A DNA stretch of 55,772 bases from Candidatus Poseidoniales archaeon (GCA_009887195.1 QXXX01000028.1:1-55772), one strand, 5' to 3'. Counted from the first letter of the stretch, positions 1 through 55,772 are shown. A program made the numbers and translations. Notes: a model not told the origin generated them from the sequence alone.

Positions 1-2647
1 CAGGTCGAGAATATTTCGCAGTTCCCAAAGGTATTATCTCTGGCGCAGAATTCTCAACGAATATTTCGATTGGAATTGTCTCATCATCTGGAATAAAATG
101 AGGGCCGTACTGACTCTCTTGATCCCGTTCTCCATTCAACCACGTTGACGAAATACCGACCTTGCCTAAATCATCAATAGCAATAATTTTCAAAGATTGT
201 ATTCCAGGTGACATGCCGTTTGGAATTACCATCATTGCACTCCAAACTTGCCCAGTATAATTCATCGGTACAATTTCACCACCATAGTCACGCAAGTCGA
301 TATCTACACTTGCTACGCCATGACCATCATAAGCCACCAGATTAACCACCATAGCGGTGCCTCGAGGTCCTTGATTCGGTAAAATTTCAACTGAGGTGAG
401 TCTTGGTGCTTGATTTATGACTGCAATATCTTTACTAAAGATGGTCGTTACATCAAAAGAATCTATTGCCGACACACTAAGAGAAATATTGCCAACTTCC
501 AGTCCAGGCACAATGATTCTAGTGGTATACTTATCGTCACCAATTGCCGCATCACCATCTAGCCCACGGTCATTCATTGCCACGATGCCTCCTCCAATTG
601 GAGTTAGGTCAACGGTAACTTGCTCAAGATTCCAGTCGATGTCTGAAACATCAGCAACTAAGGTTGCTACACTACCGCCTTCCGATATTACTAGACCTTC
701 AAACAAATAGAGGTCAGAAATTATCGGTGCAGAATTTTCTTCTGCCGTAACAACTGCCGGAGATAACACTCTAGTGAGCAATTGTGATTCGGTGAAGTTT
801 GCGATGTTATCATCCTCGCCAAATGGGATTTCTAACACTCTGGTGACACTTGAAACCAATCCTTTCAAAGGACCTTCATCAATGATTGCACCAAAGGCAG
901 TACCGGTTTCTTCACCGTTATATTGGCCTGTCCAAGAAACAACATGGAAGTTATGCCCATCTCTAGGGTCGTTGGCATTCTGGCCGGCTGTAACGGTCAA
1001 GAATAAGCCCTCTTGACCCGCTAGTCTGAGTTCATCACCAGTTATCATTGGTATGGGCATGAGACCAGTTTCCCTACTAACTGTTAGATTGCCGAGCGCT
1101 TCTTCTACTTCAGGTGCTTCTGCTTCCTGTTGAATCGGGCTGCGCTCAGGATACTCTTCACCACTAGATGAGTCAGCACCTGTTTCTTCCCAAACAAAAC
1201 GTACTGTACGGTTATCCCAATCAGAATATATCACTTGGTAATCCCATGTTTGATTGTGAGTAGCACCAATTCCAGCCCCGTCAAAGAAATTACCACCATT
1301 TACTCCTGTAAGATTAAACCAAGATTCCTCATGAATTACATTCACGGGAAACTTAGTGCCAGTGGCGTTTGCTTGGGTTCCAGTTAACTCGATACCTCTT
1401 ACAAAACCAAATGTCCCTTGTACATCTCCTGTAATATCACCGTCGATGTGGATATCATCGGTGATGGTAATTCCTTGTTCTATCAAACTATGAAAGTCAT
1501 ATATCGTGCCATTGATGATGACTGAAGATTCATTATCGCTTTCCGCAAAGCCAAATGTACCGGAACCAACTAATTCTTCAGCTTGATAAGTTCTAACTCC
1601 ATCAATCCATTGTTCCCCTGAACTAAGTGTTTCTATATCAATATCTAATCTTGTGCCGTCATCGATAACCACCATTTGAGCAATTGCTTCAAACTGTTGA
1701 TCATACAGCCTACGAACCCCATTTTCATCCCATGTTTCAAGATAAAATACCCCAATATCACCAACAATGTTAGTTGAAGAGTCTTCTCCCTCATCAGATG
1801 ATATATTCAATTCACCATTGGCGTCAATTTTTAATCGCTCGGATACGATATCATCAATCAAAGAACGATTTAATTCTGCATTAACAACATCGACAAGAAT
1901 CGTAGTAGTCATATTATCTTCATTGGTAATGGAAAGGAGTTGCCCGCTTCCGATCGCTTCAAAGATTTGTGCGTTCAAAATGCCGCGCTCGATTGTTTCA
2001 TTTTTCCAAATTGAATTGAGCGCTAATGAAAGATTAGTACTATCATTGCCGGTTGTTTCTAAAAATGAAATATTACCTTCTCCCAGTTCCCAAGAATTTA
2101 CGAAATCACCCGTTCTTTCTTGCCAACCTTGACCTGCGAAGTCTAGATAAAATCCCTGTTCGCCTTCTTCGTTGGTATAAGATTGGTCAAGCATCCATGT
2201 CGTCTGCAACATTATTTCATGGTCGGCCATTGGTTGATTCCAAGTCCCAACCTCAAACTGTCTCGATGTAACCAAAGGTTCGGCAAGTTCTTGACCATCA
2301 TAGTTGGTAATTGATACAGATATCGAGACTAAGTCTGCCCATTCAAGAGTGGTATTTAATTGCAAATCTAAAATTCTGACATCGTCAATTAAGTCCCATG
2401 ATTGAAATGTCTCAACTTCGAGTGACACTCCTTGTCTATCGTGGTTTACTACTACGTCAACTTGATATGATTTATCGTCAGCAAAGGTGATGCGATAAGA
2501 GTTAACATTCTCGCCAAATTGATCTGGTAGCCATCTTGTGTTAATCTCTGGCTGAGTTGGTGTAGTATCTGCGGTTACGATGGGCATTAACATACATGAA
2601 AGCAACATCAGAAAAACCGCCCACATACCCCTACTCTTTTTTGCCAT
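1..2647 (-). CDS. Large secreted/cell-surface protein, N-terminal ~882 codons (3' end lies beyond the left edge)
   Basis: ATG at 2647..2645 gives MAKKSRGMWAVFLMLLSCMLMPIVTA (signal-peptide-like). The frame stays open to base 1, so it is absent from the ORF track because no stop lies in the window. The + strand ORFs at 417..2271 are short antisense ORFs. There are many N-x-S/T sequons. Two tandem beta-sandwich-like modules near the left end share VD(L/I)..GG.IV.MN...P.G...SL...AID. Confidence 0.7.
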   Translation of the reverse strand, partial: MAKKSRGMWAVFLMLLSCMLMPIVTADTTPTQPEINTRWLPDQFGENVNSYRITFADDKSYQVDVVVNHDRQGVSLEVETFQSWDLIDDVRILDLQLNTTLEWADLVSISVSITNYDGQELAEPLVTSRQFEVGTWNQPMADHEIMLQTTWMLDQSYTNEEGEQGFYLDFAGQGWQERTGDFVNSWELGEGNISFLETTGNDSTNLSLALNSIWKNETIERGILNAQIFEAIGSGQLLSITNEDNMTTTILVDVVNAELNRSLIDDIVSERLKIDANGELNISSDEGEDSSTNIVGDIGVFYLETWDENGVRRLYDQQFEAIAQMVVIDDGTRLDIDIETLSSGEQWIDGVRTYQAEELVGSGTFGFAESDNESSVIINGTIYDFHSLIEQGITITDDIHIDGDITGDVQGTFGFVRGIELTGTQANATGTKFPVNVIHEESWFNLTGVNGGNFFDGAGIGATHNQTWDYQVIYSDWDNRTVRFVWEETGADSSSGEEYPERSPIQQEAEAPEVEEALGNLTVSRETGLMPIPMITGDELRLAGQEGLFLTVTAGQNANDPRDGHNFHVVSWTGQYNGEETGTAFGAIIDEGPLKGLVSSVTRVLEIPFGEDDNIANFTESQLLTRVLSPAVVTAEENSAPIISDLYLFEGLVISEGGSVATLVADVSDIDWNLEQVTVDLTPIGGGIVAMNDRGLDGDAAIGDDKYTTRIIVPGLEVGNISLSVSAIDSFDVTTIFSKDIAVINQAPRLTSVEILPNQGPRGTAMVVNLVAYDGHGVASVDIDLRDYGGEIVPMNYTGQVWSAMMVIPNGMSPGIQSLKIIAIDDLGKVGISSTWLNGERDQESQYGPHFIPDDETIPIEIFVENSAPEIIPLGTAKYSRP

Positions 2648-2768
2648 GTGATAAAATAAAGCCTGCTCCCTTTCAATACTTGTGGGTCAATGTTCCTGCA
2701 ACATGGAAAAATAAACCTTTTTTGAAAACCTAATTCATACCTGAATAAGGTGATTTACTACTCATTCA

Positions 2769-4832
2769 GTGCGCATGGTTGATGAAGGATTGATTCGTCC
2801 GACAAATGCAGGAGAGGTTTATTTGGCCCTAATCAACGTTACATTACCCGATGGAACTGTCAATGAATATGCTGCTGGGGTTACCTGCTCAGAAGTAATA
2901 ACTGACGCAATTGGAAGAAAAAATGGTTGCGTAGCGGCTCTTGTTGATGGTATGGAAAGAGATATGTCTTTCTCGCTTGAAAAGTCTTGTTCAGTCGAGG
3001 GGATTAAAGCAGAATCTGATGCCGGAATGTACATATTAAAACATAGTACTGCTCACCTATTAGCGCAAGCTGTTGTAGAACTTTATCCAAATGCTAAACC
3101 AACTATTGGGCCACCTGTCGATAGAGGATTTTACTATGATTTTGCCATGGAACCAATCACGGAGAGCGACTTAAAGCCTATCCAGAAAAAAATGCAAGAA
3201 TTGGCAAGAAGAAATTTGACTATTGAAAGAATTGAATTAGATGATAAGGAATTACAAGAACACTTCCAAGATAACCCATATAAAATTGAAATTATCAATG
3301 ATAAGATTGGCGAAGGAATTGGTTCGACTATTTACCAACAAGGTGATTGGTATGACCTTTGTCTTGGGCCGCACGTGCCCAATACTGCAAAATTGATGTT
3401 TTGTAAACTAACTAGTGTTTCTTCTGCTTATTGGCGGGGAGACCAAGAACGAGAGCAATTAGTCAGAATTTATGGCATAGTTGAGCCAACAAAAGAAGCG
3501 CTCAAAGAAACAGTGCGTAGAATGGAAGAAGCCAAGAAACGTGACCATCGTAAGTTAGGCCGAGATTTGCAATTATTCCATATCGATGAAGAGGTCGGTC
3601 AAGGCCTAATCCTTTGGACTCCACGTGGTGCAACAATTAGACAAGAATTACAGAATTTTATTGGCTCACACCTACAACGACAAGGATACTCTCAAGTGTT
3701 TACTCCACACATCGGTAAGTTAGACCTATATCGTACTTCAGGGCACTTCCCGTATTATCAAGATTCACAATACCCGCCTCTAGTAGAGAAAGATTTGATG
3801 AAGAAATTATCCGATGAAGGTTGCTCGTGTTCGGAATTATCTAATCTAATGAAATCTGGAGAAATTGACGGCTACATGCTTAAGCCAATGAATTGCCCCC
3901 ATCATGTCAAAATATATTCGTCTCAAGCACGTTCCTATCGAGACCTGCCAATTCGTTTGGCCGAATTTGGCACTGTTTACCGCTGGGAACAGTCCGGTGA
4001 AATATCTGGAATGACAAGAGTTAGAGGTTTTACCCAAGATGACGCACATTTATTTGTTACCGAAGAACAAATCGCCCAAGAAGTTCTTGGGTGTATTGAA
4101 TTAGTGCAAATTATTTTTGACATACTTGGTATGAGTGATTATCGAATAAGAGTTGGACTTAGAGATCCTGATTCTACCAAATATGTCGGTGATCCAAAAC
4201 GTTGGGATAAAGCTGAAGAGGCTTGCCGTAACGCAGCTAAATCACTTGGCGTCGAATGGTCAGAAGAAGAGGGTGAAGCAGCATTTTATGGTCCTAAAAT
4301 TGACTTTGTAGTTAAGGATGTAATCGGCAGAGAATGGCAACTTGGAACGGTACAAGTTGACTATAATCTACCTGAAAGATTTGAGTTGACTTACAAAGGT
4401 TCTGACGGGCAACTACATCGACCAGTCATGATTCATCGCGCACCATTTGGCTCAATGGAGCGATTTTGTGGAGTATTGATTGAACATTTTGCCGGCCGAT
4501 TTCCGACCTGGTTGTCTCCAACCCAATGCCACATCCTAACTATCTCAGAGAAGCATACTCAATATGCCCAAACTGTGGCTGATGCCCTTAAAGAACGGGG
4601 TGTGAGAGTTGAAATCGATGATGGTGATGATACAATTGGTAAGAAAATCCGCACTCACAGAAAACTTCACCCTGCCTATATGGTGATTTTAGGAGATGGA
4701 GAGGCTGAAGGCAATACGGTCAGCCTTAGGGCTAGAAGTGGTGAACAAATTGCTGACTTACCTCTAGAGGATTTTATCAGTAATTTATGTGAGGAAATAT
4801 CTCAAAAAATCGCTCAACCTAGTTTAGTTTAA
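2769..4832 (+). CDS. thrS: Threonyl-tRNA synthetase (bacterial-type, TGS + N2 editing domain)
   Basis: 687 aa. It has a TGS-like N-terminus, the HSTAHLLAQAV (HxxxH) editing-domain motif, class II core motifs (YRDLPIRLAEFGTVYRWEQSG, GFTQDDAHLF, RAPFGS.ERF) and a C-terminal anticodon-binding region. GTG at 2769; the alternative ATG is at 2775. Confidence 0.93.
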   Translation: MRMVDEGLIRPTNAGEVYLALINVTLPDGTVNEYAAGVTCSEVITDAIGRKNGCVAALVDGMERDMSFSLEKSCSVEGIKAESDAGMYILKHSTAHLLAQAVVELYPNAKPTIGPPVDRGFYYDFAMEPITESDLKPIQKKMQELARRNLTIERIELDDKELQEHFQDNPYKIEIINDKIGEGIGSTIYQQGDWYDLCLGPHVPNTAKLMFCKLTSVSSAYWRGDQEREQLVRIYGIVEPTKEALKETVRRMEEAKKRDHRKLGRDLQLFHIDEEVGQGLILWTPRGATIRQELQNFIGSHLQRQGYSQVFTPHIGKLDLYRTSGHFPYYQDSQYPPLVEKDLMKKLSDEGCSCSELSNLMKSGEIDGYMLKPMNCPHHVKIYSSQARSYRDLPIRLAEFGTVYRWEQSGEISGMTRVRGFTQDDAHLFVTEEQIAQEVLGCIELVQIIFDILGMSDYRIRVGLRDPDSTKYVGDPKRWDKAEEACRNAAKSLGVEWSEEEGEAAFYGPKIDFVVKDVIGREWQLGTVQVDYNLPERFELTYKGSDGQLHRPVMIHRAPFGSMERFCGVLIEHFAGRFPTWLSPTQCHILTISEKHTQYAQTVADALKERGVRVEIDDGDDTIGKKIRTHRKLHPAYMVILGDGEAEGNTVSLRARSGEQIADLPLEDFISNLCEEISQKIAQPSLV

Positions 4833-4884
4833 CCAAGGAGGGTTAAGTATTTCAGCACCACCAATCATTGATGAATTTGGTTTA

Positions 4885-7401
4885 GTGGCTTTAATTCCAT
4901 TTTTCTTTGCCGCAACTACAGCTTACTTGTTTTGGAATAGCGTAGTTCCTAGACAATTGCGTGGACTACAGGTTGCCTTCCAAACCGGCGACAAAAGGTA
5001 TGAAGTTCACAATGTGACAAAATCAGTCGATGATGCAAGAAACCTGCTACAAAGTAAAGGGATGAGATTTGGTGTAACTACCTATCTTTTTGCTCTAACT
5101 GGGGTGTTGATTTTAGTTTTTGAATTCTTAATGACCAAATATGAGTTCTCGGAAGGTTATCATGCTCCATCAATAATAATCGCATTGTTATTTATTGCCA
5201 TTCCGGCGATAATTTCCAGTGGTTCATCACTTGGCGCACAAGTCGTTAAGCCGCTTGGAGACGGAAAAGCGACACTTCAAAATTCTGATATTTGGCGAAA
5301 TTATTCATATGTAGTTCTAACAATTGCATGGATGGTGTTTGTTGCGATAATTGCTGTGGTTTTGAGTTCTCAAAATATAGCATCGCCAAGAGTATTCAGT
5401 ATCTGCGCCTTTGTAGCATTCGCCCCAGCAATCTTGGCCTACGGTAGAGTCCTTGGCTCATCTTGGCAAGCCTTGAAGCAATCATCGCAAAAAATTGCTC
5501 AAGGGCAGGCCTCACCATTTCACAATCATAAACCAAATGCCAAACAACAAGCAATCGCTCAAATTGTCAATATTAACCTAGCAGTAATGCCTTTTGTAGC
5601 AATAAATACAGTTATTTCGATAATGGCTTTAGCAATCGACCCAAATCTGTTTACGCACTCTGATAGGGTGTTAGACCTACCAGAATATACTGAACAATCT
5701 TCAATCATGGAAGAAGGAGGAATCCTTGGATTTGCACTTATTGAATTGTTCTCATTTATTCCTGCTGAGGGTATCAGAGTTCCCATGGTGAACATGTTGT
5801 TGTTGTTTTTACTGCTCAACGTGGCTTTAGTGGGCTTTCTTTTCGTCTATGAAGTCGCCCGGATTTTATTCTTAGATGTCCAAGATGTATCGGGGAAAGG
5901 TGGAATTAAACTAGCTGATAGTCGACTTCTCAGAGCCGAGCGAAGTCAACAAGCGAAAGTTTTGAATTTCTGTTTTACTGGTTTTGCTGGCCAATCGATG
6001 TTACTTTTAGCCTTAGCAATGATCACCTTTTGGGATTCTAGTTTCCTGCCTCAAGGAGATGCTTGTGGTTCTTGGGAAAACAATCTGTGTGCAATCTTAC
6101 AAAAAGATGCCTTAGAAGAATTAACGTGGATGTTAGCATCTGGAGGACAGGTTGCATTCGTTGTAATATGGGCTCGTTCCAGAAGTATCGGCTCACTTTT
6201 GGAAGACATCTCATTTGATGCCTCTATGGGTGAAAATCGAGCTAGAATGGCGCAATTGGAAGATGTTATTTACCTCAAACAAAAAGCCATCAGAAAACTA
6301 GTGACTGATGACTCATGGGATAAAGCCTTACAACGGATAGATGCTGTATTAGAAGGCCATGGTGAGCAATTAGAAGGCTTGGATTTAGTCAGAAAAACCG
6401 ACGCAATGATGGAGATTTATGCTGCGATGGGAAGATGGGATGATGCAGAAAATGACGCAGTCTCTATGTTGGCACTAAGAGGTGGACGAGAGGCTCAGAT
6501 TGCGCGCTTGGTACTAGTTGCTGCAAGCCTCAGTCAGCGTGATTTTGCTGAAGCAAAACCTAGGTTGGAGCTAATCCCAGACGATGATATTGAAGCTGCT
6601 AGATTGCAATGGTTTGCTTCAGTTTTACAACCTAAAAAACGTAAATTAAACCAAAAACTAGCCACCTTACTATCTGTTGATCCATTGACCAAAAGAAATG
6701 CAGATTTGATTAGAAGGTTCCAAAACTCAATACCAAATACAGAACTAAGCTACCGGGATAATTCGGCGGACCGTATGATATTACTTGGCGATATGGCTAG
6801 AATGAGACTTAATCAACAATATGAACAAGCCCTCAACATACTAGAAAAGTACATCAAAACCAATAATCTGACAGATTGGGTTCATGGTAATGTAGTATGT
6901 GCACTACTCCACCTGGATGAGGGAAGAGTAAACACGGCAGTAAAAATAGCCCAAGACCTTGCTAAACAACAACCCAGGCACCCACATTTGCGAAGTTTAT
7001 TGAGGCACTTGGCATCTCTAGGGGAAACTATCTCAGCAAGTAGTGAGACCACAGGTATTGAATGGTTAAGAGATTCAGGCTTAGATTGGGTACATGGGTG
7101 GCCAATGAAACATACTGTAGCGCCAGCTCCTGCAATGGTTACCAAAGAATTGCAAAAACACTCTTGGAAAGCGAACGGATGGATTGCTTTTGGTAATGAA
7201 GAAATCTTTGCCAGCGCTAAAAATAAATCTTCAAATGGTTGGAAATTACTCTCAGACAAAAAAATGGAAACTGATTTCCCTCCGTGTATTTACACGCACA
7301 TGACTGGAGTAGTAGTTACGATTGGAGGGATGCCAGTTGACCTTGGTTTGCCGGGTGACATTAATTATCCTGCAATAGAGAAGGCTGGATTATTAATCTA
7401 A
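4885..7401 (+). CDS. Polytopic membrane protein with C-terminal TPR-like helical-repeat domain (hypothetical)
   Basis: 838 aa with a GTG start. The first ~430 aa contain roughly 10 hydrophobic segments. The last ~400 aa are helical-repeat-like (for example MEIYAAMGRWDDAENDAVSML, QQYEQALNILEKYIK). It lies 52 nt downstream of thrS on the same strand. Confidence 0.6.
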   Translation: MALIPFFFAATTAYLFWNSVVPRQLRGLQVAFQTGDKRYEVHNVTKSVDDARNLLQSKGMRFGVTTYLFALTGVLILVFEFLMTKYEFSEGYHAPSIIIALLFIAIPAIISSGSSLGAQVVKPLGDGKATLQNSDIWRNYSYVVLTIAWMVFVAIIAVVLSSQNIASPRVFSICAFVAFAPAILAYGRVLGSSWQALKQSSQKIAQGQASPFHNHKPNAKQQAIAQIVNINLAVMPFVAINTVISIMALAIDPNLFTHSDRVLDLPEYTEQSSIMEEGGILGFALIELFSFIPAEGIRVPMVNMLLLFLLLNVALVGFLFVYEVARILFLDVQDVSGKGGIKLADSRLLRAERSQQAKVLNFCFTGFAGQSMLLLALAMITFWDSSFLPQGDACGSWENNLCAILQKDALEELTWMLASGGQVAFVVIWARSRSIGSLLEDISFDASMGENRARMAQLEDVIYLKQKAIRKLVTDDSWDKALQRIDAVLEGHGEQLEGLDLVRKTDAMMEIYAAMGRWDDAENDAVSMLALRGGREAQIARLVLVAASLSQRDFAEAKPRLELIPDDDIEAARLQWFASVLQPKKRKLNQKLATLLSVDPLTKRNADLIRRFQNSIPNTELSYRDNSADRMILLGDMARMRLNQQYEQALNILEKYIKTNNLTDWVHGNVVCALLHLDEGRVNTAVKIAQDLAKQQPRHPHLRSLLRHLASLGETISASSETTGIEWLRDSGLDWVHGWPMKHTVAPAPAMVTKELQKHSWKANGWIAFGNEEIFASAKNKSSNGWKLLSDKKMETDFPPCIYTHMTGVVVTIGGMPVDLGLPGDINYPAIEKAGLLI

Positions 7402-8694
7402 TTAGCCCCAATTACATGGCTCTAATATCTGTTGACCACTCATGTAATTTACTAATGGTTTAGGAATGGTGACTCTTCCATCTGCAAGTTGATTCTGTTC
7501 CATAATCGCAACTAAGGCTCTAGATGTAGCAACTGCAGTGGAGTTTAATGTGTGAACCATCGGTTGGTTAGCATGACCTGGCTGGCCATATTTGATTTGC
7601 AAACGATTGGCTTGGTAATCAGTGCAGTTTGAACATGAAACAATCTCTTTGTATTGACCTGCTCCAGGAATCCAGGCTTCCAAGTCATATTTACGAGCGG
7701 CAACCGTCCCCATGTCGCCAGTACAGATATTTACCACCTCATAGTGAATTTCTAAATCATTCCAAAGGTCAATGCAATTTTGCAGTAATTCTTCATGCAT
7801 TTGCCAAGATTCTTCGGGCTTAGTAATGACGATTTGTTCTATTTTAGTAAATTGATGGACCCGCCAAATTCCTAAATCAGATTGACCATGAGAACCAACC
7901 TCACGGCGAAAACACGGAGATACTCCAACTATCTTCAATGGTAATTGATCCTCTGGTATTGTTTCTTCCATATACATAGCAGTTAGTGGATGTTCAGATG
8001 TTGCAATCATGTAGTAATTATCAGGTGCTACACCATACATAACTGTCTCGAAATCGCTTAAATCAGTAACTCCCTCGTAGGCTTTACGGTTCATCATTAC
8101 AGGAGGTTGAACAAAGGTAAACCCTCTTTGACGCAGAAAATCAACAGTATAATTCTGCAACGCCATCTCTAATCTTGCTAAATCTCCTTTGAGGAAGAAG
8201 AAACGACTTCCAGCAATTTTTGCTGCGCGCTTCAAATCAACCCATTTGTTTAATTCGATAAGTTCATTGTGAGTTCTTGGTTCAAATTCGAATACCGGTT
8301 TTTCACCATATACGCTGTGTAAGGTATTGCCAGATTCATCTGCACCATTCGGGACTTCTTGATGGAGAATATTTGGTATCGACATACGTATTCTATCTCT
8401 ATTTTCGATTGCTTCTTGGGTTTGGTTTTCTAGTTGTGAAATTTCTTTGCCCAATGATGCGACCTCTGCTAAAATTTCTTGCGCTTTGCTTTCATCACCG
8501 GCCTTTTTGGCAGCACTTATGCCCCTAGCAGCAGTATTTTTTTGTTGACGGAGTTGATTTGTTTGGTGTTGTAAGCTCAACCATAATTTATCATATCGAA
8601 TTACTTCGTCGATTTTATCATGCGGAATTCCTCGTTTATCATGATCAGACCTTACTTGCTGATGATTGTCCCTAAACATGTATATATCTAGCAC
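7402..8694 (-). CDS. serS: Seryl-tRNA synthetase
   Basis: 430 aa. It has an N-terminal coiled-coil tRNA-binding arm and a class II core (FRRE.GSHG, TSEHPL, LNSTAVATSRALVAIME). The start lies 8 nt after the stop of the upstream presenilin-like gene. Confidence 0.93.
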   Translation of the reverse strand: MLDIYMFRDNHQQVRSDHDKRGIPHDKIDEVIRYDKLWLSLQHQTNQLRQQKNTAARGISAAKKAGDESKAQEILAEVASLGKEISQLENQTQEAIENRDRIRMSIPNILHQEVPNGADESGNTLHSVYGEKPVFEFEPRTHNELIELNKWVDLKRAAKIAGSRFFFLKGDLARLEMALQNYTVDFLRQRGFTFVQPPVMMNRKAYEGVTDLSDFETVMYGVAPDNYYMIATSEHPLTAMYMEETIPEDQLPLKIVGVSPCFRREVGSHGQSDLGIWRVHQFTKIEQIVITKPEESWQMHEELLQNCIDLWNDLEIHYEVVNICTGDMGTVAARKYDLEAWIPGAGQYKEIVSCSNCTDYQANRLQIKYGQPGHANQPMVHTLNSTAVATSRALVAIMEQNQLADGRVTIPKPLVNYMSGQQILEPCNWG

Positions 8695-8702
8695 AAAAAC
8701 AC

Positions 8703-10955
8703 CTACAATGAGATTCCTAAATTGAAAATTTCCGTACCCATGAATATCAGTCCGCCAATCAAGTATCCTACTATTGCTCCACCATTTAACAACGGCAATC
8801 CAGCCTGAGCTTTACCTCTTGCAACATAAGTCATCAACACAAAGTAGCCAATTAAGGACCCAACCAAAGCAAACATCGCTATAGCGAAGGAATTATCCGT
8901 ATCTAGCCATTGTACTGCCGAAAGTACTAGCATTCCAGGGAATATAATGTCGCCCAACCCCATGAACAAAGCCTCCTTGCTCTTTTTCCTTGGCTTGGTT
9001 GATTTTGGTATGTTTGTTGGAGGGGTAACTTGTCTGACTTCGGATTTATCAACCATCTTGGTTTTCTCATCTTTGAATGAGTAGCCCTTATCCTGTGGGG
9101 CAACAAGCAAAATCGGCAGTTGAAGACCAATCATAGTATCTGCTAACTCAAGCATATGTTTAGAGCGATAAACAGCCCATGCGTCGTATATTGCGGCAAG
9201 TATCATGAATATAATTATCAAACCGGGAACAAATGCAACCCCGAGCATTACTATAACACCAGCTCCAACTAGCATTCCCACTGTATTGACCACATACCAT
9301 TCACTATGGAAATATAATAAAACCATCAATAATAATGCCAATATAACTCCAATTAAGAATGGAATATCATAGAGTTGTAAGCCATCTAATGAGTACATAT
9401 CGTCTTCAATTATTCCACTGTTGATTTCATCAGCAGTTACTGCGTAAAAGAAATCCTCGGATCCATTCTTGCCAAAGATACCAGTTTGAAAATCTGAATC
9501 AATCTCAAAGGTGAGCCGATTTTTCAATAGCATACCATGAAGCCAGTAAGAACCTTCATCTGAGGAAATCAACATATCGGTTCGCCCTGAATTATCTAAG
9601 TCAGTTAGTTGAACCTGTAGAACAGTATCAAGTAGACCAGCAATATTCATTTTTTCTTGTACCTCAAATTGTTGAGTGTCAGATTTTGTGGCGTCCCATT
9701 CCCAGCCAGTTACATTGCCATTCTGTTCGCCGATTATCAGTATAGCATTGTTACCATCATTCATTGAGATAGTATCATCTGACCATGGCGAGTGACCAAA
9801 GTCTGCAGAAGTAATTCCCTCGTCTGAATAATACTCAAATTCTATTGGCATCAACTCTGTTACGAGAGATGTTTTAGACGTCCGTAACTCCATTACCATG
9901 GTTGTCGTATTAGTTACCAACATCAGTCTATCATCATCTATTTGAGATGCTTCAATGAAGCCATTACCTAGATCAACATGACTAGGCAGCGCCCACTGAG
10001 CCTGTGGTGGTAACATATTGCCTGTTTCTTGACTGACCGGATAATATGTCACATCTCCAGACCTAGACAGGACATATACGCCATGGTCAACAATGAGTGC
10101 TAAATCACAACTGTCTTCGTAGATAGTACCAAGTTGGATAGTACCGACTTCGTCTACATAGTTACAAGGATGGTATTCCGAAATAGCTCCGGTCTGGATA
10201 TCTATTGACCAAATCCATGCAGTGTTGGTAACGGTAATATGATCTTGTGATTTTACTATCCTTAGGTTTTCATTATCCCCTGCCGGTAATCGTGAGAAAT
10301 TCGAAGTCCAATCAGCATCGCTGTTGTTTAAACTACTTGTTGAGTAATAAGAGATTGAATCTTCCCAGTTAGTAAAATTACCATTGAGTTGATGAGTCAA
10401 AAATCCATCCATGCCTAGGTCGGTAACATAATCTCCTTCATAGGAAAAAGTATCCTCATACTCAAATTCTTCAACATCAAAATCAATCACGAACATATGC
10501 ATCAATGGAACTGTCGTGTACATCAAAGCAATTGTTAAAACGCCCATTATTCCGTACTTAATCAGCCACTCTTTCTTGTACCTTGCTAACATAATTACTA
10601 CTGCAGTAAAAATTAGAATCATCACTAACTCGAGCAAAATATACCTAACTTGAGTTGCCCCTGTTTCACCAAAAGCATGTAACTCCGCAACATCATACCA
10701 AGGCCTAATGTAAAGTGATAAACCAATAGTAATAATGAACATAGAGAACATTCCTAGCATAGAAGTCATCTGTTCTTTCATCAAAGATAACACGCCAGTC
10801 TCTTCGGTAAGTTGGCGTTCCATTTCTACGAATTCTTGAGAAGGTGTTTGCCCCTTGGGAACTGGCAAGGCTTCTTCGCTCATAGTTTGGCGTGGGCGCT
10901 CTATCTTTTGAGTCAATCGCTTTTCAACAACCCTAGCCTTGTAATGCTTCACCAA
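8703..10955 (-). CDS. Presenilin/signal-peptide-peptidase-type GxGD intramembrane aspartyl protease (A22 family) with a large extracytoplasmic insertion
   Basis: 750 aa with 9 predicted TMs. The YD motif (AAIYDAW; Asp codon at 9183..9185) is in TM6, GLGD (FMGLGDIIFPG; Asp codon at 8949..8951) is in TM7, and a PAL-equivalent GLPLLNGG is in TM9. A ~373-aa hydrophilic sequon-rich insert lies between TM3 and TM4. The start is uncertain: TTG at 10955, GTG at 10952, or ATG at 10883. Confidence 0.75.
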   Translation of the reverse strand: MVKHYKARVVEKRLTQKIERPRQTMSEEALPVPKGQTPSQEFVEMERQLTEETGVLSLMKEQMTSMLGMFSMFIITIGLSLYIRPWYDVAELHAFGETGATQVRYILLELVMILIFTAVVIMLARYKKEWLIKYGIMGVLTIALMYTTVPLMHMFVIDFDVEEFEYEDTFSYEGDYVTDLGMDGFLTHQLNGNFTNWEDSISYYSTSSLNNSDADWTSNFSRLPAGDNENLRIVKSQDHITVTNTAWIWSIDIQTGAISEYHPCNYVDEVGTIQLGTIYEDSCDLALIVDHGVYVLSRSGDVTYYPVSQETGNMLPPQAQWALPSHVDLGNGFIEASQIDDDRLMLVTNTTTMVMELRTSKTSLVTELMPIEFEYYSDEGITSADFGHSPWSDDTISMNDGNNAILIIGEQNGNVTGWEWDATKSDTQQFEVQEKMNIAGLLDTVLQVQLTDLDNSGRTDMLISSDEGSYWLHGMLLKNRLTFEIDSDFQTGIFGKNGSEDFFYAVTADEINSGIIEDDMYSLDGLQLYDIPFLIGVILALLLMVLLYFHSEWYVVNTVGMLVGAGVIVMLGVAFVPGLIIIFMILAAIYDAWAVYRSKHMLELADTMIGLQLPILLVAPQDKGYSFKDEKTKMVDKSEVRQVTPPTNIPKSTKPRKKSKEALFMGLGDIIFPGMLVLSAVQWLDTDNSFAIAMFALVGSLIGYFVLMTYVARGKAQAGLPLLNGGAIVGYLIGGLIFMGTEIFNLGISL

Positions 10956-10965
10956 TAATTATGAT

Positions 10966-12297
10966 TTGTCCGCATCTGGAAGGTCTGTGTCTGAGTATGC
11001 TGACCCACGTAATTGGTTAGAGATGACCAAGGAGACTGGCATGGCTCTAGGGCTGCAAAATACCTCTAAACTGCTAAAATTGTTAGACCTTAAGTTATCA
11101 AACACGACAATTATCCACGTCGCTGGAAGCAACGGAAAGGGGACGCTGTGTGCTTTACTGGCAACAAATTTTACTTTAACAGAACAATCAAATGTATTAT
11201 TTTCTTCACCACATCTGTGCCGAGTTGAAGAACGGATAAGAATTGGTGGAGTACCTGTAACAGCCGATCTTTTTGATGAGGCTGTGAAAATGATTCAACT
11301 CGTTAGTATAACCAGCAATATTATTCCAACATTTTTTGAAGTTACTTTTCTAGCGTCCATGATTGTTGCCAGCAAAACAAACGTCAAATTTTTGATTCTA
11401 GAAACCGGACTTGGTGGCCGGTTAGACGCCACAAGATGCGCTCCAGCTGATCTCGCATTGTTAACTTCGATAAGTATGGAACATACAGATATATTAGGTG
11501 GTGAGATAAACCAAATCATCAAAGAAAAAGCAGCAATTGCCAGACCTGGAAAACCAATTATTGCTAGAGTAATGAATACAATTGACTATCAAAAAATTGT
11601 TGAAGACGTGGCACAAAATTGCTACCAAAGTCTAATTGATGGGGAAAAGCAGCCCGCTCAATGCCATTTTATTGACATCCCTGATGGAACAACAGCAAGG
11701 AAAGAAGCACGTATTTTAGCCCAACGAGCACTTACTATTCTAAGTCAAAAGTCTATGTTAGGAGATGCTGAAGAATTATTAAATTGGCCCGGCAGATTGC
11801 AGAGAATTAGTTTGCCTAGTGGCCATAAGATGATTTTGGAAGCAGCCCACAACCCAACCGGTCTTGAAAAAATAAGTCCAGAATTAATGAATTTAATTAG
11901 CACTGAATATAGTGCGCAAAAAACTTGTATTATTTTTGCTACCTCACCCCAACAAGATATGACGGCGATGCTCGATGGAATAGCAACTATCTGCAATGAA
12001 ATTGGCAATGTTGAATTGATTTTGACCAAACCACATGGGGGTAGATATCCAGGTGTTGAACCAAAAATTCTGTCACAATATCCTTGGCCAACTACAGAAA
12101 TTCATCACTACCAACATGTAAGGGACGCTCTTGAAGTGCTGTTACAAAGGGCACCTGAAAAATGCGGAACAATACTTTCAATCGGGTCGCTATACCTTCA
12201 AGGCAATATCTTGACATATCTTGGACTAGATGGCGATGAGGACCTAAGTTTAATTCCGAAGGACTCAAATGTAGTAGAGCATAGCAAAGGCGATTGA
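10966..12297 (+). CDS. folC: Folylpolyglutamate synthase / dihydrofolate synthase (Mur-ligase family)
   Basis: 443 aa with the P-loop HVAGSNGKGT, LETGLGGRLDAT, and an overall FolC layout. The TTG start is only 10 nt from the divergent ORF start, so one or both true starts probably lie further in. Confidence 0.85.
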   Translation: MSASGRSVSEYADPRNWLEMTKETGMALGLQNTSKLLKLLDLKLSNTTIIHVAGSNGKGTLCALLATNFTLTEQSNVLFSSPHLCRVEERIRIGGVPVTADLFDEAVKMIQLVSITSNIIPTFFEVTFLASMIVASKTNVKFLILETGLGGRLDATRCAPADLALLTSISMEHTDILGGEINQIIKEKAAIARPGKPIIARVMNTIDYQKIVEDVAQNCYQSLIDGEKQPAQCHFIDIPDGTTARKEARILAQRALTILSQKSMLGDAEELLNWPGRLQRISLPSGHKMILEAAHNPTGLEKISPELMNLISTEYSAQKTCIIFATSPQQDMTAMLDGIATICNEIGNVELILTKPHGGRYPGVEPKILSQYPWPTTEIHHYQHVRDALEVLLQRAPEKCGTILSIGSLYLQGNILTYLGLDGDEDLSLIPKDSNVVEHSKGD

Positions 12298-12298
12298 G

Positions 12299-12745
12299 AT
12301 GACTAGTAAGTGGGATATTCGATTTATTGGACTTGCCCAACATATCTCAACCTGGAGTAAAGATCCGTCTACTAAAGTAGGCTGCGTTGTGGTTGGGGAA
12401 GACCGTGAGATAAGGTCAACTGGATTCAACGGTTTCCCCAGAGGCATTAACGATGATGAGGAAAGATTGATGGACAGGGAAAAGAAATATCCATTGATCT
12501 GTCATGCTGAAGAAAACGCCATAATGCACGCTGCTCGAATCGGTGTTTCCCTAAAAGACAGTACTGCCTACGTCACCTGGCCACCATGTTCTCGATGTGC
12601 AAGGTCGCTAATTCAAGCTGGAATAAGAGAAATTGTTTACCCTGAAACAGGAAAAATTCCTGAACGCTGGATAGAAGACTTCACGATATCTGACAGCATG
12701 CTCAATGAAGCAGGTGTTGCAGTTAGAAGTATCAAACTAGAGTAA
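12299..12745 (+). CDS. dCMP (deoxycytidylate) deaminase
   Basis: 148 aa with the zinc motifs CHAEENAI and PCSRCARSLIQAGI, plus a VGCVVV...GFNGFPRG signature. The ATG lies 1 nt after the folC stop (TGAGATG), so the two are operonic. Confidence 0.82.
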   Translation: MTSKWDIRFIGLAQHISTWSKDPSTKVGCVVVGEDREIRSTGFNGFPRGINDDEERLMDREKKYPLICHAEENAIMHAARIGVSLKDSTAYVTWPPCSRCARSLIQAGIREIVYPETGKIPERWIEDFTISDSMLNEAGVAVRSIKLE

Positions 12746-12788
12746 ATTAACCGACTATTTCATTGATGTAATACCCCTAGGCTTAGAT

Positions 12789-13847
12789 ATGGGCAGGGTA
12801 TCTATTTCGTTATTATTGACGATAATTATCCTACTCTCAGGATGTATTGACCCACTAGATCCGTTAGACCGAAATAGTGGCGAAGAAGTGGAAGATGCAA
12901 ATTCAGATCCAGAAACTAATCCCGAGCCGGAACCGGAGCCAGAACCCGAACCGGAGCCAGAACCCGAACCGGAGCCAGAACCGGAACCGGAGCCAGAACC
13001 TGAACCAACAGAACCGTGTAATGGAATGCTCATCTTGTGTCTAAGAACGTATGATAATGTTACCTTCCCAGAAACTCATAATGCTTTTGCTACAGAAGAG
13101 GATGGAATAGTTTACCCTGCTGGAAATCATCGAACTGGGCTTGATAAGCAATGGAATGCTGGTATGCGAGCCTTCATGATTGATACCCATTATGAAAACC
13201 TAAATGACGAGAATCTTGATGGCGTAAAACTATGTCACGGAAGCGACGATCGAGGAGTTAGCCCCTGTATTTATGGCAACGTAAGTGCGATTGATTGGCT
13301 TGGAAATTTGAATGATAAAATGGCAGATAATACCCAAGATATTGTTACTCTGTTAGTAGAAAATTATGTTCAACCAGACCATTTGGAACAAGTTTTCATC
13401 ACTTCTGGTTTGATGGATAGAGTATTTATCCACCAATTAAATGATCCATGGCCAACTCTTCAATCAATGATTGACAATGGTACAAACCTAGTGGTATTTT
13501 GGGAACAAGGGGGAGATTCTAGTCATCCATGGATTCATGACTTTCTCACCCATAGTTGGACCACTAATTTTGGAGAAGGAAGTACAGCAGACATGAATTG
13601 TGACGTCTTGCGTGGGGACGGAAATCAGGTAGTGTACCACATGAATAATTGGTTAAGCAATCAAGTTGGTCTCTCCGACCCAACACAGGCTGGTGATGCA
13701 AATGATGTTGATTTTTTGGTTGAAAGAGCTAATGAATGCTGGCAACAACATGGTAAGCGCCCAACCTTCATTGCGGTTGATTGGTGGGAGCAAGGTGATG
13801 TTGTTGCTGCTGCTGAGATGATAAATCTACAGAATGAAGCCAACTAA
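12789..13847 (+). CDS. Lipoprotein with PI-PLC X-domain-like (PLC-like phosphodiesterase) catalytic domain and (Pro-Glu)14 linker
   Basis: 352 aa. It has a signal peptide plus lipobox (LLSGC), a PE linker, and then YDNVTFPETHNAF...AGMRAFMIDTHYE...KLCHG...IVTLLVENYV...WPTLQSMIDNGTNLVVF. I recognise this as the layout of plant/fungal PLCXD-type PLC-like phosphodiesterases. Confidence 0.6.
   Translation: MGRVSISLLLTIIILLSGCIDPLDPLDRNSGEEVEDANSDPETNPEPEPEPEPEPEPEPEPEPEPEPEPEPEPTEPCNGMLILCLRTYDNVTFPETHNAFATEEDGIVYPAGNHRTGLDKQWNAGMRAFMIDTHYENLNDENLDGVKLCHGSDDRGVSPCIYGNVSAIDWLGNLNDKMADNTQDIVTLLVENYVQPDHLEQVFITSGLMDRVFIHQLNDPWPTLQSMIDNGTNLVVFWEQGGDSSHPWIHDFLTHSWTTNFGEGSTADMNCDVLRGDGNQVVYHMNNWLSNQVGLSDPTQAGDANDVDFLVERANECWQQHGKRPTFIAVDWWEQGDVVAAAEMINLQNEAN
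12921..13007 (+). repeat. In-frame CCN-GAR microsatellite (14 consecutive Pro-Glu) with an 18-nt higher-order unit x4
   Basis: The unit CCGGAGCCAGAACCCGAA occurs at 12933, 12951, 12969 and 12987. Two copies are identical, and two differ by one synonymous third-position change (ccc->ccg, ccc->cct). Confidence 0.95.
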
Positions 13848-16800
13848 CCCCAAAAGCGTCTTGTTCTAGCATATTCAACCTCTGCTAGGTGAATCGTTTT
13901 GAGTAATTTATCCCGGTTATTTCTTGGGACTTTACGGAGAATTCTTTGTGCAGTTGCCTCCCCGATACCTCTTCCCATGAGGCATAAAATGGCCTCTTGG
14001 CCCCGGTTTTGAACTATTTCTGCATTCTTAATCATACGATTCCGGTCCGCTGCCTCGTCAGATGAAACCCAATCTTTCAGCATACTAAGCAAGCCCTCAC
14101 GGGCACAAGCAAGCATTCGCCCTTTACATTTCAAACAAATACCAATATCAGGAATTTCATTATACCTTGCAACCCTGAATCTTCGAACACTTTGGCATTT
14201 TAAACAACATAATACCGCTCGTTCATTTTCTAATCTTAAACTAAGACGTTCACGTACTGCTGCGTTATCCCAATTGGGTAAGAGAAGGTCTTTACTTGAC
14301 CTTCTTGAAAGTCCAATGGGACCAGCAGCTGCGACTTCTATTGAAATAACACCTTCCTGAATCGCTCGAAGTACATCACTGGCACCTTCAAGATCCATTT
14401 TTTCGAAAAATAACTTATCCAAAACTTCACGAAGAACTACTGTGCCACGGTATTTTCTTATTAGAGCCTGAAGATTAATTCGACGTGGGTCTACGCCGTG
14501 ACGCAAGATACCGAAGGTTTTGCCAACTTGAGCAAACCTCCAACGAAGTTGCCTTGAGTTCGGCAAAGTTACACTTAGCAAACCCTCTAACGCATCTGGA
14601 GGAGTTTCTGTAAGCCAACTGATAATGTCTTCAGGAGCGACTCCAGATGCTTGTAAGCCGATTCTAGTTGATTCGATTATGAGTCGTCCCCAATTCCCAG
14701 ACTTTGTCGATGCCATAGCCAATATTAGATGACCTAGAGTTTCGTTTATTTTCGTGCCTTGGCATGAATTGATAATTATGGCATCATTTCTTGCCTCTAT
14801 TGTCATCTTTCTGTCGGTCGGTAATACGCCAGACTTTTCCATATGGTTGCCTATTTCATCACTTAACATTCCCAATGCATGTTCGTTGATTGGAAAATCT
14901 GTTAACCTTATTTCATCAGAGGCAAGCAGATTAAACCGATCAATTGAAGAGTTTGCTAATTTTGATGATTCAATTAGTTTTAAGTCTTCAGCAATCAACC
15001 ATCTTAATCGTCCTATATCCCTTGCTACCTCGGCTGGAACAGGAGGTAACTCTCCAAGCCACTGTGGTGCTTTTGCTTGGTCTGATACAGGAACCACCAA
15101 TAATTCTGATTTCTCTGGGTCAGCATCAATAATCATCCAAGTTCTTCCAGCAATTACAAACCGGCGGATTGCCCCATCCTCTTCCTCTCCCGAATCATTT
15201 AGAGAAAGAACAAATGCTTCATCAACGCTACCAATACTTCTCCTAGTTACGCTATCTCTGACTCGATATGATTGCTTGTCAGGAATCATCGATAAGTGTT
15301 TAGATACCCAATCACGGGTTCTACCTGACACTGAAAACCACCCGGTTTCATACCTCTTTGGCAATGTCAACTCTATTCCCTTTATTTTAGCATCTATCTC
15401 TTCTTCAGGGGTTTTGAAAAGTGGCCTTTCTTCTGGTAAAATAATGCCTTTATTTTCAGGCAATAATTGAGATTCTTCGTATATTGATTTAGGCCACCTA
15501 TACCATGGAACACCCTTAGGGTCAGTGACTAATTTTACCAACCAATTATCGGCTATTACTGCCAAAATTTCAATGGTATCATCTCTTTGCCATCCTTCGA
15601 ATTGTGGAGCCTTAGCAATGATTGCCGTCGCTTCATCAATAGTAATCGCTTTGAAACTATGCGCCATCAAAATTAATTGATTGACCACAACTGTACGGGG
15701 CATATTGCGCCAAATTACTGGCTCAAGTTCGCCTCTCATGGCTCTTTCTCCGATTACTGCTGCTTCTGATAATTCATCACAATCCCAAGCAAAAATATTA
15801 CCTCGGCCAATACCGCCCAAACGATGGTCTGCTCGCCCTACTCGCTGTAATAACCGGTCGACTGAACGCGGGCTCTTGATTTGGATTATGCGATTGATTA
15901 AGCCAATATCAATACCTAGTTCTAAACTTGAAGTGCAGACTAATCCTGACACTTTTCCAGACCGTAGACCATCTTCCATCTCGATTCTTGTCTCGGTGGC
16001 TAGAGAACCATGGTGAACACCGATATCAAGTTCTGGTGCCATTTTTTGTAACCTATTGGCAATTGTTTCTGCATCACTTCGACTGTTAACAAACAGCAAG
16101 CACGGAGAATCTTTTCTTATAATCTCGATAATATCACGAAAAATAGCGTGAGCTCTTGAAGGAATAGCATATTCAATACCACCAGTCTCATCGATAGTCT
16201 CTGGAAAAGCGGTTTCTACAACAATTTCAGTAACTCTTTTACCAGTTTCAATAATTGTTTCCCCGTCATTAGACAGCCATTTAGCCACCTGATGAGGGTT
16301 GCCAACCGTAGCAGATAATCCAATTCGTTGAACTTTATTTCCAGATAATGTTTCTAATCTCGACAACCCTAAAGATAACTGCCAACCCCTTTCACTAGCA
16401 GCCAGGTCATGAACCTCGTCAATGATTATGGCTTTGACTGTTTTTAGTAATTCTCGGAGATTTTTTCCAGTGAACATTAATTGGAAGGTTTCAGGGGTGG
16501 TAATGAGAATATCTGGTGGTTTACGTACTTGTTTGGCTCGTTCACTTTGGGTGGTATCGCCATGTCTAAGACCAACTCTCAAACCAACAGATTCAGCGAT
16601 TTCTTGCAGCCTTCGGTCAACATCTCGATTAAGGGCGCGCAGTGGAGTAACATACAGGATTGACAACGGTTCCCATTGTTCTACTAAACATCGATTTATT
16701 ACCGGTAAGATTGCTGAAAGAGTTTTTCCTGAACCAGTTGGTGCGATTAACAACCTATCATTACCATCGATGATTTGTGGTATGGCTGACTCTTGAATTG

Positions 16801-16873
16801 GAGTTGGTTGCCACGACCTTTTTCCCAACTCATTTTGCAGTTTTTCGTCAAGCAGGGAAAATACACTTGACAT
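13844..16873 (-). CDS. lhr: Lhr-family large SF2 ATP-dependent helicase (DEVH box) with C-terminal zinc ribbon
   Basis: Motifs: APTGSGKT, IIDEVHDL, SATVGN, and helicase-C HHGSL/QRVGRADH. A long Lhr-like C-terminal extension carries CLKCQS...CLKCKG. I prefer the ATG at 16873, preceded by GGTGGGGAG; the ORF is open to the GTG at 16906. The stop overlaps the convergent gene by 4 nt. Confidence 0.85.
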   Translation of the reverse strand: MSSVFSLLDEKLQNELGKRSWQPTPIQESAIPQIIDGNDRLLIAPTGSGKTLSAILPVINRCLVEQWEPLSILYVTPLRALNRDVDRRLQEIAESVGLRVGLRHGDTTQSERAKQVRKPPDILITTPETFQLMFTGKNLRELLKTVKAIIIDEVHDLAASERGWQLSLGLSRLETLSGNKVQRIGLSATVGNPHQVAKWLSNDGETIIETGKRVTEIVVETAFPETIDETGGIEYAIPSRAHAIFRDIIEIIRKDSPCLLFVNSRSDAETIANRLQKMAPELDIGVHHGSLATETRIEMEDGLRSGKVSGLVCTSSLELGIDIGLINRIIQIKSPRSVDRLLQRVGRADHRLGGIGRGNIFAWDCDELSEAAVIGERAMRGELEPVIWRNMPRTVVVNQLILMAHSFKAITIDEATAIIAKAPQFEGWQRDDTIEILAVIADNWLVKLVTDPKGVPWYRWPKSIYEESQLLPENKGIILPEERPLFKTPEEEIDAKIKGIELTLPKRYETGWFSVSGRTRDWVSKHLSMIPDKQSYRVRDSVTRRSIGSVDEAFVLSLNDSGEEEDGAIRRFVIAGRTWMIIDADPEKSELLVVPVSDQAKAPQWLGELPPVPAEVARDIGRLRWLIAEDLKLIESSKLANSSIDRFNLLASDEIRLTDFPINEHALGMLSDEIGNHMEKSGVLPTDRKMTIEARNDAIIINSCQGTKINETLGHLILAMASTKSGNWGRLIIESTRIGLQASGVAPEDIISWLTETPPDALEGLLSVTLPNSRQLRWRFAQVGKTFGILRHGVDPRRINLQALIRKYRGTVVLREVLDKLFFEKMDLEGASDVLRAIQEGVISIEVAAAGPIGLSRRSSKDLLLPNWDNAAVRERLSLRLENERAVLCCLKCQSVRRFRVARYNEIPDIGICLKCKGRMLACAREGLLSMLKDWVSSDEAADRNRMIKNAEIVQNRGQEAILCLMGRGIGEATAQRILRKVPRNNRDKLLKTIHLAEVEYARTRRFWG

Positions 16874-16996
16874 ACTCTCCCCACCCCCGTAGTATACCCT
16901 TAACACCCTTACTTTTGATTATTTGTAGTATTGTAGATAAATCAAAACATCAAAGAACTCAAACGGTGAGAGCAGTTAGCAAGGAGCGGTGAGGAC

Positions 16997-17383
16997 ATGG
17001 GGATAATTGGACAGATGTGGGAAAAACAACACGGAAGACAACTGTTGATTACGGCAACAACCTTTGGCGGCGCAGCCGTTTTACTGATCGTCAGTGCATA
17101 TCAACTACTCTTTTTGCAAAACGATGCAGATTGGGGTGAATTTACCGGTGCTGCGATTGGCATGATTGTCTTGTCGAGCATTGTGCTAATTGTGGCTACT
17201 CCAGAATTCCTCAACCTGCGAGGTTGTGTTAATGTCTTGGCTGAATTAAAAGAAATTGAATCTACTTCTGAACTCAAGAGGAGAAGATCTGAAGGAGATG
17301 AAGCAGCAAAAACTCTTGGCGCAGGACATGCACAAGCATGGGATGATTTCCTGGCAAGTAAGGGTCTAAAGAAAAGCAAATGA
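16997..17383 (+). CDS. Small 2-TM membrane protein with charged C-terminal helix (hypothetical)
   Basis: 128 aa with a strong SD (GGAGCGGTGAGG) just upstream of the ATG and two hydrophobic segments. It lies directly upstream of the signal peptidase gene. Confidence 0.6.
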   Translation: MGIIGQMWEKQHGRQLLITATTFGGAAVLLIVSAYQLLFLQNDADWGEFTGAAIGMIVLSSIVLIVATPEFLNLRGCVNVLAELKEIESTSELKRRRSEGDEAAKTLGAGHAQAWDDFLASKGLKKSK

Positions 17384-17392
17384 GGGTGAAAA

Positions 17393-18394
17393 TTGTCCGA
17401 CCAACATCCGCTGAACAATCTCCTTAGAGAGATGCTCTTAGCTGTAGCAATGATATCCTTTCTTGTTCTTGGACTTTGGGCACATACTGGTACCATGCCA
17501 CCACTTGTAGTTGTTGAATCATCGTCAATGATTCACGAAAAATCTGGTGAAGTGGGAAGTATTGATGCTGGTGATTTGATTTTGGTCATGGACACACCTT
17601 ATGACAACATTGTTACATTTGCTGAATCAAGTGATCGATCAAACCAAAATTACGGTTACGAAATGCATGGCATGAATGGGGACGTTATAATTTATCAAAA
17701 GAATGGTGATTCAGGAACACCAATTATTCACCGCGCTATTTTGCGTGTAGAAGCGAGTCAAACTAATTCTCCTGACAGAAGCGTTGCTTCAGATGCCAAC
17801 AATTCTGCTCATTGTCCCGGTGGAGGAACTTGGGACTCAGGAGTTGTTGATGATGATGGTGAAAGTGGGACCTGTGTCCTTACATGGTCTGTTCCTGGTA
17901 CTAATGTTAGCGACGTTGAAACTATAACAATTCATTTTGATGGCCAGCAAGCTGGTTATTATGATTGCAAAAGATTAACCCATGCTAATGTAGAGCCATA
18001 TTTGGTGGTATGGAATTGGCAGCCAAAACATTCTGGTATCGTAACCCTTGGAGATAATAATCAATGTTCGGTTGATCAAGGCGGTTTAGTTGTCAACGGG
18101 TCCTCTGGAGTACACAGTACGTCGGGAGTTGCTGGACCTGTGCAAGAAGCATGGTTGGTTGGAGTAGCGGGCGGAGAAATACCATGGCTTGGCACTGTCA
18201 AATTAATGCTCAGTGGTCCTAGTTCGCCAGGAACCCAATATGTACCTGGTTCCTCGTTTGTGTTTCTAGCTATGGTGATTGGAGGAATCATACTAGCACC
18301 ATTAGGCTTAGAAATGGGGTTGAAGCGAATAATGGACACTTCCCCGGAACTAAGGCAAGCAGAATTAGAAACTGATTATTCCTCAGAAGAATAA
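17393..18394 (+). CDS. Signal peptidase I, archaeal/ER type (S26B, Ser-His) with inserted Cys-containing domain
   Basis: 333 aa with an N-terminal TM. The boxes are box B ESSSM, box C GDLILV, box D PIIHRAI (His rather than Lys) and box E VTLGDNNQCSVDQG, followed by a C-terminal TM. A ~100-aa insert lies between boxes D and E. The TTG start is preceded by GGGTGA. Confidence 0.7.
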   Translation: MSDQHPLNNLLREMLLAVAMISFLVLGLWAHTGTMPPLVVVESSSMIHEKSGEVGSIDAGDLILVMDTPYDNIVTFAESSDRSNQNYGYEMHGMNGDVIIYQKNGDSGTPIIHRAILRVEASQTNSPDRSVASDANNSAHCPGGGTWDSGVVDDDGESGTCVLTWSVPGTNVSDVETITIHFDGQQAGYYDCKRLTHANVEPYLVVWNWQPKHSGIVTLGDNNQCSVDQGGLVVNGSSGVHSTSGVAGPVQEAWLVGVAGGEIPWLGTVKLMLSGPSSPGTQYVPGSSFVFLAMVIGGIILAPLGLEMGLKRIMDTSPELRQAELETDYSSEE

Positions 18395-19137
18395 GATGAT
18401 TGCTCAATAATTGCTTCTTGCATTGTCAATTCACCTTTTGCCACAAGCAAGGCTAGTTGTTGGCTTATGGTAATTTGACCATTTGACATTTTTCGACTTT
18501 CAGTTTGAATGTATTTTACATCACCGTGTTTTGGCCTTAACTCGCGTAGTTCCCATATTCTCTGCCCACTGTTAGCGGCAATTCTGAGTGCTGAAATAGC
18601 ATGATTATTTCTAACCAGACCACTAGAAGTCTTACTTTCGTTAACCTGTTCAATAACCCAATTCTTCGCTATACAGTTGTTGATTATCTGGTCTCGAATT
18701 AGTGGGGCGCCATCACCAATGCGAATTAGCATGGTTTGAAATTCTAGAGATCTGATGAGTTTTTCTATTTCTGGCACTAGTTCAGCGACTGATGCTAATT
18801 GGGAGACCCCGATAAATGCCCCATCCACTAACCAAGCAAGCCCGGGATAAGGCCCCGGGTCTATCCCAATAGTCAAAAATACCGAATTTTCAATCCCTCT
18901 TAACAAAAAAATTGCGGAATAAACTGCAGATTCGATGCTATCTAAACTTACAGGTATTGACTTACCAACCGTTGGATGCTCGAGGATCTCGGTTGGAGAT
19001 GAAAACCATATTGTTGAGCGATTAACTATCTCGGTATGAATATCAATTACGTCAAACTTTAGGTTTCTTGTGCGCAGCACCTCGATAAGTTTGAATGATA
19101 ATTGGAAATCTTCAGTACGGATTGCCAGTCTGGCCAT
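18376..19137 (-). CDS. Hypothetical protein, possible RNase H-fold (RuvC/YqgF-like) domain
   Basis: 253-255 aa (ATG at 19137; the ORF is open to the TTG at 19143). The central segment LTIGIDPGPYPGLAWL resembles the first acidic strand of RuvC/YqgF-type nucleases, but the rest is unrecognised. It is divergent from hjc. Confidence 0.35.
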   Translation of the reverse strand: MARLAIRTEDFQLSFKLIEVLRTRNLKFDVIDIHTEIVNRSTIWFSSPTEILEHPTVGKSIPVSLDSIESAVYSAIFLLRGIENSVFLTIGIDPGPYPGLAWLVDGAFIGVSQLASVAELVPEIEKLIRSLEFQTMLIRIGDGAPLIRDQIINNCIAKNWVIEQVNESKTSSGLVRNNHAISALRIAANSGQRIWELRELRPKHGDVKYIQTESRKMSNGQITISQQLALLVAKGELTMQEAIIEQSSYSSEE

Positions 19138-19256
19138 GGCCAATCCAATACCTCAGCATCAACAAACCTACCGCATTTTACTATTCCCTTGAAAGTCAAA
19201 CCAATTAACAAGATTATACCGAAGTAATCAAAAGCGCTTGACATTGATGTTTACCC

Positions 19257-19916
19257 GTGAGCAGTAAGTATGAGAGAGAACTTCGTCAGGTTCTCGCTGG
19301 CTTATCCAAAGGCGTTGAAGCAATAATCAAATCTTGTAATGAGATTGAAAAAACGAAAATGCGCTTAGTAGAAAAGCGACCTTTTCTCGTAGTAAGGGCT
19401 GCTGGCTCTGGGATTGAGGGTTCTGGAGATTTACTTGCCTTAAGAGGTGATTTATGCTTCCCGATAGAGGTAAAATCATCTAAGAAAGATAAACTATACT
19501 TATCTGGGCGGACTGTAGATCAGTATAATTCACTAGTCTATGAGGGCAACCGTTCATCATTATTGCCATTGTATGCCTTTCGCCTAAAAGGAGTAAGAGG
19601 GGATTCTTGGAGAATATTCAGAGTTGAGACCGATACATTACACAGCAAATTAAGGCAATTAGCACCATTTATTCCAAGTCTACCAAATACCAGGAATGGA
19701 AAACCATATTTGAATTGGAATGATGGAATGGCATTAAACGAATTCATTGCCTTGGTTTGTTCAAAGTTTGGCCAAGAGGTAGAAGGTATGGAGACTCTAC
19801 AAAAACGAACTTCAAAATTATCTGTGGTAATCAATGAACCTACTAGCCATAGTAATTACGACAATAAACCAAAAAGAGATATCCTAGCTGAGTTACTAAA
19901 AAGAAAAGTCGCCTAA
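19257..19916 (+). CDS. hjc: Holliday junction resolvase Hjc (archaeal type) with insertion and C-terminal extension
   Basis: 219 aa with a GTG start. Motifs: KYERELRQVL, VVRAAGSG, GDLLAL and IEVKSSKKDKLYLS (the E-x-K nuclease core). It carries a ~25-aa insert after the first helix and a ~90-aa C-terminal tail that short Hjc proteins lack. Confidence 0.8.
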   Translation: MSSKYERELRQVLAGLSKGVEAIIKSCNEIEKTKMRLVEKRPFLVVRAAGSGIEGSGDLLALRGDLCFPIEVKSSKKDKLYLSGRTVDQYNSLVYEGNRSSLLPLYAFRLKGVRGDSWRIFRVETDTLHSKLRQLAPFIPSLPNTRNGKPYLNWNDGMALNEFIALVCSKFGQEVEGMETLQKRTSKLSVVINEPTSHSNYDNKPKRDILAELLKRKVA

Positions 19917-21380
19917 TTAGAAGTAAGGGATAACCAAGATAAACACAATCATACCCAATAATGCCAGGGACGATATGTTTGACGCCTTACTAGAGATATG
20001 TTCTATCCACATTGGATTAATGTCCCAGAATTTTAATTTCTTACCTACTTTCTTTACCCCATTAAGAATTCCACGTAACATATCTTTGAACATATGCCCG
20101 CCATCAAATGGGACCATTGGAATTAGGTTTGTGAAACCCAGCAAAATATTAACCCACAATAACCAAAAGAATAAGTTCACGAAAAATAGTAAACCATTTG
20201 TTCCTAATGCTTGAGCAAATGCATTATCTTCCGCTTCTAATAATGATTCCTCAAAAGGATGCATAGCAACGCCTTGTAGTTCAAATGGGACAATCATAAG
20301 ACTAAGAGTGTGAAGCGGGGCCATTATTGACTTTTGAGCCAAATTTCCATCCCACCTTGGAGATAATGGACCTGCTAACCTATCAATTCCAGCAGTACCT
20401 CCTGAGAGCCCTTCAACTCCTAAAAATGGCTGTCCTTCCTCTACACCAATTGATTCTAAATTACCTTTTGACCAACCAAGTTCAAGATAATAATCATACT
20501 TATCAGACAGGGTTGCATTAAGTGTCTCAACTTGTCCATCGCTGTGTTTAACGGTAAGAGCAATTGTGTCATTAGCACTGTAGCCTTCCATAGCATCATA
20601 GAATCCATCAACGTTAGAGATTTCTTGACCGTCAATCGACTGTATTGTGTCCCATGGTTGAAGACCTGCCTGATATGCTCCCTCATCTTGCACTATACCT
20701 CTCACGTGAACTCCATCATCTGAAGCAACAAATTGACTAGCTAATCCACCCAAGAACATCAAACAAATAATTGCTGCAAAGATATTGGTTGCCGGACCAG
20801 CAGCAAACATCCGCATTCTTTCCCTACTAGGTGCATTGGTCAACTCTTCATATTGTGGTTCAGCAAAAGCACCAAGTGGCAAGGGACCTAATTGCAATAG
20901 TCCAAATGAGCGAATTCTCATTCCATGAGCTCTTGCTTGCAGTCCGTGGCCATATTCATGAATTACAAGTGCTACGATAAACGCCAATGCACCCCAGCCT
21001 AGTGGGATTACAGGGTTTATTCCGGGTAGTGCAACAAGTTCGCTAGCAGATGGTGGATCTGTTTGGGGCGGGCTCAGCAGTGCGGTGAGGAACGCGACTA
21101 CCATCAATATGCCAACCATCAACATAGAAAATACGCAAACCCACAGAGATATTTCACCGTAAAATCGCCAAAAACCCCGGGGACTTGCAGTTTTATCAAG
21201 TAATTTTAGACCTCTTTTGCTTCTAACCATCAGTATTACACCAAAAACCCTAGTAGCATTCCACTTGTCAAGCGTACCATTATTTTCCCAAATTCGTAAT
21301 AAAACATACCAGACTAAAATCAAGATCATTATTGCCGACCAGTCGAAATTAACTGTCCCCCAGTCTGCAGCCATAGCCAT
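19917..21380 (-). CDS. Site-2 protease family zinc metalloprotease (M50) with PDZ domain
   Basis: 487 aa. Motifs: HEYGHGLQARAHG (HExxH), a PDZ-like GIVQDEGAYQAGLQPWDTIQSIDGQEI, and the C-terminal NLIPMVPFDGGH motif. It has multiple TMs. Confidence 0.85.
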   Translation of the reverse strand: MAMAADWGTVNFDWSAIMILILVWYVLLRIWENNGTLDKWNATRVFGVILMVRSKRGLKLLDKTASPRGFWRFYGEISLWVCVFSMLMVGILMVVAFLTALLSPPQTDPPSASELVALPGINPVIPLGWGALAFIVALVIHEYGHGLQARAHGMRIRSFGLLQLGPLPLGAFAEPQYEELTNAPSRERMRMFAAGPATNIFAAIICLMFLGGLASQFVASDDGVHVRGIVQDEGAYQAGLQPWDTIQSIDGQEISNVDGFYDAMEGYSANDTIALTVKHSDGQVETLNATLSDKYDYYLELGWSKGNLESIGVEEGQPFLGVEGLSGGTAGIDRLAGPLSPRWDGNLAQKSIMAPLHTLSLMIVPFELQGVAMHPFEESLLEAEDNAFAQALGTNGLLFFVNLFFWLLWVNILLGFTNLIPMVPFDGGHMFKDMLRGILNGVKKVGKKLKFWDINPMWIEHISSKASNISSLALLGMIVFILVIPYF

Positions 21381-21454
21381 CCCTGCAAGTCACTCAATTT
21401 GAACATTGACAAAACATGAACAAACTTGAAGAATGACCGATTGGAGGGTTTGTT

Positions 21455-22018
21455 ATGGAACCGGTAAGCGATGACATAGCCGCTTGGTGTACTCAGACCT
21501 GGAGACAGTCTCCTGAAGAAATACTTGAATGGTTTGAAGATGAAAACTCTATCCAAGTTTTCATCAAATTAACGCGTAGTGTTTTGATTGCAGATTTTGT
21601 GTTTAAAGAAAATGCTGCGGACAAGACTACTGATCGTATCGACATAAAGCACCATTTGCATATTCCGCTAGATATTTGGAACCCGGGTTCTATTCAAGCA
21701 ACTAGAATAAACGATGGTAGAGTAAGATTTAGACATCGGAATTCAGATATTATCCTCGCAGCTAAATTACGTGCACCGGAGTGGGGTAAAACTGTATTAG
21801 AAGATTGGTTAATGGGCTTGCGAGGAGAGCAGTTAAGGCCTAAAGATCGTAACCAAAGATTAGCATCTGTTAGAAGGACAAAACAAATTGTTGACAGAAA
21901 CCTACAGGCTGCTTCCCTAGACAATGCAATTGAAGATTTAGAATTAATATCTCACCGAATAACTTCGGCTGAAGTAGGTCTTAATCCATTTGAGAGCAAC
22001 ATTCTTGAAGCCGAATAA
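21455..22018 (+). CDS. Hypothetical protein
   Basis: 187 aa with GGAGGG 8 nt upstream of the ATG. I recognise no family. Confidence 0.5.
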   Translation: MEPVSDDIAAWCTQTWRQSPEEILEWFEDENSIQVFIKLTRSVLIADFVFKENAADKTTDRIDIKHHLHIPLDIWNPGSIQATRINDGRVRFRHRNSDIILAAKLRAPEWGKTVLEDWLMGLRGEQLRPKDRNQRLASVRRTKQIVDRNLQAASLDNAIEDLELISHRITSAEVGLNPFESNILEAE

Positions 22019-22867
22019 TCAACTCAAGCGAACTTTGTATCTTTCTTTGCCATTTACGTAGAGAGAAATTGTCCCTGATGAGGATACACATATTGCCGCA
22101 CATTCCGCTAATTGGGAAATAGCTCTAGCTGCTAGATGACGACCTCCTTCTCCATATTTTGGTTGAGTACCTGCCGGGACTTGGATATATCTCCCTGCAT
22201 CGCTAGCAACACCATCTTTATTGAAAAATATGGCTCCATCTAACCAGGCAAATTCAGCCATTGTTTCATGATTTTCATCAAGTAATATACTCTTTCTTTC
22301 CGCATCATGGCCTTTGAATGGGTTGAGTACTAAGGGTGTTGAAAATTTCCTCAGTTTGGGTAGCGAGCCAATTGCGAATAATGCTCCAACAGCATGTCCC
22401 TCTCTACCTCTAGAACCAATATGGCGTGCAAGTTGCATTGCTTTGGTTAGAACCTCTAATTCAATTCCAGTCTCATTAGCCAAATTAGCAAATCTATTGG
22501 CGCTAAGCATCGTTGTATCGATAGAAAATAATCCATCGATTGGATCGCCAAGAACCACCAAAATCCTCTCCCCACGTGAAATTCTACCTTCACCTATTGC
22601 TTGCAAAATCATATCATGTAACTGAGTCAAAATTTGTAGACCCATAGCAGAAAGTGATTCGTCCATTAACTGAACAGATATTTCTGATTCTTCAAAGGAC
22701 TCTACTACTCTAGATTTACTACTAAGAATGGTGATTTCTGTGTCTTTGGGAATTACATTGTATATTTGCTTTATTTTTTTGACACTATTTGAGATAATTA
22801 TCACACTGTCAAATTGTTTCCTATCTGAAGGGAATGAACTGGAGACCAGTTTTGCTAGGTCTACCAC
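22019..22867 (-). CDS. dacZ: Diadenylate cyclase, archaeal DacZ type (c-di-AMP synthase)
   Basis: 282 aa. The C-terminal DAC domain carries GHAVGALFAIG, DGAIFFNKDG (the DGA motif) and GGRHLAARAIS (the RHR-type motif). A non-membrane N-terminal domain is present, as in DacZ. The GTG start is preceded by AGGTG. Confidence 0.75.
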   Translation of the reverse strand: MVDLAKLVSSSFPSDRKQFDSVIIISNSVKKIKQIYNVIPKDTEITILSSKSRVVESFEESEISVQLMDESLSAMGLQILTQLHDMILQAIGEGRISRGERILVVLGDPIDGLFSIDTTMLSANRFANLANETGIELEVLTKAMQLARHIGSRGREGHAVGALFAIGSLPKLRKFSTPLVLNPFKGHDAERKSILLDENHETMAEFAWLDGAIFFNKDGVASDAGRYIQVPAGTQPKYGEGGRHLAARAISQLAECAAICVSSSGTISLYVNGKERYKVRLS

Positions 22868-22875
22868 GCAAACAC

Positions 22876-23505
22876 CTACTCATTAGTTGTATCAATACCT
22901 GGCAACTGGTCTTCTGATTCGCGGTAAACTGTTCTCATATTACTGATGAAATTTCGTTCCTTAATGACCAAAATATATTCATTGAAACCAGGGTCTTCTT
23001 CACCATTAAGATGTTTGAGCAATACTTCAAGAGTGATCCTTGCACCTTCACGGTGTGGATAACCAAATATGCCCATTGAGATAGGTGGGGCAACTATTTT
23101 TTTCACATCCTTCATTTCTTTGATTCTGTCAAACAAGTTGTGATAGGTTTCAGGAAGCAGTTGCCTTCGGGATTCATCTTGACTAGGACGACGACAATCA
23201 GGCCCTACTACATGGAATATGTGTTTGAAATTATTTCCCAAGTCATATGGTTCTGTTACTACGTTATTAGTTACTGCACAAGGTGGAGCGTTGATTTTTC
23301 GCTTTTCTAGACAAATATTCCTGGTAACCTGGGTTAATTCTTCCCCTGCCTTAGCATGAACTTGGGCATCCAAGCCCTCTCTACCTGAAAGACGGTTATT
23401 GGCGGGAGTAATTAGCACATCACCAGTTTGATTCCAAAGATCCCCTCCAACTACTCGTAACACACCCCATTTACAAGTACGGGCCATATATAATTCCGGC
23501 ATCAT
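22876..23505 (-). CDS. Macro domain protein (ADP-ribose / O-acetyl-ADP-ribose binding or hydrolysing)
   Basis: Motifs: VVGGDLW...DVLITPANNRLSGREGLDAQVHAKAG, HVVGP, and ISMGIFGYP. The start is uncertain: ATG at 23505 or 23487, with the ORF open to the TTG at 23535. The stop TAG is embedded in the SD of dacZ. Confidence 0.75.
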   Translation of the reverse strand: MMPELYMARTCKWGVLRVVGGDLWNQTGDVLITPANNRLSGREGLDAQVHAKAGEELTQVTRNICLEKRKINAPPCAVTNNVVTEPYDLGNNFKHIFHVVGPDCRRPSQDESRRQLLPETYHNLFDRIKEMKDVKKIVAPPISMGIFGYPHREGARITLEVLLKHLNGEEDPGFNEYILVIKERNFISNMRTVYRESEDQLPGIDTTNE

Positions 23506-23641
23506 GCAAGCATGGAGGGCCGTCTTACTTATCAAGTTCGCAAGATTGTTTGATTTTCACAGGTATTTTGCCAATTATGCATTAGGCGATGAATACTTTG
23601 CAATACTTCATTATCTTCCTAGTACTGGACATAACGATAGC

Positions 23642-23875
23642 ATGGCTGTGGGATATGTACTTGTGAATGTGACTCCAGGAATGGAAATTGAAGCTTATAA
23701 CAAAATCAAAGGGATGAAACATGTTGATGACATAACCGTGCTGTTTGGCGATTATGACTTGATCATAAAATTGGTTGCTGATGATTTAGCATCAATTGCT
23801 AAAACGGTTGTAGAAACTATCAGACCTGTTCAAGGTGTGATCAACACAAAAACTCTAGCAGGTGCAGACATCTGA
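23642..23875 (+). CDS. Stand-alone Lrp/AsnC-type ligand-binding (RAM) domain protein
   Basis: 77 aa from the ATG at 23642: MAVGYVLVNVTPGMEIEAYNKIKGMKHVDDITVLFGDYDLIIKLVADDL... is a typical AsnC_trans_reg fold pattern. The longer ORF from 23504 adds an implausible N-terminus that overlaps the macro gene. Confidence 0.65.
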   Translation: MAVGYVLVNVTPGMEIEAYNKIKGMKHVDDITVLFGDYDLIIKLVADDLASIAKTVVETIRPVQGVINTKTLAGADI

Positions 23876-23927
23876 TTTAGTGGCTTTACGCATGCCGTTT
23901 TCGCTTAATTCCTAGTTTCGAAAGGCG

Positions 23928-23965
23928 TGCTGCGCCCCATATGTAGCGCAGTATAGCGGTTTTTT
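23928..23965 (+). terminator. Hairpin plus T6 tract downstream of the Lrp-like gene
   Basis: CTGCGC (23930..23935) pairs with GCGCAG (23946..23951) around a 10-nt loop, and the stem is extendable with G-U pairs. It is followed by TTTTTT at 23960..23965. Confidence 0.45.
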
Positions 23966-24018
23966 GGAGATAATACTATATACCTAACCAATTTACTTGT
24001 TACCGGAGGTTATCCAAA

Positions 24019-24742
<724 letters not shown>

Positions 24743-24753
<11 letters not shown>

Positions 24754-25150
24754 AAATCTCCCTTTGTTTAATCCAACCACCCACCCACAATGCGATTACA
24801 ATCATTATGAATTGACCTATTAATCGTAATATATGCCATATTGTAGCGAATGTTTTTCCCTCTAATGGTACATCATTAATCCACATATTGAGGTTCGCAG
24901 AATAAATAGCCACTAAAAATAACGCCATTAGCAGGCTTGAATATTTTCTTGTTTTAGGAATAATTAATCCAAGTCCTAAACCGATTTCCATACCACCTGT
25001 AACCAAAACCCAGAAAGTAGGGTATCCTAGAATTGCAGGGACTATCGGCTCAAACCATTTAGGGTCTTGAAAATGAGCAATTCCGACATTAATGAAAAAT
25101 ATCCCAAGAGTTATTGATAGGATATTTTGTAATAAATCTGTCACATTCAT
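24743..25150 (-). CDS. DoxX-like family membrane protein
   Basis: 135 aa with 4 TMs. The pattern LGIFFINVGIAHF...GGMEIGLGLGLIIPKTR...LVAIYSAN is typical of DoxX/DoxX-like proteins. It starts 12 nt after the sdhB stop. Confidence 0.55.
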
Positions 25151-25162
25151 CCAGTATCGCCT

Positions 25163-25933
25163 TCAATAACGAACTTTTTGTCTTGTTAGCGTACGCCAAA
25201 TTCGTTGAAGAGGATCATAGTAACGGTCCACTACTCTTTCCTTTAGCTGAATGATTGCATCATCTGTAATTTGAATTCCGGCAGGACAAACCTCTGTACA
25301 ACACCGCGTGATATTACAATACTCAACACCAAATTCCTTCTTTATTTCAGGAATCCTATCTTCCATATCTAATGGATGCATTTCATATTGTGCAAGTCTA
25401 ACTAGATTCCTTGGACCAGCAAATTCGTCAAATAATGAATGGTCCCTTAGTACGTGACAAGTATTGACGCATAGAAAACACTCAATACATTCTCTAAATT
25501 GTTGAACTCTATCAGCTTCTTTTTGATTAAATTCCCAGTTCATCTCTTTTGGGCCTTTGATTGGCTTAATTTTTTGCGCCACTTCGTAATTCCATGACAC
25601 ATCCGTGACTAGGTCTTTTACGTGTGGGAATGCCTTCATTGGTCTAATTTCAATTGGCTTACCCTCTTCAGTCTCGTCTACAACATCACTCATTCTAGTC
25701 ATGCACATCAAACGTGGACGGCCATTGATTTCTGCTGAGCATGAGCCACATTTCCCTGCTTTACAGTTCCATCTTACTGCAAGATCTGGTTCTTGTTCAT
25801 GTTGGATTCTGTGAACGCAATCTAAAACCACCATCCCTTCATCTAACTCAATTTCATAATCAGACAATTCTGCGGCGTCACCTTCGCCTCTGGTAATCAT
25901 AAATTTCTGCATCTTTCCTTTCAAAGACATCAA
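25163..25933 (-). CDS. sdhB: Succinate dehydrogenase/fumarate reductase iron-sulfur subunit
   Basis: The cluster-binding cysteine motifs are CKAGKCGSCSAEINGRPRLMC (2Fe-2S), CIECFLCVNTC (4Fe-4S) and CTEVCP (3Fe-4S). It overlaps sdhA by 4 nt. Confidence 0.92.
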   Translation of the reverse strand: MMSLKGKMQKFMITRGEGDAAELSDYEIELDEGMVVLDCVHRIQHEQEPDLAVRWNCKAGKCGSCSAEINGRPRLMCMTRMSDVVDETEEGKPIEIRPMKAFPHVKDLVTDVSWNYEVAQKIKPIKGPKEMNWEFNQKEADRVQQFRECIECFLCVNTCHVLRDHSLFDEFAGPRNLVRLAQYEMHPLDMEDRIPEIKKEFGVEYCNITRCCTEVCPAGIQITDDAIIQLKERVVDRYYDPLQRIWRTLTRQKVRY

Positions 25934-27783
25934 TTTTCACCTCCTGCTTCCGCTGCTCTTTCAGCAATCATGGCTTTTACTTCATTGATTACATCTTTGA
26001 GGTCGTCACGCATTGCTTCCTTTGCCTCTTGACGAATTTTAATTTCTCCATCTTCCATATAGATAATGTTGAGAGTCTCACCCCAATAATCATCATCTGG
26101 AGCAGGGAAGTCGTCTCTTGTATGACCACCTCTACTCTCTTCACGAGTTAATGCTGCAAGGGTTGCTGCGTATGACACATCCACCATATTTTTCAAGTCT
26201 AATGCTTGATGCCATCCCGAGTTGTATTTTCTTGAAGAACCTGGATAAGCAGCTTTTCTTCTAGTATCGAAGTTTTTCAAATCCTCGACTGCCTCATCGA
26301 GTTCTTCTCTTGTTCTGATTATGCCGACTTTTGCTTGCATCATGTCACGTAATTCATCATAGATAAGACCAGGATTTTCTCCGCCTTCATTATTGAATGG
26401 TTCTAGCATATCTGCGATTGCTGTTTTTACTTGAGATTCGTCAATAACTGGTTGTGCAAGGTCTTTGGAACGCTTAGCGGCAAATTCTCCAGCACGCTTA
26501 CCAAATACAATCAGGTCGGACAGGGAGTTACCTCCAAGCCTGTTAGCCCCATGTAAGCCAGATGCTACTTCACCGCAGGCGTATAATCCTGAAATTGTTG
26601 TTTCTTGACTTTCCGCATTAACAATTACGCCGCCCATGACATAGTGTGCGGTCGGGCCAACTTCCATTGGTTCCCGTGAAATGTCGACACCAGCCAATTC
26701 CTTGAATTGGTGATGCATAGAAGGTAATTTCTTGAGAATTGCTTCTTCCCCACGATGTGAGATATCAAGGAAAGCGCCACCATGCGGCGAGCCTCTACCT
26801 GCCTTAACTTCTGAATTGATGGCTTTGGACACTACGTCACGTGTGAGAAGTTCTGGAGGTCTTCTAACCGTTGCTAATTTCCCTGAAACAATCTCTTCTA
26901 CCCATTGATCAGATTCTTCTATAGTCTCTGCATGATCACCAGCAAACATTTCTGGGACATAGTCAAACATGAATCTATCACCTTCAGAATTTGTTAATCT
27001 TCCACCTTCACCTCTGACTCCTTCGGTGACCAGTATGCCCCTTACCGAAGGTGGCCAAACCATTCCAGTTGGATGGAATTGGACAAATTCCATGTCTCTA
27101 AGTTCAGCACCTGCCCATAGTGCTAGTGCGTGACCGTCCCCGGTATATTCCCAAGAACCTGAGCAAACTGACCAAACTCTAGTAATTCCACCAGTAGCTA
27201 AGACCACCGACTTGGCTGAAAAGGCATGGAAGTCTCCATCAACTCTAGTATAGGCAACACAACCAGTAACTCTGTCACCTTCTTTGAGAAGGTGTCTTAC
27301 GGTATATTCCATAAAAATGTCAATACCTTCGTGTATGCCTCTTTCTTGTAATGTCCGAATGAGTTCAAGACCAGTAGCATCGCCAACGTGAGCTAGCCTA
27401 GGGAAGGTGTGGCCTCCGAAATTGCGCTGGTTGATTAGATTCTGTGGTGTTCTATCAAATACAGCACCCCACTGCTCTAATTCTCTAACTCTATCTGGTG
27501 CTTCTTTAGCGTGATATTCTGCCATTTGCCAATTAGCAAGCCATTTACTACCCTTCATAGTGTCATGGAAATGTACTTTCCAGCCATCACGAGGGTCTGC
27601 GTTTTGTAGAGCAGCGGCACATCCACCTTCAGCCATTACAGTATGCGCCTTCCCTAGTAGAGATTTAGTGATTATAGCAGTTTTAGCACCGCTACGGGCT
27701 GCTTCTATTGCCGCGCGAAGACCTGCACCTCCTGCACCTATCACAATAACATCATATTCGTATTTCTTGTAATCTTCTGTCAT
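25930..27783 (-). CDS. sdhA: Succinate dehydrogenase/fumarate reductase flavoprotein subunit
   Basis: 617 aa. Motifs: VIVIGAGGAGLRAA, the AHTVMAEGG His site, FHPTG, RGEGG and GANRLGGNSL. Confidence 0.95.
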   Translation of the reverse strand: MTEDYKKYEYDVIVIGAGGAGLRAAIEAARSGAKTAIITKSLLGKAHTVMAEGGCAAALQNADPRDGWKVHFHDTMKGSKWLANWQMAEYHAKEAPDRVRELEQWGAVFDRTPQNLINQRNFGGHTFPRLAHVGDATGLELIRTLQERGIHEGIDIFMEYTVRHLLKEGDRVTGCVAYTRVDGDFHAFSAKSVVLATGGITRVWSVCSGSWEYTGDGHALALWAGAELRDMEFVQFHPTGMVWPPSVRGILVTEGVRGEGGRLTNSEGDRFMFDYVPEMFAGDHAETIEESDQWVEEIVSGKLATVRRPPELLTRDVVSKAINSEVKAGRGSPHGGAFLDISHRGEEAILKKLPSMHHQFKELAGVDISREPMEVGPTAHYVMGGVIVNAESQETTISGLYACGEVASGLHGANRLGGNSLSDLIVFGKRAGEFAAKRSKDLAQPVIDESQVKTAIADMLEPFNNEGGENPGLIYDELRDMMQAKVGIIRTREELDEAVEDLKNFDTRRKAAYPGSSRKYNSGWHQALDLKNMVDVSYAATLAALTREESRGGHTRDDFPAPDDDYWGETLNIIYMEDGEIKIRQEAKEAMRDDLKDVINEVKAMIAERAAEAGGEN

Positions 27784-27792
27784 ATTTTCACC

Positions 27793-28689
27793 TCAAAAAA
27801 GTATCAAATTCCATTCAGCAAGTCCGGTTAAATAACCTTCATTGTAAGCTAGCACCCATAGATCGCCAACAAAAACGAACGCAAGAGAGGTCCAGAACCA
27901 GAAACCATGAGAACGATTTGCTATGCTTAATTTGTCAAAAATTCTACCTCGTATTCTACTTATGCCTGTAGTCCAACGATCTAGTGCACCACCAGCGAGG
28001 TGCCTAAGAGCGTGACAAGAAGTAACATACATTGTTAATAAAAAGGCCTCTATAGCCATTATGAAGGTCCCAATGGAGAAGCCATATTGACCATCTTCAA
28101 ACGTTAGAGTATGAGTAACATCCCACCACTTAATGGCGATAATTATCATTGCGGCATAGAGAAAATATCTGTGTAAGTTGTTGAGAATGAAAACGCGTTT
28201 CTCGCCCTTGTACCCTAGTTTCTTATTGATGTCGGGTTCGTCGACCCAGCAAGCTGTTGGGCTGGCAAAAAAGGTCCTATAGTAGACCCTGCGCATGTAG
28301 TAGCAAGTACCTCTAAATCCAAATGGAATCCACAAGACTAGAATTGCTGCATTGACCCAATGCGGATGCTCCCAAGCGGATAAGCCGAATAAATCCCATT
28401 CTAGAATGTTAGGAGAAAAGATTGGAGACATAACAGTACTCCCGTCTAAGTCGTATGAAATACCGGTATCGTGCAAAAATAATCGCCAGAAGGTGTAGAT
28501 TAGTGCGAATGTCAATGCAAAACCCATAGCCAGTGGCTGAGCCCACCATTTATCTACACGGTCAGTGCGACCCAGTCCATTGATTACTGGCAGTTTTATT
28601 CCTTCACCCAAAGTTCTCACAGCCTTCCCCTGAGGGGGGGAACACTCTATGCCTATCGCGCACAGTCTTTGAGGTTGATTATTTGGCAC
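27793..28689 (-). CDS. sdhC: Putative succinate dehydrogenase membrane anchor (single large cytochrome b-type subunit)
   Basis: 298 aa with ~5 TMs and conserved-looking His residues in the TM regions (FLHD, WEHPHW, LHRYF, CHALRH). It lies 9 nt upstream of sdhA. The assignment rests on position and topology, not on recognised sequence identity. Confidence 0.5.
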   Translation of the reverse strand: MPNNQPQRLCAIGIECSPPQGKAVRTLGEGIKLPVINGLGRTDRVDKWWAQPLAMGFALTFALIYTFWRLFLHDTGISYDLDGSTVMSPIFSPNILEWDLFGLSAWEHPHWVNAAILVLWIPFGFRGTCYYMRRVYYRTFFASPTACWVDEPDINKKLGYKGEKRVFILNNLHRYFLYAAMIIIAIKWWDVTHTLTFEDGQYGFSIGTFIMAIEAFLLTMYVTSCHALRHLAGGALDRWTTGISRIRGRIFDKLSIANRSHGFWFWTSLAFVFVGDLWVLAYNEGYLTGLAEWNLILF

Positions 28690-28695
28690 ATGTGT

Positions 28696-29307
28696 TCAAC
28701 CTGCTATTTTATTCACTACATCCATTGCTTCTTCTACCATAGTGTAGTTAGCCCAGTAGGATTTTGATTGCCACATTTTGATGCCATCTTGGCCGATCAG
28801 TTGCACGGTTGGCGTAACTGGATTGCCAAATCCTTCAACTATCGAAAACTGAGTAGTCTCACCTGTTTCAAAATCTGTTAGCCTGCTTGATTCATTCGGC
28901 AGGACAATTGGCCACGGAGTATAATTGGAATCGTTATCATCATTGCCAAATGCCTTCATGACCGTCGCAGGTGATTCAACTTCTGACCACCTGTGCATAC
29001 TGATGATGGAAACTGAAGAAGTATTGATGGTGCCATTATTGATTGATTCACGCAACATGTCGGTCCAATCATGACACCCTGAGCATCCTGCTGCAATCCA
29101 AAGCATCAGCACTGGTTTAGAATCTAATGCTTCTTTTAAGTCAAATAACGAGCCGCCGTCTTCGTCTCGTTCCAGCGTATCAGCAGTGAATGACAATTGT
29201 AGGGGTACTTCAGTCTGTATTGATTCTTCAATTGGAGCTGTGCAGCCGCATATTACAATGGTCAAACAAAGTAAAATTGTTAGAAGTTTAGGCTGCATGA
29301 CCTTCAC
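28696..29307 (-). CDS. Thioredoxin-fold lipoprotein (TlpA/ResA-like, CxxC)
   Basis: 203 aa with a signal peptide plus lipobox (VICGC) and the active-site-like motif WIAAGCSGCHDW. It overlaps the crtI 3' end by 20 nt and ends 6 nt before sdhC. Confidence 0.6.
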   Translation of the reverse strand: MKVMQPKLLTILLCLTIVICGCTAPIEESIQTEVPLQLSFTADTLERDEDGGSLFDLKEALDSKPVLMLWIAAGCSGCHDWTDMLRESINNGTINTSSVSIISMHRWSEVESPATVMKAFGNDDNDSNYTPWPIVLPNESSRLTDFETGETTQFSIVEGFGNPVTPTVQLIGQDGIKMWQSKSYWANYTMVEEAMDVVNKIAG

Positions 29308-30901
29308 CAGTTGCTTGGTTTCGGTTAGCTGATACAGAGTCGTTAGCCTTTACTTTGGGCTTTTTAACATCTTGGAACCAGTTACTGACTCCGTTCCAAT
29401 CAGGATCTAGGCCAAGATCTGCACAAATCAACTTACTGCTGATTCTAGCACTTTCAAAGATAGTTGGCAGTCCGCTGCCAGGATGGGTACCGCCGCCAAC
29501 TATGTACAAATTCTTGGCTTCTTCAAATCTATTTTGAGGTCTTCTCCACAGCATTTGACCGAGATTGTGTGTTAAATTGAACACAGCACCTCGGTAGATA
29601 TCGGAGGCGCCCCAATCATCTGGAGTAACAATGGTTTCTGACACAATGTGATCTGCAACATCATCATAGCCTAACTTTGCCATTTGCTTGATTACTATAT
29701 CGCGGTATTCGTCTTTTATTTCTTCCCAATTTATCGATTCGTGTTGGTTTGGCACCGGTACTAAGACATACAGCGTTGAACAACCCTCAGGCGCCATATC
29801 TGGGTCGGTAACACAGGCATTTTGCACATACAAGGATGGGTCGTCCCAAGTAATTTTGTGGTTGGTGATGTCATTTAGGTTCTCCTCGTACCGTTGGGAC
29901 GCATAGATTTGGTGATGAGGCATATCTGGATAGGTTTTATCCATACCAAGATAAAGCATGTAAGTGGAGCAAGAGTAACCTTTCTTTTCCAGTTTCTTGT
30001 TTGACCATTTCTTACGCTTCTCATCTGGGACAAGGGTGGTCATGGCGTGGGCAAAGTCTGCATTTACTACTACTTTGTCGGCATAGATAGTCTCGTTCTC
30101 AAGTTTGACACCTACCACGTTTTTACCTTCGTATATCAGTTTCTTTACCGGGGTTGAGGTTCTTATTTTGGCACCAAAACCTTCGGCAATCTTAGCCAGT
30201 TTTGGAGTAATTGAACCAAGTCCACCTCTAGCATGGAAAATACCGTGTTCATACTCTAGGAAGGCTAGAATGGTGAATAAGGATGGTGCGTGGAATGGAC
30301 TCATACCGAGATATTTTGTTTGAAATGACATGGCTAGACGAATTCTTTCGTCATCGAAGTTCTTACGCAAATCGCTTGCTACTGATGCCCACGGCTTCAA
30401 TACCTTAGCAACTCGCAAGGCTCTTTTAGTGAACAGATTTGACGGGCCTGTCCACGGTGTTTGTAGACATTGTTTGGACAAGTTCAATTTCTGGCGGTTG
30501 TCTTTAACATACTTTTCGAATCCACGGGCGTTTTTGTCGCCAGACAATTCACGGATTCTTTCGGTCATCAAATCTAGGTTACTAGTGGCGTTAATGTGTC
30601 CGCCTGCACCAAATACCAAACGGTATGAGGGGTCAATCAGCGGCATTAGTTCTAGTTCCTTGTGGGCGTCTAATCCAACAGCTTGGAAAATTTGTTCGAT
30701 AACTTCGGGGAAGTGGAAGAAAGTTGGGCCACGATCGTAGGTAAATCCATCTTTGTGAACTAATTTAGTTCTGCCACCAACAGCGTCTTCTTTTTCGATT
30801 ACAGTTACATCGACTCCAGAATAGGCTAGTAGCATTGCACTTGCTAGTCCACCGGGTCCAGCGCCGACGATTATTGTTGTAGGTTTAGCCTTGGCTTGCA
30901 T
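29288..30901 (-). CDS. crtI: Phytoene desaturase family (CrtI-type carotenoid desaturase)
   Basis: 537 aa. Motifs: the FAD fold IIVGAGPGGLASAMLLA...VIEKEDAVGGR and the C-terminal YIVGGGTHPGSGLPTIFESA signature. The exact desaturation specificity cannot be called. Confidence 0.85.
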   Translation of the reverse strand: MQAKAKPTTIIVGAGPGGLASAMLLAYSGVDVTVIEKEDAVGGRTKLVHKDGFTYDRGPTFFHFPEVIEQIFQAVGLDAHKELELMPLIDPSYRLVFGAGGHINATSNLDLMTERIRELSGDKNARGFEKYVKDNRQKLNLSKQCLQTPWTGPSNLFTKRALRVAKVLKPWASVASDLRKNFDDERIRLAMSFQTKYLGMSPFHAPSLFTILAFLEYEHGIFHARGGLGSITPKLAKIAEGFGAKIRTSTPVKKLIYEGKNVVGVKLENETIYADKVVVNADFAHAMTTLVPDEKRKKWSNKKLEKKGYSCSTYMLYLGMDKTYPDMPHHQIYASQRYEENLNDITNHKITWDDPSLYVQNACVTDPDMAPEGCSTLYVLVPVPNQHESINWEEIKDEYRDIVIKQMAKLGYDDVADHIVSETIVTPDDWGASDIYRGAVFNLTHNLGQMLWRRPQNRFEEAKNLYIVGGGTHPGSGLPTIFESARISSKLICADLGLDPDWNGVSNWFQDVKKPKVKANDSVSANRNQATGEGHAA

Positions 30902-30988
30902 GGTACGACTCCAATCAGACTGACATATAAAGAAGAGTTTAATTCCGTGATATATGGGTGAATAATCAACCTTCTATGCGGCGTTTTG

Positions 30989-32224
30989 TCATAGGTTTTT
31001 TACCAAATTTACCGCAGATTGTAGCGCACCTTCAACACTGCCGTGATAAGTATGATCTCCACATTCGAGAAACTGGTTGTTTCGGTTGATGTTATCAAAA
31101 TCACTGGAGGAGAGTTCTGGCAAGGCTGCAGTAATGTGCTGAACATCTAGCAGACCCCATTCCCCAACTTGCTTACCGAACCATTCTGTTAATTCTTCAA
31201 CTGCAGCCTTTGATATCTCTTCTTTACTATTGATACCCTTTTTATCAGCGTGCTCACCAACAATTGTCACGGTGATCAATGATTTGTCCTCTGGCGCGTA
31301 ACTTGGTTGAATATCAGACGGCACTGCTATGTGTGATATCAATTTGTTTTGTGTGTTAATATTGGAATTCAACATAATGAACTTCTGCTTGAGCGGTGAT
31401 TTGGGCGCAGAAAAATGCACTGTCCATACTGACCTGGTTATCTTTCCTGCAACCCCATCATAGGCCTTTATAATGCGAGAATATTTTTTCGTCTTGTTAT
31501 CAACAATTAATTCGTTGTCGTTGATTATTTTGACGTCTGCTTTGAGAGTTAGTTTGGTATTTTCTAATTTGTCAAATAAAAACTGTGGCACTGCTGAGAT
31601 TCCTTGCTTAGGCAAAACCATATCGCCTCTCGACATATTCTTGAACACAAATTTGAACATTCGGGCATCGGTTCTTAGACTAGATTCAAGAAATATTCCG
31701 CCAAATAGCGGGGAAAAAAATCTGTCTATGAAGGATTTTGAGAATCCCCTAGAAGTTAAAAATTCACGCGTAGTTTGTCCAGGTTGAGTGAAAATTTCTT
31801 CATCTGGTGTGCGCATTACATGCCAACGTAATAATCCAACTCTTAGCAGGTTGAGTGGCGAAGTGAACAAATTAATGGCGCCCATCATTCCAGTTATTGG
31901 ACGGCGAAACGGGTCCGCAAAACACCATATTTTGGATTTTCTTGGGCGGGCTTCAATTACTAACGCACCAGGATGGAAAGGTCGGCAATTCATGGCTTGA
32001 TAATCAAAGACAGTACTTGCTAACGGATATCCTGTTTGTAGTACGTGAAACCCTTGGTCAAGAATAAAACCCGATTTCTCAGTGCTTGCCATCCTACCGC
32101 CAATTTTGGCAGATTTTTCAAACAGTTCTACCTCAAACCCTTTTTCTTCCAGTAAGTATGAACAGTAGAGGCCAGAAATGCCGGCACCAATTACTGCGAT
32201 TTTTTCACTCATTGGACCACTCAT
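30989..32224 (-). CDS. FAD-dependent oxidoreductase, amine-oxidase/CrtI-like superfamily
   Basis: 411 aa with IAVIGAGISGLYCSYLL...LFEKSAKIGGR and a C-terminal CGDHTYHGSVEGALQSA. It overlaps the upstream ABC1 gene by 4 nt. Confidence 0.65.
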   Translation of the reverse strand: MSGPMSEKIAVIGAGISGLYCSYLLEEKGFEVELFEKSAKIGGRMASTEKSGFILDQGFHVLQTGYPLASTVFDYQAMNCRPFHPGALVIEARPRKSKIWCFADPFRRPITGMMGAINLFTSPLNLLRVGLLRWHVMRTPDEEIFTQPGQTTREFLTSRGFSKSFIDRFFSPLFGGIFLESSLRTDARMFKFVFKNMSRGDMVLPKQGISAVPQFLFDKLENTKLTLKADVKIINDNELIVDNKTKKYSRIIKAYDGVAGKITRSVWTVHFSAPKSPLKQKFIMLNSNINTQNKLISHIAVPSDIQPSYAPEDKSLITVTIVGEHADKKGINSKEEISKAAVEELTEWFGKQVGEWGLLDVQHITAALPELSSSDFDNINRNNQFLECGDHTYHGSVEGALQSAVNLVKNL

Positions 32225-33483
32225 GCAGATACTGTATCAAGACCTAATTTAAACTTGAATTCATCTAAATATGGTCCCATCGATTTAATCAACAGAGCAT
32301 CAGGGTGAGTTCTAATAACTAGTCCATCTAGATACATTAGGGCTCTTATTATTGGGAATGCTTCTTCACCAAACTCGGCGTTGGCTAATTCCACAGCGGC
32401 CCGTACCGTTTGCATCATTACTCTAGTCAAACTCTGCTCGCCAACTGGTTTCTTTTCGAAATCGAAGTATATCTCATGCATTCTACTCATGTATTTTTGC
32501 ATCTTTTTACCTGTTGGCTTCTTGTTAGTCATATCCAGTAGTGCAATGAAAGCTTCATCTAATTCTTGCTTGGATAAATGTTCAAAGAAATTGAATAGCG
32601 AGCGGTTTACGAATTCCGGAGCATGACAAATAGCACCGTTATCAATAAACACAAACTTACCTTCATTATCGATTATACAATTACCAGGATGAAGGTCACC
32701 GTGGAAGGTCCCAATACCAAACAAATACGCCCCGTGAATTCTAAACAATTCCAGTAGAGTCTCCCATTTCAACGATTTATTTTCGATGCCCTCTTCTAAT
32801 GACATTCCTTCGATGAATTCAGACACTAAGACATTTTCATTCGATAGTTCTGGGTAATATTGGGGAAACCTGAGCAGGGGTGTTGCAAAATCATCAGCGA
32901 TATCCTGCTGTATTTTAGACAGTTCATTAGCACCTAAAATCTCGTTACGCAAATCAAGTTCCCTAGTGGTGTAATCTGCAACGTGATTTAGCAAAGCCAT
33001 AGGGTTACCGACTTTTCTAAGTCTTGGTGATAATATCAAGAACATGCGTAACCATGACCGCATTCTGTCTACCTCTTTGCGAAACTTGACTGCATTTGCC
33101 TGCTTTACGAATTTAATTACTACTTGGTCGCCGTTGTGTAATACTGCACGATGTACTTGCCCAACAGAGGCTGCCGCTAGGGGCTTTTCTTCGATTGATT
33201 TGAACTTCTCAAAGAAACCAGGGATTGCTTTACTTTTTAGAGTAGCCTCCCAATCTTCTTGAGGGATAGATGCGGCGTGTTGGTATAATTGCTGAAGTTG
33301 TTTGCACTTATCTTCACCAAGAAGATCAGGCCTTAAGGCAAAGATTTGAGCGAGTTTCACCGCCATCAATCCTTGCTTTTGAATCCAGTCTAGATCAGCA
33401 GGTCGCTTACGCATTATTTGACGCATAAACCTAAAGAAAGTCAGCATTCGCATAACAATCAATCCATGCTTTGAGTTTATCAA
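32221..33483 (-). CDS. ABC1/UbiB-family atypical protein kinase
   Basis: 420 aa. Motifs: KLAQIFALRPDLL, PLAAASVGQVHRA, VVIKFVKQ and FHGDLHPGNCII. Confidence 0.85.
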   Translation of the reverse strand: MINSKHGLIVMRMLTFFRFMRQIMRKRPADLDWIQKQGLMAVKLAQIFALRPDLLGEDKCKQLQQLYQHAASIPQEDWEATLKSKAIPGFFEKFKSIEEKPLAAASVGQVHRAVLHNGDQVVIKFVKQANAVKFRKEVDRMRSWLRMFLILSPRLRKVGNPMALLNHVADYTTRELDLRNEILGANELSKIQQDIADDFATPLLRFPQYYPELSNENVLVSEFIEGMSLEEGIENKSLKWETLLELFRIHGAYLFGIGTFHGDLHPGNCIIDNEGKFVFIDNGAICHAPEFVNRSLFNFFEHLSKQELDEAFIALLDMTNKKPTGKKMQKYMSRMHEIYFDFEKKPVGEQSLTRVMMQTVRAAVELANAEFGEEAFPIIRALMYLDGLVIRTHPDALLIKSMGPYLDEFKFKLGLDTVSA

Positions 33484-33495
33484 ACCGTGTATGGT

Positions 33496-34878
33496 TCAAT
33501 CTTCGCTCTCTTCGATGAAAATGAGCGTATAGCGCCATAGTTCACCGTCATCTTGACCGGTTTCTCGCCTAATTCTTACATCACTATCCTCTGGGTATCT
33601 TGACCGCAGAGCACCTTCAATAATTCCATCATCTAATTCCCAAAGTGGGAGAACATCTGCTTTTTCTACTGGTGGATGAGTTAGATTTACTTTGATGTGA
33701 AAGAAAGGAACGGTATCGTATTCAAGTTCCCCAAGTCCTGCATATTCCCACCAATCCATTAATTCGCTGAGGAATTCGACGTGACCCTCGATTTTGCGAA
33801 GACTAAATGCTAATTCTTCACCGATTCGATGACCAACCTGTCTCAACATGGTTTTGATATCAATCCCAAGTTGATGAAGACTAAACACTGTACCATCTTG
33901 CAACGCGACCCTTGCTTGATTAATCTCGTTACTAGAAGCTAGGAATGTATCTGGATTGAATGGTGTATCTTCATCTGGTAATTCACCACTGAAGCCTAAT
34001 GCTTCTCTAAATTGTTCCAAGAAGGAGCCTTCACCCACAGTGAGTCTGAGCGGGTCGACGATCCTCTCTTCAGTGAAGCGTTTCTTCGCGCTGCTAAAGT
34101 CCACAGCTCGGCTCCAAATAGCCATCATGAATTCGTAATGTGAAGCGGCGAAAACTTCAGAGGAAACCACCAATGCTGCATCTTCACGGCCTCTTCCTAC
34201 TGGATTTTGTTCAACAAACAAAAACTGGATAACATCAGTTTGGTCTTTGAGGACACCGAGTGAATTAACTTCGTCAGAATGACGGATTTCTATCGATTCG
34301 TGTAATTGGTCAAAAAATTTCAACGTTCTTCGGTCCAATTGGGCGAGAACTTTGATGATTACTCCTCGCTCTGCGGCTGAGTTTACTTCTTCTATGGAGG
34401 GGGATCTGCACATGTGAAGTATCCCATATCTGCCTAGAAAGAGAACTAATTGCCCGTCTGCTTCGTTGGCTAGCTCACCAATTTTCTTTTGCACGTGATC
34501 TCGGCCCTTCAATACGGCGAATTTAGCGTTGGAATCACCCTGTTGAGAATCATTTTCTAGCGCATCGTCTGTTGCACCAGACATAATATTTTCAAATGCT
34601 TTTGTAGTTCTGTCAATTCTTGATTTTTGATCTTTTATCAACTTCTTGAATAGCACAGGTAGTGAAGAACATGAAAACTTCATCGGCCTATCTGCGGTAA
34701 CGTTTACCAAACCGATTTGGGTTAACCTTGACAGTGAGTTATATGCATCAAGTCTATTTGTACCAAGTTTTTTTGCTAAATCACTCGCTTTCAATTCTTT
34801 GGAAGATGATAATAACACCAGTGACCTAGCTTCCCTATCTGTTAGTCCGGCTTCCTCGAATAATTCTACCCAGTCCAT
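33496..34878 (-). CDS. TrmB-family transcriptional regulator with extended C-terminal (possibly V4R-like) sensor region
   Basis: 460 aa. The N-terminal winged HTH is LFEEAGLTDREARSLVLL...ASDLAKKLGTNRLDAYNSLSRLTQIGLV, followed by a TrmB-like middle domain. The last ~120 aa (MLRQVGHRIGEELA...GLGELEY...GIIEGAL...) are reminiscent of V4R, but without the usual Cys residues. Confidence 0.7.
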   Translation of the reverse strand: MDWVELFEEAGLTDREARSLVLLSSSKELKASDLAKKLGTNRLDAYNSLSRLTQIGLVNVTADRPMKFSCSSLPVLFKKLIKDQKSRIDRTTKAFENIMSGATDDALENDSQQGDSNAKFAVLKGRDHVQKKIGELANEADGQLVLFLGRYGILHMCRSPSIEEVNSAAERGVIIKVLAQLDRRTLKFFDQLHESIEIRHSDEVNSLGVLKDQTDVIQFLFVEQNPVGRGREDAALVVSSEVFAASHYEFMMAIWSRAVDFSSAKKRFTEERIVDPLRLTVGEGSFLEQFREALGFSGELPDEDTPFNPDTFLASSNEINQARVALQDGTVFSLHQLGIDIKTMLRQVGHRIGEELAFSLRKIEGHVEFLSELMDWWEYAGLGELEYDTVPFFHIKVNLTHPPVEKADVLPLWELDDGIIEGALRSRYPEDSDVRIRRETGQDDGELWRYTLIFIEESED

Positions 34879-35352
34879 TCACTCACCATCCGAAGATAAC
34901 GTACTTAGTGTATTCAATATCTTTGCAACATGTCTACGGGGCCTAAATAGCCAGTCATAGCAGTAGTGTATCTTTCGGTCAGGGCCGACAAGAAATGAGG
35001 ATTTCCCTGGGAACTTACCCAAAAATAGCGGGACCCCATAAGCTTCCGACACTTCTCTTTCCGGATCACTGAGCAGAGGAAACGGCAAGTCTAGTTCCTC
35101 TTTGAATCGTCGGTGATCTTCTACTGAATCTTCGCTTATCCCAATTATTTCTACCGGCGGTGTTAGTGATTGGAACAATTCGTATTGTTCTTTGAAATTT
35201 AGGCATCCCCGCTTGCATGTTGGCGAGCCATCTTTGGCGTAAAAGAACAAAACTTTCCACTTACCGTCATAATCGGAAAGCGATATACTTTGGTCAGTAC
35301 TTGATTGTAATGTGAAATTTGGTGCCGTCTGGCCAATTAGTTGCTTTGACAT
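34879..35352 (-). CDS. bcp: Peroxiredoxin (AhpC/TSA family, Bcp-like)
   Basis: The ATG at 35352 is preceded by GAGGT; the ORF is open to 35379. Motifs: GQTAPNFTL and KVLFFYAKDGSPTCKRGC. The stop abuts the trmB-like start (TGAATG). Confidence 0.8.
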   Translation of the reverse strand: MSKQLIGQTAPNFTLQSSTDQSISLSDYDGKWKVLFFYAKDGSPTCKRGCLNFKEQYELFQSLTPPVEIIGISEDSVEDHRRFKEELDLPFPLLSDPEREVSEAYGVPLFLGKFPGKSSFLVGPDRKIHYCYDWLFRPRRHVAKILNTLSTLSSDGE

Positions 35353-35381
35353 TTTACTACCTCTATTTGTAAGTAGCAAGC

Positions 35382-35999
35382 CTATTCATTAAAAACGAAT
35401 GGGAGAATGTGCCCCATTCTTTTTGCCTTAGTTGACAAGTAGCCTTCGTTGAAAGAACCAAGTCCTTCAATGTGAGAAATTCTTGTTTCGATAGTAATAC
35501 CGTTATCGACCATACCCTTGATTTTCAAAGGGTTATTGGTCATCAATCTGACCTTAGTTACACCTACGCTCTTTAGCATCTCAGCACAAAAAGTATAATC
35601 TCTGGCGTCAGCAGGATGATTGAGCATTGTATTAGCGTCTAATGTATCGTATCCTAAATCCTGCAGAGAATAAGCCTTAATTTTCTCATTCAAACCTATC
35701 CCTCTACCTTCCTGACGAAGGTAGACGATTGCACCGCAACCCTCTTCTTGCACTTTTTGCATAGAAGCTTTGAGTTGGGGGCCACAATCACACTTCAGAG
35801 AAGTGAAGGCATCCCCTGTCAAACATTCTGAATGTATTCTAATCAGTGGGGTTGTTGTTCGGTCGTCTAGTCCTACTGAGAGTAGGGTATGTTCTGATCC
35901 ATTCTCATCAACCATCACACGGATTCTGAAGTTTCCGTATTCGGTTGGCAAAAATGCGTCAGCTTCAATTTGCATTGGGTCAATGGTTCCGCTTTCCAT
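35382..35999 (-). CDS. ribA: GTP cyclohydrolase II
   Basis: Motifs: the IRIHSECLTGDAFTSLKCDCGPQL zinc site, YLRQEGRGIGL and RDYT. I prefer the ATG at 35999 (N-terminus comparable to E. coli RibA, AGGTGG upstream); the ORF is open to the GTG at 36062. Confidence 0.88.
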   Translation of the reverse strand: MESGTIDPMQIEADAFLPTEYGNFRIRVMVDENGSEHTLLSVGLDDRTTTPLIRIHSECLTGDAFTSLKCDCGPQLKASMQKVQEEGCGAIVYLRQEGRGIGLNEKIKAYSLQDLGYDTLDANTMLNHPADARDYTFCAEMLKSVGVTKVRLMTNNPLKIKGMVDNGITIETRISHIEGLGSFNEGYLSTKAKRMGHILPFVFNE

Positions 36000-36062
36000 G
36001 GTCCCCTGTCGCCACCTCGTGGTTATAATGTAGTGTTTATTTTCCCGCATGAATGTAAACAC

Positions 36063-36074
36063 CGCTTTATAGCG
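36063..36074. promoter_or_regulatory. Candidate shared TATA element for divergent ribA and nudix-phr transcription
   Basis: The sequence is CGCTTTATAGCG: an AT core flanked by the palindromic arms CGC/GCG. The TTTATA centre lies ~27 nt upstream of the ATG at 36095, which would make the nudix mRNA leaderless. Confidence 0.3.
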
Positions 36075-36094
36075 TGAGAGTATTATTTGTTGGC

Positions 36095-36574
36095 ATGTCT
36101 AGAGTGCAGTGCGATTTAGGTGTCGCTGCAGTTATCGTCAAAGACGACTCGGTTTTGTTAGTTAAGGAAGCAGCTGGGAGATACATTGGACATTGGGGAC
36201 TTCCGAAGGGCCACGTGGACGCCGGCGAACTCCCACGTGATGCTGCGCTCAGGGAACTGCGCGAAGAATGCGACGTTAGTGGTAAAGTTACAGGCATTTA
36301 CGCCATCCGTGAAAATCTTACAGAAATAGGCCCTGCAGTGTTCATCGCTTACAGTGTTGAACTAGAGCCTGGACAAGTACCGGTCGCATCTAGCGAAATT
36401 GCCGAGACGGAGTTTGTCAACGTCGCTAAATTCGAGGAGTTGCAGTGGGTAAGCACAGCAATGAAGTCAATTGCAACAAATGCGCTAATGCAAACTCCGT
36501 TCGCGACTCTTGATTATTCTGACCAGAGAGGGTACCCATATCTTCTCCACCAAAACGGAGATGTAAAAATATGA
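36095..36574 (+). CDS. NUDIX hydrolase
   Basis: It has the Nudix box GHWGLPKGHVDAGELPRDAALRELREECDV. The ORF is open from the GTG at 36074. Local GC is ~52% over 36101..36300 (hand count), against ~40% for neighbouring genes. Confidence 0.85.
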   Translation: MSRVQCDLGVAAVIVKDDSVLLVKEAAGRYIGHWGLPKGHVDAGELPRDAALRELREECDVSGKVTGIYAIRENLTEIGPAVFIAYSVELEPGQVPVASSEIAETEFVNVAKFEELQWVSTAMKSIATNALMQTPFATLDYSDQRGYPYLLHQNGDVKI

Positions 36575-38070
36575 ACGGACAACTATCTGAGAGAATTAGG
36601 TCTGCAAATGACAAACCAGTGAATGAAGATGGTGAATACATTGTATACTGGATGATTGCCAGTCGACGGTTCAACTACAACTCATCGTTAGAATTTGCCG
36701 CAAAGTTGGCAATAGAACACGAAGTTCCGCTGTTGGTAATCGAAGAAATTTCTACTAGCCACAGATTTGCTAATGATCGAATAGCGACTTTCATGATTCA
36801 AGGCATGGTGGAAAATGTGTCTGTCTTCAAGGACAACAATATTCGCTACATACCATGGGTCGAAACACCATTGAGCGGGCCGATTGGTCTTCTAAAAGAA
36901 ATTTCAAAAAGAGCAAAAATAGTTGTCAGTGACGATTTCCCCACTTACTATCCTAGTAGAGCAATAAATGCGGCAAGCAAATCTATTCCGGTAAAAATGT
37001 ACGCTGGTGACTCAAACGGAGTCATTCCAATGTCATGGACTGAAAGCGCCCACACAACTGCCCATGGCTTTAGACGATGGATACATGCAAATTTCAGTCG
37101 CTGCCCAGAAACCTGGCCGAAACAAAACCCAATCCCAAAGGGAGCAGATCTTTTGATGAGCGATAAATTGTTTAAATCGGTAATGAAAGATTGTTCTGTT
37201 AAACTTCCACCATTTGAATGGTTATGGAGATGCTCAGAAGGTGGCTCAGTAGGTAAAAAAGCGCTGTCTGCGATAGATATCGACCACTCTGTAGGGCCAG
37301 TAAGAATGGCCCAAGGTGGCAGAAATACTGCGATGAGGAAACTAGCACATTTCTTAACCGACCGACTAGAGAGATATCACACAGACAGGAACAATGTGGA
37401 AAACCCAGCTGTTAGCGGATTATCCCCTTGGTTGCACTTTGGCCATGTCTCATCAATTGAAATCGTGGAGCGCATACTCAACCAAAATGATTGGTCCCCA
37501 GAGAACATAGACACCTCAAGGAAAGGCTCAAGAGAGGGCTGGTGGGGACTATCTGCAGGTGTGGAAAGTTTCCTTGATCAAATAATAACATGGCGAGAAC
37601 TTGGCTTCAACAATGCATATCATAACGAGAATCACAATAAATTTGAATCAATACCAGCATGGGCCCAAAAGACACTTGCTGAGCACTCTGATGATGAACG
37701 CGTGTTGTATACATACGACCAAATCGAAAACGCCGAAACTCACGATGAAATATGGAATGCTGCTCAAATCCAATTAACTCAAACTGGTATCATCCACAAC
37801 TACTTGAGAATGTTATGGGGTAAGCGAATTCTAGAATGGGCATCAACTCCAGAGCAAGCTGCTAATTGGATGATTGAACTTAATGATAAATATGCTTTGG
37901 ACGGCAGAGATCCCAATTCTTACACAGGAATATTTTGGGTTCTTGGAAGGCACGATAGAGCATGGGGCCCTGAAAGAGCCATATTTGGTAAAATAAGATA
38001 TATGTCATCAGAGAGAACTCGTAAAAAAATGAATCTTAAACCATATTTACAACAATATAGGAGTAGATGA
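36571..38070 (+). CDS. phr: Deoxyribodipyrimidine (CPD) photolyase, class II
   Basis: 499 aa. Motifs: SGLSPWLHFGHVS, QIITWRELGFN, HNYLRMLWGKRILEW, LNDKYALDGRDPNSYTGIFW and HDRAWGPERAIFGKIRYM. It overlaps the nudix stop by 4 nt (ATGA). Confidence 0.92.
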   Translation: MNGQLSERIRSANDKPVNEDGEYIVYWMIASRRFNYNSSLEFAAKLAIEHEVPLLVIEEISTSHRFANDRIATFMIQGMVENVSVFKDNNIRYIPWVETPLSGPIGLLKEISKRAKIVVSDDFPTYYPSRAINAASKSIPVKMYAGDSNGVIPMSWTESAHTTAHGFRRWIHANFSRCPETWPKQNPIPKGADLLMSDKLFKSVMKDCSVKLPPFEWLWRCSEGGSVGKKALSAIDIDHSVGPVRMAQGGRNTAMRKLAHFLTDRLERYHTDRNNVENPAVSGLSPWLHFGHVSSIEIVERILNQNDWSPENIDTSRKGSREGWWGLSAGVESFLDQIITWRELGFNNAYHNENHNKFESIPAWAQKTLAEHSDDERVLYTYDQIENAETHDEIWNAAQIQLTQTGIIHNYLRMLWGKRILEWASTPEQAANWMIELNDKYALDGRDPNSYTGIFWVLGRHDRAWGPERAIFGKIRYMSSERTRKKMNLKPYLQQYRSR

Positions 38071-38071
38071 T

Positions 38072-39454
38072 ATGAGTATCATATTTGAACATAAGACTGA
38101 GGTTGAAAATAGTGTCGAAGAAGCATTTGCCTGGCACGAAAGGAAAGGGGCATTTAGACGCTTGATGCCACCATGGGAACTTGCCGAAGAAGTACGTGCA
38201 GATGATAATCTTGAAGAAGGTTCTCAAAGAATATTCAGATTTCCCCTAGGCCCAATAAAGATGAGTTGGGTTGCTCAGCACACAGGATACAATCCACCTC
38301 ACTCTTTTGAGGATAAGATGCTAAAAGGGCCTTTCAAGTCTTGGCATCACACCCATAATTTCGAGACCATCGGAGACAACAATGCGTTGATTCATGACAA
38401 AGTTAACTACAAACTGCCAATGGGGTTCCTTGGCAAACTAGTTGCTGGTAGAATGATAAAGAAGCGGCTTGAGAGAATGTTTACAGCAAGGGAAATTAGA
38501 CTTGAAAGAGATTTGAAGCGTCATGCTGACTTCGCTGATAAACCCCGTAAAAAAATTCTAGTTGCTGGCTCATCTGGATTAATTGGTCGCCAATTAGTGG
38601 CCTTTTTAGATACTGGAGGTCATGATGTTTGGCGACTAGTAAGAAGAAAGGCCAAGAAAAATGAAAAGGAATTAGTTTGGAATCCTGAAGTCGGGATAAT
38701 TAATCATGATGTATTGGAAGGCTTCGACGCAATAATCCACCTTGGTGGTGCGGGAATTGGCGATAAGCGTTGGTCAAAAAAACGGATGAAATTAATCGAA
38801 GAAAGCAGAACAAAGAGCACTGCATTGTTGGCAAATGCCATCACTGAACTAACCAAGAAGCCCGAGGCATTCATCGTTGCTAGTGCTGTTGGTTGGTATG
38901 GTGAACGTGGTGATGAAGAGTTAGATGAAACATCAACACCTGGTGAAGGATTTCTGCCAGAAACTTGCGCTAGATGGGAAGGCTCCTGTCAGGCTGTCCG
39001 AGACATTGGGGTACGAACCATCAATTTGCGAACCGGTATTGTCCTAGATGCTACTGGTGGAGCGCTTGGAAAAATGTTGTTACCAGCCAAACTTGGCGCT
39101 GGAGGCCCAATTGGTCGAGGTAAGCAATGGTACAGCTGGGTTTCAATGGACGACCAAATATATTCAATTCATCATCTCCTAATGAAAGAAGATTGTGAAG
39201 GTGCCTACAACATTGGATCACCAAATCCTGTGCAACAAAAGACATTTGCCAAGACTCTAGGTAAGGTGTTGCGACGACCAGCATTTATGCCAACCCCTCC
39301 GCTAGGAATATGGTTTCTGTTTGGAAAAATGGGTGTTGCTTTGACCACCGAAAGTACTAGAGTACTTCCAAAAAGGCTAGTTTCTTCTGGGTACAAGTTT
39401 GAGCACGAAAACCTAGAAGACGCCTTGAGAGATAGTCTAGGATTGTGGAAATGA
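38072..39454 (+). CDS. SRPBCC (START/polyketide-cyclase-like) domain fused to TIGR01777/YfcH-type NAD-dependent epimerase (DUF1731 C-terminus)
   Basis: 460 aa. The N-terminal ~150 aa are SRPBCC-like (AFAWHERKGAFRRLMPPWE). Then come ILVAGSSGLIGRQL (Rossmann fold), IIHLGGAGIGDKRWS and the C-terminal GYKFEHENLEDALRD. It starts 1 nt after the phr stop. Confidence 0.75.
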   Translation: MSIIFEHKTEVENSVEEAFAWHERKGAFRRLMPPWELAEEVRADDNLEEGSQRIFRFPLGPIKMSWVAQHTGYNPPHSFEDKMLKGPFKSWHHTHNFETIGDNNALIHDKVNYKLPMGFLGKLVAGRMIKKRLERMFTAREIRLERDLKRHADFADKPRKKILVAGSSGLIGRQLVAFLDTGGHDVWRLVRRKAKKNEKELVWNPEVGIINHDVLEGFDAIIHLGGAGIGDKRWSKKRMKLIEESRTKSTALLANAITELTKKPEAFIVASAVGWYGERGDEELDETSTPGEGFLPETCARWEGSCQAVRDIGVRTINLRTGIVLDATGGALGKMLLPAKLGAGGPIGRGKQWYSWVSMDDQIYSIHHLLMKEDCEGAYNIGSPNPVQQKTFAKTLGKVLRRPAFMPTPPLGIWFLFGKMGVALTTESTRVLPKRLVSSGYKFEHENLEDALRDSLGLWK

Positions 39455-39465
39455 TCCACTCAAAC

Positions 39466-40473
39466 CTAGAAATTTAACCTTGGCTTTCTAATAATACCGA
39501 AGGCGAACTGGATTTTGCGGTATAGACTCATAGTTAGCCTTCTGGTAAAAACATCACCATTTCTCTTCATAGCTTCTTCAAGAATTGCATCATAGGCTGC
39601 ACACATTACTGACGGTGAATATTTGGCATCTTTATCTAATAGTGATAACAGCCCAATAGCGTTTTTCCTGTGTACCATTACATGGTCGAGGTAGTGTCGC
39701 ATAAAATTCTGCCAACCTTCTGAGGTCGCCAGGTCTTGAGAAGTAAGGTCTTGATTTGTTAACCCAAATTTGGCAAGTTCTTCACTAGGGAGATAAATTC
39801 TATTTCTACTGAGGTCTTCTTGAATGTCCCGCAAGACGTTGACCATCTGGAGATAGATACCCATCTCAACCGCATGTCGCCTAGCGTTTGGATCATTATA
39901 TCCATATATCTCCACTAAACACAGGCCAACAGTTGATGCGACACGATAACAATATTGACGTAAGTCTTCGAACCTTTGATACTTCGCTGCATAAAGGTCA
40001 TCTTCCATGCCTGAAATTAATTCTCTCAAGTGGTCTAACTCTATCGGGAATTTTTTGATTACATCGGCGAGTGCTATGAAAATTGGTTCATCGACAGTCT
40101 CATTGTTTTCGATTGATTCCAAGTTTGTTCTAAACCATAGTAAAGCGGTTAATTTTGACAAGTGGTCTAGATCTGCATTTAGCGGTTCAGACTGTTTGTC
40201 GGTAGATAATTGAATACTGCGATCTTTCGCTTGCTCATTTAGGTGCGATAAGTCTCTGTCCGGCAACCAATCTCCGTCAACGATATCGTCAACTCTACGG
40301 CAAAAGGCGTAAAGTGCATTCACTGCTTGGCGCTTTTGAATGGGTAAATGTCTAAAAGAGCGGAAGAAAGAACTTGATGCATTTCTAGCGATTGTTTCAC
40401 AGGTAGAGTAGGCGTTTTGGAGCTTATCTGCCATAGTATCTTTTTCTTGCCCGAGTTGAAATATAGATACCAT
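39466..40473 (-). CDS. crtB: Phytoene synthase (squalene/phytoene synthase family)
   Basis: 335 aa. Motifs: FCRRVDDIVDG, YCYRVASTVGL and LRDIQEDLSRNRIYLP. A strong SD (AGGTGGTGA) lies upstream of the ATG. Confidence 0.9.
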   Translation of the reverse strand: MVSIFQLGQEKDTMADKLQNAYSTCETIARNASSSFFRSFRHLPIQKRQAVNALYAFCRRVDDIVDGDWLPDRDLSHLNEQAKDRSIQLSTDKQSEPLNADLDHLSKLTALLWFRTNLESIENNETVDEPIFIALADVIKKFPIELDHLRELISGMEDDLYAAKYQRFEDLRQYCYRVASTVGLCLVEIYGYNDPNARRHAVEMGIYLQMVNVLRDIQEDLSRNRIYLPSEELAKFGLTNQDLTSQDLATSEGWQNFMRHYLDHVMVHRKNAIGLLSLLDKDAKYSPSVMCAAYDAILEEAMKRNGDVFTRRLTMSLYRKIQFAFGIIRKPRLNF

Positions 40474-40565
40474 ACAATCACCACCTAAAGCATACTGCCA
40501 ACATATTAAGCCATTGTTATTGTTATATCAAGTATAGTATTTTACCCAACTAAAATGTGTTAGAA

Positions 40566-42194
40566 TTATGCAAGTTGTGCCCAATCAACTTCTGCTTCAA
40601 CTGCTTCTATTTCATCAACATCCATTTGAGCAAGTTGTAATTTTCCAGATAATTCATCGTTTACTGCATGCCAGTAAGAATATGCTTCGATAACCCAAAT
40701 TCCAGACTCTCTGGTACCATTTCCAGAGCCCTTTACTCCACCAAATGGCAAGTGTGCTTCTGCCCCGGTGGTAGAATTATTTATTCCTGTCATTCCAGCC
40801 TTGATGCCGGTTTTGTAGCGATATGCTTCCAGACGATCATTGGTATATATTGCCGACGACAAGCCATACGGACTAGCGTTAGCAAGATGCAGTGCATGGT
40901 CGAAATCCTTAGCCTTGACTATTGTTACAGCAGGACCAAATATTTCCTCATGGAAACATTTCATGTCTTCAGTTACATCTGCGAAAACGTGTGGCCACAT
41001 AAACACACCATCACCTGCATTACCCATGAAATTTTCAGGCTGGTTGTCAGTAGTGATCTCCCCTCGACCCCAAAGTTGGGTTGCTCCAGAAGACTTAGCC
41101 ATATCGAGGCCAATCATGAAATCCTTAGCATACTTTTCTGACAGCATTGGGCCGTATAGAACATCTTTGTGAACCGATGAATCACCAATATGGGTTGACT
41201 TGACTTTCGCCATAAATTTCTCCATGAACTCGTCATATATTGCTTCGTGAACTATGAGATTACCAAGGCTTGTGCACCGTTGTCCAGCGGTTCCAAAAGC
41301 ACCCCAGTAAGCACCCGCAACTGCATTATCTAAATTGGCAGACGGCATGACAACCAATGGGTTCTTGCCACCCAATTCTAAGGAACAAGAAACTAAATTT
41401 CGACCGCAAACTTCACCAATCATTTTTCCAACCTCTGTTGAACCTGTGAAAGAGATTTTGTTGACTAGCCCTTCATCTACTGCATCAACTAGGTATTGGC
41501 CAGCGCCGCTGCCTTTGCCATGAACAAGATTGATTACGCCGTTTGGTAAACCTGCTTGATGCATAATTCGTGCCAGAGCAAAGGAAAGAAGAGGCGCGTC
41601 TTGTGGGCTTTTCCACACGCAAGTATTACCACACATGATGGCTGGAATCATCTTCCAAAATGGGACCGCTGAAGGGAAGTTACAAGCATTAATTATGCCA
41701 CAAACTCCTAGGGGCCGGCGGTAGGTGAACAACTCTTTATCGGGCAATTCAGAATTTACTGTTTGACCATACAATCTTCTGCCTTCGGATTGGAAGAACA
41801 AACATGTATCAATTGCTTCTTGTATTTCCCCACCTGATTCTTTCAATGTTTTACCAATCTCTCTTGTTTCAAGCGCTACAAGATCATCTTTGTATTCCAT
41901 TAACAAACGTCCCATGTTACCAATTATTTGGCCTCTGGTAGGTGCTGGCGTGGCGGCCCAACCAGTAAATGCTGCATGAGCTGCATCAAGAGCAGAATGG
42001 ACATCATCCCGTGTTGAAAGTGGGAATTCCCCCAAACAATCAGCTAGTAATGCTGGGTTTTTTGATTCGAAAGTCACTCCATCGCTGGATGAGGTCAGTT
42101 GACCATTGATGATGTTGTATCCTCTCACCGATGGTTTTCCATTCGGGTTTTCTCGGGCGATAAATTCCAATCCTGTTTCTAAAACATGAACCAT
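40566..42194 (-). CDS. NAD(P)-dependent aldehyde dehydrogenase family protein
   Basis: 542 aa. Motifs: FPSAVPFWK, SFTGSTEVG, ELGGKNP and GTAGQRCTS (the catalytic Cys). It has an acidic ~35-aa C-terminal extension. The substrate cannot be called. Confidence 0.88.
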   Translation of the reverse strand: MVHVLETGLEFIARENPNGKPSVRGYNIINGQLTSSSDGVTFESKNPALLADCLGEFPLSTRDDVHSALDAAHAAFTGWAATPAPTRGQIIGNMGRLLMEYKDDLVALETREIGKTLKESGGEIQEAIDTCLFFQSEGRRLYGQTVNSELPDKELFTYRRPLGVCGIINACNFPSAVPFWKMIPAIMCGNTCVWKSPQDAPLLSFALARIMHQAGLPNGVINLVHGKGSGAGQYLVDAVDEGLVNKISFTGSTEVGKMIGEVCGRNLVSCSLELGGKNPLVVMPSANLDNAVAGAYWGAFGTAGQRCTSLGNLIVHEAIYDEFMEKFMAKVKSTHIGDSSVHKDVLYGPMLSEKYAKDFMIGLDMAKSSGATQLWGRGEITTDNQPENFMGNAGDGVFMWPHVFADVTEDMKCFHEEIFGPAVTIVKAKDFDHALHLANASPYGLSSAIYTNDRLEAYRYKTGIKAGMTGINNSTTGAEAHLPFGGVKGSGNGTRESGIWVIEAYSYWHAVNDELSGKLQLAQMDVDEIEAVEAEVDWAQLA

Positions 42195-42353
42195 GGTCAG
42201 CCGACCTAAGCCCGACTATTGAAGATAATGGTCATTATCGATAATTCTTTATTTGCAATGTTTAAAAGTACCTAGACAATACCAACAACTACCTCGAGTA
42301 CAGGCCATGGGTATAGAAACTATAACCACAGCCGGCAATTTGGAGCGATTATT

Positions 42354-44579
42354 ATGTCAGGTCAAAATGAAACTATCTCACTAACGGTAGAAAAGTCAAT
42401 ACCATCAGATGTTGGACACGGAAGAGCAAGAATTTCGGGAGACTCAGGACTCGATTTAAAGCCTGGTGACATTGTACTAATCAAAGGTGAAAAGCGCTCT
42501 ACTGCAGCCATATATTGGCGCAGTAGGCCCGAAGATAATAAAATGGCAATTATTAGAATCGACGGAATTATCAGAAAGAACGCAGGAGTTAGCCTTCGAG
42601 ACAAAGTTACCGTTTCAAAAGTAGATGCTGAGGAGTGTAAAAAACTGATTATATCGCCAGTAATGGCTAACAAACAGAAAGTCAAATTTGGCCCAGGTAT
42701 CGAAGGATTTGCTCGCCGTGGCTTGCAAAACCGCCCGGTAGTACAAGGTGACAGGATTTTCATTCCAGGAATGACCCTCTTCGCAGAAGCACTACCGTTT
42801 GCTGTGGTGCAAACCACCCCAAAAGGGGTAGTCAAAGTCACTAATGACACTGATATTGTTATCAAAGATGAAGCAATAGATGACGATGACATTGGCCAAT
42901 CAGAAGGAATCACTTACGAGGATGTTGGTGGCATTGGTCAACAATTGTTGAAAGTTCGAGAAATGATTGAATTACCATTAAAGCATCCTGAGCTATTCCG
43001 CAGACTGGGGATTGACCCGCCAAAAGGAGTACTCCTACACGGCCCTCCTGGCACCGGAAAGACAATGATCGCCAAGGCTGTTGCAACTGAAACCAATGCT
43101 CACTTCAAGAGTATCAACGGCCCGGAAATTATCAGCAAGTATTATGGTGAATCCGAAAAGCAACTTCGAGAGATTTTTGATGATGCTGCCGATAACGCCC
43201 CGGCAATAATTTTCATTGACGAAATAGATTCAATTTGTCCCAAGCGTGAAGATGTGAGCGGTGAAGTTGAGCGAAGAGTTGTGGCTCAAATGCTGACCTT
43301 GATGGATGGTATGCAAGGCCGCGATAATGTTGTCGTGATTGGAGCAACAAATCGACGTGATGCATTAGACCCAGCCCTTAGAAGGCCGGGCAGATTTGAC
43401 AGAGAGATCGAGATTGGAGTCCCGGACAGAGACGGACGTAGTGAAATCATGGACGTACATACTAGACAAATGCCGATTTCAGAAGATTTTGACATCACAT
43501 GGATTTTAGACAATACCTACGGATTTGTCGGAGCAGACCTTGCCGCACTAGTAAGAGAAGCAGCGATGAAGGCGCTTAGGAGATACTTACCAGAAATTGA
43601 CTTAGAAGATGAGACTATTCCACCTGAAGTACTAGAAAAGATGGAAGTGTGTATGGATGATTTCCAGCATGCTATCAAGGATATTGAGCCGTCTGCACTA
43701 CGTGAAATATATGTCGAAGTTCCTGAAGTTACTTGGGAAGAGATTGGTGGATTAGAAGAAGTCAAAAGTAGACTAAAAGAATCTGTGGAATGGCCACTTA
43801 CTAAACCCGAATTGTTTGAACACTTTGGAATCAAACCACCTCGAGGAATCGTAATGTTTGGTGCACCAGGTACGGGTAAAACTCTGTTAGCCAAAGCAAT
43901 AGCTAATGAAGCACAGGCTAATTTTATCAGCATCAAGGGTCCAGAAATGATTTCTAAATGGGTTGGAGAATCAGAACGAGCAGTCCGTGAAATATTCAAA
44001 AAAGCCAAACAATCATCGCCTTCGATTATTTTCTTGGACGAGTTTGAATCTATTGCTAACATGCGCTCGTCTAATTCCAGCGAAGGAAGCGACGTTTCTA
44101 ATCGTGTAGTCAACCAACTCTTAGCCAGCATGGACGGAGTTGAATCAATCGACGGCGTGATTGTAGTTGCGGCTACTAATCGACCAGAGATGATAGATCC
44201 AGCTTTACTAAGAAGTGGCAGATTTGAGCGAGTATTGCACGTCCCTCCGCCCGACATTGGAGCAAGAGAGGCCATCTTCAACATACATTGTAAGGGTATG
44301 CCTCTGTCCAAATTCTCCATCAAAGACATTCTAAAAGGATTAGATGGATTTACCGGCGCAGACATTGAAGCTGTTTGCCGTGAGGCCGCACTAATATGCA
44401 TGCGGGCTAACAAAAAGAAAGTCACTAAGGCTCACTTTGAAGAGGCAATCGGCAGAGTAAGACCTACAGTAACTCCAGAGATGCTTGATTATTATCAAAA
44501 AATGGAAGCAAGACTTACATCTGGAATGTCAAACATTAGGCGCTCGAAAGACTTCTCCCACGGCATTGAAACAATGTGA
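42354..44579 (+). CDS. cdc48: CDC48/VCP-type AAA+ ATPase (two AAA domains plus N domain)
   Basis: 741 aa with a double-psi-barrel-like N domain. The Walker A motifs are GPPGTGKT and GAPGTGKT, with DEID and DEFE Walker B motifs and SRH regions. GGAGCGA lies 5 nt before the ATG. Confidence 0.95.
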
Positions 44580-44647
44580 GATTGACAGAGTCACCGACGC
44601 ATTGAAGGAGTAAACAACCCTCATCGTATCATACGGGGTAATCACAT

Positions 44648-44887
44648 ATGGCTATTTTTGCAAATGAAATATTTGGCAGAGATGTAGTCGATTCCCATAA
44701 CGAAAAACTTGGCGAATTACGTGATTTTGTGATTGATAAATTATCCGGCTCAGTCACCCAAATTGTCGTGAAACTTGAAGCAAATTTAGACCCTGGAATG
44801 CTACCTTGGGAATACCGTAATGGATTGTTAAATATCCCAATTGATGATGTATCGAGAATCTCAAATAGAATACATTTGCGAAAGTAA
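44648..44887 (+). CDS. Small PRC-barrel domain protein
   Basis: 79 aa. The pattern EIFGRDVVDSHNEKLGELRDFVIDKLSGSVTQIVVKL is typical of a PRC barrel. Confidence 0.7.
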   Translation: MAIFANEIFGRDVVDSHNEKLGELRDFVIDKLSGSVTQIVVKLEANLDPGMLPWEYRNGLLNIPIDDVSRISNRIHLRK

Positions 44888-44980
44888 GTTGCAATGAGCA
44901 TTTTAGCCTCAACAATAGACAACATTCTAAACTAAACGCCGAGCGTGTAGTGTCGGAATTACGCTCTAGTAGGTGCTGAT

Positions 44981-46591
44981 ATGGTTGAGTGGCGGGAAAT
45001 TAACTATCGAAGATTCGGTCTACAAACCGCTTTCTGGTCGGTTATGTTCGTTCTCCTGCTCATGATTTTGAGTAACTTTATTAATTTATCAAATACTAAT
45101 CAATTATCCGCTTATGATGATGATTGGAATGATATGTCTGCTTTTCGCCAAGATATCAAAGATATGGGTATTGAAACTAGATCACTAGTTAGCAGCCCAT
45201 TACTGTTAGCAGATATTGAAGACCCAAGAAACACAACTTATGTTGTCGCTGGAGTTGAAAGAGATACCTTATCACTACCACAGTTTGATGATGATGGATT
45301 TATTACAATAGCCTCTGATGATGGTTATTCACCTTCAGAGGTTGACGCGATTGTGACTTTTGTTGAAAACGGCGGCACAGCAATAATTCTAGAAGATTAT
45401 GGTTTTGCTGGCACTATCGCAGAAGCCTTTGGAGTGCGGTATAACGGCTATCAGTTATTTGATACAACATATGTTCCTGAACTAAACTTCAATTATGTAT
45501 GGATGTGCGTGCAGACCACTCCTTGCAGCATGAATGGCAGTCAAATTGATACAGACTCTCTTTCAACTCACGAAAGGTGGGCTGATACTTCATCCGCATT
45601 GAGTGCTCACCCGTGCGCTATTGCCAATGGCCAAGCAGTTACATTGGAAGATTCAGGAGTATGTGCACATCATTGGTCTGACGGAGAAATTGCATACAAT
45701 GGCACATATAGGGTACTGCTAAACAATATTACAGCGTTAGAATTAATCCCAAACTCAAACAACCCTCTTTCTGAACTAGCGATACGAGCCGTTACTAGTA
45801 ACGAAGCAAGTATTGACGTCAATGGTGATGGAAAACTAGTGGTAAGCGCAATACAAAGTGAAGAAACTCCAGACCTTTATGGAAGATTCAACCTTAGTAT
45901 TGAAGCCTGCGCAAAGTCTACTTGTAATCCAGATGATGGAGGTCGGGTCTTCTTTGTTTCAGATGGTTCTCCTTTAATCAATGCAATATACGACTACTCT
46001 GGTTTTGCAGAGGGTGAGTACGGCCCCACTGATACCGAAATTCCAGCAAATGACAACAGAAAATGGGCATTAGATATTATTGCTGAGGCAATGATGACCA
46101 GCATCCAAGATGATGGTTTGGAACCGTCAGAAAACGCGATGGTGATATTCGATGAATCAAGACACCCACAGAATGCCGTATTAGCAGATTCATACAATAC
46201 AATTTATTTCTTATTGGTATACTTTACCGGGGAAGGATTGGCTATGTTAGTACTATTCCTAATCCTATTCATTGCTTTTGAAGCTGTGCTGATTAGGAAG
46301 AAAGACCCTGATAGTTGGCGACATGTATTTTCAATTATTTACTACGGGTTTGGTGATGCAAATAGATATCCCTATTATTCCAAAGTGGAAAAGATTAGAC
46401 AGGTGTTCCTCTCTAAGGTTAGAAACCAAAATGGCCTTACTAGAGAAGAATTCCATGCGATGTCTGCTCGTGAATTGGTTGCGCTAATTAACGACCCAAC
46501 CTTAGCAAAATTTGCTATTGAACCCACTAAGTATTCTCTAGAGCAAACTGTGTCTATTGTAAAACGTGTCAAAGCATGGGGAAGGCGGTGA
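44981..46591 (+). CDS. Bitopic membrane glycoprotein-like protein, DUF4350-like (hypothetical)
   Basis: 536 aa with TAGGTG-N5-ATG. It has an N-terminal TM, a ~370-aa sequon-rich outside domain, a C-terminal TM and a ~100-aa tail. The segment AYDDDWNDMSAFRQDIKDMGIE...TYVVAG...IVTFVENGGTAIILEDYG resembles the DUF4350 pattern. Confidence 0.45.
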   Translation: MVEWREINYRRFGLQTAFWSVMFVLLLMILSNFINLSNTNQLSAYDDDWNDMSAFRQDIKDMGIETRSLVSSPLLLADIEDPRNTTYVVAGVERDTLSLPQFDDDGFITIASDDGYSPSEVDAIVTFVENGGTAIILEDYGFAGTIAEAFGVRYNGYQLFDTTYVPELNFNYVWMCVQTTPCSMNGSQIDTDSLSTHERWADTSSALSAHPCAIANGQAVTLEDSGVCAHHWSDGEIAYNGTYRVLLNNITALELIPNSNNPLSELAIRAVTSNEASIDVNGDGKLVVSAIQSEETPDLYGRFNLSIEACAKSTCNPDDGGRVFFVSDGSPLINAIYDYSGFAEGEYGPTDTEIPANDNRKWALDIIAEAMMTSIQDDGLEPSENAMVIFDESRHPQNAVLADSYNTIYFLLVYFTGEGLAMLVLFLILFIAFEAVLIRKKDPDSWRHVFSIIYYGFGDANRYPYYSKVEKIRQVFLSKVRNQNGLTREEFHAMSARELVALINDPTLAKFAIEPTKYSLEQTVSIVKRVKAWGRR

Positions 46592-46595
46592 TAAA

Positions 46596-47849
46596 ATGTG
46601 GACAAGAAAAGCAGCATTCACATTTACCGGTGGTATTGCCTTAATTCTTATTGGAATGATGATTTCCAATAACCAAATGATGATTCTAGGTTTGGCCTTA
46701 ATCGCTTTTATTGTGGTAAATTCTTGGATATCAGGCCACGGAGATGTAGAAGTGCAGCGAACACTATCTGCTGATAATCTTTACAAAGGCGACGACCTAT
46801 ATGTTGAACTACTCATCACCAATCGATCAAATCGTAAAACCCAATTGCTCGAAGTGTACGATAACATTCCCCACGAGATGAAACTAAGAAGCGGGCTTAA
46901 TCAAATGCGCCTAAACCTTAGCCCCGGAGAAAGCGCTAGAATTCGTTATGTCCTTCGCTGCCCGCTCAGAGGACATTACTCGATTGGTCCTGTCTCATTG
47001 AGGTCAAGAAATACCTTCAATCTAGGAGTTGAAGAAATGTTTGTTGACCATCACAGTGACATTGTGATATTCCCTCAAATAAAAGAGGTAGAAGAGGCCT
47101 TTTTACGCTCTCGCACTCCGAAAATGTATACTGGAGCAACTACTCTTAGAACCCCAGGGCAAGGTTCAGAATTCTACTCCCTACGTGAATACGTCCCTGG
47201 AGACCCGTTCAAAAATATCAACTGGAAAGCGTATGCAAGAACTGGAGAATTGATGGTGAACGAGAAGTGCCGAGATGCGGTAACTGATTTGTATCTATTA
47301 ATTGATTCAAGAGATATTGCGCGAATTGGAACGGTACTGAAAAACCCCTTGGAAATGAGCACAGTCTCTGCTGCAAGTTTAGCAGCATTCTTCCTTAAAC
47401 GTCGAGATTCTGTAGCTCTTGGAATATACGGCGAAAAATTATCATACTTACCACCAGATACTGGAGATAAGCAATATTTCAAAATTCTAAGTGCTCTTGC
47501 TGGGGTTTCAGCAAAGGGTGAGATGCCGTTACAAGCAGTGACTAACTCTTTGAGCGGGAGATTTAGTAGAGGCAGCCCTGTGTTCGTAATTTCATCATGT
47601 GAAGGCGATGGAACCGTGCCTGCAGCTGTAAGGGACTTGGTTGGAAGAGGACACGAAGTAACAGTATTATCACCTTCTAGTATTGACTTTGAAAGATTGG
47701 TCAGCCGTATTCCTCGAATGTCATATGAGGTGTTAAAATTAGAACGTCAAAACCGACTAACTACCTTAGCAGGGTCTGGTGCACAGGTAATTGATTGGAT
47801 GCCTGACATGGATTTATCTCAAGCATTGATGCAAGTGAGGGGGTACTAA
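46596..47849 (+). CDS. DUF58 family protein (vWA-like, normally a MoxR partner)
   Basis: It carries the signature FYSLREYVPGDPFKNINWKAYARTGELMVNE, an N-terminal TM hairpin and an Ig-like spacer. I prefer the ATG at 46596 (GGCGGTGA upstream); the ORF is open from the GTG at 46566. Confidence 0.85.
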   Translation: MWTRKAAFTFTGGIALILIGMMISNNQMMILGLALIAFIVVNSWISGHGDVEVQRTLSADNLYKGDDLYVELLITNRSNRKTQLLEVYDNIPHEMKLRSGLNQMRLNLSPGESARIRYVLRCPLRGHYSIGPVSLRSRNTFNLGVEEMFVDHHSDIVIFPQIKEVEEAFLRSRTPKMYTGATTLRTPGQGSEFYSLREYVPGDPFKNINWKAYARTGELMVNEKCRDAVTDLYLLIDSRDIARIGTVLKNPLEMSTVSAASLAAFFLKRRDSVALGIYGEKLSYLPPDTGDKQYFKILSALAGVSAKGEMPLQAVTNSLSGRFSRGSPVFVISSCEGDGTVPAAVRDLVGRGHEVTVLSPSSIDFERLVSRIPRMSYEVLKLERQNRLTTLAGSGAQVIDWMPDMDLSQALMQVRGY

Positions 47850-47850
47850 A

Positions 47851-49074
47851 ATGGCTGAAGATGTCCAAGTTCAAAGTGACGTCACCATTACCGGTAGCGC
47901 CAAGGCAAGAACTTTACATTTGAAAACATTAAGAAAACAATGGCAAATCATCACATTGCAAATCATCGCCACAGCCGCCCTAATTGGGATGTATCTCGAG
48001 GTTGTATCAACATATGTGGTAGGAACAATTGACCATACAATCTTATTTTCTTCTATTGAATCACTCATTGGCAGTGATTTACCATTAGGTAAATGGTTTA
48101 CTGGTCAAGGAAGAACTGGTCTGGCTAGGTTCTTTGTCCCCTTAGCCATTGGATTATTAGTCGGAGGATTGATGGCATTAGTGGCATATCAAACACCTAA
48201 GACTCAACAAAGATTGAAACTTGGTTTCATCATTACCTTAATCACACTACTAGTTGGAAGACTAATTCTTGGTTGGCTAACTGGAATGATTTTCTCCTTT
48301 GACATTAGATTACCAGACGATGGTGAATTACAAACTCTGGAATGGCCATTATTGATGATAATGTCTTTGTTAATCATGTTCGTTTACCTACTACCAATCA
48401 TTATGGGGTCCAGAGGGATTTGGGGGTTATCGAAGAAATCTATCGCTTGGGCTATTGGTTTCACTCTTTTATTCCTCGGCATACATGCGATCTTGACATT
48501 CCCATTAATCAAATCCCAATTGGGAGATTATGGCGGTGCTTTGGCGACTCTAGAATCACAAATCTCACAACCAACAATTGGACTATTTGGGATTAAACTA
48601 GTGACTAGTGAACAGTTTGACCTAATTCTGATTGCGGTGCTAATACTTGTATTCCAAGAATCTGCATTTGGAGTCATCAAGTATCTAGAATATGCTTTCA
48701 GACTTCCTGAATCATGCAAGAGAGACCCTGAATATGTTAATCAAATGGATAACATGTTGAATACTCATTTGATGCACACCTTTGGGTTCTTGGGGCTTAC
48801 TGGTATTGCCACCATGGTGGCACTGGGCTTCCACAGCGTATTACTTAGCTTGGTCAGTGACACTACTGGCAGTCAATGGGCAGGGCAAGTATCTGAATCA
48901 ATTGAATTGTCGTTAACTTATGGACTGGTTATTTCAGCAGTAATGTTCCTATCATTCATGGCCCTACTTAGGTATCTAATCCCTTGGCAACGGATATGGG
49001 GATTCACCTATTCTTTGCGAAATAATAATCCTAGCGAAAATGAGAAACCAGAAAAAGAATTCATTGAGTTCTAG
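47851..49074 (+). CDS. Polytopic membrane protein (hypothetical)
   Basis: 407 aa with roughly 9-10 TMs. The ATG lies 1 nt after the DUF58 stop, with GAGGGGGT upstream, so the two are translationally coupled. Confidence 0.6.
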   Translation: MAEDVQVQSDVTITGSAKARTLHLKTLRKQWQIITLQIIATAALIGMYLEVVSTYVVGTIDHTILFSSIESLIGSDLPLGKWFTGQGRTGLARFFVPLAIGLLVGGLMALVAYQTPKTQQRLKLGFIITLITLLVGRLILGWLTGMIFSFDIRLPDDGELQTLEWPLLMIMSLLIMFVYLLPIIMGSRGIWGLSKKSIAWAIGFTLLFLGIHAILTFPLIKSQLGDYGGALATLESQISQPTIGLFGIKLVTSEQFDLILIAVLILVFQESAFGVIKYLEYAFRLPESCKRDPEYVNQMDNMLNTHLMHTFGFLGLTGIATMVALGFHSVLLSLVSDTTGSQWAGQVSESIELSLTYGLVISAVMFLSFMALLRYLIPWQRIWGFTYSLRNNNPSENEKPEKEFIEF

Positions 49075-49076
49075 AC

Positions 49077-49325
49077 CTAATCTCTAGACATCGATTGAAT
49101 AAATCGACCAATCATTTCTGTGCTAAACAATAGTATGAATGGAAATAAGCAATATGTAGCAAATACAGAAAATATCCCTTCACCTGTTTGTTCACTAACT
49201 GCTTGATGGCCAAAAATGAAAATTGCTATTGCCACTAATAAGGCAATTCGCTCCATTAAATGGGGATATTTACGACCGATTGATTCAGTACGGCCTAATA
49301 GTGTAGATGCCTGATTATTGGACAT
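49077..49325 (-). CDS. Small 2-TM membrane protein (hypothetical), last gene of the Roadblock operon
   Basis: 82 aa. The ATG is preceded by AGGTG with 5-nt spacing, and the upstream gene's TAG stop lies inside that TAGGTG. Confidence 0.55.
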   Translation of the reverse strand: MSNNQASTLLGRTESIGRKYPHLMERIALLVAIAIFIFGHQAVSEQTGEGIFSVFATYCLFPFILLFSTEMIGRFIQSMSRD

Positions 49326-49333
49326 TACAACAC

Positions 49334-52300
49334 CTACAAATCAAGGTCAGATAATTTAGTTTCAAGGTTTTCAAGTGCATTACTTTTGACCACGGAAGGC
49401 TCAGACCTATGTTCCCAAGATGCATCAATTCGGGCAAGTTCGGCTTCCAGTGCCGCCCTCTCATCATCATCGCTGATTGGTTGTAGTTCAACAAATTCTG
49501 CTTCCGCTTCATCATCAGTAGATGAGTCATCAGGCAAATCTAAGGTTTCCCAACCATCTTCATCAACTGAAACATGAGATACCTCTTCCTCTAGCATCGC
49601 CTCTCCAGAAATATTAGATTCCATGTGCTTGACCATTTCTTCATCAATTGGAGTTTTTTGGGCTGGGTCGATTACTTCCCTTTCATATGGTAACAAACCA
49701 TCTCTTTGGAAATCCCATAGTAGTCCGCTTGGAGAACCACCTGCTAATCCTGATGCATCAATTTGAGTAATCAATTCTTCAAGCACTCTTGCGGTTTCCT
49801 CCAATGCGATTGCCTCACCAGCATCTCTTTGATCGGATTCTAGATAAATATCATCAAGTGCTTTTTGGATTAGTTTTCTTGTTGCTTGAGCGATGTAGGG
49901 TAGAGATTCTGGCCGGTTGCAATTCGACATTAGGTTTTCAACTTCTTGAGGTGGCGCACCTAATCTTGTTAACTGTTCAAGGACGTTCCTCAGCCTTCTT
50001 AGCATAGTAATCGAGTGATCATAATCCTCTAGAAGACGTTCTAAATCAATAACTAAATTTCCAACAGTCTCACCAAGTTGGTGTTCCAACCTTTGTTGCA
50101 CAGACCATCTTGAGAGACCTCTAACAGCACCAGCAGTTTGTGGCACCTGTCTTTCTAATAGCTCCATAACTTCGCTTGATAAGAGATAACGAGGGGTTGC
50201 TGCAACGTGGTCTACGGTCTTTTGAATAACTTGTAAAGCCCGCTCAACCGCTCTATCGAGTAATGTTACAGAATAGCCCAAACTCCTTGAACGTTCGAGC
50301 CTTTCTAGTACCGGAGCTAGCCCCTCAAAGGTTGAAGCATCGTCGAGTAGGGCTTGAGCAAGCGGTTCTTCAGCCAGTCTTGCTCTAATTCTATCGGCTT
50401 CATTTATGTCTGCCAAAGCTTCTTCATGGGCTTGTGACAACTGTTTAGCATTCTCTACAAGAATGGTTAATTCACCCTCAGCATGACCACGTTTAGCGCC
50501 TAAATCTCCCAATTCTCGAAGCAGGTTTCTGCGCTCTTGCATTAATTGACGCATTTCACCTTGAATCTGGGCGAAGCGGGCTTCATCTGTGCTCAATCTT
50601 ATTCTTTCGTCTTCAGCTCGGCGCCTTGCGACCTTTGCCTCAGATTCGATTATTTCTAATTCTGATTTGCTCTTATTGACACGCTCTTCCTCTTTCATGG
50701 CTTCTGCCTGAGCCCGAGCATGCCGTTCTCTAGATGCTGAAACTTGTTCCTGTAGCACTCGTAATCTGCGTTCATCATCCTCAGTTTGTTGCCTGATGCT
50801 GCCCAATTTTTCACTTGCAGATGACAATTCGGCATTTAATCCAGCTTCCTTAAGGGACATATCTTCAATTGATTGGCGTAATTGTTCACTTGATTCTGTC
50901 TCACCAAGAGCCTTAGCTAGTTCTGTCGCTCTAACACTTACTTGGTGTTCTAGTTCATTTACTCGCTTAACTAACTTACCAGCTCGGGTCTCTGCTTCAT
51001 CTGTTCGATTTCTTGCTTCAGCTAATTCCACCTGCATTGAATTGATTTCGGAGTTAACATTCTCAACGCTCTCTACCTGCATATTTCTCGTTTCAATCGC
51101 TTCTCTAGTTTTAATTTCAGCGGCTTTTCGTGATGCATCAGCAGAAGAAAGTTTGGAATTCAGCAAGGATTTCTCTTTTTCCAAATCATCGATCTTTAGT
51201 TCAGCCGATTCTAATCTTCGTCGCAGGCCTGCATCTATTCCTGGAGCAGGAGTGAGTTCTACCTGTTCTAACCCTTTACTAACTCCATCCTTAGTTTGAA
51301 CAAAGTTGGCTTTAGCCCGTGAGATTCTAAGAGCTTCCATGCCAATTTCAAAACCGATTAATGAGTTTAAGCGGTTAGCAAGATTCGCCCTACGACTTTC
51401 TGACTTTGTTCTAACTGTGACTAGTAAATCTTTGAAGTGTGAAAGGCTAAATTCATTGATAGTACCAGATTCTCTAGTTAGAATAGTTCCTGCTGGCAAT
51501 CTATGTAGCCGAATTACTCGTCTAGCTTCAGTAAGTCCAAGCATTGCTTCTTCAAACGATTCAGTCGCAGGTGCGAAGATTCCTACTGGTATTCCTCGGG
51601 ACAAAATTAAACTCACGGCTTTGGAAGATTTACCAGACTGGATGTGTCCTGTAACACCCTCTTCAATAGCATCTGCAAGCATTGAAAGTACTGCGTCTGC
51701 ACCTCCTTTACCCTCTCGTAAAATGAAGCCATCAGGCAATGGTTCACCAAATCCTGGACCGGTTGAAACCTCTCCTTCCAGAGCTGCTGCTGCTGCATTG
51801 ATAATTCTGGTATGGTCAGCATTTGCTTCAGTCCATACAGCAATTGCAATTTCGCCTGTGTGGGCAAGAAGTAGTGCTCCATCACCTGTATGTAAAGTCC
51901 AATGTCCGCCATCAGTAAATCCTAATCCTTGGGCTAATTTTTCACGTCCGGCAATTGTTTCACCGACTTCTTTTGCGAGTGTTTCACCATCAGTTGGCAA
52001 ATCCCCTGCCGAATCAATAAGCATGCCAGCATCAACAGCAATTGCTCCTCTAACTGCAACATTGTTGACCAATTTAGCCAAAACAACCGACAAATCTCTT
52101 GATAGTAAACGTTCAACAGAGTCACCCTTAGGCATTAGACCTTGAGCATCAACTGGGTGCTCAAACGCTTCTGGAATAACCTCGGCAACTGAACCTAGCC
52201 CAGTCATAGAATAACTCTGAGCTTCATAGCGACACATACCTTCTGCTTCAATTTCCAGAAGACGTTGCTTTGCCTCGCTTCCACCAAGAAGAATTGACGA

Positions 52301-52477
52301 TTTGTCACTTTCTGCAAGGTAACCCACCGTACGACCTGCACGAATTATTCGGTGACCTGCAGGTGTCTTCCGCTTGCCAATCCAAGTGGTTATCACGCCA
52401 TGTTCAAAGGATTGAATAACCCCCTGTGAGACATCAATTTCGGTTTCTACGGCTATTCCTTTTGGTAAGTCAAACAT
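49334..52477 (-). CDS. 1047-aa multidomain protein: PATAN/DUF4388-like, Roadblock/LC7-like, second PATAN-like, long coiled coil, helical region, acidic tail
   Basis: Residues ~122-236 (LSRDLSVVLAKLVNNVAVRGAIAVDAGMLIDSAGDLPTDGETLAKEVGE...GALLLAHTGEIAIAVWTEANADHTRI) fit the Roadblock/LC7 pattern. Residues ~5-80 and ~250-330 share a G..TG.I....(K)...(I/L)I(R/S).G..VG....EA...L pattern. Residues ~418-705 are heptad-rich and E/R/K/A/L/Q-dominated. The last ~100 aa are D/E-rich. Confidence 0.6.
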   Translation of the reverse strand: MFDLPKGIAVETEIDVSQGVIQSFEHGVITTWIGKRKTPAGHRIIRAGRTVGYLAESDKSSILLGGSEAKQRLLEIEAEGMCRYEAQSYSMTGLGSVAEVIPEAFEHPVDAQGLMPKGDSVERLLSRDLSVVLAKLVNNVAVRGAIAVDAGMLIDSAGDLPTDGETLAKEVGETIAGREKLAQGLGFTDGGHWTLHTGDGALLLAHTGEIAIAVWTEANADHTRIINAAAAALEGEVSTGPGFGEPLPDGFILREGKGGADAVLSMLADAIEEGVTGHIQSGKSSKAVSLILSRGIPVGIFAPATESFEEAMLGLTEARRVIRLHRLPAGTILTRESGTINEFSLSHFKDLLVTVRTKSESRRANLANRLNSLIGFEIGMEALRISRAKANFVQTKDGVSKGLEQVELTPAPGIDAGLRRRLESAELKIDDLEKEKSLLNSKLSSADASRKAAEIKTREAIETRNMQVESVENVNSEINSMQVELAEARNRTDEAETRAGKLVKRVNELEHQVSVRATELAKALGETESSEQLRQSIEDMSLKEAGLNAELSSASEKLGSIRQQTEDDERRLRVLQEQVSASRERHARAQAEAMKEEERVNKSKSELEIIESEAKVARRRAEDERIRLSTDEARFAQIQGEMRQLMQERRNLLRELGDLGAKRGHAEGELTILVENAKQLSQAHEEALADINEADRIRARLAEEPLAQALLDDASTFEGLAPVLERLERSRSLGYSVTLLDRAVERALQVIQKTVDHVAATPRYLLSSEVMELLERQVPQTAGAVRGLSRWSVQQRLEHQLGETVGNLVIDLERLLEDYDHSITMLRRLRNVLEQLTRLGAPPQEVENLMSNCNRPESLPYIAQATRKLIQKALDDIYLESDQRDAGEAIALEETARVLEELITQIDASGLAGGSPSGLLWDFQRDGLLPYEREVIDPAQKTPIDEEMVKHMESNISGEAMLEEEVSHVSVDEDGWETLDLPDDSSTDDEAEAEFVELQPISDDDERAALEAELARIDASWEHRSEPSVVKSNALENLETKLSDLDL

Positions 52478-52481
52478 AATA

Positions 52482-52823
52482 TCACATCATTGGAGTGGTT
52501 GCTAATATCCTTCGGTTTCTATCTAAAGCATGGCGCCACTGGGCTAAGCGGCCTGCTTGGCCGGCTAGGACTGTAATTCTGCCTGGTCCGGCTATATCGA
52601 TCATCATTCGACTTTCACCTTCTGACCAAATCTCGTACAGTGTCCCCAACTCTAGGGTGGAGCATAACTCTACAGCAGCATTCACTGACTGTATGGCCTT
52701 CTCAGCGGGAGGAACTTGTCCCTCGCTTCCAACACATGCTAACAGGTTACCTGACTCATCAAGTAGCATTGCTTGATCAACGCCTTCAGTTTTGGTTAAA
52801 CCAGCCAGAACTCGTTGTAACAT
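52482..52823 (-). CDS. Roadblock/LC7 (MglB-like) domain protein
   Basis: 113 aa. LAGLTKTEGVDQAMLLDESGNLLACVGSEG...AAVELCSTLELGTLYEIWSEGESRMMIDIAGPGRITVLAGQAGRL matches the Roadblock/LC7 consensus over its full length. The stop lies 4 nt before the next ATG. Confidence 0.8.
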   Translation of the reverse strand: MLQRVLAGLTKTEGVDQAMLLDESGNLLACVGSEGQVPPAEKAIQSVNAAVELCSTLELGTLYEIWSEGESRMMIDIAGPGRITVLAGQAGRLAQWRHALDRNRRILATTPMM

Positions 52824-52877
52824 AGTCGCTCAAAATGTCCGTGAGCGTTGTAGGCTTCAAGAAGTTTTGCGTTTATT

Positions 52878-52892
52878 CCCCCCTACGGGGGG
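52878..52892. other. Perfect GC hairpin CCCCCC-TAC-GGGGGG in a long divergent intergenic region
   Basis: C6 at 52878..52883, TAC, then G6 at 52887..52892, plus a flanking T-A pair. It lies ~55-70 nt upstream of the Roadblock start on the minus strand. Confidence 0.5.
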
Positions 52893-53028
52893 ATTTGACG
52901 GGTAAAATCAAATATCCAACTGGAGTTGAAAGAAAAGTCACGCGGAAGCGCCTTTATTACCCACTTTCCGCGCAATATTGCTGCCGATAAGTGGATGAAT
53001 AATTTGACTTTTATAAAATAAATTTTGT

Positions 53029-53052
53029 AATTGGAAATTTGATTTTCCAATT
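53029..53052 (+). promoter_or_regulatory. Candidate operator: inverted repeat AATTGGAAA-N6-TTTCCAATT just downstream of a TATA-like TTATAAAA
   Basis: The arms are 53029..53037 and 53044..53052. TTATAAAA lies at 53011..53018, and the ATG of the tRNA thiolase gene is at 53135. Confidence 0.35.
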
Positions 53053-53134
53053 GGATAATTACTACATCTGTTTTTGGCACTTGATGAGAATAAACATGCG
53101 ATGAACTCAAACACTAGGCGGTTTTCGACATTTC

Positions 53135-54145
53135 ATGGCAGGCAAAGTTGGAGGTCTTGAAATTCCTTCTTGTGATTCCTGCAACAAGCCAGCATTGTTG
53201 GAGCAAGCCTATTCAGGCCGGGTTTTATGTGGCCAACACCTTGCTAAGTCAATCCGTAAAAAAATCGCCAAAGAGTTACGCAAGCAACTTATTTTGAAGA
53301 AAGGCCAAGAAACCACGATTTTTGTTGCGATTTCTGGAGGTAAAGATTCAGCAGTACTATTGGAGACTTTAGTTGACATCTTGGGAGTTAGACCCGATGT
53401 CAAGATTATTGCTGGCACAGTTGATGAGGGGATAGACGGCTATCGGCCACCGTCACTAAAGTGTGCAGAAGATTTGTGCAAAAGCCTAGGTGTCGAGTTC
53501 ATCACAATCTCATACAAAGATCTAGGATTTGAAGAAATGGATACCGTTGCCAAACTCATACCGGGTATGACCAAGAATAATCCTGGTGCACCGGGAATGC
53601 CTTGCTCTTATTGTGGAGTATTTCGCCGCCAAGGCATCAATCATTTAGCCAAAAAGGTCAATGCTGATGTTATGGCACTGGGACATAACTTAGATGACAT
53701 GGCTCAAACAGTGCTGATGAATATGTCAAATGGTGATTTAGAAAGAACGCTAAGATTAGCACCTCATACCAACACTCCCATTGATGGCCTACCACCTAGA
53801 ATTGTGCCACTAAGATGGATACCTGAACAAGAGGTCCACCTTTATGCAGTACACAAAAATCTACCAATCCATCATGAAGAATGCCCACATGCCAGAGGAG
53901 CTCTTAGATGGCGCCACAGAGAAATGGTCGCCACTATGGAGGCAGATGTTCCAGGCACTAGACATGGACTACTGCGTATGGCAGACAATGTTAAGGAATT
54001 ACGTAATCAAATAATCGAATTAGGCGGCCATCAGTCTCGACCAAGTCCGCCAAAGGAGTGCCCTGTTTGCTCATCAATTACGTCTAATGATCAATGCAAG
54101 GCATGTGAAATGCGTGCAATGGTAAAAGACGAGTTAGCAAACTAA
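53135..54145 (+). CDS. ncsA: tRNA 2-thiouridine synthesis PP-loop ATPase (Ncs6/Ctu1/NcsA/TtuA family)
   Basis: 336 aa. It has an N-terminal zinc finger (CDSCNK...CGQH), the PP-loop ISGGKDS, CSYCGVFRR, GHNLDD and a C-terminal CPVCSS...CKACE. Confidence 0.82.
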   Translation: MAGKVGGLEIPSCDSCNKPALLEQAYSGRVLCGQHLAKSIRKKIAKELRKQLILKKGQETTIFVAISGGKDSAVLLETLVDILGVRPDVKIIAGTVDEGIDGYRPPSLKCAEDLCKSLGVEFITISYKDLGFEEMDTVAKLIPGMTKNNPGAPGMPCSYCGVFRRQGINHLAKKVNADVMALGHNLDDMAQTVLMNMSNGDLERTLRLAPHTNTPIDGLPPRIVPLRWIPEQEVHLYAVHKNLPIHHEECPHARGALRWRHREMVATMEADVPGTRHGLLRMADNVKELRNQIIELGGHQSRPSPPKECPVCSSITSNDQCKACEMRAMVKDELAN

Positions 54146-54148
54146 GTC

Positions 54149-54499
54149 TTATTCTTGACCAACTAGTTTGTAATCATCAGAAAGTGGTGTAGCACCAGTT
54201 TCCATGGAGATTATTTGACCATCTTTGAAGCGCATAAACGACATTACTGCTTCTGAGTCAGAATCGTTAGCAAAGTGAACGATCGCATGTGCAACGCCAA
54301 CTTCATCATTTTCGAACAAAATTCTGTTTGCTTCCGATTTTGGAGTACCGTCTCCGGCAACAAATCCAAGGATATCGGACTTACTCATGGTAAATCCTCC
54401 AACATGCGGATTGAAGACACAATCATCATGGATTAATGCCTTAAGTGCGTCGACATCTGCGTTTTCCCAAGCTTCATTATATGCTGTAATTATAGACAT
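54149..54499 (-). CDS. NTF2-like/SnoaL-like small protein
   Basis: 116 aa. The opening AYNEAWENADVDALKALIHDDCVF is typical of SnoaL/NTF2-fold proteins. Confidence 0.5.
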   Translation of the reverse strand: MSIITAYNEAWENADVDALKALIHDDCVFNPHVGGFTMSKSDILGFVAGDGTPKSEANRILFENDEVGVAHAIVHFANDSDSEAVMSFMRFKDGQIISMETGATPLSDDYKLVGQE

Positions 54500-54589
54500 G
54501 AGTCCCCCAATATCAGATAGTCTTTAAACTAGTCGTATATAGAAAAATGATAAGGTGTCGACTCAACCGATGTTTAGGGATGATTAGTC

Positions 54590-55054
54590 ATGGTGAGTAT
54601 AGCTGAGGTCAAAGATGCACAAAAAGCATGGGGTGAGGGAATTGTGGCGATAGCTACAGCCCATACAAATGGTGGCGATTATACCAGCCTAGCAACTGAT
54701 CACGTCAACACATTATATGCTTACCAAATGGGACCAGTATTGTTCAAACCCACCCTTGCTGCTACCGATCAGTTCAGACCAACGTTTGAAACCGCAATAT
54801 CGTATTTCGTTGCGTCAAATAATGCCTGCCCAGAAGACCAAGGATTCGCCATCCAAGGATGGACCAACGTTCGTTTTGAAAACTCTGATGTAATTATTGA
54901 TGGCAACACAGCCTTAGCAATGGGAAATTATTTTTTCACCAGTCAAGAAGGTTCTGAAGTAAAAGTTGAATACACATTTGGCTACATTAAAGATGATAAT
55001 GGCGGCCTGAGAATCCAATTACACCATTCATCAATGCCAGCAGAGTCTAACTGA
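54590..55054 (+). CDS. NTF2-like fold protein (DUF4440/CaMKII-association-domain-like)
   Basis: 154 aa. The assignment is based on the pattern AQKAWGEGIVAI...ALAMGNYFFT...KVEYTFGY, recognised by eye only. Confidence 0.4.
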   Translation: MVSIAEVKDAQKAWGEGIVAIATAHTNGGDYTSLATDHVNTLYAYQMGPVLFKPTLAATDQFRPTFETAISYFVASNNACPEDQGFAIQGWTNVRFENSDVIIDGNTALAMGNYFFTSQEGSEVKVEYTFGYIKDDNGGLRIQLHHSSMPAESN

Positions 55055-55096
55055 TATCCTGTTTGTGGGGGTTGTTTGTTAACCTTGCTGTATCAT

Positions 55097-55112
55097 GAGA
55101 GGGTACCCTCTC
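55097..55112. terminator. 16-bp perfect palindrome GAGAGGGTACCCTCTC between convergent genes
   Basis: It sits midway in the 131-bp gap between the + gene ending at 55054 and the - gene ending at 55186. No strong flanking T tract is present. Confidence 0.3.
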
Positions 55113-55185
55113 AACACCCGTTTCACGCGTGGGTATTGGAAGAGCTACAGGCAATCATTCCTCTTCATCAAGAACATATGTTGGA

Positions 55186-55659
55186 TTATCTTCCTCTATT
55201 AAATCCTATTCTTCCTTGATCATCTATCGCTTTTTGGACAATCCCCAAAATGGATTCTTTGAGTTCTCTCATTGAAACGTTAATTGCATCTATCATTTCG
55301 TCAAAATCAGGTGGCGAATCTGGATGTGTTCGTACAGTGAATGCCATACCTTTTTTGTTGATTAAAGGATGTTTTAATTTCATAGGAAGATAGAACTTCA
55401 TAATAGGTGCTTGCAAATGTTCAATTGTGAGTGGTTTTTTGTTAGTGATGTTGAATCCTTCCCAACAATGGCTACATTCTTGGTATTCTTCTTCAAGGTC
55501 AATTTCAATCTTGGAATAGCATAATGGGCATTCTCTAGAATTCGACAACCACTCATTCCAGCGTTCGAGATCTATCCATTTTGATTTAATCCAAGGGGGT
55601 AAATCATTATCATCACTCCAAACTTGTTTACCATCTGGGCTTAAGACATGTTCAGCCAT
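55186..55659 (-). CDS. Hypothetical protein with zinc-ribbon-like CPLC...CSHC motif
   Basis: 157 aa containing CPLCYSKIEIDLEEEYQECSHCWEGF. I recognise no family. Confidence 0.45.
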   Translation of the reverse strand: MAEHVLSPDGKQVWSDDNDLPPWIKSKWIDLERWNEWLSNSRECPLCYSKIEIDLEEEYQECSHCWEGFNITNKKPLTIEHLQAPIMKFYLPMKLKHPLINKKGMAFTVRTHPDSPPDFDEMIDAINVSMRELKESILGIVQKAIDDQGRIGFNRGR

Positions 55660-55772
55660 GGTATCACACTTTAGTTCAGTTATTTCAATTCGCTTACTAT
55701 TATCGTATCAATCTACAAACTTATTCGGATAAGTTGCAAGGGGTTATCCGATTACCCTTACAACTTCCAAAA

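Follow-up and report, generated by a model that had tools for sequence, protein, structure and literature searches.

Roadblock/MglB proteins are classically regulators of GTPases. How should a locus be read that encodes Roadblock proteins with no small GTPase beside them? We addressed this question for three adjacent genes from a Candidatus Poseidoniales archaeon. They lie in a 55,772-nucleotide stretch of DNA, all of which was analysed and is referred to here as the window. The Poseidoniales that carry this trio are uncultured organisms.

A three-gene locus conserved across Poseidoniales

A preliminary description of the window noted three packed minus-strand ORFs separated by gaps of 4 and 8 nt. 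The ORF coordinates bear this out:

52823..52482, minus strand: gene 1, ORF for a 113-aa protein assigned as a standalone Roadblock/LC7 protein
52478..52481, minus strand: Roadblock/giant junction, 4 nt (tatt), from the gene 1 stop codon TGA to the giant ATG
52477..49334, minus strand: giant gene, ORF for a 1047-aa protein
49326..49333, minus strand: giant/2-TM junction, 8 nt (gtgttgta), with the giant TAG within an SD-like TAGGTG
49325..49077, minus strand: gene 3, ORF for an 82-aa protein whose hydropathy profile shows two hydrophobic, transmembrane-like segments

A TtuA-like PP-loop enzyme is encoded on one side of the trio. Genes for a multi-TM protein, DUF58 and DUF4350 lie on the other. 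At the trio's junctions, Shine-Dalgarno-like GGTG motifs overlap the stop codons. As first described, the giant gene's TAG sits in TAGGTG and is followed by TTGTA (5 nt) and the ATG of gene 3. Among orthologues this arrangement recurs as tagGTG or tgaGGTG. Across the stop codon, the Roadblock-to-giant junction reads GATGTGAT/GAGGTGAT, with the SD-like GATGTGAT spanning the stop, and the gap ranges from -8 to +11 nt in 78 genomes. Short gaps and SD-over-stop motifs are maintained despite large divergence.

Alongside the operon analysis, we noticed a deeply conserved element upstream of gene 1:

52853..52922, minus strand: conserved non-coding element upstream of the operon, from alignments
52901-52922, minus strand: box CAGTTGG..ATTTGATTTTACC, part of the element
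52877-52893, minus strand: G/C hairpin TCCCCCC-GTA-GGGGGGA, part of the element
52853-52868, minus strand: AAAACTTCTTGAAGCC motif, 45 nt upstream of the gene 1 ATG

The AAAACTTCTTGAAGCC motif occurs at -43 to -46 in the distant clades L033 and L034. Complementarity of the hairpin is retained while its sequence changes between distant clades. The element has an MFE z-score of -2.3 and matches no Rfam family. Judged from these alignments, it is probably a promoter/operator together with a structured 5' leader.

The module is confined to Poseidoniales (Marine Group II archaea), where it occurs in at least 239 species-level genomes. Adjacency was counted in 80 species-level genomes, 79 of which were testable for each partner. 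The Roadblock gene lies directly upstream of the giant gene in 78 of 79, and the 2-TM gene lies downstream in all 79. The same arrangement is present in the deep clades L029, L032, L033, L034 and L035. Synteny of the trio extends across the order, and the genes remain paired even where giant proteins are only 25% identical. All Roadblock-family matches found were from Poseidoniales; two distant ones, when looked up, were directly upstream of a giant gene.

Synteny by itself says little about function here, because a whole block of about 12 genes, from the TtuA-like gene through aldehyde dehydrogenase, keeps its order across Poseidoniales. For the same reason, adjacency within the trio could partly be inheritance. 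The three genes might then be neighbours by descent only, forming no complex. On this view the coiled-coil giant would fill a structural role by itself, and the two small genes would act independently. Clade L031, a deep, high-GC clade represented by a single contig, has neither small partner beside the giant gene. Hence, the giant protein can exist without them, at least at this locus. Furthermore, L028-L030 have an FG-GAP gene separating the giant and 2-TM genes. The 82-aa protein is also fast-evolving, at 34-88% identity in Poseidoniaceae compared with 63-98% for the giant protein. Against descent alone, the narrow gaps and SD-over-stop motifs are kept over large divergence, and each member of the small Roadblock family whose position was looked up has a giant gene immediately downstream. 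Two adjacent Roadblock units, described below, would also suit the known dimeric nature of the fold. The conserved junction sequences lend some weight to a functional linkage of the trio, and we regard mere neighbourhood as improbable.

Domains of the three proteins

The preliminary description called the 113-aa protein a Roadblock/LC7 protein. Alone, the window's sequence scores 18 bits against PF03259 (cutoff 23; E 0.0024; model positions 3-73 of 91). It thus misses the gathering score, which is reached at family level. PF03259 matches 29 of 30 orthologues (best E 2.8e-7), and the L033 (Thalassarchaeaceae-type) orthologue passes the cutoff with 23.8 bits. Several orthologues carry precomputed PF03259 matches, and the JGI name for the family is 'regulator of Ras-like GTPase activity (Roadblock/LC7/MglB family)'. 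The only full-length profile match in the PDB is a weak one, to the Asgard Roadblock protein 7yh1_D (E 0.12). A basic C-terminal helix, GRLARWRHALDRxRRI, is invariant in the alignment. On these profile matches, we assign the 113-aa protein to the Roadblock/LC7 family.

The giant protein can be divided as follows, with D1 to D3 forming an N-terminal head:

52145..52477, minus strand: D1, residues 1-111, alpha/beta domain in the AF2 model (pLDDT ~85-93)
51776..52102, minus strand: D2, residues 126-234, Roadblock/LC7 fold according to AF2, Foldseek and profile
51413..51727, minus strand: D3, residues 251-355, alpha/beta, element order b-a-b-b-b-a-b-a (AF2)
50429..51400, minus strand: coiled-coil-like helical segment, residues ~360-683, from SMC/Rad50/JetC arm matches and AF2 helices
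49658..50428, minus strand: C-terminal all-helical domain, residues ~684-940, from alignment and AF2
49337..49657, minus strand: acidic, largely disordered tail, residues 941-1047, from charge and low pLDDT

D2 corresponds to the second Roadblock segment that had been suggested from the sequence. Its AF2 secondary structure follows the order a-b-b-a-b-b-b-a (H126-137, E142-149, E152-158, H164-185, E192-196, E201-207, E210-216, H222-234). When the model was compared with the PDB using Foldseek, all 50 of the top 50 matches were Roadblock, MglB or LAMTOR proteins with a probability of 1.00 (E down to 3e-6, TM 0.61-0.80). Consistent with this, the D2 family profile matches CvnB5 (3leq) at positions 132-226 (E 1.3e-4). 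Weaker matches, at 131-226, are to 7f8m, Rv3364c, 7yh1 and LAMTOR4. The window's giant sequence alone gives no Roadblock match in Pfam, and Robl_LC7 is found in 5 of 13 family members (best E 1.8e-4). With model, structural search and family profile in agreement, residues 126-234 are predicted to hold a true Roadblock fold.

The domains on either side of D2 had been labelled PATAN, a label that was not confirmed. Neither domain matches any Pfam family, whether searched as 13 N-terminal regions or as isolated segments. PF14332 (DUF4388) gave no match at E<=10 for the N-terminal regions of 13 diverse members or for isolated D1 and D3, whereas a synthetic PATAN-like probe, run alongside them, scored 90.4 bits (E 1e-25). 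We used hhalign to compare both domains with this Pfam-validated probe. The D3 profile scored 12.2, a value equalled or exceeded by 8 of 40 shuffled probes. D1 scored 13.0, and 4 of 40 shuffles were as high. Among the Foldseek PDB matches listed for D2 there were Roadblock folds only and no PATAN structure. With the N-terminal 415 residues as query, exhaustive phmmer searching found no match outside the family. PATAN identity is thus unsupported for D1 and D3, since PF14332 does not match and the hhalign scores fall within the shuffled range. D3 is PATAN-like in pattern only. D1 may possibly be a diverged copy of D3, the two aligning weakly over 100 columns (hhalign E 0.036).

These results bear on one reading of the locus, in which a regulator of the PATAN type acts on the motor of a type IV filament, either an archaellum or a pilus. 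As diverged PATAN domains, D1 and D3 would contact the platform protein or the assembly ATPase in the manner of cyanobacterial PixE/PatA-type regulators, and the Roadblock units would provide polarity input. D3 does align with the probe in the expected register (TG.I / G.PVG / EEA), an alignment that is not significant against shuffles, and D1 shares the pattern-level resemblance. PATAN binds PilB1 and PilC, and is often encoded near MglA/MglB homologues (bioRxiv 10.1101/2021.06.11.447907; PMC4316618). Archaellum-type motility loci exist in Poseidoniales, some of them divergent (PMC9287336). However, the window and related loci contain no archaellum or pilus gene. Compared with PixE/PatA, the giant protein has no statistically supported similarity, REC domain or alpha-clip insertion. 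Together with the negative Pfam, hhalign and phmmer searches, this makes a filament regulator improbable.

The coiled coil of roughly 290 residues that had been proposed is consistent with both arm matches and AF2 models. The coiled-coil-like stretch spans about 290-300 residues, with long helices at both ends in the models. SMC, Rad50 and JetC models match the giant protein by their coiled-coil arms only and far under their cutoffs (TIGR02168, 35.8 bits, cutoff 567; Rad50, 24.8, cutoff 1087; JetC, <=19 bits). An SMC/Rad50/JetC ABC ATPase was ruled out; the match is confined to the arms and there is no conserved P-loop. The only P-loop-like string in the trio, GHIQSGKS, is not conserved in relatives. 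In Pfam and profile scans, none of the three proteins showed a domain for catalysis or nucleotide binding.

Conservation in the giant family is highest in the C-terminal domain, with dense invariant columns from 684 to 932 in the alignment. It is modelled as all helices (pLDDT ~75-90). No match was found among Pfam or PDB sequences, and the best Foldseek match in the PDB had an E of 1.5 (TM <=0.3). As judged from sequence and model, it is a new type of helical domain without a known relative. The acidic tail of the preliminary description is also confirmed, with a net charge of -27 and a pI of 4.05 for residues 941-1047. AF2 gives it low pLDDT and two short helices. It ends in an amphipathic L-x-x-L-E-x-x-L-x-D-L-[DE]-[LIF]-COOH, kept in 12 of 13 diverse members. 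Every full-length relative of the giant protein is ~1020-1104 aa long and has this fixed architecture, down to 25% identity.

The hydropathy of the 82-aa protein peaks at residues ~20-45 and ~48-72, in agreement with the two transmembrane segments first proposed. Its conserved motifs are KYP..lER and E.IGR.IQ. Homologues are recognisable in the distant clades L022, L029, L032 and L033.

The small GTPase and known Roadblock systems

That the window lacks a small GTPase was an early observation, and it stands. None was detected in the 55-kb window, either by a P-loop scan or when its 46 other large ORFs were run against Pfam. P-loops occur only in Cdc48, an Lhr-type helicase and one non-conserved chance string. 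No ORF combining G1 (GxxxxGK[ST]), G3 and G4 was found in the window and 33 related loci, 597 kb in all. Neighbourhood listings of the related loci include no GTPase Pfam family. An MglA/MglB-type module at the locus was rejected; in these loci the genes near the Roadblock gene include no small Ras-like GTPase. A rearranged version of an ordinary MglA/MglB locus can also be set aside, because neither the window nor the 33 related loci have an adjacent small GTPase. A locus of this kind is in itself less unusual than had been implied, because 328 of 749 MglB homologues are orphans (Wuichet and Sogaard-Andersen 2014, PMC4316618).

The trio could still be an ordinary MglB-type GTPase regulator, a GAP/GEF platform for a cognate small Ras-like GTPase whose gene lies at another place in the genome. 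The giant protein would then mark a pole or the membrane as the site of the switch. This would fit the classical role of Roadblock/MglB proteins, and the structural neighbours of D2 include MglB-MglA complexes (6h5b, 6izw, 3t12) and the conservon protein CvnB. Besides the frequent orphan MglB proteins, orphan MglA-family GTPases occur, for example SofG (PMC4316618). Against it stand the negative motif and Pfam scans, and Group 4 (archaeal) MglA is almost confined to methanogens in the published survey (PMC4316618). MglB supplies no residue to catalysis, so GTPase regulation leaves no sequence signature to look for. We consider an ordinary MglB-type regulator unlikely.

Comparison with described systems gives partial likenesses. 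MglB of Myxococcus xanthus and Thermus thermophilus, the GAP of MglA, shares the fold of D2 (6hjm, 6h5b, 3t12 and 1j3w; TM 0.65-0.79). It also belongs to the family of the 113-aa protein (PF03259), both having a C-terminal helix after the last strand, and the expected role would likewise be regulation or polarity. However, no MglA-like gene accompanies the trio within 55 kb or at any related locus, one of the trio's two Roadblock units forms part of a coiled-coil protein of ~1050 aa, and identity is only 15-24%. In M. xanthus, MglC is a Roadblock paralogue that serves as adaptor between MglB and RomR (PMC4719450, PMC7949163, PMC10329633). By analogy, it is the best precedent for a pairing of the 113-aa protein with D2, as a Roadblock protein that binds another Roadblock dimer rather than a GTPase. 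Yet MglC acts within a GTPase-centred polarity module, of which none was identified with the trio, and no homology beyond the common fold was detected.

CvnB5 is the best sequence-level PDB match of D2. Conservons comprise four genes, for the histidine kinase CvnA, the Roadblock protein CvnB, CvnC and the GTPase CvnD (PMC4316618), but the trio's neighbourhood contains no CvnA, CvnC or CvnD. An actinobacterial conservon was ruled out, with neither kinase nor GTPase among the neighbours. Lysosomal Ragulator/LAMTOR has stacked Roadblock dimers and a small membrane-anchoring subunit, LAMTOR1; D2 has structural and sequence neighbours in LAMTOR2, 3 and 4. The likeness is one of architecture alone: the trio's anchor would be a 2-TM protein instead of a lipidated subunit that wraps around, and the locus has no Rag GTPases. 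Asgard Roadblock proteins (9jue, 7yh1, 7f8m) are the top structural matches of D2 (E 3e-6, TM ~0.78), but are single-domain proteins of another phylum and have no coiled-coil fusion. They have been studied in a small-GTPase context (PMC10933270).

A candidate Roadblock scaffold

Our preferred reading is that the trio is a single operon, restricted to Poseidoniales, for a non-enzymatic, Roadblock-based scaffold complex. We hold it tentatively, at a probability of roughly 40% for the operon and scaffold jointly. Counted in its favour are the Roadblock identity of gene 1 and D2, the lack of any catalytic or nucleotide-binding domain, the fixed architecture, the adjacency of the trio, the SD-over-stop junctions and the MglC-MglB precedent for Roadblock-Roadblock adaptor complexes. 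Briefly, the 113-aa Roadblock protein would dock on D2, by heterodimer formation or dimer-on-dimer stacking, as in MglC-MglB and in LAMTOR2/3 with the Rag C-terminal domains. The coiled coil would dimerise the giant protein and extend it, and the 2-TM protein would tether the complex to the cytoplasmic membrane. A partner encoded elsewhere, most likely a nucleotide-dependent switch or motor, may then be recruited or regulated by the Roadblock platform, C-terminal domain and tail peptide. The complex would thereby serve to position envelope or cell-organisation machinery and not to catalyse a reaction.

The architecture was first put forward as undescribed. In agreement, sources annotate the giant protein as hypothetical, and our literature search found no paper linking Poseidoniales and Roadblock proteins for such a system. 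We conclude that the trio is a conserved, lineage-specific Roadblock operon in Marine Group II archaea, previously unannotated. That it encodes a membrane-tethered scaffold or a polarity device may reasonably be supposed.

Organisation and distribution of the operon

The window derives from a Poseidoniaceae (Marine Group II) archaeon and is an ordinary chromosomal region. It encodes ThrRS, SerRS, a signal-peptide peptidase, an Lhr-type helicase, Hjc, a site-2 protease, a DAC-domain protein, succinate dehydrogenase, carotenoid genes and Cdc48. The three packed minus-strand ORFs recognised in the preliminary description are present just as it described them:

52823..52482, minus strand: gene 1, ORF for the small Roadblock protein (113 aa)
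52477..49334, minus strand: gene 2, ORF for the giant protein (1047 aa)
49325..49077, minus strand: gene 3, ORF for the 2-TM protein (82 aa)

Genes 1 and 2 are separated by 4 nt (tatt), and genes 2 and 3 by 8 nt (gtgttgta). As also described, the giant stop codon TAG lies inside TAGGTG and is followed by TTGTA, then by the ATG of gene 3. Orthologues share such junctions: their giant stop codon is overlapped by tagGTG or tgaGGTG, and GATGTGAT/GAGGTGAT spans their Roadblock stop codon. In 80 species-level genomes, between -8 and +11 nt separate the Roadblock stop from the giant ATG. GGTG matches the archaeal Shine-Dalgarno core; the three genes are therefore probably co-translated from one mRNA.

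A 311-nt spacer (52824-53134) between gene 1 and a divergent TtuA-like gene contains strongly conserved non-coding blocks. The following elements were located:

53021-53054, minus-strand orientation: two CCAATTGGAAAAT boxes
52941-52973, minus-strand orientation: inverted repeat GCGCGGAA-N19-TTCCGCG
52901-52922, minus-strand orientation: CAGTTGG..ATTTGATTTTACC box
52877-52893, minus-strand orientation: G/C hairpin
52853-52868, minus-strand orientation: AAAACTTCTTGAAGCC motif, 45 nt ahead of the ATG

The AAAACTTCTTGAAGCC motif is found at -43 to -46 from the ATG even where the giant proteins are 25-36% identical. Complementarity of the hairpin is kept in sequences that differ between clades (CCCCCC/GGGGGG, CCGGCCC/GGGCCGG and CCACCCCCGCC/GGCGGGGGTGG). 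The upstream blocks were also examined in the related loci L033, L034 and L031; the last of these retains the CAGTTGG and CCAAACCTCTTGAAC motifs. The spacer contains no Rfam family. Its fold stability is modestly above that of shuffled sequences (z -2.3), and RNAalifold found zero compensatory pairs within Poseidoniaceae. The element is probably a promoter/operator with a structured 5' leader.

To assess distribution, residues 1-415 of the giant protein were searched exhaustively with phmmer against 1.84 billion representatives. No distant architecture was found. The 66 matches were all family members or their fragments, plus one spurious match to an Ig-repeat protein (P0221). Full-length relatives are all 1020-1089 aa, down to 25% identity. 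A pattern scan, with one genome per species, identified a relative in at least 239 genomes. The best 80 of these include the original MG-II chromosome (CM001443.1) and are all Poseidoniales, except for one evidently mis-binned contig. In this set, the Roadblock gene is directly upstream of the giant gene in 78 of the 79 testable cases, and the 2-TM gene is directly downstream in 79/79. Deep clades, with giant proteins at 25-36% identity, have the same gene order. On these sequence comparisons, the operon is restricted to the order Poseidoniales.

A contig labelled 'Verrucomicrobiales bacterium isolate ARS100' (L098, NZEQ01000033.1) carries a full-length giant gene, 57% identical to that of the window. 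The contig almost certainly comes from Poseidoniales and was mis-binned with a bacterial MAG. Two exceptions to the gene order are informative. L028-L030 belong to the most distant clade, with giant proteins at 25% identity. In these loci (13221-14567), an FG-GAP gene is inserted between the giant and 2-TM genes and overlaps the giant 3' end by ~50 nt; its product is a repeat protein of 448 aa that has a C-terminal TM helix. L031, a Logan SRR12463106 contig of 69% GC, encodes a deep giant relative (P0166, 33% identity) at 7694-11587. Upstream of this relative no Roadblock ORF could be recognised, and downstream a 2-TM ORF is absent; this is a single contig and an assembly error is possible.

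Convergent with the trio is a block conserved across the order and seen in L028-L035 (42354-49074, plus strand in the window):

42354-44579, plus strand: Cdc48
44648-44887, plus strand: PRC-barrel protein, 79 aa (PF05239, E 2.6e-9)
44981-46591, plus strand: DUF4350
46566-47849, plus strand: DUF58, 94-100% identical across Poseidoniaceae
47851-49074, plus strand: multi-TM protein, 407 aa

The usual companion of DUF58/DUF4350 sets is a MoxR AAA+ ATPase; their sole AAA+ neighbour here is Cdc48. The longest ORF in the gap that holds the PRC-barrel gene (44629-44925, 98 aa, minus strand) is without a family match. It was rejected as a gene, the real gene being the overlapping plus-strand PRC-barrel ORF; ORF length is not a sure guide to the gene. 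Conservation extends over the whole block, comprising the TtuA-like gene, the trio, the multi-TM protein, DUF58, DUF4350, PRC-barrel, Cdc48 and aldehyde dehydrogenase. Because the entire block is conserved, adjacency alone is weak evidence of shared function. A rival explanation, which we think unlikely, is that the three genes are mere neighbours whose products form no complex.

Domain anatomy of the encoded proteins

Taken alone, the gene 1 protein scores 18 bits against Pfam Roadblock/LC7 (PF03259), below the threshold of 23. PF03259 is matched by 29 of its 30 orthologues (best E 2.8e-7), and the distant L033 orthologue scores 23.8 bits, above the Pfam threshold. Several orthologues have the precomputed domain and the JGI name 'regulator of Ras-like GTPase activity (Roadblock/LC7/MglB family)'. 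The family profile also aligns weakly, end to end, with Asgard Roadblock 7yh1_D. Despite the sub-threshold score in the window, these profile matches make a sound case for a Roadblock/LC7 family. A basic C-terminal helix, GRLARWRHALDRxRRI, is invariant. Profile searching with the family, two distant members included, gave 97 matches; all were from Poseidoniales, with no outgroup among them.

The giant protein of the window has no Pfam match. We aligned 13 diverse full-length relatives and predicted the structure of the N-terminal 397 residues (pLDDT 83), which form three domains:

Residues 1-111 (D1), predicted structure: alpha/beta domain
Residues 126-234 (D2), predicted structure: order a-b-b-a-b-b-b-a
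Residues 251-355 (D3), predicted structure: order b-a-b-b-b-a-b-a, then a long helix

The top 50 Foldseek matches of D2 in the PDB were all Roadblock folds (E down to 3e-6, TM 0.61-0.80). They include Asgard Roadblock proteins (9jue, 7yh1, 7f8m), MglB (6hjm, 6h5b, 3t12, 1j3w), LAMTOR2/3 and CvnB-like 3kye. The D2 sequence profile matched CvnB5 (3leq, E 1.3e-4) and several more Roadblock proteins at the same positions. Pfam Robl_LC7 was found in the D2 region of 5/13 family members. By predicted fold and sequence profile, D2 is a Roadblock domain, and the second Roadblock-like segment previously noted at residues 120-240 was correctly recognised. When D2 was compared with the 113-aa family by hhalign, the match was weak (E 0.005, probability 8%). 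Hence, the two Roadblock units did not arise by recent duplication.

D1 and D3 weakly resemble each other (E 0.036 over 100 columns). Both had been labelled PATAN (DUF4388). No match to PF14332 was obtained at E<=10 with any of the 13 members, whole or as D1 and D3 pieces. The positive control, a synthetic PATAN-like sequence, gave 90 bits against PF14332 in the same scan (E 1e-25). Hence, it was used as a PATAN proxy for hhalign. D3 aligned with the proxy in the expected register, and its score of 12.2 was equalled or surpassed by 8 of 40 shuffled probes. D1 did no better (4/40 shuffles equal or higher). With scores inside the shuffled range, the label was not upheld. D1 and D3 may be diverged PATAN domains, and we treat this as a lead rather than a finding. 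It bears on a rival explanation, also improbable in our view, that the trio regulates a type IV filament motor through diverged PATAN domains. In its favour, PATAN domains bind PilB1 and PilC (bioRxiv 10.1101/2021.06.11.447907) and archaellum-type loci are present in Poseidoniales (PMC9287336). PATAN proteins are often encoded near MglA/MglB homologues (PMC4316618), as Makarova et al. 2006 reported in the account given by that paper.

The Walker A pattern [AG]xxxxGK[ST] is matched on a strand-loop of D3 by GHIQSGKS (giant residues 277-284; window 51628-51651). This string is kept only in the closest clade (GHIQ[SA]GKS); elsewhere the residues are GHLSVGAG, GYIRAAKD and others. With conservation so limited, a nucleotide-binding site was rejected and the match attributed to chance.

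Residues ~360-683 match only the coiled-coil arms of SMC/Rad50/JetC models, far under thresholds, and the giant protein has no ATPase head. An SMC/Rad50 identity was rejected, the Pfam and NCBIfam matches being coiled-coil noise. A defence system was also rejected; PADLOC matches were JetC/LmuB coiled-coil noise alone. The best-conserved region of the family, residues ~684-940, is predicted to be all-helical (pLDDT about 75-90). It has no relatives in Pfam, PDB sequences or PDB folds (Foldseek best E 1.5), and a FliS match in PDB sequences (E 0.16) is noise. The final ~107 residues form an acidic, mostly disordered tail (net charge -27, pI 4.05). The C-terminus itself is a conserved amphipathic peptide, L-x-x-L-E-x-x-L-x-D-L-[DE]-[LIF], which looks like a docking motif. 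The gene 3 protein (82 aa) has two hydrophobic segments and is fast-evolving, with 34-88% identity within Poseidoniaceae; its KYP..lER and E.IGR.IQ motifs are retained in distant clades.

Search for a GTPase gene and a proposed scaffold

Scanning of the window and of 33 related loci (597 kb) gave no ORF with the G1, G3 and G4 motifs of small GTPases. Hence, a GTPase gene is not routinely adjacent in relatives, and the designation of the module as GTPase-less stands for these loci. It is less distinctive than it appeared, since orphan Roadblock genes are common. Briefly, 328 of 749 MglB homologues lack MglA within four genes, and none of the orphans had been characterised by 2014 (PMC4316618). 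It is possible that the trio is a classical MglB-type regulator with its GTPase encoded elsewhere in the genome.

The best-supported reading, with a probability of roughly 0.4, is that the trio is a non-enzymatic scaffold. Its firm parts are domain anatomy and conservation, as read from sequence and structural models; we infer that the proteins form a complex, that it is tethered to the membrane and that it has a partner. The Roadblock domain embedded in the giant protein would pair with the small Roadblock protein. This is proposed because, to our knowledge, the Roadblock fold is dimeric in every solved case. A further reason is direct precedent in the binding of MglC to MglB (PMC4719450, PMC7949163, PMC10329633). 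The coiled coil would dimerise and extend the giant protein, and the 2-TM protein would tether the assembly to the membrane. A partner encoded elsewhere would be recruited by the Roadblock platform, the new C-terminal domain and the terminal peptide.

In working and construction, the trio is like other members of the Roadblock/LC7 kind. It lacks the gene neighbourhood that defines the MglA/MglB module and the conservon alike. What it adds is a fusion architecture, fixed and specific to the order, that includes a new helical domain and two alpha/beta domains of unassigned fold. A more elaborate proposal, which we regard as doubtful, is a GTPase-independent, membrane-anchored Roadblock/coiled-coil device invented by Poseidoniales. 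This would act as a Ragulator-like archaeal cytoskeletal or polarity landmark. Machinery of the cell envelope or of division would be recruited through its new C-terminal helical domain and its conserved acidic terminal peptide. Expression would be controlled by the deeply conserved, putatively structured 5' leader/operator.

Implications for Poseidoniales

Few archaea of the surface ocean are as abundant as the Poseidoniales (Marine Group II), which have not been cultured and whose cell biology is virtually unknown. Many lineage-specific conserved operons without known function exist; the trio is conserved and abundant, yet mechanistically unsurprising. A core, lineage-defining cellular function is likely, because the operon occurs in at least 239 species-level genomes, is order-restricted and has an architecture fixed down to 25% identity. 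Our literature search gave no relevant work on Roadblock proteins in Poseidoniales. According to Sheridan et al. 2022, an inferred 392 gene families originated at the base of the order, and few of them have arCOG relatives (PMC9287336); the trio fits this picture. The operon is also a natural test case for the role of 'orphan' Roadblock/MglB proteins without an adjacent GTPase gene, an open question when posed in 2014 (PMC4316618). The scaffold is a prediction. If true, a membrane-tethered Roadblock-pair scaffold with no GTPase would widen the known archaeal uses of an ancient fold.
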